Positions 1 through 64,000 of a DNA stretch of 64,000 nt are shown in pieces; positions within the stretch are counted from its first letter, which is position 1; each line of letters begins with the position of its first letter. The translations under genes and the position numbers were made by a program. The notes under the pieces are model-generated. The model ran no database searches and had not been told where the DNA came from. It saw nothing but the letters and a program-made list of their open reading frames with translations. The stretch is from contig ML992502.1 of the NCBI GenBank assembly GCA_010093995.1, positions 799,001 to 863,000 on the forward strand, given 5' to 3'. This DNA comes from Elsinoe ampelina. Taxonomy: Eukaryota.

Positions 1-1254
1 TTTGCTGGCTCGTTCGTCAATACGGTCGGTATCAAGGTCTCCCTTGCATTTGGAGGTCTTGGTTACACCATCTATGTCGCCTCCATGCTTTGCTACACCC
101 ACACCCAAAACCAGGGCTTCACCATCTTCGCTGGAGCTTTGCTCGGTGCTTGTGCTGGTATTCTCTGGAGTGCTCAGGGCGCTATCATGTTGGCGTACCC
201 ACCCGAGGAGTCCAAGGGCAAGTACATCTCCTGGTTCTGGATGATCTTCAATATGGGAGGTGTCATTGGCAGTTTGGCAAGATCGCCATGTCGCGCGGAC
301 TCGGCCAGAGCTAATAATTACCAGATCCCTCTTGGTCAGAACATCAACACAACGACCAACTCGACAGTCTCTGACGGCACTTATATTGGCTTCATTGTTC
401 TCACCTTTATTGGAGCTTGCCTTGCTTTGACTCTCGTCGACGCGAAGAGCGTGATCCGTAAGGACGGCTCGAAGATCATCCTCATGAAGAACCCAACCTG
501 GCAATCCGAACTTCTCGGTCTCTGGGAGTCTATCCGATCTGACCCATACATCATCTGCCTCTTCCCCATGTTCTTCGCTAGCAACTGGTTCTATACGTAC
601 CAGTTCAACGGAGTCAACCTTGCTCGCTTCAACACCCGCACCCGTGCTCTCAACAACGTACTCTACTGGTTTTCGCAGATAATAGGTGCGTTCATCTTTG
701 GGTACGGCCTCGACGTTCAAGCCCTGCGCCGATCAGTTCGCGCTAAGATCGCATGGATCGCGCTTTTTGTCATCACCATGGTTGTATGGGGAGGTGGCTT
801 TGCGTTCCAGAATGGTATCGACCGTGACATTACGGATGTCGAGGGCTATATCAAGATGGACTGGACTACCACGGGATACGTCGGTCCCATGTTCCTCTAC
901 ATCTTCTACGGCATTTATGACGCGGCCTGGCAGACGTGCGTATACTGGTTCATAGGAAGTCTTACCAACAACTCACGCAAGATCGCCAACTTTGCTGGGT
1001 TCTACAAGGGCATTCAGTCTACAGGCGCGGCAATCATCTGGAGGCTTGATGCCCTCAAGATTCCGTATATGAACGAGTTCGCTTCGTGCTGGGCACTTCT
1101 GGCCGGGAGTCTGCTCATCGCAGCACCAGTCATCTACGTCCGTATCAAGGATCACGTTGACTTGGAGGAGGACTTGAAGTTTTCCGATGAGACAAAGGCT
1201 GAAGTAGTCGCTCATGGTGGGACAAAATCAGCGGATGATCACGAGCTCGCATGA
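1..1254 (+). CDS. UNC-93-like/DUF895 MFS transporter, 5'-truncated by the window (possible Ngt1-type GlcNAc transporter)
   Basis: Multi-TM ORF with family-typical segments LWSAQGAIMLAYP, IFNMGGVIG, PMFFASNWFYTYQFN, AGFYKGIQS. Probable 48-nt GC-AG intron at 277-324. Stop TGA at 1252-1254. Confidence 0.88.
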   Translation, partial: FAGSFVNTVGIKVSLAFGGLGYTIYVASMLCYTHTQNQGFTIFAGALLGACAGILWSAQGAIMLAYPPEESKGKYISWFWMIFNMGGVIGSLARSPCRADSARANNYQIPLGQNINTTTNSTVSDGTYIGFIVLTFIGACLALTLVDAKSVIRKDGSKIILMKNPTWQSELLGLWESIRSDPYIICLFPMFFASNWFYTYQFNGVNLARFNTRTRALNNVLYWFSQIIGAFIFGYGLDVQALRRSVRAKIAWIALFVITMVVWGGGFAFQNGIDRDITDVEGYIKMDWTTTGYVGPMFLYIFYGIYDAAWQTCVYWFIGSLTNNSRKIANFAGFYKGIQSTGAAIIWRLDALKIPYMNEFASCWALLAGSLLIAAPVIYVRIKDHVDLEEDLKFSDETKAEVVAHGGTKSADDHELA

Positions 1255-2296
1255 ATTGATTAAGGAGACCAGAGACTTGAGCGCCTTGCAATGACCGACA
1301 CGAGTTTGCTTTCCGGATCTGTATCACCATATGTGCTTCAATATCACGAGCTTTATTACATCCCTTCCTTCGTGCCGTTAGATCGTTCTGTCCCGCTCGC
1401 TGACACTGATCATCTGCTTGTCGATCGCCGCGCTACTGTGCCCGAGTTGCAGCACGTCAGACCTTGCATTTGGCCATGTTCAGGCCACTTGCACCCCGCT
1501 CTGCAACAACCAGTCGACTGATAAAAACTCGTGCATATTTTGTTGGCTCTAGAGTAAGACGGAAGGAAACGGATAGCCGCAGGATGATCACACTTGGTCT
1601 TGGTTGCGGCGAGACGAGACGAACGGAAGTGATGGGCAGCACAGACTTTCATCCACCAAAGATCCACCTTTGGTAAAAGATGGTGGGGGCTTCCGATGTA
1701 ACCTCGACCTGTCCAACGATATTGTTATTATCTCCCACCGCGGGATAATCAACCCCGAACGACGAATCCAATGGACTAGAGCTCCGACATACGGTCATTA
1801 CCGCTACTGCACGCGCTCCGATGCAGCATTGAGGCGCGTCCCACTACTCTGGTGTACGGCCTTCAAATCCGGAACGTCAACTCTAATCAGACCCGCCGAA
1901 TGGAACCTCAGAAGTCAACATCGCCCCAGCACAGTAGCAACAAGCTCGTCGTGGTCAGACTCTGCAGCAAATGGACACGTGCCAGGCCATGACAGACCTT
2001 GAAAGGCCTGCGTTTCCATCTTCGATTCGACAAGTCCGCATCTGCATAGCATTCCGCATTCTACAAGCGCCTAGATTGTGATCAGTACTACATACCACTC
2101 TAGAACAACGCCACGAGGTAGTAGGATACATCTGAGCCGTTCTGCACTCGATAGAGCAGACCAGTCAATACTCCAATCACAAGCTAAGCAATTCAATCAC
2201 AAAGGTTTGCGACACTACTTGTTCACATTGAGACACATCCACCAACGGGCACTCGACTTGCCAGCACTTGAACCGCGCCGCACACCTGCAGACCCA

Positions 2297-3919
2297 ATGA
2301 TTCTACTTTCCCAGCCTCGCAGCATTCATACATTATCCTTGCCTACTAGTAAGCATGCACCGGATATCACAGTTCGACAAATACAAAAGAGCATGGAAGA
2401 ATACCTGATGGAGGTGCGGCAGGCCCTCACTGCACACCTCGCGCCTATCACTCTCAAGGGTCTCTCTACTCGACTTCAAGCAGAGTTTCGAAGCAAGCTA
2501 CAGAGCTCTGACATATCGTTCCTACCTTCATACCACCACACACTGCCGTCTGGTTCAGAGACTGGCACATTTCTGGCTCTTGACGTAGGCGGCTCCAACT
2601 TTCGTCTGGCCCTCATCTCTCTCCATACCAGAGCACGACCAACGGAAGAGGAACAAACACAAGTGCTTCATACTCTTACCTTTCCGATTGACGCCTCGGT
2701 GCGAGCTCTCCGCGGCCATGCTTTCTTTCAGTGGATGGGGGATCGCATCAAGGACATGCTCGATTCATGTCCGACCGTGACGGCCGGGTTCAATGCCGAA
2801 TCGCCACTGCAGATGGGACTTGCATGGTCATTCCCCATTCATGCAACCTCACAACGCTCCGGCTACCTCTTAGCGATGGGCAAAGGTTTCTCAGCGACAA
2901 TCGGGATCGAAGGTCAAGACCTGTCATCGCTGATTATGGGACCTTGCCAGGCACTCCAACTACCCGTCCACCTATCCACGGTTATCAACGACGGATCCGC
3001 CTCGCTTCTCAGCCAAGCATACCGCGAGTCAACAACACGCATGTCCCTCATCCTCGGCACTGGCACAAACAGCTCGATCTACCTCCCCGTCTCAGCCCTA
3101 TCAGAAGACAAGCTTGGCTCTCGACCCAATTCATGGCTCAGCAAAGCGAAGCGTGTCTGCGTCAACACTGAGCTCTCCATGCATGGAAAAAACGTCTGGC
3201 CACTTACACGGTGGGACGAAGCGCTCGACCGCGATCACGAACGGCCAGGCTTCCAGCCGTTCGAGCATTTGGTCGGTGGGCGATACCTCGGCGAGATCGT
3301 CCGGCTCATTCTCCTCGACGCCATCTCGGATGCCAATGTCTTCGACGGCTCAATTCCACAAGCTCTCGAGATCCCCTATATCCTCGATAGTGGCGTACTC
3401 GCCGCCTTCGCCACTGAAGGCCCCGCAGCATTAGACAAGGCCTCGAAGCTCTTCACCTCAAGATTCCCACTTGACCGTCCCATGACCAAACACGAAGCCT
3501 CATTCATCCGAGACGTTGCTGCTCTTGTCTCCGAGCGAGCTGCTGCCTACGAAGCTGCCGCCGTTCATGCCCTGTGGGAGCTACGAGGACAAAGCGAAGC
3601 TCGGCTCAAGTACCACGAGACACAACATAATCTATTCACATCATCGAACGGGAACCACAATGGCTCCAAGGAGGGAATGCATATCCTCTCTCATGAAGAA
3701 ATGAAAGTCACCATTGCTTGCAACGGGAGCATACTGGAGAAGTACCCTGACTTCAGGGAGCGATGTCAGGAGTACATCGATGCATTGACCACTTTGTCTG
3801 TCGGGGAAATGGGCCTCGAAAGCAGAAAAGGCCGATTGGTGGAACTTAGCATGGCTCGGGAGAGCAGCATGTTTGGCGCCGCAGTGGCAGCTGCGTGCTG
3901 CGAGCAAGACGAACAGTGA
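2297..3919 (+). CDS. Hexokinase-family protein of the GlcNAc-kinase/HxkC-like clade
   Basis: LALDVGGSNFR, MGLAWSFP, MGKGF, INDG, ILGTGTN, NTELS, QPFEHLVGGRYLGEIVR motifs. AWSFP/MGKGF replace the FTFSFP/WTKGF of glucose hexokinases. Start taken at the first in-frame ATG (2297). Confidence 0.85.
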   Translation: MILLSQPRSIHTLSLPTSKHAPDITVRQIQKSMEEYLMEVRQALTAHLAPITLKGLSTRLQAEFRSKLQSSDISFLPSYHHTLPSGSETGTFLALDVGGSNFRLALISLHTRARPTEEEQTQVLHTLTFPIDASVRALRGHAFFQWMGDRIKDMLDSCPTVTAGFNAESPLQMGLAWSFPIHATSQRSGYLLAMGKGFSATIGIEGQDLSSLIMGPCQALQLPVHLSTVINDGSASLLSQAYRESTTRMSLILGTGTNSSIYLPVSALSEDKLGSRPNSWLSKAKRVCVNTELSMHGKNVWPLTRWDEALDRDHERPGFQPFEHLVGGRYLGEIVRLILLDAISDANVFDGSIPQALEIPYILDSGVLAAFATEGPAALDKASKLFTSRFPLDRPMTKHEASFIRDVAALVSERAAAYEAAAVHALWELRGQSEARLKYHETQHNLFTSSNGNHNGSKEGMHILSHEEMKVTIACNGSILEKYPDFRERCQEYIDALTTLSVGEMGLESRKGRLVELSMARESSMFGAAVAAACCEQDEQ

Positions 3920-4545
3920 AGTGAATAATAGCGATGAGCCACAGAAGAGGCAACAGCGGGGCATATGAGGGGCACATTGGACGCAGATCCGGAACGGGCA
4001 TCCGGCATGGCGTTGGGACTCGTCAAGGATCACGGCAGGGAGCAAGTGGTGCATTTGGACGTCAGGGAAGGAGGGCCGCATCTATTCGAAGAGCTCGATA
4101 GAGGACGGACATGACGGAGCACAAGGCTAAGTCATGGCATTACGGGCGTGGTCACGTGCATTGTGCTTGAGGATTAGTGTTGGCAGATTTTCTGGATATG
4201 AATGATGACATACACCCCTTGTCCCTCGACGCTGTCTCCGTCTGATGACACTGCCTCTGCACGACATTGCCGGGACACAGCTTGTGGAGTGTTGTTACTC
4301 ATACGACACGCCAGGCTTGTCGATGCAAAGAGATGCGCTACAGCAAGCCTGGCCGACAATAGTTCCACCGCGTCATGGGAAGTACACGAGAACCACGATT
4401 AGAAAACATTATCCACCAGTGCAGCCCGTCCCTAACCCCAGGAGAAAGGAGAATATACAAAGAGACTTCAGCTCTGCCTTCCCAACGCCACCTCAGTCCA
4501 CATCCACCTTCCCCCCATCCATCACTGATTCACCGAAGCACACCA

Positions 4546-6873
4546 TCACCCCCCGGCCCCCTTCGTCCGACTCCTAAATCTCCCCCTCAACCCCACCCCA
4601 ACACCCTTCTTCTCCTCCCTCCCCTCCCCAACCCGCTCCGTCAAACTCCTCCCCTTCTCGCCCACCCCCGGCCCCGATCCCAATCCCCCGATACTCCCCC
4701 CCCTATTCCTCCTCCTCAGCTCCTCCCTCCTCCTCTCCACCGTATCCTGACTCAACCCGCCAAACCCCCCTCTCTTCCTGAAACACAGCTCCATCAGACC
4801 GTTAACATCGAGGAGTGACCTCGGCGCCGTCTGCACAATCTGGAAAACCTCCATCGGGTCCCCGGCGTCGCGGACGCGCGGCTCGCACGTCTTGAAGATG
4901 GCCAGGGCGGCGCGGAACAGCGTCTTTGAGCCTTCGAGGAAGAGGACGTCCCAGATGCGAAGGGCGGTTTCGAGGGGGAGGGTGGTGAGGTAGAGGGTGA
5001 GGAACCACGGGGTGGTGGCGAGGGAGACGGTGGGGAGGGAGAGGGGTCCGATGGCGGGGGAGGCGGTGGTGGGGTTGGGCGACGGGGCGGCGGACGGGGG
5101 TTTGTCGTCCAGTTTGCTCCAGACCGAGGGGAGGAGTTCGCGGACTGTGGACATGAGGACGCTGATGTCGATGTTGGCGCCTTCGAGGGAGACGCCGTGG
5201 GTGCCTGGCAGGAAGTCGGTGGTGATGACGTTGAGGAGGAGGAAGGATTTTTCTTCGTCTTGGTCGAGGAAGAGGAGGAGGAGGCCCGCGATGAAGTTGA
5301 GGGATTGGCAGTAGCCGATGGAGGGGCGGTGGACGGCGAACGCTTGGAGGACGCGGCGGAGGGCGGAGATGATGGGGGTTTCGAAGGCGTCGGGGGAGGA
5401 GGGGTCGTTGGAGGCGGAGTCGGGTTTGAAGGTGATGTTGTCGGGGAAGGTGCGGTTGAGGTCGCGCTCGATGTGTTCGCGGTCGGTTTCGGTGAGTTTG
5501 TCTTCGTGTTTGATTTGGTGGAGGAGGTTGAAGTAGACACCCTCGTGCTTCTTTTGGAGTCCAGGTCCGCCTGCGTACCAGAACCATGCTGCACCTCGCC
5601 ATTCTGGTGGGATGCCCTTCCGCACATAACGCTTAATCTTCTCGGACTTGGGCGGAAAGCGAGTTGGTGCTTCCGTGGACAGGCCGAACTGCTTCATCAT
5701 TGCTTGCCACTTGACCTTACGCCTTTCCAGGTGGCCATTATAACCTCGTTCCCATTCGTCGAATTGCTCCAAGTTGACATGATGTGATATTTTCTTGAAA
5801 CCATATCTGTCTCTCGGAGGTGCGGGCGGTGCAATCACAGTACCAGGCTGCTTCGGCTCCTCGACCAATGGTGTCCCCGGCACAGTCGGAGTGATGTCCC
5901 CATGGCCAATCATCTCGAATGAAGTCCTAGTCTCGAACGTAGGAGGAGCCAGACTGCTCTGTCCAGATTGGTATAGCCCCAGACCTTCCGTAAGTACCGC
6001 TGAGCGACTCCGCCTGTGGAGATGTGCCGGTCGCTTCTGCCCGCTGGGAGATGACGAAGGCCTTTCCGGCGACGGCTCTGCATTCGACATGTCCATTGAT
6101 CGTTTTGAAGGAGTATCGAATCCGTCGCAGTACATCCCTATCGCGTCTTCGACGCTAAAACTCTCATCTCTCACTGCCGGCGACCCCGGGTGAATTTTCA
6201 CAAAGTCGCTTGTTGAACTGTATCCCGTGGCCATACTGCTTCTCTCCGTACTTGCGATCGAATCCATAAAGCTCGAGTTGCTTGTCATTGCCGACTTGAA
6301 GCTCTCTCTCACTCCTTCCGCGTTCACATTTTGGGGACGCGGTATTTCCTCCCAAGAAGGATCCGGCGCTGGGTATCCGGGTCCATGCTCATGCTGCCAC
6401 GCTAGACGCTCGCGCAGTCCTCTCATGCCTTCCGATATCGACCGTGAAGCTCGCAGTGCGGGCATGTTCCTCCGGCCCAATTCGCCATAAGGCGGACCGT
6501 CCTGTCTCGACCATGCATTTGTCGGCGGCTCCATGGCCGACTGAGGGACGACATCGTGACTCTTCTTCCGCGGTGCTGGTTCCTGCTGAGCACTGTGAAG
6601 CGCTCGAGGGTGTTGATGTGCCGCTGTGACTGCTGTAAAATCTGGCGAAGCGGCGGAGGGACTTGTGCTGGGAACAAATGGCTCCGCTCGCTGACCTGTG
6701 AATAGCAGCGGATGTGGTCCCCGACGATTCTGCAGTCGGTGTGGTGACGCTTTTCGTAGCGGAACATAAGGCTGAGAATGCTGTACCTGTCCGGGACCAA
6801 TGTTGAGCGGCGAGCTTCTATCAAGCCAGCCATGACTGGTCGTCGCGTGATCCGCCATGGCCGCAAGCTTCAT
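4546..6873 (-). CDS. TBC-domain Rab GTPase-activating protein (Msb3/Gyp3-like)
   Basis: RDRYGF, VRKGIPPEWRGAAW, IERDLNRTFP (Arg finger), GYCQSLNFIAG (Gln finger), LRIWDVLF. Start could be 6873 or 6858. Confidence 0.9.
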   Translation of the reverse strand: MKLAAMADHATTSHGWLDRSSPLNIGPGQVQHSQPYVPLRKASPHRLQNRRGPHPLLFTGQRAEPFVPSTSPSAASPDFTAVTAAHQHPRALHSAQQEPAPRKKSHDVVPQSAMEPPTNAWSRQDGPPYGELGRRNMPALRASRSISEGMRGLRERLAWQHEHGPGYPAPDPSWEEIPRPQNVNAEGVRESFKSAMTSNSSFMDSIASTERSSMATGYSSTSDFVKIHPGSPAVRDESFSVEDAIGMYCDGFDTPSKRSMDMSNAEPSPERPSSSPSGQKRPAHLHRRSRSAVLTEGLGLYQSGQSSLAPPTFETRTSFEMIGHGDITPTVPGTPLVEEPKQPGTVIAPPAPPRDRYGFKKISHHVNLEQFDEWERGYNGHLERRKVKWQAMMKQFGLSTEAPTRFPPKSEKIKRYVRKGIPPEWRGAAWFWYAGGPGLQKKHEGVYFNLLHQIKHEDKLTETDREHIERDLNRTFPDNITFKPDSASNDPSSPDAFETPIISALRRVLQAFAVHRPSIGYCQSLNFIAGLLLLFLDQDEEKSFLLLNVITTDFLPGTHGVSLEGANIDISVLMSTVRELLPSVWSKLDDKPPSAAPSPNPTTASPAIGPLSLPTVSLATTPWFLTLYLTTLPLETALRIWDVLFLEGSKTLFRAALAIFKTCEPRVRDAGDPMEVFQIVQTAPRSLLDVNGLMELCFRKRGGFGGLSQDTVERRREELRRRNRGGSIGGLGSGPGVGEKGRSLTERVGEGREEKKGVGVGLRGRFRSRTKGAGG

Positions 6874-7557
6874 GGGTCCAGTAGCTCGAGAAGCGCGGTG
6901 TGAATTGCACAAAGCAGCTCACATGGAGAGACAAGGTCTCGCGGGAGCTGCACGGTGATTCTCCGAAGTCTCCCCAGTCCATGCTCTTCCGGTGATACCA
7001 AATATGTCAGATGTCCGTCAGAGAGTGGATGGACTGAGGCCTGCTCAGTGCGTGATAGTAGTTTGCCGCGGGCGACTCAGGTCATGTTTTGGAGAGATGG
7101 AGGCGGTCTTCTAGCAGGTGCCGTTCAAGCTGTGAATCCCAGACTGCAGTCTCAGGTCCAGCGAGTACTCCAACGTGAAATTGCAAGGTGTATTATGCTG
7201 ATCTAATGGCCAATGACGAACGGGCTCCGCCTTGATCACTGATTCAACGATGCATGTGGATCTCATTTCAGTTGGCGGCCCGGCGCGTCCTGTCACTCCA
7301 CACCCCCACTTCAAGCCGTTTCATTGAGAGACACTTTCTTCTCGATACAATCACGATTCAGAGCAAGCTGATCGGAATATAAAGGTAAACATTCATACAA
7401 GTCTCTTCATCTCTAATCTACAGCCAATCTCATCTCTCTGTCCATTGCTGTCGGGAATGTTCCACTGCACATGGTATGATAGAATACAGTAAAGAGAACG
7501 CAACGCTGGTCGCCCGCTATGATAAATCTGGAACGCGAATGCCCAATGCAAGTTATC

Positions 7558-10045
7558 TCAACGACACCAGAAAACAACAAGCTTGTCGAAGTCCTCCTCT
7601 TGCGCGTCGACGTCATCGACCACCAGCCCCAGTATCTCCCTCCTCTTGAACTTAGCGGCCTCGATGCAACGACGACCTTCCGATTCCAGGCCCTGCGCGA
7701 GTAGAATCCTGCCTTTAAGGAATGTCGTCCGGCACACAAGATTCCTATACCAATTTTGGTGGCCCCAAATGCCGAGTGCTCGATCGACGTAGTTCCTGCG
7801 TTTGTAGGTCAGTAAGTGAACAATTACTACCACATGTTGGTGCCTAGTACCTTGCCCGCTCGTATTCGCAGCTCCTCAAATGATGGCCTGCTAGCTTGTG
7901 ACAGATGTCTGCAATACGGTAGTGGTTGTCGCCTTGGTTTTCCTCGATTTGTCTCATGCCTCGCAAGTGCAGCTCGTAACTCCGATCCATGAGCGTTTTG
8001 ACCTCCCCTTCAGTCGAAGTGTTACCACGTTGGAGCAAAAGTGCTTTGCTCTCGAGTACGTTTCCATAGCCGTACAGTATCCGTCCGGTCCTGTCTTCGT
8101 TAGTAGATATCTTGATTAGCCTCGGACTGTACACACTTGTAGGACAGTCGGTCCATAACCCCAAACTTGGCCTCTCTCTCCTCAAGGGCGGAAGCAAATG
8201 TTTGTTCCGCATCGTCGTACTTGTCGAGGACCCAGAAGGTCAAGCCCAGATTTGCAACTGGAAAGGCCAACATGTCAATGCTAAAGTCTTCGAGCGACCG
8301 ATAGACAGCGATACTTTGACGGAACAAGCTGAGCGCTGTTTCGAAGTCGTCCACCAAGGTATAAGCCACACCGAGCTGGTTATGCGCAGCGGCAAGCATC
8401 GCACTTGGAATACCAGTTTCTTCTGCGGCCGACTTGCAGAGCTGCATCAGATTTAGATTGTGCTGCATCGAAGCCTTACTGTCATGAACACTGAACGCCA
8501 CTGCCCCGAGCTCATAGTGGATCCAAGCTAGTAAATCCCGCTGCTCTCGAGTACTGGGACATGTCTCGCATAGCGCGAGGCTCTGCTTGAGATATCTACG
8601 GGACACGTACGCCATGCCTCGTTCGCGAGAATACCTGCAAAGTGTTAGTCCAACATCGTCGACCGATCCCGGCTAGAAACTCACGCTCCTGCTTCCCACA
8701 GCAGCTTTGCTATCGGGAAAGCGTCGTCGGGATATCCGCATCTGTCGAATTGCTCCTCGAGAAGCATCGATACAGAGTCCACGTGCGGGAAGTAGACCTG
8801 GCAAATAGCCCAGCGTTCGGCGGTGGTCTTCTTCTTGAGCTCGCTGTATAAGAATTTCGCTGATAGCAGATCCACCGCTTTCCGTAGTACTCTGTTCAAC
8901 TCCTCCCGCGACATCTGTGCTCGCACCTCTTGGGCAGTGACCCGATGAATAGACACTACGCGATCTCGCTTGTCCCGCTTGATCATCGAGCACTCTCTGA
9001 GTTCCACCCTGGAAGTCTCAAAGGCATCATGGGTATCCCCAGCTGCGAGATCGTCGACTGTCTGCCAATTGTTGACATCGTCACCGGTGGTAAACAGTCT
9101 TTCCGGTATACGATCAGGGTGCAGGACCGCAAGGACTTTGAGCAGTTCAGAAGTCGTGTGCGTGAGGGCGTCGAAATTGAAGGCGGTCGCAAGAGAATAC
9201 TTGTAGCGTCTACGCTGTATTGCATTATCCATAGTGCGAAATTTGGCGTATTTGTCTTGCTTCTCGACGATAGCGAGTGACTCCTGGACGGATATCTCTC
9301 GCTTCTTGATTGCGCCAGCCATTTGTACAAGCGCCAGTGGCAGACATCCAAGGGATTGGGCCATTTTTCGTGACGCAAGCAGCTCTGTGTCGGTCTGATC
9401 GCATTCTGTGAGCTTCCTTAGCAGATTCGTGCCATCTTCGTCCGAGAAGGGATCAAGGTCAATGCCTGCCTCAGCAAAATACATGATGTTCTTTGCATCG
9501 GGATCCCGGCTGGTCACCAAGATGGCTCCATTCCCACGAGACGGAAGGTAGTCGAAGAGCAGCTCAAGCTTATCAGCGTTGTCAAACACCAACAGCCACG
9601 ATACTTGGACTTCAGAAGCATATGGGTGACGTCCTTCTAGCCAGGCCTTGATATGCTGACGCCTGGTGTCGACATCTGATACCTGGTCTTGATCAACCAA
9701 GCCAAGCTCAACGGCGATATTGTTGAAGTCGGTCGAAAGCTGGGAATAGCCGCTGGCATCGATGAAGAAGATTGCATCGTACGATGACATTTGCGTGTGA
9801 ATGAATTGAAGAGCGAGGTCTGTCTTACCCACACCACACATCCCGCACAGGGCAAAGAACTTTGGCTCCGATTCGACACAACCCACGTCAGCTTCTGGCT
9901 CTGTGCGCCCCAGTAGTAACGCCTCCCCAACTTTGGCCAACTCAGCCTTGCGTCCAAAGAAATAGCCATTTGGAATGTGACCTCGCAAAGATAGGCAAGG
10001 AAGCCGTAAGCTAGACTGCTGCGTCTGCGCAGAGCGAGCTCACAT
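7558..10045 (-). CDS. NB-ARC + TPR NLR-like STAND protein, no N-terminal effector domain; 5' end defective or unresolved
   Basis: Walker A GMCGVGKT (9844-9821), Walker B WLLVFDNAD, ILVTSRD, LGCLPLAL, SIHR, then TPR-like helices ending DFDKLVVFWCR*. GT-AG introns 8635-8684, 8091-8136 and 7796-7850 join the ORFs in frame. The frame is open up to 10039 and preceded by ATG-TGA. Confidence 0.85.
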
Positions 10046-10453
10046 GATCGGGTGGCATTATTTAATCCTCAGGCAAAGTATTCTCCGTGCTCAAGGATTG
10101 GTGGATCGACCGAGGCCCAAAAAGAGGATCGCATGACGGGCGGCGATAAGCATGAGCCGTGCTTGACCAGCAATAACCGACACAAGTACCTGAGTTATCA
10201 CATGTCAGCGTGACCTGGTAGTTCATCCACTGACACGTGGCAAGCCCAAAAAGTTATAATGAGGTTTCCAGCGCCGCGGTCGACCCCGCAATTTGGGCTG
10301 TTCCGGGGCCATTTTGGGCCCAAATGGCCGCTGTGGGGGCCGGGGCGGGCGAAGCTTTTCGATTGCCTTGCCCCGAACCATGGGAACCAGTTATTTTCGA
10401 GAGGAGTATTTGCTGGTATTGACCGCATCCACCAACATCGAAGCCTAGGAACG

Positions 10454-11522
10454 ATGGCTTCATCGCCAGTGACAGGGAACCTGAGCTTCTTGAAGAGAGC
10501 CAGCTTCTGGGATGAACAAAAGCCTTATCGTTTGCGATATACTCCAGAGAATGGCTTTCCTGTGACCAATTTCACCTACGAGAGTCAGGATGTCAGCATA
10601 CACAGTCTCCGCGACGAAGAGGACAAGATGTCGCTTGATGATAGCGGCTTCGAGGTCCAAAAACTTGTTTCGGAAGTGCCTTACGCTGACTTCGACGATT
10701 ATGACAAGGTCCGAAGTGTCTATGTCCAGGAAGTGGTCGATTTTGTGACTAGGCTACGCGGCGCTCGACAGGTGCATGCGCTTGATCATGAGGCGAGTGC
10801 CTATCCATATTTCATGTTACGTCTCTGATGAGATCACACAGCTGCGTAGAAGACATGCAGAATTTCCACTCTCCTCGGGGACCACATTGAAATATGAACA
10901 GCCGTCGAACTTGGCGCACATAGGTCAGCAGAGCGGCGGAAGGAACTCGGTTTCAATGATACTCACTTGAAGTAGATCTGACCTTGGAGGGTGCCCGAGG
11001 TATCATCCGGGAATTGTACGGAGATCAAGCTGCTGCAATTTTGGCCGGACGGTTCGAAGTTGTCACGTGAGGCTCGCAATCGTCGTGGGGGAATGGTAGA
11101 CTAATGACTCAGGGTGTGGAAGCCGCTGCGTACAGTAACAGACTGGCCGCTGACGATGTGCGATGCTCGGACTGTCGATCATGACAAGGATGTCATTGCT
11201 GCAGACGCGGTGTACGAGCAGTACGTGGCGGAGAATGCGATTGTGCACTTCTCCCCCAACTTTCGGTGGTATTTCCTACCGCACCAGACGGAGGACGAGA
11301 TCCTTCTGTTTAAATGTGCTGATTCCCGGACACCAGAGATCAAAGGTTAGAAGACCGAAGTCCTATTCATACGAAGGGTTGACGTTGTCCTCAGGCTGTC
11401 CTCATACGGCGTTTGATTGGAAGCATGATGGTGAGAGGTATCCTAGGGAGTCTATCGATCTCAGACTGCTGGTCATGTTCGCTGATGTCGACTATCCGAC
11501 TGTTGGTCCTTGGGCGCTATAG
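10454..11522 (+). CDS. AsaB/CmcJ/GA4-desaturase-like hydroxylase (HxD...H oxygenase family)
   Basis: Five exons (introns 10793-10841 GC-AG, 10924-10975, 11067-11112, 11346-11394) give EQKPY...SLDDSGF...AHID...VWKPL...DWPLTMCDART...WYFL.HQ..DE.LLFK..DS...CPHTAF...RESIDLR, the motif series of this family. Confidence 0.85.
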
Positions 11523-12699
11523 CCGAGATGCGCATGCCAACGCAAGAGACATGTCACGTCGGCCAGAATCTGGATTCGGGGCATGGCGCCCATTGGTAGG
11601 CGCCGTGATAATAACGGGAAAAAGCTGTGATTGATGATTATAAAGTATGTTTTACAAAGGTATGTGAGACAGAAGAATGGGAAGTTGACTTTTTTCCAGA
11701 CCACATGTGCCCGCAATCTTGAACCATAAGAGAGCAGTATCACCAGCGCCATGCATGTTTCCCGAAGAAGTCGATATAGTATATTGCAGGTCGAAGAGAA
11801 GGATGAAGCAAGAAGGTTGGCAAGAGGTTGCTGGTAGTATGTCAGTGCGAAGCCAAGTTGAGATTGAGTGGTAGTGCATGTACGTACCTCGGATCAGATC
11901 CAACTTTCGCACCGTCAGACGACGAAGTGGGTCCGCTATGCGCTTTTGGTCTCATCCTTTGTGGCGCTTTGCTCTGCAGTGATATGCGCGTCGTTGTTTG
12001 TATGTTTACGCATGCTAGGCTTACTGACGGAATCACCGGCTGCTCGAAGTATCTCTCCCTTGGGCGTGATGGTCCCGGCCAGATCGCCGGGCTTGGCGGG
12101 CCAATGATCGCGCCATGGCTGTCGCTTTTGTTGTCCGTCCAGTGGCATCAGAGGGGACCTCCCAAGTCAGTTGTCTGGTAGGACGTGGTGACTTTGATGG
12201 AAGAGAAGAAGTACTATTTGCGATTTGAGCTACAGCTGCGAGAATTTTAGGTTATCATCCGATGGAAGATCCCGGCAGATCATCAACCAGGGCATAATAA
12301 ACAACCCCTGTCTGATGAAAATCATGAAATTGACCCCCTTAGGCACTAGGACACAAGAGCAAATTTTAATCGTGTCAGACGATCCAGGGGCCGTCTCCTT
12401 CGATCTTGGTGTTTTGGTGGAGCTGGTCTTTTTTGGCGTAATTAGCGTAAAAGGTGTAAAATTGGCGGCGGCCGAGGCCGAGATACAGGGCTAAGACACT
12501 TTCACAGCTTAGGAAGGCGGTGAGAAGTCGCGCGAGTGTCGCGTTTAGTGTCGACTTGGCCGTAAGAGACATAAGGCTATAGTACTCTATACTAACAAGA
12601 TTAGCACACTAAATTAAGTGGTTATAGATAACTAATCGCATGTGCTCCTTATAAGTCTCCTCTCTAGTACTTTGCTTGCGTAGTTAAATAACATATATA

Positions 12700-13830
12700 A
12701 GCCTCTAGGGATTACTAGTGACTATTAGCTTAATACTTAAGGCTTTAGCCTTAACTAGATTAACTAGAGTATTAAGGTTAATAAGGACTATAAGCGATAC
12801 ATGTAGTGTATAGTAGTCTCCTTCTACTATCTCTATAAGCGCTTAATAATAACAACTCTAGCGCTTAATAATAGCTATAAGTTGCTTACTTACTATAAGC
12901 TCTTTATTACTCTCTATATCCTTGCTACTAGCGCTAGCTATTAGCATGTTACTACTAAGGTTAGTATAGTTATCTAAATAGTTAGCTAATTCTTCTATTA
13001 AGCCTTATAAAGTCTCTTTACTTTATATAATAAATATATAGTGCTAATTATAACAGTCTAAGTGCTACTAGATATCTAGATAAATTACAAGTTTTAGCTT
13101 TACTTTAAAGGCTATATTAGCGCTCTTAATAGCACTTATATCTACACTTATGTTCTTAGCGAGTAATTAGCTTAGAGGGATCAAAAAGGTAGCCTGTTAT
13201 AGAACATATTAGTAGTTATAAACTATAAGATAAAGTTTACCTATCTATTACTAGGATAGAAGAGGTCTATATATAATACTTAAGTACTTACTAATACTTA
13301 TACTAAGGGCTTCTCTACTCTAGAAGGCGCTTATTATCTCGCGGATGCTAGATATAGTAATTGAATTAATATCTTAGTGCCCTATCGAGGTGTAAGGTAC
13401 TACCTCTAAGAATATAAGGCTACTAACTAACAGCCTTAAAGTCTAAAGGAGCTCTTTAATTTACGCTACTTATAACTCTATAATATTGTTAAAAGAAGCT
13501 TTAGATTACTTAAGAGATAGTAGCGGATATTAGATAAGCAATTTAAGTTCCCTTTAATACTTACGTAGGTGTAAATAGTATACTGTCTAGCTATACTTTA
13601 TAACCTTTTACTAAGTATCTAGATAGCTATCTATCTCGAGGAGAAGAAAGAGAAAGAGAAGAAGAAGAAGAAGAAGAAGAAGAAGAAGAAGGTCTCTAAG
13701 CCTATTAGCTATCTAATAGGTAAAGGGGAGCAAAATGTAGGGGATATATATATAGTTAAATATCGTAATAAGATAGCTAAGAATATATAGCGTAATTACT
13801 AGCTTAAGCTATAGCGGCGCTAAGGTCGAT
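12700..13830 (+). pseudogene. Harbinger (DDE_Tnp_4/HARBI1-like) transposase, RIP-inactivated
   Basis: De-RIPed reading gives FKGCIGALDGTHI (~13105-13145), YYLADAGY, VPYRGVRYHL, KELFNLRH, ERSFGLLKRRWRIL. Ends approximate. Confidence 0.88.
13658..13690 (+). repeat. (GAA)n microsatellite in the transposase C-terminal tail
   Basis: About 11 perfect GAA units. Confidence 0.9.
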
Positions 13831-13989
13831 AGAAGGGAGTAGTAAACGATATAGTATAATTAGATAATAGTTTCTAGTTATTTAATAGTCGTTTAGTAGC
13901 TTCTATATTTAAATTAGATATATAATAAAGAGTGTAAAGAATTAAAGAGGTTATAAAAAACACCTTACTACCTATCCTAAAAGAGATAT

Positions 13990-15016
13990 CCTAAAAGAGT
14001 AATAGTTATATAAGAAATTAACTTTAAGCTATAAAGGCTCTTTCTTCTCCTTTTCTAATTATACCTCTTTATTCTTCTCGTCTTTAATAAGCATTATAAG
14101 TAGTAAGCTAGTCTATCTACTTATAAGCTTATATCTTATACCTTTATCTAACTTAAGCTAGTACTCCGCTGTCTCTTTTAAGGCTAGTAAAGCCTTTACC
14201 TTTATTACTAATATAAGATAAGTAAACTCCTTAGTAAACTTAGTAGTTACTCGAGTAACTACTAAAGGCCTTTTAGCGATCTTATTTAACTTCTTTATTA
14301 TATTAAGGACAGCTTATATTATCTAGTTTACCTTATCTATCTTTTGTCTCTTATTTAGAATAGTTAAGCTTACTAGTATACCTATATATAAGAAGGTAAT
14401 AGAGGCTACTAGCGTAAAGAGTAGCTATATAAGGTAAGGGCTTAGAGATTAACTAAATTTTATAGGCCTATCTAACTCCTCTACTATCTATAGTACCTCT
14501 CTCTCTTTTTTCTTCTCCTCTATACTAACCTTAAGCATATTAGAAGAAGTAAGAGTATACTTGCTAGAGGCTATAACGTTACTCTAAAGCTCGTTACTAA
14601 GATTAAGCTACTTAAACTTATAGTATTTAAATTTTTAAGCGCCGGCGTAAGAGGCAAAATACTTCTCTATTATATAAGGCTTAGTACGTAGTATACTATT
14701 ACTGTCTATTATCTAACTAGACTAGTAGTAAAGCGTCTTATAATTCGACTAATTCCCCTTTAAAGCCCTATACTTATTATAAACCTTCTCTTCTATTATA
14801 TCGCTAGGTTCTATATGCCTTATTACTACTATAACAATTAGTATAGCCTACTAGAAGGTAATAGCCTTAAAGCTAGATTAAGCTTGTTTACTAGTAGCCT
14901 TCTCCCTTACTAAGAAACTAAGGAATATAGATACTATATTATTAGTCTAGCTACTATTAAATCGCTACGGCACTAGAGTTAATAATGCTATAGAGGTTAC
15001 TTAGAAGGCTAGCTAG
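13990..15016 (-). pseudogene. Harbinger Myb/SANT-like DNA-binding protein relic (5' end displaced to ~45284-45315 by the Gypsy insertion)
   Basis: De-RIPed WTDDMVSIFLGFLVREKAAGKQAQSGFKAVTFQ and later QSGW; convergent with the transposase as expected for Harbinger. Confidence 0.75.
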
Positions 15017-15203
15017 TGTTAAAGCTTTATATTAAAGCTATGTATATCGTAATATAGAGAACGCCTATCTAACTAAATAGTTCGTTAGTAGTAGAACTAA
15101 TTACTGTTAAGTCTAAAGTATAAGCGCTACATAAGATAAGTAGGTATATTACGTAAGCGGGACTAGCCGCTACTAAGTGCCGCCCTAATACTAGGCCCTT
15201 ATA
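15017..15203 (-). repeat. 3' LTR of the Gypsy element
   Basis: Direct repeat of 45092-45278; TG...CA termini (partly RIPed); adjacent PPT at ~15207-15218. Confidence 0.92.
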
Positions 15204-15641
15204 ATTGCCTCCTCCTCTAGGAGAGCTATTCTTAGCTCTTAACTAGAAGTGTATAACGTATAGTGTTATTCGGAGGTAATATAGGTATAAGGTAGTTAAG
15301 GCATTTTTATAAAGGCCTCGTATATATCTTATATAATGTCTAGTAGTAGTAGTCCTAGGGATCTAGTTTCTATAGAGGCGTTTATCTAGTTACTATAGTA
15401 CTAAAGCTAATTAGTAGCAACAATATTACTTTTCTTAGAATTTCTAGCGGTATTATAGGAGACACGCGCCTTGCGCTAGTAGCTATAACAAAGATATAGT
15501 GCACTAGAGGTTAGTTTATATAATTTTGTTATTTCTCCTTACGTTCTTCTTTTCTACCTAAAACATATCTATATTTTGTTAACCTTTTACTATATAAGTA
15601 TACTACCTACAACTATTATATTATTTAACTCTAGCCCCCCT

Positions 15642-16480
15642 ATAGCTAACACTTATAGCGTAAGGTTAGCTAGTGCCTAGGGAGCTATTACTGCTAGCGC
15701 TAACTCTATAACCCCCTTACTTTCTAAAGAGAAGGCTAATACCTATACTAGGTGCGCTAATAGCGTTACTAAGGGTAAGCTAATAGAGCTCTTATAAGGG
15801 ACATAACTAATTTATAGTAGGTTATATCTATACTAGAGACAACTTTAGTGTCTTCTTCTATTGTAAGTGTAAACACTATACCTATAGTAAGTATATATAC
15901 GAGCTGCTTCTATCTATCCTACGTAATACATACGTTAACGCTTTTAATATAGTTACTAAGCTTAAGGCCCCTAACTAGGCCGGCATTACTACGGCCGAGA
16001 AGTATATACGCGCTATAGCCTATAAGAACGTCCCTAAGGTTAAGAAGTTTAAGACTATACTTAAGGTATACTATACTAATAAGAATAAGGTCGTTAGTAA
16101 GGTCTCGACTCCTTATATAGAGCCTATAGGCGACTTACTTAGTAGTGTCACGCTTAAGCGTAAGAAGGTTAAGGAGCTATAGAAGATTAGGCGTAGCCTT
16201 TATAGCTTAATTACTATCGGTAAGGAGGTAAGTTAGACTATGCTCCTTATGTATTATAAACACGGCTAATAGGTTTAGATAGTGTATAACTCCGGTAGTT
16301 CTACTGCTAAAATTAACTATATTATAGCCGGTAGGTAGCTTATAGCCCCTATAGCACTCGTAGAGGAGAATCTTAGTATAGAGGTAAACGAAGAGAATAA
16401 TAAGGACAAGTAGGCATATATAAGCTAGGTGCGTATCCCTAGCACTATACCTATAATAAGGCCTTACGTAGAGTATAATA
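15642..16480 (+). pseudogene. RIPed small gene with Zn(II)2Cys6-like cysteine spacing
   Basis: De-RIPed C-x2-C-x9-C-x12-C-x2-C-x6-C across an intron (gtaagc at ~15775), followed by a helical charged region and a second intron (~16228-16271). Confidence 0.5.
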
Positions 16481-16860
16481 GAGTATAGAGTTTAGGTTAA
16501 TACCTATAATAGTAGCGTAAGCGTAGCGCTTTATTAAAATGTATTTCCCTAGATAAGGAGTCTACCCTTTACCCTATTTATGTATTTATATAATCTGTCT
16601 ACTTATATACTCTATAATCTACGCCTTTAGCAACCTTTCTTAGCTACTCTTAGCTACGACTTATATATAGTAATTAGCTCTCTTATATTTATATAATTCT
16701 CTTTAGGTTCCTAGCTATTAAACTCGATAGGCTAGTCCTTCTACTTTACTAAGTAGAATACCTTACCCTTCGTTACGAAAGTCCTAAGCGTAGGGAGTTA
16801 GAATATTAGGTTTCTCTATATTAAACTAAGTTTAACTACGTTAGGTCGCTACAAACGTAC

Positions 16861-16920
16861 TATACCTACCTAAATTTAGTTAAATATACTATACCTACCT
16901 AATTTTAGTTAAATATACTA
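16861..16920. repeat. Tandem duplication of a ~29-bp unit
   Basis: tacctacctaa(a/t)tttagttaaatatacta present twice. Confidence 0.8.
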
Positions 16921-16949
16921 TATATGCCTTAGATTAGACAAACGCTCTA

Positions 16950-17960
16950 CTTGCCGCGACTAGAATAGATATAGAAATCAATAAGCATCTTTCGGAGAGG
17001 GCTCTCTAAGCTAGTATTATTATAGATCTTATTCGCTAGATAGAGAGGAAGTATATACTCTATATTATCGAAGCTTAGTATAGAAGTACTTTTGCTATAA
17101 TAAGAAAGTAGATATTATACGCCTTGTTCTCTAGCTTATAACATAAAACTCTAAACTAATATATACTTATTCTAACTCTATTTTATCGTCTCTACTTAGT
17201 TGTCTATTAAGGTGTTAGATGTCTCTAAAGATAAGNNNNNNNNNNNNNNNNNNNNNNNNNNNNNNNNNNNNNNNNNNNNNNNNNNNNNNNNNNNNNNNNN
17301 NNNNNNNNNNNNNNNNNNNNNNNNNNNNNNNNNNNNNNNNNNNNNNNNNNNNNNNNNNNNNNNNNNNNNNNNNNNNNNNNNNNNNNNNNNNNNNNNNNNN
17401 NNNNNNNNNNNNNNNNNNNNNNNNNNNNNNNNNNNNNNNNNNNNNNNNNNNNNNNNNNNNNNNNNNNNNNNNNNNNNNNNNNNNNNNNNNNNNNNNNNNN
17501 NNNNNNNNNNNNNNNNNNNNNNNNNNNNNNNNNNNNNNNNNNNNNNNNNNNNNNNNNNNNNNNNNNNNNNNNNNNNNNNNNNNNNNNNNNNNNNNNNNNN
17601 NNNNNNNNNNNNNNNNNNNNNNNNNNNNNNNNNNNNNNNNNNNNNNNNNNNNNNNNNNNNNNNNNNNNNNNNNNNNNNNNNNNNNNNNNNNNNNNNNNNN
17701 NNNNNTAGTAGAGAAGTAAATACTCTTTCTAGGAAGTTTAAGATCTACCCTAACTACCTATCTATAAGGTTATTAGTAAGGAGGTAATTAGTAATAATAA
17801 AAGGCTTCTTTCGCTTCTTACTCTTCTCCTCTACCTTGCCGAGCTTAATACTAGTATAGCTATAGACACTAGCGAAGGTAGAGGTAGTACGCTTCTTGCC
17901 TTACTAGCTCTTAGTACTAGTTATAGTAGTTGTTAGAGAGGTAATAGAGGCAGTGTCTAG
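16950..17960 (-). pseudogene. BTB/POZ-domain gene relic spanning the assembly gap
   Basis: N-terminal part reads PF.V..LL...ISNFLERVFTS; C-terminal part reads ANKIYDNTGLESPLRKMLVDFYVY, resembling the IY..T...SPLR..LVD helix typical of fungal BTB proteins. Confidence 0.55.
17236..17705. other. Assembly gap (470 N)
   Basis: Run of N. Confidence 1.
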
Positions 17961-19329
17961 GTTAAGATCGTAGCACTTTATTGCTATATATTAAAGATAA
18001 AGTTACTCTAACGCGTACTAAGCTTCCGGTAATAACCTATAGTCGTAGCTATATATAAGTAACAGTAGTTATAGAGAGAGTAGTAGTAGTAGCTTCGGTT
18101 ATAGTATACCTTACTATAGTAGAGAGCAAGGAGAAAGGTATAGGGGAGAAAGAGAGTATTCCTCTCTTAGAGGTAAGTATAATAACACTTTTTTCTACTA
18201 TATTCTACTACTCTACTATTACTACTACTAAGTAGTAGTTGTAGTAATAGCGCATATAGGATAATCTAGTATATAATCTTATAGACAGGATTTGTTATAT
18301 ATATATTATACACTAATAATCTTATAAGGAAATACTTACGACCTACGTAGATATAGAGGAGGCTTTAGAGGACAAGGAAGAGGCTACTTGCTATACTAAA
18401 GAGTAGCTTCTTCCTTAACTTATTTCCCGTGTATAGTATATATATAGAGATTAACAAGAATGTTCCCTAGCGGGTCTTCTAAGCTAGTGTTATTATAGAT
18501 CTTGTCCGTTAGATAGAAAGGAATAAGTCCTTAGTAACTACTCTAGTAGTATCGAGTAGATCCCTACGATATAATAGCGAATAGAGCAAAGCACTATTAT
18601 CTATATCGGAGTCTTATTAGTAAACTTATTATAGAGAATAAACTTTCCTCTTAGACTACTAACTCCGTTAGTAAAACTAACCTAAAGATAACTTACTAAC
18701 CTAAGCCTTTTACTACTGTTACTAAATACTTAGGGTATGTCTTAAGTATCTTAAAGACTAACTTCTATAACGCCTCACTATAATTTTCTAAGCTATTATA
18801 ATTAGTAAAGGAATAGACTAACTCTTTAGCGTAAAAACTATATAAGGCACCTTAGGCTACGAACTCTATATAGTTTAGGGACTAACCTAATAATATATAG
18901 GTGTAAACTAACTAGTTAGAGTAATACCTACAGAAGTTATTATAACTTACCTACCTAACATAGTCTAGTAGTTAACCTAAGTGTACCTAAGTATTAGGCT
19001 ATTAACGTAAGAGACAATTATTCTAGCTATAAAAGGAGTACTCTAGCTTCGTTAATGCCTACTACACTTGCTAACTACGCCTAGGGATCTTAACCTCTCT
19101 CGTTTTAAAGCCTTAGCTAGGTAGAGCTATTTAAACTCCTATAACTTATTCTATAGCATGTTATATATATCAAAGTCGGCTATATTGTTAATGTATATCC
19201 GGCTATATAGCTTTGTTTTATCTACTAGCACGACGTAGATACTATAGTAGATTTATAAGGTAGAGTAGATACGCCTACTAGTAAGAGCGTTCCGTCTAGC
19301 TCGCGCGCGTCGATTTGTCTAAGGCTTAA

Positions 19330-22190
19330 TTAGTGTTATACTATGCTCTCGATTAGCTACTCTATCTAGCTAAGTAGGCTAATATAGATCTACTAGCGCT
19401 CCTATATAGCATAGGCGTTAATGCCGGCCCGATCTACTAGACTAGAAGCTATTCTCTATAGTTATTATAAATATAATATAAGCTAGTAACTTACCTTATA
19501 GGCTATTAGGTAATACTCCGTTAGTGCCTTTGTTATTCGTTGTCTATTCTTACACCTAGAGCTAGTCTTGCCTCTTATTACTATATATCCTTTGCTATTT
19601 AGTTATATACCGGATAAAGTCTTATTTGTCTATATTAGGATTATTAGGATTATAGTTAGATAGTTTCCTACACTTTAAAGAATAGTAGAACTTAACGCGG
19701 AGGTCGCTTACCTAGGAAGAATCTAGTTTAAGTCTGTCGGGATCTAGTTTAGCGTTAAACTAATTAGAGTATTTAGTTCTTAAGTTAGAGCCTATATTAG
19801 CTATACCTTAATAAGCCTCGCGGATAAACACCGCTATTACTTACTATAGCGATAGCCTAGGTAGCATATTAATAAGCGCCTCTAGTTCTCTTACTATACG
19901 CTATATAGCTCCTCTCTTAGCGCTAGGCTAGCCGAACTAAGAAGTAACGTTTACTATATCGCTTACGCTAACTAGCGTACTCTAGATCTTAATTAGTTTA
20001 GTAGCTAATAGCCTAACTAACTTCGAGGGGTTATTAAATACTACTAACATGTTTACTAGTTTAGTGTTATAAGTAGTAACCTAGTCTTTCTATCTAGCCT
20101 TTTTATTTGTAAGTTTAAAGGCGTCCTTAATAAAGTATATATAATTGTACTTTAAATAATTAGAATCGAGGCTAGTAACTACTTTAAAATTATAAATAGC
20201 CTTTAAAAAATGTATTATTAAGTGCTATTTTAGAAAGTTAAAGTCGCTCTCTTCTTTTCTATCGCTATAATAGGCCTAGAAGGTTTCTTTATACTTGTTT
20301 ATCCTAAAGAGCGCAAGGTTAATATACTAGAGTATGTCGTTGTTATAGGTCTTATAGTTTACTAGTAATATAAAGTCGACTAGTACGTATATAAACTTAA
20401 TAGCTTAAGGCGCCTTAACCTCCTTAAGTAGTAGTATAAATACTAGAAGCATCTAGCGTATAATACTCTTCTACTCTTAACCTGTCTATTACTTAATAGC
20501 CGAGTAGTGCGAGAAGTGTTAGATGCTAGGAAACACTAGTATACTATCGAAACGCTTGTTAATAATATTAAGTATAATCTTCTTTGCTAAGCGCTAGTAG
20601 CCTATTCGCTATATAGTCTCTTTAGCCTTTATATACCGTAGTAATCTCTATATAGGCATTAAATCCTAGAGCAATTTTTAAGTCTAGTGTAAGACATGTA
20701 TTAAAACGCCTTTAAGAAGTTAGTGTAGAATATCTAGTACTATTACGTAGTAAATATTAGTATATAAAAGATCCTACGCGAAGTAACTAACTATATAAAC
20801 CTAAGAGCTTATATCTATCTTCTTACTCTACTACTAACTCTTATATACTTCTCTCTATAAGCGCTATTATCGCTATATAGAGTAGTAAGTTTAGAATAGC
20901 GTAGTAACTACTAGGTCCTCCTTTTCCTCCTTGCCGATTAGGTAACTTATATAATAATATAGTAACTTTATACCGGTTATAGTAACCTATTCGGCGTAAT
21001 TCGTAGATATAGCGGCAAGTATAGGGAAGTACCTCCGCCTCTTTCTATCTATATAGAAGATTATTTTACTCTCTCTCGAGTAGTAATTAATAATAGTGTT
21101 AAAGATTTTCTTTATATAAGCGTAGTAGGTCTTCTCCTTAACGATATTACTACTATCTTTAATAATAGGAAGTAAGCTAATTAGTAACTACCTCGGCTAG
21201 TAGTTGCTATTATATGCTTCTACCTTTAGGTTGCCTAATAATAGATAGATAGCGTATGCTATAAGATCTCCTTAATAGTTTATTACCTAGGTCTAATTAC
21301 TTACGACGATTAATGGGATAATAGTAGCCCCTAGTATTTTAAGTCGCTTTTGTGTATTCTACTACTAGTTACTACTTGCTATTTCGGTATATACTTGTCG
21401 TAGTAGCTTACCCTCGACAGCTTCTATAAAGACTCTATATAGGCTATAGTCTATGTCTACTACAAAACTGTAATAGCTAAGCAAGAAGCGTATCGCTATA
21501 AGAATATCTAGATGCTAGAACATGTGTCTTTTAGGCCTACAATTAGTGTTTAGTATAAAGCTTAAGGTCTGCTAGCTATTAATGCCCTTGCTCGCATCTA
21601 AATTCTCTATCTTCTCTATTAGTTTATTTATAGTTCGCTAACTAAGGCTCTCTACTAGAGGTTATATACGTAGGTCTTTAAGCAATTACGTAATTATAGC
21701 TCTACTAAGTTTCTCCTTTATAAGCCACTAGGCAAGACCTACATCTATGCCGCTAATAAAGGCTTACTTTAGTTAAGTCTTGCCTAACTAATTATAATTT
21801 AGTTTATCGTTAGTGTTAGTATATATGTTATAGACTTAGAGAGATCTAGACAAGATTAGTCGACGTAAACTAAGAATAAACTATGTCTATAACTAACTCT
21901 TCGCTACTAGCTAGTATACTAGTAGCTATCTCGAACGTAGTACAATTAGATATAGCTCTACTAGATAAGGACAACCTCCTAGTACTCTACCCTATAGACA
22001 TACTACTAGTTGTACTTGCCGTAATTACTTACTCTTCCTTGTATGTGCTTTCTATTATAACCTTATCTATACTCTCCTCTTCCTCGTACATGTCGCTATT
22101 AAGCCTACTATTACTATTACTATCCGTTCTACGTGCTAGAGGTTAAGAGTTAAGGTTAGTAAAGAGACTAAGAGGATTATCTACTATGCT
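19330..22190 (-). pseudogene. Plavaka-family transposase relic
   Basis: De-RIPed AFISGIDVGLAQWL, DGKRRRCFPILAAMSADYAEQVTITG (~21050-20975), DILHQLLKGV (~20735-20705), FNFPKWHLM.HF. These match the DG..R..FP.LA...ADY.EQ, D.LHQL.KG and K.H...H motifs I recall for Plavaka. Confidence 0.8.
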
Positions 22191-22240
22191 ATACTATATA
22201 GTAGGTAAAGAGGGAAGGACACCCTCTACTAGCTATAGAC
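21826..22240. repeat. ~410-bp dispersed repeat (second copy 29080-29495): 5' part of the Plavaka ORF
   Basis: Near-identical sequence differing mainly by transitions. Confidence 0.95.
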
Positions 22241-25200
22241 TTTCGTTTCTACTCTAGTGTTTAGTTCAATTCTTAGTTACTATTATTTGTAGCGGAGTAA
22301 AGTAGACTAGCGAGTTATTCGGCATTAGCGAACTATGTCGTATATTACTAGTAATACTACCTCGTTAGCCTTTATTAGACAGTAAGCGCTCTCCCTTATT
22401 AAATAAGCAAGGATTATTACTAGCGTTATCTCTACGTAGATGTCTATTGCTATATTACTCTAGTAAGACTTACGCTATATTACTTATTAGTAGCTCTCTC
22501 CTCTAGTAATATAGTAGATGTTAGACAAGGCCTCTACTAGATTATATAATCTTTCTATAGGCTAGGTATTTACTAATTCGCCTTAGTATATCTATGTTTA
22601 TCGCTTAAGATCTAAATTTGTAGTTAGAGTTAGCTAGCTAAATTTTAGTAATAGTAGGAAGTAGAAAACGTTTAGATACTATATTATATTAGGTAACCTA
22701 AAAGATAGTTTAATATATATAGGGAACTAAATTAGTCTACTAAACTAAAGAATTGTATTTTTAGGTAATATAGTTAGACTATTATCTAGTAATCTTAATT
22801 ATTATCTATAATAATTGTGTTCTTCTTCGCTATAGCTTATTAAAGTTTCTAGATCTCTGCCCTCTACTTCTCTATTTCCTCGTAGATGACCTTCTATATT
22901 ATTAATAGTCTACCCTATCTACTATTAAGCTATTCTAGAGGCCTATAGAACGGAGCTATTAGCTTTATTATAAACGCCTCTATATAGTTAGCTTTCTAAG
23001 ACTTAATGTTTCTATAGACCTAAGCTAGATACTAAAGGACGAATTATAACACTAACGCTATATTAAGCAAGATTATAGTATTAAAGCGGTTTAGATTAAG
23101 ACTAGTCTTAATAGCTCTACTCTAGGCAATTAAGATCCTTAAGCCTTCTAGCCTATTAGGTTTAATAAATATATTATTAGATATAGCTATATCGACGATG
23201 TCTATATAGGTAAGTATAGATATTATTCTATAGTAGATAATAACTACATTAGTATCCTTATCGATCCTAATTACTTTACTATCTAGGTGCTTCTCGAGCT
23301 ATTTTAGATACTATACCCTTATTAGTAATAACCTAAATAGACTAAATAGACCGAACTAACTATTGTAGCGACTGCTAGCACTAATAGTGTAAATGCATAG
23401 ACGATTACTTACCTCTTTAGCTCCTTCGAATAGGAGATGTTCTACTTAATAATCTTAGAAATAACACTATAAAGAACCTTTATCTAAGGACTAGCATAGA
23501 TCTTGTCTATATACTACTATAGCGCTGTCTCCGAGAGGTTATATATAATTTTATAGGCAAACTTAATAGTAAAGTCGCTAAACTCTTCTACAACTATAGG
23601 ATTGTTCTAGAATATATCTATAAGAGTAAGGAATATAGAGAAAAGTAGTAGTAGCGTAACTAGGCTTAGTATTTGCTCCTTAGTCTTCTTATTAAGGATT
23701 GTCTCTAATGTTACTTTAGGCTTATCGGATTTGTCCTTTTACCTATTAATTGTCTCTTATATACTCTTATCTATATCCCGTTTAATCTTCTTCTATGTAT
23801 TTATAAGACTATAAAGATACTTGTCCTCGATAGTAATCTCTAGGTTAAAGGTAGAATATAGTAGAACTCTAATAGCTAGCAGACCGGGAGTAGTATCGAA
23901 AGGTTTCTAGATATAGTCTATGTTTATCTTAATAAGAATATTCGTAAGGATAGTACTCTATTTACTAACTGTTACTATAATCTCTTCTATAAACTATATA
24001 CTTCTCTTTTTATTAAACTTACTAGAGTCGTTGTTCGCTTTATACTATTTGTTAATTATAAAGGTATAGTCTAATACTATTTAGAAGTTAAGCTTGTTAG
24101 TAATAGCTTATTAAGTCTTATTTAGTATTATCTTTAGTGTTGCTTAATGTTTATTATTCTTAGCCTTAGTTAGCTTCTACTTAGATTTATAGATGTAGTT
24201 CTCGTTAAATTCTCCTATTCTACTTCTATTTATATCGAGCTTTTCTAATCTAAAGTCCTTATATATAGCCGCTATTAAGAACGCTACTACGTTTAAGCAC
24301 TTAACAAATAGTGTCCTACTTATACCTAGTATAAAAGGCCTCCCTAGTAGTATTCCTAGATAATACTAGGTCTACGTCTTCTAGCTAGTAACCTAATAGA
24401 ACTTATTAAAGATAATAGCGGCCTAGTTTATAGGCGTAGACCCTAGCTTTCTCTCTTATCCCTTAGAAATAAAGTTCTAATCCTTAGTATTTATATTGTT
24501 CTTACTAAGGAAGTAGTAGATTATAGTGTCGCGAGTAGTAAAGAAGAACTAATTATTTATCTATAAGGTCCAGGGGTGTTACTTATGTATATCGACTAGT
24601 TATAAGACTATAATAGTATTAATAGGCTTACTAGACTTATCTATCGGCTAAGACTTCTATTAGTAGTAGCCTATAGGTAGATTCTCTTTATAAATTAAAG
24701 TGTCTATGTTATATATGTCGCTATACTTGTCTTCTTATATAGCTTAGAATATTCTTCCCTAGTATAGAATAACCTTTATATTAGGTATAAACTTTTATAT
24801 CTTCTACGCCTACTATTTTATTACGTTTAATTCGCTAACAATTAGATTATAGCTAATAGTATCCGTAGAAGTAATATCTAGCTATAGCTTATTAACTAGT
24901 GTCTTTACCTTCTAGTACTTACTCTACTTGTCCTTAGGTATAGTAGTATAGTTAGTATCCTAGATAACCTTTTTATTTAAGTTCTAAATTAGTAAGAGAA
25001 AGAAGAGTCCTATCGAAGTCTTTCTAAATTCTATCTTATATATAAACATAAATACTAGGTAGCCTTCGAGGTATTTCTTAAGTATAATAAGCACTAAGTA
25101 TATCTATACTGCCTTAACTAGATACTTCTTATTCTAACTAAAATACTATATACTAGTATTTAGTAAGTAGATGTCTTTCTTAAAGCTTATAAAGTTATAG

Positions 25201-27705
25201 ACTCTCTCCTAGAACTCTTCGGACTAGTAATTGATTCTAGTGCCTATAGGGATAAAGCTTTAGTTAGCTAGATTATTACTAGTTTACTTAGCGTTGTTGT
25301 TATTTATAGTATAAAGTTTAACAAAGTTTAAGCTACTAAGAGTCTTATTAAATATATAAGTTACAAGCGCTAGGATAGGTATAGATAGTGTCTTAGGGAC
25401 TAATAGAATATAGTACCTTACTCGCTCCTTGCTAGGTATAATTATAAAGAGATACTAATTACTATCTTAGTATTGCTTATAGTATTTGTCTTCTATTACT
25501 CAAGTAGGATAATAGTTAATAGTAGTATTATCCTTGTTAGGTAGTAGAGAGCTAAGTTACTTCTTAGGGGTAGGTTTACGTAGTAGTAGGCGCTTAGCCG
25601 GAGATAGAGGGGCTAGAGGTTCCTCTTCCTCTTCCTCCTAGACTAGAGTTAATAGCTTTTAACTATTACAATACTAAAGAGAGTTAACTAAGTATATTAG
25701 TATATACCTAAGTTAAACTAAGTATTAAACTTATAAAGTACTTCTTTAGAGAGCTTCTTAACTAGATCTATACTAGGCATAAGATAGACGAAAATTATAT
25801 TACTCTCTTTAACTAGGGAGTTAATATAGTTAATTATAGCGGCACGTAGGTCGTAGTTGTCTAAGATAGGTAGAATGTTATATAGCTCTATATAATTTAT
25901 CTATATAAGAATAATGTTATTACTAACTAACTTCTTCTCCTTTAGGAATAGCCTAATATTGTTAAGACTATATATATTTAAATTATAATCCTCTAGATAT
26001 AACTTTAAAATTCTTAGACTAAACGCCTATAGACGATATAAATATCCTCTCTTTATAATTACGCCTAGGCTAATATCTAATTACTTAACAATTATAAAGT
26101 CGATAATAGTTTTATTAATAATGCTCTAGACTAGACGAGATATGTCCTCTAGCATTTGCTACTAACATATAGGCTAACTAGTGTAGTAATTAATATCTAT
26201 ACCTATAAGTCTACTACCGAGTATAGAAGTCTCTAATCTTTTAGAGAGTCCGCTATTAGACTAGGTAGCGGAGGAGCACTTTCTAATATACTTCTTAGAA
26301 TAAGCCTTCTTATCTACTTTAGTCTAATTCTTCTTATTCCTAAGCTCTTACGCCTTAATAGTAAGGACAAAATCTTTAATAACATTATAACTAGATATAT
26401 TATTATAGTTTCTAATATTCTTCTTAAACTAGTCTTAGTCTTAATAGTATAGTCTTTAAAAGAAGATCTTTATATAGTTATTCTAAGAGTATCGTAGAGA
26501 AGTTTTAATGTTATCTATAATCGTAGTTATATTAATATTACTATCCTAAGGTTCCTTATATTTAAGTCCTAGAACTATATAAGTATTCTTATATTCTTTC
26601 TACGCTCTTACGCGTACGGCGGCGTACTAGTTGTTGTTCTAGTTAAAGAATTTAAGGAAGAATCTCTTAATCTTAAGGTTTTTATTAAGCTATACTTAAA
26701 TTTCTATAGGAGGTCTTTTATAGAGCAGAATGTTATTAGTAGCTATACTAGCGCTATTAGGCTAATTCTTAGATATATTATATACGTCTATAAGCTTAGT
26801 ATATACTATAAATAAAGCTTAGAATAATATCTAGTAAATAGGTTAAGTAGGTATAGTAGATGTTAAAGAAGAGATTCTATAAAGGTGTTATATATTTATA
26901 AGTTTAAAAGAATTAAGGAGAGGATTTATTAACGTAGTAGATCTATATACTTTGTAATATATGCCTAACTAAGACTTAACTAAAGAGGAAATATTTAAGT
27001 AAAGAGCGCTTAAAAGAGAGATTAAAGAGGTTAAAGAAATACTAGAGAGCTATATAAGTTATTTATTTATATATAAGAGAGTATAAACAAAGGTAAACTA
27101 AAGCAATTAAGGAGAGAAGTAACCTAAATTTAGTTAACTTAGGTCGGGCCCTAAACTAAGTATATAGTAGTATACTAGATATAGTATATATATAATAGTA
27201 AATTACTTAGTTTAGATACTAAACTAAGAGTAACTATAGTCTATATACTTAGTTACCTTTTATTTTATATACTATATACACTAAGGATACTATTGTCGTA
27301 TTTAGGGTAGATCTTAAGGAATAATAGTCTAATAAATAGAGGGAATATAGTAGTAGTTAATATAAAATAATTAAACAATATTTTAATAGCGAAACTAGTA
27401 TTCGTATATAAAGGACAATAGTAATAGAACATAAATAGAAGGTAGTTAGTAGCCTATAGCGGAATAAAGGGCATAGTATATATAGCGTATAGTATAGCTT
27501 ATAGATACTAGTAAAGGAACAAAGAAAGTAATATACTACTATCTAATTATTTAGACTTTATAATTGCTATATATAGAATTAAGTAGTAGAGTAGAGTAAA
27601 GGCTATATATTCCGCAGAACGGGCAGTTAATAGTATATTCTATATAATTATAAATGCACTTTATTCCTCGCCTAGCTCTACTAGGAAGGTAATAGCGAGA
27701 GAGGA

Positions 27706-28476
27706 CACTACTAGTATAGCTTCGCCTATAACGCTCTCTATAGTAAGCTACTATCTAGTAGAAGGTAATAGATATATCTTTACCCGCGATATTCCTCTAT
27801 CTCTTCCTCTTTGTTATACTAGTTATTCCTCCGTAATTCTCCCCTTAATATCCTTATACTATAAGGTAAGTAATCCCCGGTAAATACTAGCTTCTCTACT
27901 CTCTTTACGTACACTAGAACCTCTAGTAGCGCTATCTATAAGATCGAGAGATACTTCGTAATAGATTTACTTAGTTATAGCTACTAGGTAGAGACAGTAG
28001 CTAGTCCTACTAATAATACATAGCTAGTATAAAGGAAGCTATAGAGAGTAGTAGTAGCGGGGAGAGAGAAAGAGGTGTCGAAGTCTCCTTATACACCCTT
28101 AAGCCTATAGCGGCATAGTAGGTAAGATAGAGAGGTATACTATAATAGATTTACTCCGGCATAACTACTAGGTACTAGTAGTAGTTAATTCTATAAACAC
28201 GACATAGCTAGTGTAAAGGATGCTATTAGAAGTAGTAGCGACAGCGAGGTAGGAGTAAATATTAGAGTCGCTATTATATATATAGTAATAGATAATTATA
28301 GTGTACTAGGTAGGGGATCTACTATAATAGATAGCTAGCTATTATTAAGGTCGGATAGAGAGGAGAGAAAAGGTTATACTAGGGACACTAACACCTATAT
28401 TTAGGTTAGTATAAGTAGAGAGCGTAAACTAAGGCGTTATAGTAAATTATATCTACAATGTAGTTATGTCGCTATA
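27706..28476. repeat. ~770-bp dispersed repeat (second copy 34785-35556): right-terminal region of the two sister elements
   Basis: Colinear, near-identical, mostly transition differences; both copies are followed within ~16 bp by TATAACA. Confidence 0.95.
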
Positions 28477-28657
28477 AACAGAGTTTATAACACATTTATA
28501 AAGCTATAAAGATTGTAAGTCTCTAAACATATAATACTTAACTTTAGAGAAGAACACAATTAGATAGCATTATATAATCGAGTTCCGAGGAGTGCTTAAT
28601 CTAGTTAGGTTAAAATTTTAGGTCATCTTTAAACTTTAAGAGAGAGAACTAAGAAAT

Positions 28658-31600
28658 TGTTAGTTCGACGTAATAAACTACTAGCTGTCCCCTGCCGGCC
28701 GCCCTCTACTACTACTATATATAATATGCTAGAGATAGAGTAAAGTAACAATTTACACTACTAAATTTAAGCTAAGTAAGCTTCCTACTAGTAAACACTA
28801 TTTTGCTATTAGTTAGACTACTATAGCCTTTACGTGTGCAACTTAGATATATCTTTAGTACCCTTACATAGGTAGAAGAAGATTTATTAGAACATTATAT
28901 AGGGGCTAGTAGTCCGTAGTAAGTATATCCTACTAGAAGGCGCTTCTCTACTACGACGACCTAACTCGAATTAAAATTATCTATCTAAGTTAGTAGCTTG
29001 CCTTTTATTAAACGTTAGAGCGCCGAGCTAAGGGTCCCTAGCTAAGCTATATCTTGTTAATTGCTCGAGACAAAGGATATATTATAGACTTAGAGAGATC
29101 TAGACAAGATTAGTTAACGTAAACTAAGAATAAACTATATCTATTACTAACTCCTTACTACTAGCTAGTATACTAGTTACTATCTCGAACGTAGTATAAT
29201 TAGATATAGCTCTACTAGATAAGGACAACCTCCTAGTACTCTACCCTATAGATGTGCTACTAGTTATACTTGCTGTAATTACTTACTCTTTCTCGTATAT
29301 GCCTTCTATTATAACCTTGTCTATACTCTCCTCTTCCTTATGTACGTTACTATCGAGCCTACTATTACTATTACTGTCTATTCTACGTACTAGAGGTCGA
29401 GAGTCGAGGTTAGTAAAGAGACTAAGAGGATTATCTACTATGCTATACTATATAGTAGGTAAAGGGGGAAGGACACCCTACGCTAGCTATAGGCTATTAT
29501 TTTTACCTCGTTACATAGTTTAGTTCTTATTTACTATAATTCGTAGTAGAGCTAATAGAACTAAGCTATTGTATAGCGTCGGCGGACTAAAGCTAAAATT
29601 GTATCTACGCTATAGTACTAGACACGTTAAGACAGAGTTTACTCTAATACATCTAGGTAATAGAGTTTGTTAGCCGTCTCTTACTTAAGAACGATATTAA
29701 ATGCTATACTTAATTATTAGCTATTATTACGCTATTATCCTTAGTAGAGGCTTTTATAGTAATTGTAAAACAGGGAGTGCTACGTAGGTATAATAATTTT
29801 AGCTAGTAAACGATTTATAGCTCTTACTATCTTATGTCTTAACTTGTTACTAGTATTATAATAAGTTAGTTATAAATAGCCTCTACGAAAAAATAGCAAT
29901 AGTAGTATATAAAGATGCCTCGGCTATATAACGTTAGGTCGTTTATACCTGTAGTTAATCTATTAGAGGTAGTTAATTAGTTTACTAAACTATAAAACTA
30001 GCGCTTTTTAGGTGAAAATTGCAAGCGTTCCCTTAACTAATCTTAACAAGGATAAATTAATAATTTGCTATTACTCCTCTATTAGTTTAAACAACTACGC
30101 TTTTAGTTTGTTCGCTTTACTATATTGTCTTATATAACCTTCTATATTATTGTCGGTATATTATAGCTATAGTTAACTTACTTCTTTAGCTAATAGGATA
30201 GTATAGTTAGCTTAAGCGTAAATGCTATTATTACATCTATACTAGCGAATGTTATATTCTCTAAGGCACTATTAGAAGCCTACTATAATAATTAGATCTA
30301 TATACTAACTTTGTGTTAAGCGAAGTTACACTATTAAGGCAGAAGTACTAGTACTCTACTTGTTATAGAACTATACGCTATTCCTAGTTATAAACTAACT
30401 AGTATAGCCTTCTCGAAGTAAGTTTACTTTAATATAGCTACCTTAATAATGCCTATATAGCTTACTATAGACTTCTCTCTATAATCGATAATAACGACTT
30501 TAGTGCCCTTACTAATCCTAATAGCTCGGCTATTCGGAATTCTCTTAAGTCATCGTAGATATAGCTCTCTTATTAGTAACAACCGAACTAGACTAACTAA
30601 GTTAAACTAACTACCGTGGCTACCGCTAGCGCTATAGAGTTATACGCACGAATAATCCCTCGCTACCTCTTAGTCTTCTAACTATAGGCTTTCTATTCTA
30701 TAATCTCGGGGATAATAATATAAAGGCTCTATATTCCTAATCTAGCGTAGCACTAGCTATATACTTGTCTACTGCTTTAGCTCGAGGTATAAAGTCTAAG
30801 GAGTGTCTATAGCCCCTACTATAATATTAGTTAATGTTATTACTCTTCCTATACTAGCAAGGCGGCGGAGTAAATAAAGTAAGCTCGTAATAATATCTAG
30901 TATAATTACCTCTAGGTTCCTTTTGCTTGTTAAATATAGATATTATTCTATGCTACTCTCTCCTATATAGCGTCTTTATAATTGTAGTTAAGGTATACTC
31001 CCCTATACGCGAAGCAATTTATGTATATAGTGCTACTAAAGAAATAAGATATCTGTCCTCGATTAAAACTTTAAAGTTCTAGTTAGGAATATCTTAAACC
31101 TAATAAGACATAAAAGTAGGCGTAGCTACTAGATGTTTTATAATTAGGTTAAGATACATGTTAAGAGAAATAAATAGAAGTCTAGCTATTAATATAGGGA
31201 CTAATATAAAGATTTTAAACTAGAAATAAGAAGTAACTATTATATTTACGAAAAGGGAGCTATAATAGGCTTTAACTATTCTTACGTTACTTTTGTATAA
31301 GTAGAGAGCTACTTCTTATTATATTATATAGCAATATTAAGTTAAATCGTGTCTAGTTTATTCTCTCTTATTCTTTGTAATAGGTACGTCTTTGCCGCCT
31401 ATAGATAGAGACTAGCTCTACTATATCGAAGCTACCTTCGTTAAGTAGTAGGTATCTAATTCCTTTCTCTCGGTATAATCGACCTTATATTAAATGTTAA
31501 GCTTAATACTAAACCTACATATGTAGTCGGTAGAGCTATACTAATGCTAAGTAGCAATTGTCTAACGAGGAGAGGCATAAGATAGCTAGGCGTTATAGCG

Positions 31601-34600
31601 TTCCCTTAAAGGACTTATCTACCCTAATATAAAATAAGTTTATTTCTAGTTTTAGGCTAACTAAACTAACTTAAGTTTGTACTTAGTTAGGAGGCGTAAC
31701 CTAACCTAAAGCATCTCTGCCATTTATTAGGAGGTAGTAGCTAGAACTAATAATAGTTAGTAGAAATTCTTTATTAACTTCTAAGTATACTACATATAAA
31801 CCTCGCTAGTATATAAGAGTAAAGCCTAATAACTATATTAGTAGTAACGCCTATATGCTCCTTTATAGCACTATACTATTCTTATTTAATTTAGTTAACT
31901 CTAAGTTCGGCATAGAACTAAAACTTATACTATTACTTCTACTATAATAGGGGACAAGATTCTATTCCGCTAACTTGTTTCGCTTATTATTAAATGCCCT
32001 AGTCTATTATATCTATAGTAGTATTACTTCGTTTCTATTGTTAATAATATTAAGAACATATTACTTTTTTAATACCAATATTAATCTTGTATTAGTAGAA
32101 GTAAGTTATTATCTTCTCGGACTTACTCTCTTTACTCTAATACGTTATAGCGTACTAGGCAGGCTATAGGAAGTTACTAGTAATAAAGTGAAACTTAGGA
32201 GAGGTATTAGAGAGCTCTAAGAAATTATATTTATCTAGATAGATAGCCGGCCTTAGGTGTATAGTAGCTTATATAATATTCTTTAAGCTATTAAAGCAGT
32301 AGGAACATAGATAGTACCTCGGCGATATATACTATAGTCTAAATAGGCTATGTTTTTCTAGCGGAGGAGAAGGAGCTATATTCTTCTAAAACTATATAAA
32401 GTAAGACTATACTCTAAACTAAGTTACTAGGTTGGTTAAAATCTGTCTAGCTATAGTTATAGAACTATCGAGTAAGTTTACTTCTAATAACAATAATAGA
32501 AATTACAGGATTTATAGGGGCTATAGCCTCTTAGAGGTAAAACAAGCTAAATAAAACTTTATTAGTTAAGAACTAAACAGTTTCGTAAATAACATAATAG
32601 CAAATAAAACATAGTAGTATTACCGCTCTTACCTTTAGCAGTTTAGTTACTATCGTAGGTATTAAATGTCTTATATTATAATATTCTTTTTCTGCTAATC
32701 TTCTTTACGCTTCTTATTAGTGTTAATATCTATAAAGTAAAGCTTCTTAGGAGTAAGAAATACTTCTAAGTTCTCTTCTATAGTAGCCTCGGCTATAGGA
32801 AGTAGTTGCTAGCTACTATAATATTAATAAGAGTTGTCTATAAGTGTTAGTATATATAGATAAATAGAGAAGAGATAAACTTACTTTATATAAAGTCGAG
32901 AAGATCTTTAATAGATACTATAGAAGAAGTAAAATAGAGAAAGATCTCGTAGGTACTAGAGATAAGAGTTATAACATGCTTAGTAATAGTAGCGTCTAGA
33001 TCGAAAGAGTCTTTAATAGTAAAGACTTATACGGAGTTATACGCGTTAAGCTAGTAGAGTTAGAGGTAATTACCTCTAATATTAAGGATTTACCTAAGCT
33101 TACTAATGTAGTAATTAACGTAACGATTCTTGTCCTTACTAGTACTAGGCTTTCTTAAGTTATAGACGCGAATATTCTTTCTTAATATTAGATACGGAAT
33201 AGTGTCTACTTTAATAACCTCTATAATCTAGATCGTAGCGAATTTAATGTTAATCTAGACACGATTAGACGCTAGCCCCTAGTTAAAGCCGAACATTCTA
33301 TAATAAGGCTATATATATAAATTTAATCTCTTATTACCTGTCTTTACACGAGTTATATATCTCTCTAAGGATAGTATTCTTACTTAGGAGAGCATTAGTG
33401 TCTATACGGACGAGGCAGCTAAAGGATATAGACTCTAGATGCCTCCTTTACCTAGTAATGTTATTCTTTCCCTTTTAACCGATAAGAGATTTGCCCTTAT
33501 TAATTATATAGTATTTCGGAATAATTGCTATATAGCTTTTATCTTATCGATATTAACTACGGTCTATAAGTTCTCCTTAAACTAGTCTAGATCTTTCTAA
33601 TCTAGTTAGTTAATAAAGAGCTAGAAATTGTTAGGTGTGCTATTTAGTAGCCTAGTTTCAATTTTAAGATATGCTTTAAGCACCTTAGAATTACGTAACT
33701 CGCTTCTATTTTGTTTCTTAATTTTAATATTAGATTCCGTAAAGACTTTTAAGATTGTTTCCTTTATCTTTATAAACGTAGTAGAGTATTACTAGTTATT
33801 CTAATTAAAGAAGAATTAAATAGATTTCTTACTAATATTGTTATTATAAAGCATATTCTTAATAAGAGCTAGCGTAAGGTTATTAAGTAGAATCTTTTTT
33901 ATAGGTTTAGTAGTAACCTTTAGCTTCTTTATCTTTAGTAGTATAGTGCTATTATATGTATTTAATAAGTGTAAGAATGTCTACTAGTAAAGGCGTTATA
34001 TAAGGTAAGTAAGATTAGAAAGATTAAGATTATATAGCTAGGAACTAAGCGTAGTAAGTTAAGCGCTATAGAGTAAATAGTAGCAATTATAAATACCTAC
34101 TACCTAGTATAATGTTAAAATGCTATACGGAAAGTAGGTAGTAACTTCTTAAATATAATAAAATTTGTATTTAAGATAGTATACTAAAGTAAGTAGTATA
34201 CTTATAACTAAGATCTAGTTTAAGCCTCGACCTAAAAGTGAACTAGGTTAACTAAGTCTATGTTTCGCACGTGCTAATAGTAACATATAATAATTACTAA
34301 TATTAGGTCGATACTAGAACTAAAAGTAAATAAGTTAGTTTACTACTAATAAATATTATAGAGTATAAATTAAGTAAGTAAACAAAACGTAGCTATCGAA
34401 GAATATTATAAGTACTAATTATTGTAGAAAATTAGTATTAAAGTAATTAACTATACTAAACACTTATATATTAGTGCTATATACAAAGTTATATATACTT
34501 CAAATAGCTAATAGACTATTTAACAAAGAGTATTATTATGTAAAGCAATAACCTTAATGTCTTTATAGTAGACAGAAGACAAGATAAATAATAAGAAATA

Positions 34601-35572
34601 AAGAAAGATATATAGTATACTTATATATATTAGATAAGGAGATTTTATTTACTAGTTAGAGGAGAGAGATTAAAGCGATAGGTATATAATCTATATAGAA
34701 AGAAGTATATTACTAACGTAAGAAAGTTATAATAAAGTACTACTAATAACAAAACCCTGCTATAAAAGCAATTATAAAAGAGAATACTACTAGTATAGCT
34801 TCGCCTATAACGCTCTCTATAGTAAGCTACTATCTAGTAGGAGGTAGTAGATATATCTTTGCCTACGATATGCCTCTATCTCTTTCCCTTTGTTATACTA
34901 GTTATTCCTTTATAATTCTTCCCTTAATATTCTTATACTATAAGGTAGGTAATTCCTAGTAGACGCTAGCTTCTCTACTCTCTTTACGTACGCTAGAACC
35001 TCTAGTAGCGCTATCTATAAGATCGAGAGATGCTCCGCGATAGATTCGCTTAGTTATAGCTACTAGGTAGAGATAGTAGCTAATCCTACTAATGATACAT
35101 AGCTAGTATAAAGGAAGCTATAGAGGGTAGTAGTAGCGGGGAGAGAGAAAGAGGTATCGGAGTCTCCTTATACACCCTTAAGCCTATAGTAGCGTAGTAG
35201 GCAAGATAGAGAGGTATACTATAATAGATTTACTCCGGCGTAACTACTAGGTACTAGTAGTAGTTAATTCTATAAACACGACGTAGCTAGTATAGAGAAT
35301 GCTATTAGAAGTAGTAGTAATAGTAAGGCAGAAGTAAATATTAGAGTTACTATAGTATATATAACAATTAATAATTATAGTATACTAGGCACGGGAATCT
35401 ACTATAATAGATAGCTAGCTATTATTAAGGTCGAATAGAGAGAAGAGAAAAGGTTATACTAGGGACACTAACGCCTACGTTTAGGTCGGTATAAGTAGAA
35501 AGTACAAACTAAGGCGTTATTATAAATCGTATTTGTAATATAGTTATATCGCTATATAATAAGCATATAACA
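28658..35572 (-). mobile_element. Non-autonomous sister of the Plavaka-type element (left end 28658 or 29080)
   Basis: Shares the transposase 5' block and the right-terminal block; 30540-30690 is a diverged paralogue of 23290-23435; the catalytic part of the transposase is absent. Confidence 0.6.
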
Positions 35573-35799
35573 AAACTAAGAGAAGATAAAGTTTAGCGCG
35601 TTAAACTTTATAGTTCTACGAGTGTTAGTTTAGGCTAACTAATTATAACTAAGTATAATTCCGGTATGCCCCTCTTATAAGTAAACTAAGATCTAAGGCT
35701 TATCTATCGCGAGTAACACTTACACCGAATTAATACCTATACTGCTACTCTTCTACCTCTATCTCCTCTACTCTCTCTTCTCCCCTCCGTAGCTATACC

Positions 35800-38700
35800 T
35801 ATATCTACTTCTTATTAACTAGTAATATACTTAATCGAAGCTATTAAGTAAGCCCTTACCCTTAACAATAAAGGCTATAGAGACTTATATAGTCTCTTAG
35901 AGAATATTATAATAGGTAAAGGTATAGTTAGAAGAATATTTAGATCAATTTCTAATAGGAGAAGGTTAGAGAAGGAGGTACTTCTAGTAGCACTAGACAG
36001 TAATAACATTTAGTATACGTTTTAGCGTACAATAGAGCTCTTAGAGAGTAGCAATAGTTAAGCTACCTTCTATACTCTTGTCTATAAGATAAGTACCAAT
36101 TTTAGACGTTAGTAGGTATAGTTATACTTAAGATTATACAAGCCTAGAGGAGTATAGAATAGTACTAATACGCTTACCTTAAATAAATCCTTAGATTACT
36201 AATTACAATTATAAGTGCCTTTGCTCTCTAATCGACTAGACGATATACTATTAGTAGTTCGTAAGGATAGAGAGATATGTTCTATCTACTTAATTAGAGA
36301 TCTTCTACTTACACGTTATAAAGCTATAATTACTATATCTAAGAAGGATATAGATATTAAGTTCAATTAGCTAAGAGTAATATCAATTATAACGGACTAC
36401 TATATATATAATAAGTAAAGCAATGTTATAGGTTAGAAGGACAATAGAACGCTATATTTCGCTACAATAGAGAATACTATCTAGTTTAAGACTATTATCT
36501 TGTCTAAGATATTACATAGTTTACCTCTTTATATCCTAATAAGGCAATAAGATTAAGGAAAGCATCTAGCCGAAGCAAGTATAAAGGAGAATAGTCCGGT
36601 AGTAGACTAAGTCGAACTAAAAAGTAGTAGAGTAATCTACGCTAAGCCGTACCTACTACTAAACCTTAGAGTTTTAGTTCGTTTACTACGCTTTATCCTT
36701 CCTTGCCTTTTAACTAAATTGCCCTTTAGAATTACTTATCTATTCTTCTACTATTAATCTATCGGGTCTATTAGTATCTTTCGGCTAGGCTCCTAAGTAT
36801 AGATATTAATTGCACTAACCTTGTTTCTCTAGCGGCTAATATCTAGACTATAGAATTAAGTATATAGGCTTCTCTTATCTATTTAGGTATTAAAGCATAG
36901 TCTTCTAACAGTCTCCCTAACTAGCTAGAGGCTTAAATTAGAAGCTCTCTACTATATACGTATAGAGAAGAGTATAATTATATTAGTAGCTAGCAAAAGT
37001 AATATAGGACCTAGTAGCCTAAATAGCTTAATAGATAGTAACTCCTAGAGGAAGACATTGCACTTGTTTAGTAGGAAGTAGGCTAATTACAATTAATAGT
37101 AGAGAAGAACGTAAGCTTAATTAGACAACTCTAGCGAGAGAATAATATACTTAGAGAGTACATTAGTAAAGCTTTTTACGCGTTTAGCGTCGCCTCTATA
37201 GACCTTACTAGTAGAGTATTAAGGGGCTTATTTAAATTAAATAAGGGTATATAACGCTATACTAATAGTGCTACTCTACTATTACTATATATAGTTACTA
37301 ATAGCTAATTAACGCCTGCTCTCTATTGTAATATAATTAGTAGAAGATAAGCTACTCTATCTAGCATGTCTAATTCGGACACTCTAGACGGCGAGATAGT
37401 AAGCAATTAATACTTTTAGCACTTAGAAGATATACTACTCGGCAAAGGGGGGACTACTAATGTAATTAATAAGGGAGCTACTATATAAATTATACTACCT
37501 ATCTATATATATAATAGCTAGTTCCTATAGTCTTTCGAATTAGTATATAATTGCTTAGTCTAAGTTTAATCTATAATTTCTCTCTATGTATTTCTACTCT
37601 AATTGTTGCTTAACCTAATAACAAATACTATATTTAGTTTAAGTATTTAGTCTAAGTAAGTTTAAGTAGCTTTCTTTTTTAGTTTAGCTTCTAGCGATTA
37701 GCACTCCGCAAGTTAGACCTAGCTACAAGTCTAATTTAATACTCTTACTAGTTAAGATTACCTTAGGGTATAGGTAGATATAACTAATTCTAATTAGAAG
37801 AAAGTTATGCACTTTAAACACCTAACTAAGCTATTATCTAACTTAAACTAACGCTAAGTTACTACAACGTATATAAGATAACTATCTATCCCCTTTATAG
37901 TATATATTATTCCGGCTTACCTTACTAACTCTCTTATACCTATATATCTCTTTATTAGAACTATTATAAACTAAGATGTCTTAGGCACGTTAGCGCCTAC
38001 ATAGCTTAGACTATAAGACTAATAAGTATTCCGAAGATAATAATTTAAGTTATTTTAACTAGGATAAAGCAGAGTAAGGCTTTAGTATTAAGGGAGACTA
38101 AGCTAACTATATAGGCTATAAATACAATATTAAAGACAAAGAAGAAGGTATAAATTAGACATTACTACTCTTAATCTAAGTTTAAGAGAGCTATAACCTA
38201 ACAAGAATAGCCTAATATTAGCCTCTATGCTAGTTAAGATAGTAAAGCAGAGGCAATAGAACGTACTAAACTAGTATCTCGACATTTTCGAGGTAGTGTA
38301 TAATAATCTACGTATAAGTATAGCTATCGGAGTAGATTATAATACAATATTACTAATATTAGACAATTAATAGCTACTCCTATAGATTATATAGTACTAG
38401 CGCTTAGTCCGTAACTAGCTACTAGTACTTTATCTATAGAGGACTATAGGCAAATACCCTTCTATAGTTATAGCTAGTAAGGTAAGTTACGTAGCTAAAG
38501 CTAATTACTTATTAATATACATATAGCTTCGAGAGGCGCTCTACTATAGTTATAATAACATTATACAAATAGTAAGCGAGATACTCTACTACGAATAGCT
38601 AGCTAAGGGGCTAGAGGATAGCGAGCTACCGAATTAGGCACGTAGGCTACTAGAGGAAAGAAAGTACTAATATAAGGATGGCAATTTAGTACGCGCTAGA

Positions 38701-40150
38701 TGTACTTATTAATTAATTACTTACATATAGTAGCGTAAATGCTTTAGAAGTTCTTTAATATATAAAGCCTTCCGAGTAGCCTTTATTAGACATATAGGCT
38801 TAGCTATAACAGCTAGCACTCGCTATTACTTTAATAAACTAATACTCTTTCTTATTTTCTTCCTCCTAGCAACGATTTATATACTCTTAGTTAAGTAAGT
38901 AAACAGGGTTAAGTCCTACTTACCTAAGAGAATACTAGTATTTAAACGTATAGAACCTTTAGAACTTAATTATGTCCGACTAAGTATTTAGAATAACTTC
39001 CTAGCGTAGATTAGCCCGAGATAGGTTCTTATCCTTTGTTAGCTAAAACTTAGCTTTGCTAAGTGCATCGAGAGAAATAGACTTACTATCGTAGTAGTAG
39101 TGTTAAATATATCTCTTTATACTAATACTATAGAGGGACTATTAGATAGAGAGGATATAAGGGAAAGGTGTATATATACCTTCTCGTTTTAGTTTAGCTT
39201 ACCTAACTTTAAACTAACTTATAGAGAAGTTAGGTATATAATAATAAGCCTAATAGCGGGAGTAATAGCTATTATACGGCACTAGTATAAAATACTTCTA
39301 CCGAGCACCTTTTAAGAGGTAAGCTTAATTCTCCTATCGGCTTCTTAAGTTTAATACTAATAGATTAAGAAGAGCGTCTAATTAAGGCTAAACGCCCTAT
39401 TATAGCATATTAAGGTACTACTTAGTTTGCGTGTAGAAGCGAAGTACTAAATCGCTCTATAGCGACTCCTACGATAGAAGCATAGCCGGCGTAGATACCT
39501 AATATAGATAGTAACCTTATCGTGACTTTAACTACTACTAAACTAAGTTAGGTTATAGTTAGTACATATAAGGATTAATAGACTTAATAGTGACATTTAC
39601 CCGGGCTACTTAATTATATATATGCTATACTATCCTAAGACGAACAACTTAATAGCAATTTACTAGTAGTCGAGGCGTAGTAGAAGAATTTCTTAGGTAT
39701 ATAGACGTAGATAAACTTTTTGTCCTTTATATATAAGAAGTTTAGAGGCCTACTATGTAAACTAGTCTTATAGTACTAAATCGGCCTAAAGCATAGTAGT
39801 AGTATCTTAGACATTAAGAAGGACAGACATTTACTAGATAAAGATACTTTTATAGAACTAAGGAATAAGGATATAGGATTATAAGAAGATAGTATATATA
39901 TCGTTATTAAGAGTAGTATTAGGTAGAACGTAAAGTAATATATATATTCTAGCGACCTTATATAATTTTCTAGACGTAGTAGACGAATTACAAGGTCTAT
40001 ATAATATATAGACATATATAATATATACTACGAGGTAAGCTACGTAATAGAATATTTCTATAATTAATATTATTAAGCTTATAGAGTAGACATAAACTAA
40101 TTACTTTACGAACTAAGAAATGCTTAAACTAAGATAAGAGATACACGTAG
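35800..40150 (+). pseudogene. Two or more unidentified RIPed multi-exon gene relics
   Basis: Long codon-like stretches broken by RIP stops, with intron-like gtaag...ctaa..ag signals (e.g. ~39319-39363). No family recognised. Confidence 0.35.
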
Positions 40151-40339
40151 TACGCTATCTACTATTAGACTATCTCTATTTACTATGTATTAAGGGTTTT
40201 TAGATTTCTATAGGGAAAAACTATATTACTTCTAAGTAGGACCTAGAGGTAACTAGGGGATTGTATTAAACTAAGTTAAACTAAGTTAGTTACTTAGAAG
40301 TAGTCTAACGTAGCTCCCTAGCGTTAGGGATTTTATAAC

Positions 40340-43300
40340 GTTTATAGTTCTCCTACCTAGAATCTCCTCTACTATCTACTTATCTACTTCGTTAGCGAGA
40401 GATATACTCTCTTCTAGCTTCTTACTAGCTCTACCTGTCTATAGTTTAAGAAGAGATACGTAAAAGACATTATAGATGTAATACTAACTTAGTAAAGCTA
40501 GGCGATACGCCTATAATCTAATTATGTTAAGTATACGGAATAGGCTAAGGAATTATAGTTCTATCTTCTTCTTTAGTATAGGCAGCTATAAGTTCTTAGC
40601 CGAGAGTAGCACTAAGTTACCTACGCTATATACCCTTAGTATATACTTCCTATTATAGTACTTAGCCTAGTAGGTAGAAGCCTCTTTCTATTACTCTACT
40701 AGCTTCGTATATATATCTTATAAGTATTATACTAACTCTACTACTACTAGTACTCTTCCCTCTAAAGTCTCGTTCTAAGACTTAATAGCTATTACCTCTA
40801 ACTCTAGATAGTAGCTATATATTATTTAGAAGAGGCTTATACGTAGCGTAGTATAAATACTATTATTGCTTACAAATTCCGCTTGTACTAGACATTTAGC
40901 CTAGTTATTCTATAGCTCTATATAGTAGTACCTTAGGTACTATTCTAACGTCTAGTTTTACTACTTAGTTTAACTATCTATCTACGGGTAAAAGGCTATA
41001 CTAAGCCTGCGCTTTATATACGTTTCGTAATAGAATTCACTCTAGAACTAGCTAGTAAAGACCGATTCTTAATTGCTTACTATCTCTCTTAGGACACTAT
41101 AATAGCAAATAATATAGTTACGTAGGATCTCTACTAGCTTTATAGACGTGCACTTCTTAGTAGTAGAGACATATAGTAACATCTTAGTGTAATAGTCTAT
41201 AATTACTAGTACTATATTATAGACACTACTACCTTGCTTACTTAGTAGCAGGTTAGTAATAAAATCTATTATAATTTCTTACTATAGGTAGTCTAGTATC
41301 GGTAGCGTATATAGCTCGCTATAGGGGCGATAGTAGTACGCCTTATATTTCTAGCATACTTAGTATAACTATATATAGTTATTAACGTCTTTCCTTATAG
41401 TTGCCTAGAAGTACTTCTATAAGAGAAGTTTAAGTGTCTTATCCTTACTAAAGTAACTAGCCTATTCGCTATTATAGTATATATATAGTACCTACGCCTT
41501 AAGCGCGCTATTATTCAAAATAACTAGTAACTCTTTATAGAAGAGAAGATTATCTTATATATTCTATAGCGCTCTACTCTTGTCTCTACTACTCCTCGCT
41601 TGCGAATATAGCTTTATAATCTTAGGGTCTTATTCTTATAGTAGCTCTACTACTAACATTAGGTTAGTAGATAGATCTTTAAAGGGATTCTCCCTTGTAG
41701 TTACTATAACTATAACTCGCTAGGTTATTATAAGCCTCTAGAAGTTCTTAGAAGAGAAGTCGCTACTATATAGCGCATAGGCGGCCTAGGCCTGTCCTAG
41801 AGTAGCCTCGTATATAGCGTAGATATGTCTAATAAGTAGAGTAGCTTCCTTAACATCGGTAGTCTAGTCCTATATATAAAGCTTATTCTAAAGGGTAGAA
41901 AGGAGGTATAATACTTCTTACTCTTCCGCTATGTAGTTAGAGCGCCTTAAGAGCGTATTAGCTAGGTTCCTCGTGCCTAGCTAATACTCTATTATAAAGT
42001 TAAAAGTAGTAAGGAAGGTAGCCTAGTAAGCTTATTAGCTATTTAGCTATTTTAGCTTTATAAATCCTTAGAGATTGTTATAGTTAGTAAGTACTTAAAT
42101 TATATATAAGGCACCTTTAAGGTAGTATCGCTATTACTTAAATATATATACGATTACTAATAGCTCTTAGTTATGTGTCTTATAATTACACTTAGCTAGG
42201 ATAAACTTCCTCGACTAAAAGGCAATTAGGTGCTAAGTACTATCGAATAGCTAGGATAGAATTACTACTGCTATAAACTTTAATATATTACTTTTAATAT
42301 ATAGAGGTAGCGTAGAATTATAGTAGCGAAGGATAGAGATATACGTAAATATATCTCTAATATTCTTAAACGTCTACTATTTACTTATACCCTATATAAA
42401 AGAGCTATACTTACAACCTTTAACTAAGCCTTTAAGAAGGCTAGAGAGAAGAGTAATAATCTTAGAGTAGTGCTACACGAAGTAATAATAGAAGTTTATA
42501 AAGCTAGTAAACTACTAGACCTTATAATAACTCTTTAGCCTCGGCTAATTCTTAATTATAGTTACTCTACTAGAATCTATCGAGACGCCTATAGTAGAGA
42601 TAATATAGCTAAGGAATTCTACCTCCTTAGTAAAGAATTTACATTTCTTAAGGTTAGTATATAAAGTAAACTTCCGTAGCTTCGCTAGAATCTTATAAAT
42701 ATAATATATATAGTTCTCCCTTAAATTGCTATAGATAAGAATGTTATTAAGGTAGATAATATAGATAGTGTCGACTAGCCTACCTAGCGCCTTATTAATA
42801 TACGCTTAGAAGGTAGCTAGGGCGTTAGTTAATCTAAAAGGCATAACTAAGTACTTAAAATAGCTATAGTACGTACGTAACGTAGTCTTCTACTTGTCGC
42901 TACGCTTAATAAAGATCCTATAGTAGGCATTCTTTAGATCTAACTTCGAAAACTACTAGGCTTGTCTAAGCCGATTAAGCATCTTACTAATAAGTAGAAG
43001 TAGGTAGCGATTCTTAATAGTTACCTCGTTTAAGCTCTAATAATCTATATATAAGCGTAGACTACTGTCTTTCTTAGGCACGAATAGGATAGAAGCACTT
43101 ACCTTGCTTATAGAGCGCCTAATCTACCTATTTAATTAAGTAGTCTCGAGATAGTCCTTAAGCACTTTAAGCTCCTTAACTAAGAGATTATATAAGGGCT
43201 AGAATAGAGGCCTCTTACCTAGCTCTAGCTTAATTACATACTCTACGCCTAGTAGGCGTAGTAGGTTAGTAATGTTCTTATATATAAAGATATTAAAGAA

Positions 43301-45000
43301 CTCTACGAACTCTAGTAAAAGAGCTAGGTCGCCTATAGCGTAAGTGCTCTCCTTAGACGGAGTCTATACTATAGCGTATACTCTCGGCTTGTTTTTAAGG
43401 TCCTTTATAAAGTCTTCTAGTTCGCGTAAGTAAACTATATATAAGAAGTAGCTATATAACTAGTTATCCGTAGCTCTATTTATAATTATATATTATCTTC
43501 TCTGCTATAGGCGCCCTAAAATAACTAGAGGGCCTAGTTCTAAGTCTATAGCATAGAAGAGGCTAATTGTCTCCCTAAGGTTGCTATAGAAGTCTACTAG
43601 ACATATACGAAGATAGTGCACACTATAGTAGAATCTAGCTTACTCTATAAAGGAAGATATACTTAGATACTAAGTATACTTAACCCTTAGTAGATTATAA
43701 CGAAGAGTAAATACCTAAGATATAAGATTAACTTCTATATAATTGTCTATAAGGAACATATAGTCTTTGCGCTCTATAGGCGCTATAATAGTGCTATAAT
43801 AGAGTAGCGATAAGTAAGTATTAATTAGGAGAGGAGAAGGGCTTAGTTACGCTTATTAGCTAAGCTCTTAGAGTTTACTAGCTTAGAGTTGTTAGTCTTA
43901 TCTATAGTAGTAACCTAGTATACTACCTATAACTCTCTATCTTTCTATAAGTGCTTTAATCTATACTCTAGCTTAATATAACTAGTTTTACTATAGCTAT
44001 AGTACTTAGTATTCTTCTTTTACTTGTCGGAGGAACCCCTCTACCTGCTAAACTATTTAGTAGGTAAGTTAGTAGCTTTACGCTTATAGTAAGCTTAAGA
44101 GCCGTCGCTAGACTAGTAGTAGTGTCCTTCTCGAGAGCTACTATAACTACTATACTTACGTAGGTAGTTACTTTTATCTTTCTATATAGCGCGCTTACTA
44201 CTAGCATAGTTTATAGACTTAATACGTAAGCCTAAAGAGACTAACTCCTAGTATATAGCCGGAATAGTATAGTGTTTAATAATGGTAGTATATAGCGTAG
44301 GCTATAGCTTAGTAAGGAGGTAGCGTACTTTCTACTCTTTAGAGTAGAAAGCTAGTTACTTCTCTAGAGTAGCAAGTTCTAAAGTAAAGGCCTAGATAGA
44401 CTAGCCCTTACATTATTAGGCGCCCTTATATACGAGAGTTACGTGCACCTTATAGTTAATAGGATTATTAACTACGTCCTATATAAACTAGTAGAATTAC
44501 TCCTATATATAGCCTTCTAGGCTATCTACGTAGTAGTAGTAATACTATGTCTTATCTAGCTTACCTACGAGAAATATAACTCTATATAGCACCTTCTACT
44601 AATTAGTAGAGTAAGCCTTAGAGGCTAGAGCAAAGATAACCTCGAGATTCTTTAGGAAGGATCTTGCCTCTTTTAGAGTCTTACTCTAATAGGAGTAAGG
44701 TTCTCTTAGTTAAGGTTATCTAGAGGACAGCCTTATAAATAGTCTACTACTACTATATATGCTCTATATGCTAGTTTTACTTACTATAGGCTTAGTAGAA
44801 GTACGTAAGCTACAATTGAAACTCCTCTAGTAGTATTCTATGTCGTATATGTAATGTATTTACTTAATCTCTTTCTCGAGGCTCTAAGCCTTAAGCTCTA
44901 GCTCTAAACACTTATACTTAATACATAGGTATAGTAGCTACTCTATAAGAGTTTCTTCTTTCTCTAGGGAAGTCTACTTAATAGAGTCTATCTCTATAAC
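40340..45000 (-). pseudogene. Gypsy gag-pol relic (protease, RT, RNase H, integrase, start of chromodomain)
   Basis: De-RIPed VMPFGLTNAPATFQAYIN...IVYLDDILIYS (~42850-42725), RNase H and integrase segments, AYRLALP...IHDVFHVSLL (~40510-40445), then EWMVEEILGRR cut off at ~40340. Confidence 0.92.
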
Positions 45001-45091
45001 ATTGTTTATATAAGGCACTAGCGCCTTACTAATAGAGTTCTAGTTATCTATAGAGTCTAATAGATTATAACTATAGAGGAGTAATTAGAAC

Positions 45092-45278
45092 TATTAAAGC
45101 CTTATATTAAAGCTATATATATTATAATATAGAGAACACCTATCTAACTAAATAGTCTATTAGTAGTAGAACTAATTACTATTAAGTCTAAGGCGTAAGT
45201 GCTATATAAGATAAGTAGGTATATTACGTAAGCGGGACTAGCCGCTACTAAGTACTGCCCTAATACTAGGCTCTTATA
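45092..45278 (-). repeat. 5' LTR of the Gypsy element
   Basis: 187-bp direct repeat of 15017-15203, followed by TSD GCTAG. Confidence 0.92.
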
Positions 45279-46044
45279 GCTAGCTAGCTAGTAGCGCTAT
45301 CGAGGTTATAATTAAGGTGGTTAAAGGGGTAGTAGAGGTAGTAGATTAAGTGCTTTAAGAGGTAGTATAAATACGAGGTTTACTTACACACGTTTACTAA
45401 GACTAGCAAAAAGCTAGTTATCTATATATACAATTACAAGGGTAAGTGTAAAGAACTAGCCTTAATAAGCTAACCTTACTCTATTAGGCCATCGAGTCAG
45501 TCTAGCTAGTCAAAAGCGCCACCAAAAGACCGACTGTTAGTTATCGAAGAATACGCAAATCGGTCATCTATTACACCTTCCTAATCGAGCACAAAAAACC
45601 GGTCAAATTCGACGAAGGATACGGGCCCCCAATGTTGCAATCTCAATTTCAATTAAATGCAAGGCAACTGCTGTGCAACCCACTCGATACAAAATCAATT
45701 TCCACCCTATCATGGAATATGTTGCCAGCCAACGATGCACGGTAAACTCCTCATCTTCACATTAGGTCTGATCAAAGACCTCAGCTTCCTGGTCTGTTTG
45801 ACGCTTGTCCTGGTCTCAGCTATATCATCAAGATGGTCATCTTCATCCTTGACCCTCCCGCAGTGACATACCATGGGTACGAATTAATCACGATGATGGC
45901 CATCGGGTGGGTGGGAGATGACTGCATGATGACAGCACAGCAAAATATCTAAACAGCATCAAGAGCTGGCATTGATGCCCACTCCAACCAAAGATGAGCG
46001 TATCATTGAGGGTTCGCCACATCACCCACTCACGAGAGCTCAGC

Positions 46045-47685
46045 TCATCCTCTGAAAGGTCGATACCGTGCTGGGCGTTTGACCGCGGACATTCCGAAGA
46101 AATAGACGAAGGATGAACAACCAAGAACGATGATCAGCGCCACCACGAATACCCAAATCGATAACCGTCCTGTACCTAGCTCCTTGAAGTTCATCCCGAA
46201 CACGGTACAGGTAAATGTTAACGGAATGAACAGCGTTGCAAGCAACGTAAGTCGCTCCAATTGCACTGCGTTGCTCAAGCTCTTCTCTGATACCTGAAAG
46301 ACCGAATGATTAACAAGCTCGGATATGGCCTTCTCGCAAGAATGTATAAGCTCAAGGGTCCGTTGTTCAAGATGCTCGAGATCCTTGACCAGGAGCTGGT
46401 GTTGCCGGTAGCCCGTGTCATCACAATCGTTCAGGAGCTGATGGTGTCGGACACTCGCCCCGTCACGATCATTAGACTGGCCTTCGGACCACGAGCTATA
46501 ATCAGCAGAACACGCGACTGAAAGCAAAGTGGATCCTCGCCACGCAGACGATCCAATCACTTGCTTCAGGTATCTGAGGTTCTCGAGCGCATGACTGGGC
46601 GACTGGTAGGACTTGGCTTCCTCGTCTATCTGCCAAGCGAGCATGTTTAGGTATTGGTTCCTTGAGCCCAATACAAAGCGGAAGACATCAGCCAGAGCAT
46701 ACCAAGGATCTCGCTGCATGAGATTGCTGTCCAACCAGTGACCGTAGTCGAGCGGTAGGTGACGGATGTTCTGTGCGATTGACCATCTGCGATGATCGAC
46801 CAGATCGAACTGCTGAACAGCTGACAATTCATTGTAGGGCAGAAACCCGTGTCTCCCTATAATTGGGGTTGACTCGAGAAATTGCATCCTTTCCGGCGAG
46901 CCAAGGATCCATGGCCCATGCCTCGAACTCCCCAAATCGCGCCCGAGATCCAACCAGACCACGATCATGCTCCATCCGTTATCTTTGCACAGTGCGAGCG
47001 ATATTGTCTGTTCCAGCACGGCGTTGCACCCGCCCAGCACATGGAAGTCACGCACAAGTGAACCCCCAAGACTGGCTCTAGAGAGAATTGACTTGCGATA
47101 CGCGCTCATGGCTGAATCACTGGCCTCTCGAGTCCCAACGAGATCCTCACCACCTTTGGCTCGACCTTTGTCCTTCCGCGACAGTAGCGTTGCCACAGGT
47201 AAGTGCAAAATATTGGTAGCGGATGACGGCAGATCGGGACTATCGAACACATTGCTACCATCCTCGTTCCCTTGCATGAATGCGAGATGGCGCTGTATGA
47301 ATTCGGGATCTATCCGAAAGGTCGTTGCAAGCACGCACACCCACTCAGGGCTCGGGGCGCCCCTCAAGAAGAGCATGTAGGTCGTGCCTGACAGATCCAC
47401 GCTTCTGGCTTCGTCAACACCGGAAGCGACACCAAAATGTGTCACACGCCCAACCCCCTCCTTTTCGAGGTCGTACAAGACAGCAAACGAATGTTCGCTG
47501 CCCCCAGCCTCACCAGTGGTGGGGCGCAGGGGATTATCTTTTCCGCCGGCTACATACTGGGCCAGCGTCCTGTAATTATCACCAGGGTAGAGGTGTCTCG
47601 CACTTGTCCGTTTGGCATGAGCTTTCAGCAACTCTACAAATGCATCCGCAGTGCGTGGAATCTCAGGATTTGCAGCCGGTGCCAT
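46045..47685 (-). CDS. Fungal CorA-like (GMN motif, two C-terminal TM helices) protein
   Basis: LFLRGAPSPEW...IDPEFIQRHL N-terminal block, coiled-coil region, then RLTLLATLFIPLTFTCTVFGMNF plus a second TM helix. Intronless; first ATG at 47685. Confidence 0.8.
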   Translation of the reverse strand: MAPAANPEIPRTADAFVELLKAHAKRTSARHLYPGDNYRTLAQYVAGGKDNPLRPTTGEAGGSEHSFAVLYDLEKEGVGRVTHFGVASGVDEARSVDLSGTTYMLFLRGAPSPEWVCVLATTFRIDPEFIQRHLAFMQGNEDGSNVFDSPDLPSSATNILHLPVATLLSRKDKGRAKGGEDLVGTREASDSAMSAYRKSILSRASLGGSLVRDFHVLGGCNAVLEQTISLALCKDNGWSMIVVWLDLGRDLGSSRHGPWILGSPERMQFLESTPIIGRHGFLPYNELSAVQQFDLVDHRRWSIAQNIRHLPLDYGHWLDSNLMQRDPWYALADVFRFVLGSRNQYLNMLAWQIDEEAKSYQSPSHALENLRYLKQVIGSSAWRGSTLLSVACSADYSSWSEGQSNDRDGASVRHHQLLNDCDDTGYRQHQLLVKDLEHLEQRTLELIHSCEKAISELVNHSVFQVSEKSLSNAVQLERLTLLATLFIPLTFTCTVFGMNFKELGTGRLSIWVFVVALIIVLGCSSFVYFFGMSAVKRPARYRPFRG

Positions 47686-48017
47686 AGTCAGTGTCGTACG
47701 AAGCAAGACGCCATACCGCTGAAGGCAATTCAAGAGGTTGAGACCCCCGCGACGTCGTGGCGGGGTCTATCTGATTTGCCTTAATTTCAGCAGTACGTAC
47801 TCAGGCAGCATGGGCCTCGACCACTGCATGTTCAGGTCTGACAGACTCTGCCGCGGTATCAAATTGACACGATACATCGTTGCATGTACGCAACTTCGAT
47901 TCCACGTAATAATCAGTCCCGATAGCGATTTGTCACGTGACATTGATACCGGTAACTTATTACCAGCCCCAGACACTTGGGGCTCACGCTCACCCATACG
48001 CCGTACCCCGTGTTCCA

Positions 48018-49731
48018 TCATCTACCACGACGGCTCGTACCCAGCTCCTTCGCGACCTTCAACGGATGCCCCTCGGTAGTGAACACAAACCCCTGCCTCA
48101 CCCCCCTCTGAACCTGATACTCAGCATCCTAGTCATCGTCAGCACAAATCCTACCACACATGCCCTCCCAAACCTCTCGAGCACTCACCTCGGCAAAGAT
48201 CAAATACCCATACTTCAACGTCTCGGCAAAAAAGAAACTATCCTGAAAATCATCAAACCCGCCACCCCCGTCCTGATTCACATCCCTGATATAGCTATAC
48301 CCACTCCCCACCCTCGTTGTCTCAGCAATACTCCTCACCGCCCTCCACGCAAAATCCCGCCACCTCTCCTCCCCCGTCGCCCGGTACGCATAGTAGAAAC
48401 TCTCCAACACCTCAGGGCGCAACCTATAAAACCCATCCTTGACCCAAAACCCGGCCCGTTCATAAAACTCCACCTGATCAGCCGGCAACTCCTTCGTGTC
48501 CCAGCTAAACACCTCGGGGCCTAGTCCCGTGACGGTCGCATTATACGTCGCCTCGCACCCGAGGACCAACTCGAGGCCAAAGTCGATGTATTTCTGCTCT
48601 TGCAGCACGAGGCCACCGAGGATGAAGTTGCCCCCGTCGAAGCAGGCGAGGTGTTGCGACTCGAAGATGAGGGAGGTGGAGTTGTATTCTGCGACGAAGG
48701 TGAGGTCGGGACGGGAGGAGGGGGAGGAGGCGAGGTTGGCGATCGTGGAGTCGGCGGCGAGGATCCATCGGTCGAGGTACCGTGGGAAGCGCGAGGGGTC
48801 GTAGATGTACATTTTGAGGAGGTACTCGTAGGCCGAGTCGGCGCCGCCGATCCAGCCGCCGAAGGCGTCGAGGAAGGCGCCCGTGGTGATGTTGATGTTT
48901 GTGCCGAGGAGGCCGGGGAAGGGTTCGGAGGTGGGTGGGGTGGGGGAGAGGATGTACTCTTCTGCGCGTTGGGTGAGGTCGGTGTAGGTTTGGTTGCCGG
49001 TGAGGTCGGAGAGCCGGGTCCATTCGAGGACGAGGGTGCCGGTTGTGGCGAGGCCATTGGTGTCGCCGCCTGTGTTGGTGCGGTTGTTGATGAAGAGGCC
49101 GTTGTAGGGGATGCCAGAAGGGGTTTCGAAAGCGAAGGAGAGGTTGTTGGCGAGATGAGCGGTTTGTTCGAGGAGGACATCGACTTTCCTGAGCTGGTAG
49201 GAATGTTAGTCGTGCATAATCATGGTCGTCGTTGTACATCTCACATCTTCAGGTGCAAGTTTTGCAAGTGGTCCTTTGAGTAGATCGTATCCTGACAGTA
49301 GTCCTCCGACGTATCTGATATTGGTCTCGAACAAGCTGATCGGCTGATTGTCCTTGGGCGCTCCAAAGTTGATCTGGGGAATGTAATCAAGAATAGTGTT
49401 GACCACCTCAGGCATCTCCATGACAAGAGCGGTACCTAGAGCATCGACGGCACTGCACGCCCACCCCCCGCTTTGAGTGTATCAGAACTACCATGTTTTG
49501 TGCAGGAACGTCGACTCACAAACTGTTGTCAGACCCATTCGTGACCGGCAGTAGCTCATCACTGGGAAAGGCAAACTTGAGGTATCCATCAAAGGCGGTC
49601 TGGAAGATATCCTTGACAAAGGCAGCTCTTGCCGCATTGTCGGCCTCATCTGGAACTGTCGGAGAGCTCTGGGGAAATGCGCTTGTCAAGGCAAGCAATG
49701 AAGCCGCCGCCGTAGAGTGGGAAATGCGCAT
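48018..49731 (-). CDS. Secreted class I alpha-1,2-mannosidase (GH47, MsdS/MNS1B-like)
   Basis: Signal peptide; [59 protein letters not shown]. Introns 49471-49519, 49194-49244 and 48129-48188. Confidence 0.93.
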
Positions 49732-50683
49732 GCTGTCAAGGAAAGTTGGGTACTGTTCTGTCGACCCTAGAATCCAGTACTACCAGTCTGTGCCTTCGGA
49801 CCAGACAAACTGGAATTCAAGCTACCTTCTTGACCAGCCCATCACTCATAAATACTCTCCTCTCAATCAACGATGGCCATCTGGCCTCGACCTACCACTG
49901 CAAGACTATCGAAAACCCCAGACGCGGTCTCCCCTCCGTCAGTCATCGGATCAAAACATCAAGAGCATGACCAAGATGGTAATAAAGCTCGGTGCAGAAA
50001 CGAAGAGGGGAAAGGCATGTTCCCCAGAGTCAATTTATCAGATGTCCAAAGAGATGACGGCGATCAGCCAGCAGACCTGCCAGATTCCGCGGCGCTACGA
50101 AAGAGGAGATGGTGGCTGTGTCCAATGGCGGTTCAGGCACGAGGATGCTATGGTAGTATCGCTTCCGTCTTTGAGGGAGGGTCTATATGGTGATCGGCAG
50201 GTGCAGGTGATTCGTCGTCGATCGCGCGTTGATGGACCCGAGCCAACCATATATCGGGCCAGTGATCAAGTGCTGTTGTGATGGAGAGGTACATGGTTGT
50301 ATTCGATAATGGCGGGTGATGCCAAATGGAGGTCATCAAAGAATGACGAGATTGAGATTGGGTTCAGGTACGAAGGAGGTGTCATTCTCCGCTGGTATTC
50401 CGCTCGTTCTCCGCCAGTGACGAGGACGAGAGGCAGCCTCAGAGTCCTGCTCAAACGACTTGCCATTCTTCCAAGACAGGTCTTCGATTTGGGTATGCAA
50501 CGTGAGGTGAGGAGAGGAAAACGAGTATCAAATGAAGATGTGGTTGACATTGTGGGTCAGCCCTAATCTGCCCAGAGACCTTGCCAAGTAGGCCGCAATA
50601 TTAAGGAAGAAGAATATATGTATTGCCGTCTTCAATCCTGATCTGCTACACAATAACAACACTATGCCAAACAATCCATGCAA

Positions 50684-52363
50684 TCAATTCTCGATCAACC
50701 AAGACTCGGTCTCCAAAAGGCTCTGGGAAGCCACAAAGCTGAAACCTCCAAAGGGATCATTTTCCATGGCTACGCGAGGATCAATCTCCACACTTTCGAC
50801 CTTCATGTCGACTGTGGGATGCAGTGGTAGATCTGTGAACTCTTTGGCAAAGTTCTCTGCCAGCTCAGGATCCGTGATCAGAGGTTGAATAGGAGGAGTT
50901 AGCTCGCGCTTCTCCAACTTGCGCCAGTCAATCTTGCGGAAGAAGCGATGCTTCTTGATGGTCTGGATGTCCTTCGGAATATGGTAACCTAGTCGCTTAT
51001 TAGGTTCCTTACGAAGCAGGCGAGTGAGCAAGTCCTTGGCATCGGGGCCGAGAAAGTATGGCATCTGCAGCTTCTGCTTGAGAATGTTCTGCTGGATCTT
51101 TGCATTGTTACCGCCTGCGAAAGGGGGCGATCCGGTCAGCATGTCGAAACCAATTGCGCCTAGAGACCACCAATCGACGGCCATGCCGTAGTTGATACCC
51201 TGAATGACCTCAGGTGCCATGTACTCGATCGTGCCGAGAACCGAGTTGCAGTGATCGTCGTCGTCGACAGCAACCTTGGACAGCCCAAAGTCGGTCAGCA
51301 GGAGATGTCCTTCAGTGTCGAGAAGGCAATTCTCAGGCTTCAAGTCTCGGTAGACCACACGGACATTGGTGTGCAAATGCTCTAGAGCAAGCACGAGCTC
51401 GGCCATGTAGAAAGCTGCGGTGTCCTCGGGAAACATGCGTTCCATAGCTAGATGGGTGAACAGCTCTCCACCTTGAGCGTACTCGAGGATGAGATACAGC
51501 TTCTCTTGATCCTGAAAAGCGTAGAAAAGCTTGACCACAAATGGGTGTCGATTCACACTTTCCAAGATAGACCTCTCGGTTCGTGTCTGCTCGACCAATC
51601 GGCGATGCACGACAAGGGAAGCTTTACGGAATTGCTTCTGAGCAAAGAGACGACCAGTCGCCTTTTGCTTGACGAGAAAGACAGTCCCAAAGGCGCCTTT
51701 TCCAAGGCAGTGGAGGCGCTGAAAGTCGTTGGCAGCCATCTTGCGGTGAATCGAGCCAGAACGCAGGCCTCCTTCGATAGGGCCAATACGAGGGGATGGT
51801 CTGGCGCTTGCGTTTGCATCCGGGCTGATGAAGTCATGCTCCAGAGGTACCTCGTAAGTTTCGATCTCGGTCCGGTCGCTGTCCCCAGATACCACACTAG
51901 AAGTACCGCCATACTCAGAGCCAATGTTGCTGTCCGTCCTTGAAAGACTGTAGCTACGGTTCGCATCATCGAGTGACAGAGTGTCTAACTGTGCCTTGAG
52001 CATACTGATGCCACTCTGATTTGATCCTTGACGACTCATTGGCACGCCTCCAAACGAGACAGGCCGCATCAATGGGGATCCCCCTCTCGAGATATCGGAC
52101 TCGTCCGCACTGGCAAGCACGGGAGTCTCAAATCCTCGAACTACATTCACGGCTGGATCTCCTGGTGTCATGGCTCCCTTCTTCTTGCGTCCTTTGGTAG
52201 TCGCACGTGCCTTGGGCGGATTCACAGCGGCTCCTGGAAGTTCTGCGACAGCGATGGCGCCATCTGGATGTTCGACCTTGCGCAGTGGGGAAGCAATCCT
52301 GGCTGACTGCTTCAGCAGATCTACCCGATCCGACTCAGGCTGGTCGATGTCCATAGCTGGCAT
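50684..52363 (-). CDS. psk1: AGC-family Ser/Thr kinase, S6K-like (Psk1/Ypk3 type)
   Basis: GKGAFG, HPFVVKLFYAFQD, YRDLKPEN, DFG, GTIEYMAPE, C-terminal hydrophobic motif FGGFSF. Confidence 0.88.
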   Translation of the reverse strand: MPAMDIDQPESDRVDLLKQSARIASPLRKVEHPDGAIAVAELPGAAVNPPKARATTKGRKKKGAMTPGDPAVNVVRGFETPVLASADESDISRGGSPLMRPVSFGGVPMSRQGSNQSGISMLKAQLDTLSLDDANRSYSLSRTDSNIGSEYGGTSSVVSGDSDRTEIETYEVPLEHDFISPDANASARPSPRIGPIEGGLRSGSIHRKMAANDFQRLHCLGKGAFGTVFLVKQKATGRLFAQKQFRKASLVVHRRLVEQTRTERSILESVNRHPFVVKLFYAFQDQEKLYLILEYAQGGELFTHLAMERMFPEDTAAFYMAELVLALEHLHTNVRVVYRDLKPENCLLDTEGHLLLTDFGLSKVAVDDDDHCNSVLGTIEYMAPEVIQGINYGMAVDWWSLGAIGFDMLTGSPPFAGGNNAKIQQNILKQKLQMPYFLGPDAKDLLTRLLRKEPNKRLGYHIPKDIQTIKKHRFFRKIDWRKLEKRELTPPIQPLITDPELAENFAKEFTDLPLHPTVDMKVESVEIDPRVAMENDPFGGFSFVASQSLLETESWLIEN

Positions 52364-53128
52364 CCTTGTCTACTGATCGGCAATCCAAAGATTTAGGGCC
52401 AACCTCTTGTATTTCACAAGTCTTATGGGCGTACTCCGATGCTGCGGTCTCTTCACATGAAAGACCAGCAAGACTGATAAATTTGCAGAGATACTGAACG
52501 GGTCGTCGTCCTATTTTTCGTCCACCGTTCAAGGTGGACCCTCTACACCTAGCCAAAGGCAAGCAGCAGAGACTGTATCGTCAAGGGAAAGTCCAAGTGT
52601 CGCAAATGGTGAGATTGAAAGGCTGCGTGGATTTGCAGAAAGCGCGGTGTCGGAGTCCTGGTAGTTGCCCATAGATGGTGATTTCTGTATAAGATGTCGA
52701 GTGAAAAGTACGCCAGACCGGATCTGACGCGTAGCGAATCTGAAAGTGCTGGCACAAACGTGGTTGTTATTCTGGGAAGAAGAGGACCGTGTTGCAGGTC
52801 AGCGAGGAAATTTGGGAGAGGCAGGGAGGACGGAGCCGGACTTCTTGGAAGACGCTTTGCCCTTTCCGGACATGGATCTCCGACACGTGGAGAACCCCTA
52901 GTACCTTAGGTAATCAACCTTCATTGCACCTTCCGCTGATATGGACTTTCCGAAAGTCCTATAGCAGCGACATGTGAGATGCGAGTCGTATCTCCTAGCA
53001 GCCCATGAGGGAATGGTCAGACTCTGGTAGTATTTTGAAATCTATATTTACAGCGTAACTAGGCGTCATCGACAGGTCTGGGTATCGTCACTCTTGATTC
53101 TCATGGGCTCCAGCAAGCGCACTCTCTT

Positions 53129-55256
53129 CTAATTCTTCTCAATCCCATCCATAGTCGCTCCTGAAGCATCAGACTTAATGACATTCTGAAGCTGCTCCTC
53201 TGCCTTCGCAGCCACATCTGTGGCGGTCTCTTCGACCAGCTCGTCTAGCAGACCGCCATCAGGAGGTGTGTAACCATTTCCTACAGCTCCAAGGATGCGC
53301 CACGCACGCCGGAATTCATCTCGGACTGCGACGATACCCGGATGTGTGACGGTACGGGCGACATTGTGAGTGAGCTCGAAGGGATCCTCAATAGCGAACA
53401 AGTATCTATGGCGAACCTCTTTCTAAGTCTTGTTAGTCTCCAACCGTTGTCCATAGTGGTATACATACTAGGTCTGTTGTCTCAGTCTTCGCACCAGTCC
53501 ATCCCTTCTCTTCCTTGGTGAGAATACCACCAGGTGTACGAAGACTGAGCACATCCTTCATCCAAACGAAGCCGAAGCCCGATTGTGTGGTTGCATAGTA
53601 CTGGAAAAAGCTTTTCAACAACGCGCCCAGTGGATCACGGTTGTTAGTCATTGCTCCACTCATTGCTACTTCTTTGATGGCATTCTCGTCGCTCCAGAAG
53701 TGAACCCTCCAGCCGTCGACAGTCCAGACAGGGGCATGCTGTGTCTCAGCCCAAGCCTGCAAATTTGGCAGAACCGGTGGCCTCGCAACGTTGATCAAGT
53801 AGTGCAACACCATCAGGACGTATCCGTAAGACGAAAGAGTGCCCGAATATGGATTGTTGATTTTGCGTTTGCGCGCCCAAGCTTTGACGAACAAGATCAT
53901 TGGACGGACACGAGGGTCGCACAGTGAATAACAATATAGCATGTGGGTGTTGTGTATGCCGAGAGGGTTGAAGAAGTTGATATCACATTGGATGCCAACA
54001 CCGTCCTTGGCAAAGTCAAGAGGTCCTTTCTTCTTCTCCCGCGTCCATGGTTCCCGCTTCTTTGGAGTTGGAATCTTGACAGACTCGGTGCTCTGTTCTT
54101 GGGCGTCTTTCGCTGTGTCTGGTTGCGTAGATGCTTCTGGAGATTGCTCGATGTCTTCGGTAGAAGGGGCCACTGGCTGAGTACCAGCATCCCTGGAGCC
54201 TGGTAAAGCCTGCTGCGGCTGTGTCGGACTGCTAACTGTTTGTCCCTGAGCACCAGCATCTTGCTGCGGTTCAATCTGTTCGGGCTTCTTCCTGTCCCGC
54301 CCATCGTCCAGCTTCTCGTCGTCTGGTAAAGCATCCCACTTCTCACGAGCTTCCCTGAGAGCATGCAATAATTCCGCAGGGGGCTTCTCGCAAATCTTGA
54401 TAATTGGTACGCGAGCTCTGGTGAGTAGTCTTGCCCCAAAACCTCGCTCGAGCAATTCCTTCTCGAACCTTCGTGGCAAGCCATTCTCTAGAAGTGAAAT
54501 CTCAGCAGGCCCAGCGGCATGGACCACGTTACTGTCTACTATGACCAGGTCCATGTCAGATCCTTTGGTCGCAAAGCCAGATCTAAGACTTCCGAAATTT
54601 TGCAATGAAAGGTGCACCGCAGGATTATCACCGCTCGACTTGACCACTGCGGCGAAAATGTCTTGGAGCTGCTGCCGGAAGGCGTCTTTTTCCGAAAGTT
54701 CTTCTGTGGTCATCTCTATCGCAGGAATCTCCTTGGCAGCTAGGTCATCGAGGTAGTACCTTCGAGGATCATTCATCCTGCTTGGGTAACCCTGCTGGTA
54801 TGCCGCATTATGTTGTGCGTTTGCAGACCAGAGATGAGAGTTGGGAGCAGGCGGGCCCCTTCCATTGTGCGTGCCTTGATAATGGTCCATATTCTGTCTT
54901 TGCTGAGGTTGTCCAGTGCCGCCGGGAGCATTGAATGGCTGCCCACCTTGCTGCTGACCACCTTGCCAATGACCTCTTGCATTGAAAGATCCATTCTGGT
55001 AGTTTTGGTAGCTTTGATGAGCTCCCCTACCGCGCCCTCGATATCCCCGGCCATTTCCTCTGGGGCTCTGGTAGTACCTGGGGGGATTGGCACTGCTTTC
55101 CTGCGTCGACTGTTGATTGTAGCTAAATTGCCCTTGTCCACCACGGCCGCGGGATGCTCTGTTGGAGGATGGAAAATCTTGTATCCTCACGTTACCAAGT
55201 ATCATCTGGCGCAATTGTTGTTCCAAGTCGCCCTTAGACTGCTGGGACTCCATCAT
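53129..55256 (-). CDS. Cid1-family non-canonical terminal nucleotidyltransferase (CutA/Cid1-like)
   Basis: FGSLRSGFATKGSDMDL, CDINF, GTLSSYGYVLM, AIEDPFELTHNVAR; Q/G/N-rich N-terminus; intron 53423-53468. Confidence 0.9.
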
Positions 55257-55678
55257 GAAGACCAAGTGGCGGAGCCTTTGGGGGTCTGTCTGGTAGGACC
55301 TTGAACGGCACGATCTTGTCTCAAGAGCTTCCCGGTATTCGACAGAGTCTGTAATCGAGCGGTATCTGCATTCCCAGAAAATTTCACATTGTGCATGTGA
55401 GATGCTTTGCCCCGTCCCGTGATCGAGAGCTTTAGCATCTCGACTGACATGGCTTAGTCATCCACTTCTGCGGCTCTTTCCAGATCCGGCTCCGCTTTCA
55501 GCTCCTTGCTTAACCTCGCTACTGTTCAGAAAAAGGTCATCTTCGCCCTTTGTTAGCACCGCATCTTTACGACAACACCTGGGAGTATATCCTGAAGCTC
55601 TCACGAAGATCTCGACTCAGACTTCACGACCTCATGACATCGCGGTAGGGTATTGCGACGTCAGTTCAGCTGACAGCC

Positions 55679-57661
55679 ATGTCTGCTTCACCTGCTGGCG
55701 GGCCACCTTCGGGGCCGTCGTCGACCACGCCAAATGGCACTGGAGGTATATTCCAAAGGAAAAAGCCAAAGGCCAATCCTTTCATGGCGAAGAAGAAGCC
55801 ACCGCAGAAGAAGATAGATCCAGCTTCGAAGTCAGGTACCAATGGGACCACAGCACCACTCAATGGACAAAGGGCGATTACGAGTACGACAACTGCTCTG
55901 GATCCCGATGACGACCCTTCTACATATGCCGAGTACCCTCTAGTGTCTACTAAGAAGGCTATCCTGCAGAACCTGCGTCATCATGCGATGCGCCTAGCTT
56001 CTGAGCAGGTGGTGAATCCGTACGACCCTAGCCAGTTCACGCGGCCGCTCCGCCTCCAGCGACGGTTTCCGCGCGACCACAAGACCGAAATCTCACCAGG
56101 GGATGCCATAGACGACAAGGAAAGGGAGAAGGAGGAGATCCGCAAGGCTGAGAGGCAAGCGCAAAAGGATGCGAATCAAGCACAGATTGCGCCTACTGGC
56201 CAGGCAGGACAGCAGAAGAAGCGACCCCAATTTAAGAAAAAGGTCGAAGATGTCTACTATCCACAAGATACGCCGGAAGCGCAAAAGCGAGCAAAGCTGA
56301 GGTACGAGGAAGGTCGACCGTGGCATTTGGAGGACTTTGACAGCAAGAACACCTGGATCGGGGCATACGAGGAGCCACTCTCGGAAACGCACGCCATGTT
56401 CGCACTGGACAGCAATGGAAGTTTCAGGATGGTCCCATTGGAGAAGTGGTACAAGTTCACACCAACAGGCAGATACAAGACCATGGACTTGGATGAAGCG
56501 GAGAAACACATGGCGAACAAGATCAAGGGCTCACGATGGTTCTTGGAGAATTCTATGTCGGATGATCAAAGGAAGCGAATGGAAACGGAGAGGCAGAAGC
56601 GGCTGATGAAAGGTCGTGTTGGCATGCGCGGGGAGCGGACTGGTCCTCGTCGAGGTGGTGACGAAGATGATGGCGAAATGCCTGATGTCGCGGATGATGC
56701 GGATGAAATCGACTTTGACGCCGAGGACGAGTTCCAGGACGATGACGAAGGCAAATTGATTGGTGGAGAGGACGAGGACGTAAAGGAGTCTGAGAAGAGG
56801 ATCCGGCAGGAAATGTTGGGAGCAAATATCTTTGCGGGGACGGGAGTGAAGGAAGAGAAAGATTGGCATGAGGAAGAGGAGAAGGAGAAGAAGAAGGAAT
56901 CCGAAGAACGCAAGCGGCAACGCAAGTTGCGGAGAGCTCTGGTCAAGAATGAGAGGAAATTTGAATACGAGTCCGAGAGCGACCATCCGTACTCGGAGGA
57001 GAGCGAGGACGATGAAGATATGGAGCTCGTCAAGGACGAGGAGATCAAGAAGGAAGATGAAAAGAGCGGCAGGGTTAACGGGGACAAGCCTGCATCTGGT
57101 CCTTCATCAGTCGGCACAAACACACCTTCCGGCCGGACAGAGAAACACAGTGATCCACGACTTGCGGGTGCTTCCCTCAAGAGACCCGGATCACCCAACC
57201 TCTCCGAAGCTAGTGGCAGCGAATCGAGCCGCAAGAGACTCAAGAAAGAAGCCAACGGCCAGTTCCCTCGCCCAATGTCACCATCCGTCGACGGCAGCCA
57301 CGGCGCAACACGAAGACGCGGGGCCGGCTCAGGCTCAGACACTGAAGCATCCGGTAACGAACGTTCGAGGCCTAAGATCAGGATCTCAGGGTCACGAAGC
57401 GGCTCACCAGTGGTGTCGGCACCATCATCAAGACCAGGCAGTCCTCCACCTCGCCCGGCAAGCGCGACGCCCGTGGTTGCTGACATGCCTTCCATGGAAG
57501 AAGTCAGGGCGGCTATCCCACCAGGGGGGATTGCTGTTACGGATCTGACCAGATTGTTCAGGTCGAGGATTCCGAGGGCAATGAACGGTGCCTTTATCCA
57601 GCTTGTGAAGAGCGTAGGGAAGAATTCGCCTGATAATAAGTCGCTCATTATTCGGAAGTAG
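55679..57661 (+). CDS. TFG1: Transcription initiation factor TFIIF large subunit (RAP74)
   Basis: FTRPLRLQR, RYEEGRPWHLEDFD, FRMVPLEKWYKF, EFQDDDE, acidic and Ser-rich linker, C-terminal winged-helix-like segment. Confidence 0.92.
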   Translation: MSASPAGGPPSGPSSTTPNGTGGIFQRKKPKANPFMAKKKPPQKKIDPASKSGTNGTTAPLNGQRAITSTTTALDPDDDPSTYAEYPLVSTKKAILQNLRHHAMRLASEQVVNPYDPSQFTRPLRLQRRFPRDHKTEISPGDAIDDKEREKEEIRKAERQAQKDANQAQIAPTGQAGQQKKRPQFKKKVEDVYYPQDTPEAQKRAKLRYEEGRPWHLEDFDSKNTWIGAYEEPLSETHAMFALDSNGSFRMVPLEKWYKFTPTGRYKTMDLDEAEKHMANKIKGSRWFLENSMSDDQRKRMETERQKRLMKGRVGMRGERTGPRRGGDEDDGEMPDVADDADEIDFDAEDEFQDDDEGKLIGGEDEDVKESEKRIRQEMLGANIFAGTGVKEEKDWHEEEEKEKKKESEERKRQRKLRRALVKNERKFEYESESDHPYSEESEDDEDMELVKDEEIKKEDEKSGRVNGDKPASGPSSVGTNTPSGRTEKHSDPRLAGASLKRPGSPNLSEASGSESSRKRLKKEANGQFPRPMSPSVDGSHGATRRRGAGSGSDTEASGNERSRPKIRISGSRSGSPVVSAPSSRPGSPPPRPASATPVVADMPSMEEVRAAIPPGGIAVTDLTRLFRSRIPRAMNGAFIQLVKSVGKNSPDNKSLIIRK

Positions 57662-57952
57662 ACGATTTATCAGGAGGTTTGAGGCATCAAGAATACTTTG
57701 AGACTGCAACTGGTCTTTCAAACATGCATGAAAAGCACATTCTCGAGATTGGGTCACGGCAAGCGTTCATACTGCGAGGCGTTTACGGGACTATCGGACC
57801 ACCGGTGTCGGTAGATTGAGATAATGCATACCATTGACAAAAAATGCTACATGTCCAAACCCAGACAACTCGCTAATACATGGCAATGCAATCATATCTC
57901 ATGACCTCGCCCACCCTTTGTCCCACTTCCCATCCCATTTCCCCTCACAGCA

Positions 57953-59884
57953 TCACTCGACATTCGCCAACCACCCTCTTATCCGCTCACTCTTCCCCCC
58001 CTGCGCCGCCCCTCCATTCCTCGCTATCCGCGTGAAATTCGCCCTCTTCTTCTTCCCCTCTGGATCTCCAGCCTTCAAACCCGCCACGCCCGCATTCACT
58101 ACACTCGCGTCCCCAAACGCGTCGGCCGCCAGTCCTCCATCCGCGCGTCCGTAACCAGATTGCTCCCCTGCTGTCGGCGGCCGTCGGCGGTTGGCCTCCC
58201 GTTCCCCGCGCCGGCCGTAGCCCGCTGCCGACTCGTCAAAAGCCCGCATGACGACGTTGGCGGCGTTGCGCACGAAGTCGTCGTTGAGGAAGTGGGCGGC
58301 TGCGTTGCCGACGGCAAAGGTGGCGGCGGCGGCGGTCGCTGGTGCCGGTCTGGGGTCGCGGGCAGGGGCAGGGGCAGGGGCAGGGATGCGTCGGTTGTCG
58401 ACGCGGAATTCGGCGTCGAATTGCATGCGTCTGGCGAGGAGCTCGTCGTCGCGCTCTTGGCGGCGGCGGGCTTCGATTTCTTCGGCGAAGGTGCGCTGAG
58501 GGGCGGTGCCGACTGTGCGGCGTCGGATGGGGATGGCGTCGCCTGGTACGCGCATCTCCCGGAGGCGGTCGGCGTCTGCGAGTCCGCCGTGGTTGAACCA
58601 GGGACATTCGCAGGTTTTCCATTGGAGGCCGCAGAGCATGCAGAATTCGGCGGTGCAGCGACATGTCATGTGGTTGCAGCCTTCTTTGAGCTCGACCATG
58701 GCTTTGCAGTTGTAGCAGCTTTGCCAGCCGCGTTCTTTGGCTGTGGCGATGAAGGCGGCGGTGGCGGGGTCGTTGGGGCATTCGCGGCGTTTGTGGTATT
58801 TGTTGTTGCAGGTGGCGCAGACTTTGGTTTTGCAGCGCTTGCAGACACCGTATTTGCGATTGGGATGTCGGGTATCGGCGTGAATGTGGGAGGGCTTGAT
58901 CCATTCGCCGCAGCCTTTGGAGGGGCAGTAGAGTCGATTCTGAGTTTTGTATTCTTGGTACTTCTTGTTCCAGAGGAGCTTGAATCGATTGTCAAAGAGG
59001 GCATCGACATACTTCAGGGGTATGTGGGCAGAGGTGCAGCATTTGGGAGGCATATGGGCTGGATCAGTTGTAGAGAGGTTGAATATCCGCTTGAGGCAGC
59101 TGTGGCACATGCGATGACCGCAGGCCAGCTTTGCAGATTTGTGGACGGGAATGTCATCGGATCCGCAGGTAAGACACTCGATTAGTCGAGGAGCAGGGGC
59201 GGTCGCGGCATGGATGGTATGGGACCGCGTGAGAGGGTAGAGGGCAGAATGACGGCGCGAGGTTCGTCTTGAAGGTGTGACGGAGGCAGGTTTGGCGGCT
59301 TTGACATGGTCTCCGAGCACTTCATCTCGTGGCACCTCCAATCTGCTACCAACGACACGCGCTGAAGTGGTATAGCTGCGCTTGAGAGCCGGTCGCAGAG
59401 ATGGTAGTACAGGTACTCGGACAGAAGCAGTCCTGCTTGGTCGTGAAGAGGGGGTGTCCCCTGCCACAGCCTTACCCTTGGATTTGCGAGATGACCTGCT
59501 CGTGTCGATATCCTCATCACTCCTGGTCTTACCAGATCCATTCTGAGAAGAGTAGACATATCCCTGAACCGAATCTTTCCTCTTCCTTGTCGTTGACCGC
59601 CTGATGGTATCTTCTGGCGCAGCCCTGCTTTCCTTCTTCCTTGGCCTCGCAGCCGTTTCATGAACCACATCTGCAGGTCGGTCATATGTGTTCGATCGTA
59701 TCCGTTCGCGTTCAGGTCGGGTATAGTAATCTGCTCTCCTCGTCCTCAATTCATCCAGGTCCGGTGGGGGCGGGGCATCTTTCCCATCCTTTCGCTTTGT
59801 GCCATGCCGACTCTTATGTGATCTCTTCACGCGAGACTCCTGCTGTCCCTCCTCTGAAGACCGCTCGCCACTGCCTCCAGCCAT
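57953..59884 (-). CDS. RBR (RING-IBR-RING) E3 ubiquitin ligase, Ariadne-like
   Basis: CLTC...CGHRMCHSC...PPKCC, IBR YCPSKGCGEW...CKRC...CATC...H...C, RING2 CYNC...EGCNHMTCRCTAEFCMLC. Confidence 0.92.
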   Translation of the reverse strand: MAGGSGERSSEEGQQESRVKRSHKSRHGTKRKDGKDAPPPPDLDELRTRRADYYTRPERERIRSNTYDRPADVVHETAARPRKKESRAAPEDTIRRSTTRKRKDSVQGYVYSSQNGSGKTRSDEDIDTSRSSRKSKGKAVAGDTPSSRPSRTASVRVPVLPSLRPALKRSYTTSARVVGSRLEVPRDEVLGDHVKAAKPASVTPSRRTSRRHSALYPLTRSHTIHAATAPAPRLIECLTCGSDDIPVHKSAKLACGHRMCHSCLKRIFNLSTTDPAHMPPKCCTSAHIPLKYVDALFDNRFKLLWNKKYQEYKTQNRLYCPSKGCGEWIKPSHIHADTRHPNRKYGVCKRCKTKVCATCNNKYHKRRECPNDPATAAFIATAKERGWQSCYNCKAMVELKEGCNHMTCRCTAEFCMLCGLQWKTCECPWFNHGGLADADRLREMRVPGDAIPIRRRTVGTAPQRTFAEEIEARRRQERDDELLARRMQFDAEFRVDNRRIPAPAPAPARDPRPAPATAAAATFAVGNAAAHFLNDDFVRNAANVVMRAFDESAAGYGRRGEREANRRRPPTAGEQSGYGRADGGLAADAFGDASVVNAGVAGLKAGDPEGKKKRANFTRIARNGGAAQGGKSERIRGWLANVE

Positions 59885-59991
59885 GAAAAGTCATGGAGAA
59901 GAAAGAAACCCATCCCAAAAAGCGCACATGGTTGGTCTCGTGGCACCATAAGAGATGGCTGGATCGGGCCGCCCAATCAGAGCTTCTTAAC

Positions 59992-60034
59992 GAGTCATGT
60001 TCATGCAGGGTGCCGGCGTCGGAGATGTTCTCCG
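59992..60034. promoter_or_regulatory. Candidate Gcn4/CpcA core and CGG-N9-CCG palindrome in the RBR/LYS2 divergent promoter
   Basis: GAGTCA (revcomp TGACTC) at 59992-59997; CGGAGA-tgt-TCTCCG at 60020-60034. Confidence 0.35.
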
Positions 60035-60298
60035 GGAAAAAAAGTTCACCACCAGTCACCCTTCTTGTGGGGATATGCTTTAGGTACTGGGGCATCATCT
60101 GAAGCAGCAATTGTTCCTTGTCTTTGAATCAATCTTGCTTCCCAAGTTGATTTTCACAACTCAAGTGGCCACACAAGTGGTGCTGCTGTTGCTCCACCCC
60201 CTTCTCATGTCTCCTTGAGTTCACTCCAGCTCTTTCTCCCATTGGTCTGCATCAACCACTGAAGAGCGGTCGGCGGATCGTTCATACGTCCGTTCAAC

Positions 60299-63200
60299 AT
60301 GGCATCAGATCCAAGGCCGGACCCGACGTCTGACTTGCACTGGAGTGACTTCAAAGGACCAATTCATGAAATCTTCGCCGGCAATGCCGAAAAGCATCCG
60401 GACAGACCATGCGTAGTCGAGACAGCATCAAGCACAACGCCGAAGAGGGTAAGTGTGGATAGATGTGGATGAATTTGATCACGATACTGAGACTTGTGTC
60501 AGACATTCACATATAAGCACATTAACGAGGCCAGCAATGTCATTGCTCATAACCTAGTGCAAAGTGGTATCCAGCGGGGCGAAGTTGTCATGGTTTATGC
60601 ACATCGAGGTGTCGATCTCGTAGTCGCAGTCATGGGTGTCCTCAAAGCTGGAGCTACTTTCTCAGTCATTGATCCGCAGTATCCTGCAGACCGGCAGATC
60701 ATCTACCTGGATGTTGCGAAGCCAAAAGCACTTGTGGTCATTGAAAAGGCCTCCCAAGATGCTGGCCCCATTGCGCCGTCTGTACGAGAGTACATTGCCG
60801 ATAACCTCAAATTGAGGACGGAAGTACCAGCTCTCATGCTCAAGGACGACGGCAAGATCGTTGGTGGTCAGGTGCATGCTCGAGGAGATTGCCTTGAGCT
60901 GCAACAGAACCGTGCTGGCACATTACCTGGAGTTCTTGTTGGGCCGGACTCGACACCAACATTGTCATTCACATCTGGGTCGGAAGGAAGGCCAAAGGGA
61001 GTCAAGGGACGCCACTTCTCTTTGACGTATTACTTCCCATGGATGGCCAAACGATTCGGACTCTCGGAGAAGGACAAGTTTTCGATGTTGAGCGGCATTG
61101 CACATGATCCAATCCAGAGAGATATCTTTACACCTTTGTTCCTTGGAGCACAGCTGATCGTGCCACCCGCTGAAGACATCACCTTCGATCGCCTTGCCAA
61201 GTGGGCCAGCGACAATGAGATCTCGGTCACACATTTGACCCCGGCCATGGGACAGATTCTTCTAGGCAGCCTGGAGCCCAAGGTCACTTCGTTACATTCC
61301 GCCTTCTTCGTGGGTGACATCCTCCTCAAGCGAGATTGTCGAAGACTCCAGGAGCTCGCACCGAACGTCCGGATCAAGAACATGTATGGCACGACAGAAA
61401 CCCAACGTGCTGTCAGCTACTATGAGATCCCAAGCAAAGCCGAGAACGCTGGTTTCCTGGACAAGATGGGCGATGTCATTCCCGCAGGGAAAGGTATGGT
61501 TGATGTTCAGTTGCTTGTGGTTGACAGGAACGACCGTACCCGTCAATGTCCTGTGGGAGAGATAGGAGAGATCTACGTCCGCGCTGGAGGTTTGGCAGAA
61601 GGCTACCTCGGACCTGAGCTTAAAGACCTCACAAACACAAAATTCGTTCAAAACTGGTTCGTGGATAATCAGAAGTGGACAGACCTTGATACGCAGGCTG
61701 CCGAGAAAGCTGGCAATGGACAGCCATGGAGAGAATCCTACAGAGGTCCCAGAGATCGCATGTACCGCTCTGGAGATCTTGGACGCTACACGACTGATGG
61801 GAATGTCGAATGTACAGGCCGAGCAGATGACCAAGTCAAGATTCGAGGTTTCCGTATCGAGCTCGGAGAAATTGACACTCATCTATCACAACACCCGCTC
61901 ATTCGTGAGAACGTCACACTGGTCAAGCGTGATCATGAGGAGGAACAGATCCTGGTCAGCTATTACGTACCCGACATCAAGAAGTGGCAGACATGGCAAC
62001 AAGAGCAAAAGCAGGCTGGCACCGACGATGTGGCAGACGATCTAGGCATCTCCGAGCGGCTCAAGATCTTTCGAACACTTACCGAGGACGCTCGCGATAG
62101 GCTAAAGAAGAAGTTGCCTGTCTACGCAATTCCAACTCTTTTTATCCCGATGATCCGATTACCATTGACACCGAACGGAAAAGTAGACAAGCGTGCATTG
62201 CCTTTCCCAGGCAAGACGGAGCTGATGGCAGCTAATGCGGCACTACCACCACAGGATCTTTCCAAGAGGAGTGAGACCGAGTCACAACTTGCGGAAGTCT
62301 GGGCCCACTACCTCAAGAGCTACACTCCAGACACCATTCCTTCCGACGTACCCTTCTTCGACCTTGGTGGAAACAGCATTGCGGCTGTACAGATACCTGG
62401 ACAGATCCGGAAGAGATATCCAGATGTCACGATACCAATATCAGCCATCTCCAAGAACCCGACACTCAGCCAGCTTGCAGCTGATATCGATCGTTCTCTT
62501 GATCCTGTTGGATTGAGATTCGATGGCGATGCTGCAGCTCTCGCAGATCAGGAGGAATTCTACTCCAACACTGTCCCAGAACTTCTCGAGAAGCTTCCAA
62601 CCAGCTTCCCAGCTGCTGAAAAGAAGGATCCCAAGCAGCAGACGGTCTTTGTCACTGGTGCTACTGGCTTCCTCGGTGCATTCATTCTGCACGATTTATT
62701 GTCCAACGGCAGCAAGGTTATCGCCCATGTACGAGCCAAGACGTCACAAGATGCTCTTGAGAGAGTGAAACAAACTTGCTTGGCCTACGGGATCTGGTCG
62801 GATTCGTGGTCGCAAAGGCTGCTCTGTGTGACTGGCGATCTAGAGCAAGAGTCACTGGGACTGACGGGAGACGATCTCGAGAAGGTGGTCAATGAGGCCG
62901 ACTCTATTATCCACAATGGAGCTATCGTGCACTGGATCAAGCCTTTTGCAAGCTTGAAGGCTGCCAATGTGCTCAGTACACTCTCGGCACTCCAATTGTG
63001 CGCAAAAGGGAAGCCAAAGAGGTTTGCGTTTGTCAGCTCGACCAGTGCGCTCGACAATGATCACTTCATACAAGTATCCGAGAAGAGCGTATCCACGGGT
63101 GGAACAGGAGTCAGCGAAGCCGATGATATGGAAGGTAGCAGACAGGGACTGACCACAGGATATGGTCAGAGCAAATGGGTTTCCGAGCAACTCGTTTTCG

Positions 63201-63979
63201 AGGCGAAGAGACGAGGCTTGACAGCGGGTGTGATCAGAGCGGGTTATGTGCTTGGTGATCCAAAGACTGGCAGTGAGTATTGGAGAACCGTCCAGGATTC
63301 GGCAAAGCTGACATTTCACAGCTACCAACACAGATGACTTTTTGCTGCGCATGCTCAAGGGTTGTATTCAGGTATCGTCGAGACCTGCCATCACCAACAC
63401 GATCAACATGGTACCTGTCGACCATGTTGCCCGACTTGTGGCCGCTACCGCCTTCAACCCACCAAACACCAAGCCGGGTGTAGTACATGTGACCAGTCAT
63501 CCACGCATTACCTTCAACGACTACTTGAGTTCTCTCCAACAATATGGATATGATGTGCCTGAAGTTCCATATAAGCAATGGAGAGATTCCGTTGAAGCAT
63601 TTGTGGAGAAGGGCGAGGAGGAACATGCACTGTGAGTATTCCAGCCAATCTCACAAAAACAAGGCATGCTAATTGTGACAGACTTGGCCTCTACCACATG
63701 GTCACCGGGGATCTCCCTGCAAACACCAAGGCTCCCGAGCTGGATGACCGCAATGCCGCAGCCGTGCTGAAGGCTGACGAGGCTCGGACTGGTCAAGACT
63801 TGTCCGGTGGTAGTGCAGTCACCGTGGAGAAGGTCGGCATCTACATGTCGTATCTTATAGCGAGAGGGTTCATGCCCAAGCCGAGCCGTGAAGGACACCT
63901 ATCGCTTCCGAAAGTCGCACTCAGCGCTGAGCAGGTCAAGGCGCTGGAGAAGGTCGGTGGTAGGGGAGGCAGCTCGTAG
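60299..63979 (+). CDS. LYS2: L-2-aminoadipate reductase (A-T-R)
   Basis: [47 protein letters not shown]-domain [24 protein letters not shown], end GGRGG. Introns 60449-60502, 63273-63321 and 63632-63681. Confidence 0.97.
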
Positions 63980-64000
63980 ATTGTCCGTGTGCTGGAGAGG

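Follow-up and report, generated by a model that had tools for sequence, protein, structure and literature searches.

Giant Plavaka elements that carry cargo genes have been published from mushrooms (PMC12730594), truffle (PMC12581995), and red algae (bioRxiv 10.1101/2025.02.11.637652). In its available text and supplement, Kojima 2025 (PMC12730594) describes PlavakaA and PlavakaB with their termini and target-site duplications (TSDs) and reports Plavaka from Agaricomycotina. For the accessory genes of the red-algal Bostrychia Plavaka, the proposed targets are chromatin or DNA marks (bioRxiv 10.1101/2025.02.11.637652). Genes that modify chromatin or DNA are recurrent cargo of Plavaka elements, namely TET/JBP in mushrooms and methylase/SET in red algae, and a conserved SNF2 ATPase would be a third kind of cargo, a motor. 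Kojima's family name TuBo is taken here to mean Tuber borchii. The word CA...TG, regarded here as the clade-wide Plavaka end, is the prime RIP target.

The locus considered here lies in a window of 64,000 nucleotides, the whole stretch of Elsinoe ampelina DNA that was analysed. A preliminary description had flagged positions 18293-28492, which are the interior of a 23.6-kb, many-copy, RIP-killed DNA transposon of Plavaka lineage (Table 1). The best explanation of the locus, given a probability of roughly 80%, is a cut-and-paste element of this lineage (CMCT/EnSpm-related) with a divergent SNF2 ATPase and further ORFs as cargo, subsequently killed by RIP.

This element resembles PlavakaB in its Plavaka transposase, short terminal inverted repeats (TIRs), 2-bp TSD, and large size, PlavakaB consensus lengths reaching 24,396 bp (PlavakaB-1_GyCo, supplement of PMC12730594). 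PlavakaB-1_AuSu begins with CATCACGAAAA and shares 9 of 10 bases with the element here (PMC12730594). In contrast, PlavakaB has CATCA...TGATG ends and TET/JBP cargo, whereas the least-mutated copies here end CGTCA...TGACG, one mismatch off the PlavakaB word, and carry an SNF2 ATPase and ORFs. Bostrychia Plavaka also has a large size (17.4-19.1 kb), a conserved accessory cassette, and internal tandem repeats, but its genes are PAG1-3 (PAG1; adenine methylase + SET; ParB-like + 2OG oxygenase) rather than SNF2, and its host belongs to another kingdom (bioRxiv 10.1101/2025.02.11.637652). The Tuber Plavaka shares an ascomycete host, a 2-bp TSD, and TIRs, whereas its end motif is 5'-CATAC; the passage on it describes no cargo, and the main text of PMC12581995 has 0 occurrences of 'SNF2'. 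Sly1-1 of Neurospora crassa is an 11.5-kb TIR element of the CMC superfamily that likewise inhabits a RIP-active ascomycete, carries an accessory gene, and has RIP'd relics; in contrast, its accessory gene is divergently transcribed in homologues, it is half the size, and its available description does not call it Plavaka (PMC4592977). No report of SNF2 cargo in Plavaka elements was found in the literature searched, and the CG...CG ends differ from the published CATCA...TGATG. The preliminary remark that full Plavaka structure had received little description was overstated, as the mushroom, truffle, and red-algal sources cited above describe it.

Table 1. Features of the Plavaka-lineage element and its insertion site, in window coordinates.
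Feature	Position	Strand	Remarks
Whole Plavaka element	16771..40340	- (genes on minus)	23,570 bp, including a 470-N gap at ~17236-17705; copy alignments start and stop here in both main subfamilies
TSD, left copy (TT)	16769..16770	+	Single TT in the empty sites of L071 and L094
TSD, right copy (TT)	40341..40342	+	
Left TIR	16771..16797	+	Window reads CGTTACGAAAGTCC..., least-mutated copies CGTCACGAAATCCCTAAG...
Right TIR	40314..40340	-	First 17 bp identical to the left end in subfamily 2
Host Gypsy element, left part	15016..16770	-	Contiguous with 40341 in uninterrupted copies
Host Gypsy LTR retroelement, right part (not transposon)	40341..45299	-	RT, RNase H, and integrase relics; tblastn of their ORFs at 40793-43402
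Plavaka DDE transposase, main exon, RIP-inactivated	19148..21760	-	PF18759, tblastn, alignment with intact relatives
Probable 5' exon or upstream part of transposase gene	21823..22335	-	Repeated at 29077-29589
SNF2-type ATPase, C-terminal exon (helicase motifs V-VI)	22750..23328	-	hhalign A4 vs A6, E 6.7e-5, probability 63.6
SNF2-type ATPase, main exon (with relics of Walker A, Walker B, and motif III)	23334..25634	-	hhalign A5 vs A6, probability 97.8, E 1e-12
Accessory ORF 2, relic of ~350+ aa	25763..26830	-	Frame conserved across copies; no Pfam match
Internal repeat, module A copy	27700..28492	.	89% identity with 34779-35572 and 8 transversions over 794 bp; no gene assigned
~100-bp tandem unit	28602..28701	.	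Copy number differs among element copies; TRF: 3.0 copies, period 100, in L068
Module B, a diverged tandem copy of module A that lacks the transposase body	29077..35572	-	Homologies in the same order: 29077-29546, 30432-30634, 34779-35572
Second, paralogous SNF2 C-terminal relic	30112..30755	-	Longer on its upstream side in subfamily 2
Paralogue of accessory ORF 2	32900..33900	-	Placed by projection from copy L058; the window copy gave no match
Right-hand ~4.7 kb	35573..40313	.	76-78% identity between subfamilies; no gene assigned

The extent of the element is given by alignment of its copies. All 13 of the 13 subfamily-1 copies around 18293 align beyond that position, up to the assembly gap at 17706, and copies continue through 28492 as far as ~40340; other full copies measure 23.6-24.3 kb. 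The TIRs, of 17-27 bp, read CGTCACGAAA, and the element ends CGTCACGAAA...TTTCGTGACG. Of the 15 copies for which both ends were seen, all 15 have a 2-bp TSD, the chance per pair being about 0.10. Together with the perfect 17-bp TIR of subfamily 2 and two empty sites, this agrees with the TIRs and 2-3-bp TSD of Plavaka (CMCT clade). The element interrupts a Gypsy retroelement that has a direct repeat (15019-15203 / 45094-45278), and the matching empty site was found twice elsewhere (L071 and L094), where window position 16770 is joined directly to 40341. Among the 34 end words, 30 begin CG, three CA, and one TA. Within the element, CA and TG occur at 0.25-0.27 of expectation and CG at 0.98; since CA and TG are depleted while CG is near expectation, CG is likelier to be the original end state.

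The genome holds 28 Plavaka PF18759 matches, all RIP-riddled, of which 22 belong to subfamily 1, four to subfamily 2, and two to a third subfamily with an element length of 21.6 kb. Relative to the window, the 22 subfamily-1 tracks show transitions of 7.4-9.5% and transversions of only 0.03-0.17%, a combination that points to a recent burst followed by RIP; for subfamily 2, transversions are 4.1-7.4%. RIP is heavy (composite index about 1.5-1.9), and each assembled copy in the genome is RIP-inactivated, with none intact. A stop-codon consensus across copies failed to expose reading frames because RIP stops are common to the copies.

The transposase relic matches PF18759 on the minus strand at 20690-21550 with 89.9 bits against a cut-off of 26.3 (212-248 bits in intact relatives), in agreement with the Plavaka-type transposase proposed in the preliminary description, and this segment contains 17 TAG and 4 TAA stops. 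An ORF of an intact relative (L103) covers 21760-19148 by tblastn at E 2e-95, and the nearest named transposase, from Polychaeton citri, has 38% identity. The acidic D, D, and E positions aligned to the relatives, presumed to be catalytic, are kept in 4, 5, and 9 of 18 copies, respectively, and read N, N, and K, the G-to-A products, in the remaining copies. The C(2)C motif that sits after the second D and before the E keeps its C residues in 2 and 10 of 18 RIP'd copies. In the H(3-4)H region, intact relatives have HxNIH, the counted copies have Y at the second H position, and the H of DILH is kept in 3 of 18. Upstream, the segment at 21823-22335 is probably a 5' exon or upstream part of the same gene, an exon reading based on visual inspection of L103, where an ORF lies upstream of the transposase; its repeat shows 88% identity and differs by 8 transversions over 471 bp.

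The relic at ~22.7-25.6 kb is identified by profile comparison as an SNF2-family ATPase. A hmmsearch for SNF2 homology gave 29.6 bits at 23430-25151 and 68 bits in the least-mutated copy, and reversed controls gave 0. The homologues P0008 and P0009, tied to the window at E 1e-12, exceed the PF00176 cut-off with 38.7 and 34.5 bits, and L103:3-632 passes Helicase_C, so that both SNF2-rel_dom and Helicase_C are found through the homologues, whose PDB matches are Ino80/ISWI/Chd1/HELLS-type ATPases. Walker A, DExH, motif III, and motif VI are present in order: copy L057 reads GFGKT at Walker A, the D, E, and H of the Walker B box are kept in 3, 2, and 2 of 18 copies, the glycine of motif III (SGT) in 8 of 18, and the motif VI arginines in part. 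A direct Pfam scan of the RIP'd accessory frames of the window found no SNF2 or other accessory family, and a PF00176 genome search matched no element copy. A full HMMER scan that used the RIP'd A5 profile returned 0 matches, as did the homologue search with the L104 ATPase protein, and the SNF2 identity therefore rests on a three-sequence bridge. The AlphaFold single-sequence model of P0008 (pLDDT 34.5) was unusable.

On two metagenome contigs (L103 and L104), which are too short to place the ATPase relative to their TIRs, the ATPase lies upstream of and co-oriented with a Plavaka transposase. This pairing occurs in only 2 of 48 metagenome loci, the remainder being short or more distant. Loci L110 and L116 have an SF1 helicase in its place; no SF1 helicase was found in the element here, and a PF13087 genome search gave no match in element copies. 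The third subfamily carries the same two-exon SNF2 relic at 180-186 bits, and the relic is kept in 3 of 3 subfamilies of the genome.

ORF 2 has a paralogue in module B, which the ORF 2 profile scores at 23.8 and 14.6 bits in L058 and at comparable values in L056 and L060. Profile matches are confined to these elements; neither the third subfamily nor 1407 metagenome ORFs yielded a homologue. By tblastn, the 1407 ORFs hit the transposase and the Gypsy host element, with no credible match to other cargo. Module B is inside every long copy examined. Its SNF2 relic at 30112-30755 scores 41.4 bits with profile A4 and 8.6 with A5 in the window, and 55-59 with A5 in subfamily-2 copies (reversed controls 0). 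No Pfam match was obtained on either strand of the least-mutated copy or in six frames of 3.5 kb of the right-hand region (present in copy L090). TET/JBP Pfam families gave no match in the scanned frames, which lie outside roughly 30-35.5 kb and parts of the 17-19 kb stretch, and RIP hides SNF2 from Pfam too.

The large multi-gene Plavaka-type transposon in a RIP-active ascomycete that the preliminary description envisaged is thus borne out. Its co-oriented upstream relics (~22300-25600 and ~25750-26870) were recovered at ~22.7-25.6 kb (SNF2-type) and ~25.76-26.83 kb, and accessory genes travel with the transposase, as the SNF2 relic is found in three subfamilies and two metagenome contigs have its homologues beside Plavaka transposases. 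The outline drawn there has to be replaced. The ~10 kb size becomes 23.6 kb in copy alignments, and the copies align straight through the TGTTA...TAACA ends placed at 18293 and 28492, words that number 57 (TGTTA) and 35 (TAACA) inside the element. The 4-bp flanks GATT/CATT, read as a TSD, are internal sequence common to copies, the true TSD being 2 bp, and the separate 'sister' is part of the same element, 28492 and ~35572 being the points at which an internal 790-bp repeat pair ceases to match. The repeat at 27700-28492 is the former 'right end' and probably the BTB region. A BTB fragment was not confirmed by Pfam, by the PF00651 genome search (0 of 58 matches inside an element copy), or by tblastn of 387 ORFs from 8 host BTB loci (no meaningful match), together a weak negative because of RIP, and no ORF identity was found for the relic at ~27710-28270. 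The 4-bp TSD, TGTTA/TAACA ends, and separate sister are rejected, as is BTB on this weak negative.

A 10-kb element bounded at 18293-28492 by PlavakaA-like TGT...ACA ends, together with a sister and perhaps nested as an old element within the larger ends, is highly improbable, and as a mobile unit it is already refuted. Less-mutated copies do read TGTCG(C/T)A at 18293 and (A/G)CGACA at 28492 and ~35570, resembling the PlavakaA ends TGTCGG/TGTCGC (supplement of PMC12730594), the transposase lies between the two positions, and the internal repeat homology ends at 28492. However, these words are internal, unlike the 5'-TGT..ACA-3' termini of PlavakaA; they are common and match over only 5-7 bp, their flanks are not duplicated (TT vs CA/CG), no stand-alone copy occurred among 15 of 23 long matches followed leftwards, and the outer CG ends are used by both main subfamilies and the third.

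For the 23.6-kb element, a DDE transposase would recognise the short CGTCACGAAA terminal repeats and excise the element, with insertion through a 2-bp staggered cut, chemistry that follows from the family. The SNF2-family ATPase gene lies directly upstream of the transposase, with ORF 2 as an additional gene, and an old tandem duplication gave the second, diverged SNF2/ORF2 module. The element spread in at least two bursts, after which every assembled copy was killed by RIP. The ATPase would occupy the slot of TET/JBP in mushroom PlavakaB and of the methylase/SET genes in red-algal Plavaka. A functional accessory DNA translocase that opens or remodels chromatin on the element or target for transcription or transposition is slightly favoured. 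That the SNF2 gene was captured passively, as Pack-type cargo that does nothing for the element, is unlikely: module B, with its diverged and perhaps truncated second SNF2 copy, suggests tolerance of junk, and the neighbours differ at other Plavaka loci (SF1 helicase, DUF6532), but position and orientation of the SNF2 gene are the same in three subfamilies and on two contigs with transposases only ~36% identical to that of the window. Moreover, the element ATPase is far from host SNF2 genes (35-39 bits for its homologues vs >100 bits for 24 of 31 host PF00176 matches), and its homologues retain the Walker A/B residues. The ATPase might instead act on DNA in transposition itself (24-kb end synapsis, transpososome disassembly, or donor-site repair) rather than on chromatin silencing, which is rather doubtful. 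The homologue consists of the ATPase alone, no chromatin-reader domain being recognised in it, its Atlas look-alikes include viral SNF2 clusters and a basidiomycete cluster, and its gene is tightly coupled to the transposase gene; on the other hand, other Plavaka cargo is epigenetic, and most described Plavaka families have no reported SNF2 gene (0 occurrences of 'SNF2' in the available text of PMC12730594), which argues against a general need.

Beyond the remodeller role, a lineage of giant Plavaka elements in RIP-active ascomycetes may, tentatively and with the odds against it, encode an SNF2 remodeller for counter-silencing or transposition and have ends shifted from CA...TG to CG...CG, whereby the ends would outlast RIP and mutated copies could stay movable in trans. 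A conserved SNF2 ATPase would offer a testable case of a eukaryotic transposon that brings a remodeller to bear on RIP and heterochromatin. The genome's copies, about 28 in number and each of up to 24 kb, would make up at most ~0.6 Mb, an estimated ~2% of the assembly, as AT-rich blocks that annotation would divide into several false families, as the preliminary description did.

The AT-rich, RIP-mutated part of the window (G000:C2:799001-863000, from an assembly of 28.3 Mb) extends over ~12.5-45.5 kb with GC ~0.30, and its composite RIP index is 1.1-2.0, whereas that of the genic flanks is negative. It holds a Plavaka transposon inserted into a Gypsy element. The preliminary description had set the ends at 18293 and 28492, and these fail, as copy alignments continue through both: the alignment of each of the 13 subfamily-1 copies retrieved crosses 18293 and reaches an N-gap, and copies also run on past 28492. 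Borders at ~16771 and ~40340 emerge from further flanks and are identical in the four subfamily-2 copies. The end words in the least-mutated copies, CGTCACGAAATCCCTAAG and CGTCACGAAATCCCTAAC, form a 17-bp perfect inverted repeat. In all 15 copies for which the two ends are known, the pairs of bases just outside them agree (TT, TA, GA, CT, AG, AC), where the chance of a match for one pair is about 0.10; outside this count stand C2:2445701 and C11:708412, with no recoverable right end, and C4 and C8, with the left side only. The empty target of the window element is seen at host loci L071 and L094 with a single TT each, and one copy, flanked by an AG duplication of its own, is nested in another copy's right TIR. 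Boundaries, target-site duplication, dispersal and RIP death are direct observations. Element length is 23.6-24.3 kb for full copies, 16,560 bp for one subfamily-2 copy and 21,649 bp for the third subfamily.

Features of the window and their positions
Feature	Position	Strand	Remark
NB-ARC + DUF7779 (NLR-like) gene	8681-10036	-	intact; ~2.5 kb off repeat block
Further RIP'd repeat	12990-13700		left of Gypsy element
Gypsy target	15016-16770 + 40341-45299		split by element
RT, RNase H, integrase matches	40793-43402		Gypsy
Internal 103-bp repeat	16948-17050 / 18421-18523		77%; near left end
Plavaka transposase domain PF18759	20690-21550	-	89.9 bits
Module A	21823-28492
Module B	29077-35572
Module ends	21823-22292 / 29077-29546; 27700-28492 / 34779-35572		1-2% transversions
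SNF2 frame	25634-23334	-	hhalign probability 97.8, E 1e-12
SNF2 exon	23328-22750	-	E 6.7e-5
ORF 2	25763-26830		kept among copies; without assigned family

The Plavaka-type transposase recognized earlier is confirmed, with PF18759 above cut-off at all 28 matching places in the genome, this one included, each with 14-20 TAG stops. Among 7999 candidates, a five-copy transposase profile retrieves 7 proteins at E <= 1e-10, alignable along the full ~830 residues and six of them at 30-38% identity; the nearest named transposase comes from Polychaeton citri, which together with RIP suggests a filamentous ascomycete as host. The triad residues D, D and E are kept in 4, 5 and 9 of 18 copies, respectively, and the remainder are G-to-A products. 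The element presumably moved by DDE cut-and-paste, as its family does. Relative to the window, 22 subfamily-1 tracks show 7.4-9.5% transitions and 0.03-0.17% transversions, and subfamily 2 differs by 4.1-4.2% transversions in module A and 7.2-7.4% in module B. These differences are in line with a recent burst and subsequent RIP.

The cargo assigned by homology includes an SNF2-type ATPase. Among 48 Plavaka loci of a metagenome scan, L103 and L104 are nearest to the intact query, and in both a helicase ORF sits upstream of the transposase in the same orientation; in Pfam, L103 gives Helicase_C above cut-off and L104 weak SNF2/ResIII/Helicase_C. The L103 fragment leads to proteins P0008 (95%) and P0009 (62%), both above the PF00176 cut-off. 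A three-sequence ATPase profile matches Ino80-, ISWI-, HELLS- and Chd1-type ATPases in the PDB (E 1e-7 to 1e-2) without coming close to any one subfamily. The same profile aligns to the two window segments in the table, and hmmsearch with the ATPase profile gives 29.6 bits for the window and 68 bits for the least-mutated copy, with 0 matches in reversed controls. Pairwise comparison to single relatives is weak (E 0.006, 0.013, 0.0006), and direct Pfam on RIP'd frames, searching the genome with PF00176 and a full HMMER scan that used the RIP'd profile all came out blank for the element. The third subfamily likewise has a two-exon SNF2 relic upstream of its transposase, and the earlier proposal that a co-oriented accessory relic travels with the transposase therefore stands.

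The ATPase would have been a functioning accessory with chromatin as its likeliest site of action (about 55%). A role in the transposition reaction rather than on chromatin is rather unlikely, and slightly less probable again is an ATPase that is a passenger only.

Giant cargo-bearing Plavaka elements with defined ends are already known, as PMC12730594 documents; SNF2 cargo and CG ends were not found in print within the literature searched, which excluded Repbase and subscription journals. The main text of PMC12730594 lacks the word 'SNF2'; its supplement, covered at 57 of 71 'Plavaka' places with sequences untranslated, may contain unannotated SNF2. The sole literature co-mention of Plavaka and SNF2 found refers to host gene families.

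The ends begin with CG in 30 of 34 cases, CA in 3 and TA in 1. CA and TG in the element are down to about a quarter of expected and CG is not depleted; CG is likelier than CA to be the original dinucleotide, because CA would mostly have turned into TA. According to PMC12730594, PlavakaB elements have the termini CATCA..TGATG, PlavakaA elements TGT..ACA, and members of the clade 'in most cases' CA..TG. This element appears to work like PlavakaB, but departs from its terminal word by one base.

The 'sister' element of the preliminary description is an internal module (B) paralogous to module A and without the transposase body. At 88-89% identity, with only 8 transversions in 471 bp and 8 in 794 bp, the module ends are far closer to each other than the interiors or the subfamilies are, and this homogeneity suggests recent recombination or homogenisation between modules; the SNF2 and ORF-2 paralogues inside share about 30% protein identity. 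The third-subfamily copy gives a weak second SNF2 signal ~6.5 kb upstream (5-7 bits). In the Pfam scans, which left out ~30-35.5 kb, six frames of the 3.5 kb at the right-hand side of the least-mutated copy were without a match. A proposed BTB fragment was not confirmed, turning up in none of four tests.

The third subfamily (G000:C4:898626-920274, 21.6 kb, and C2:~2124000-2135000) has a ~66% identical transposase, the same kind of ends (CG), a TT duplication and the SNF2 relic; ORF 2 was not detected in it. More distant metagenome Plavaka transposases are preceded by an intact SF1 (AAA_11/AAA_12) helicase ORF in the same orientation (L110:1471-4353, L116:5525-8407), and DUF6532 ORFs adjoin others (L107, L111). 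In the host, a nested pair at G000:C10:288987-336583 (L071, L072, L085) has a full element inverted into another's right TIR, as a ~47.6-kb tail-to-tail block. The Gypsy family of the window is struck by this transposon at several distinct positions in different loci (L071, L085, L093/L094, L077/L078). Host PF00651 matches number 58, with tandem BTB-domain gene clusters at C12:371000-399000, C9:180000-186000, C9:905000-911000, C6:1258000-1280000 and C1:2745000-2769000. By eye, the frame of the further RIP'd repeat resembles a putative Harbinger/PIF-type transposase. The 103-bp repeat occurs in all copies examined, and the 790-bp repeat contains a ~150-200-bp subunit about three times (window 27940-28240; host locus L058:700-1250).
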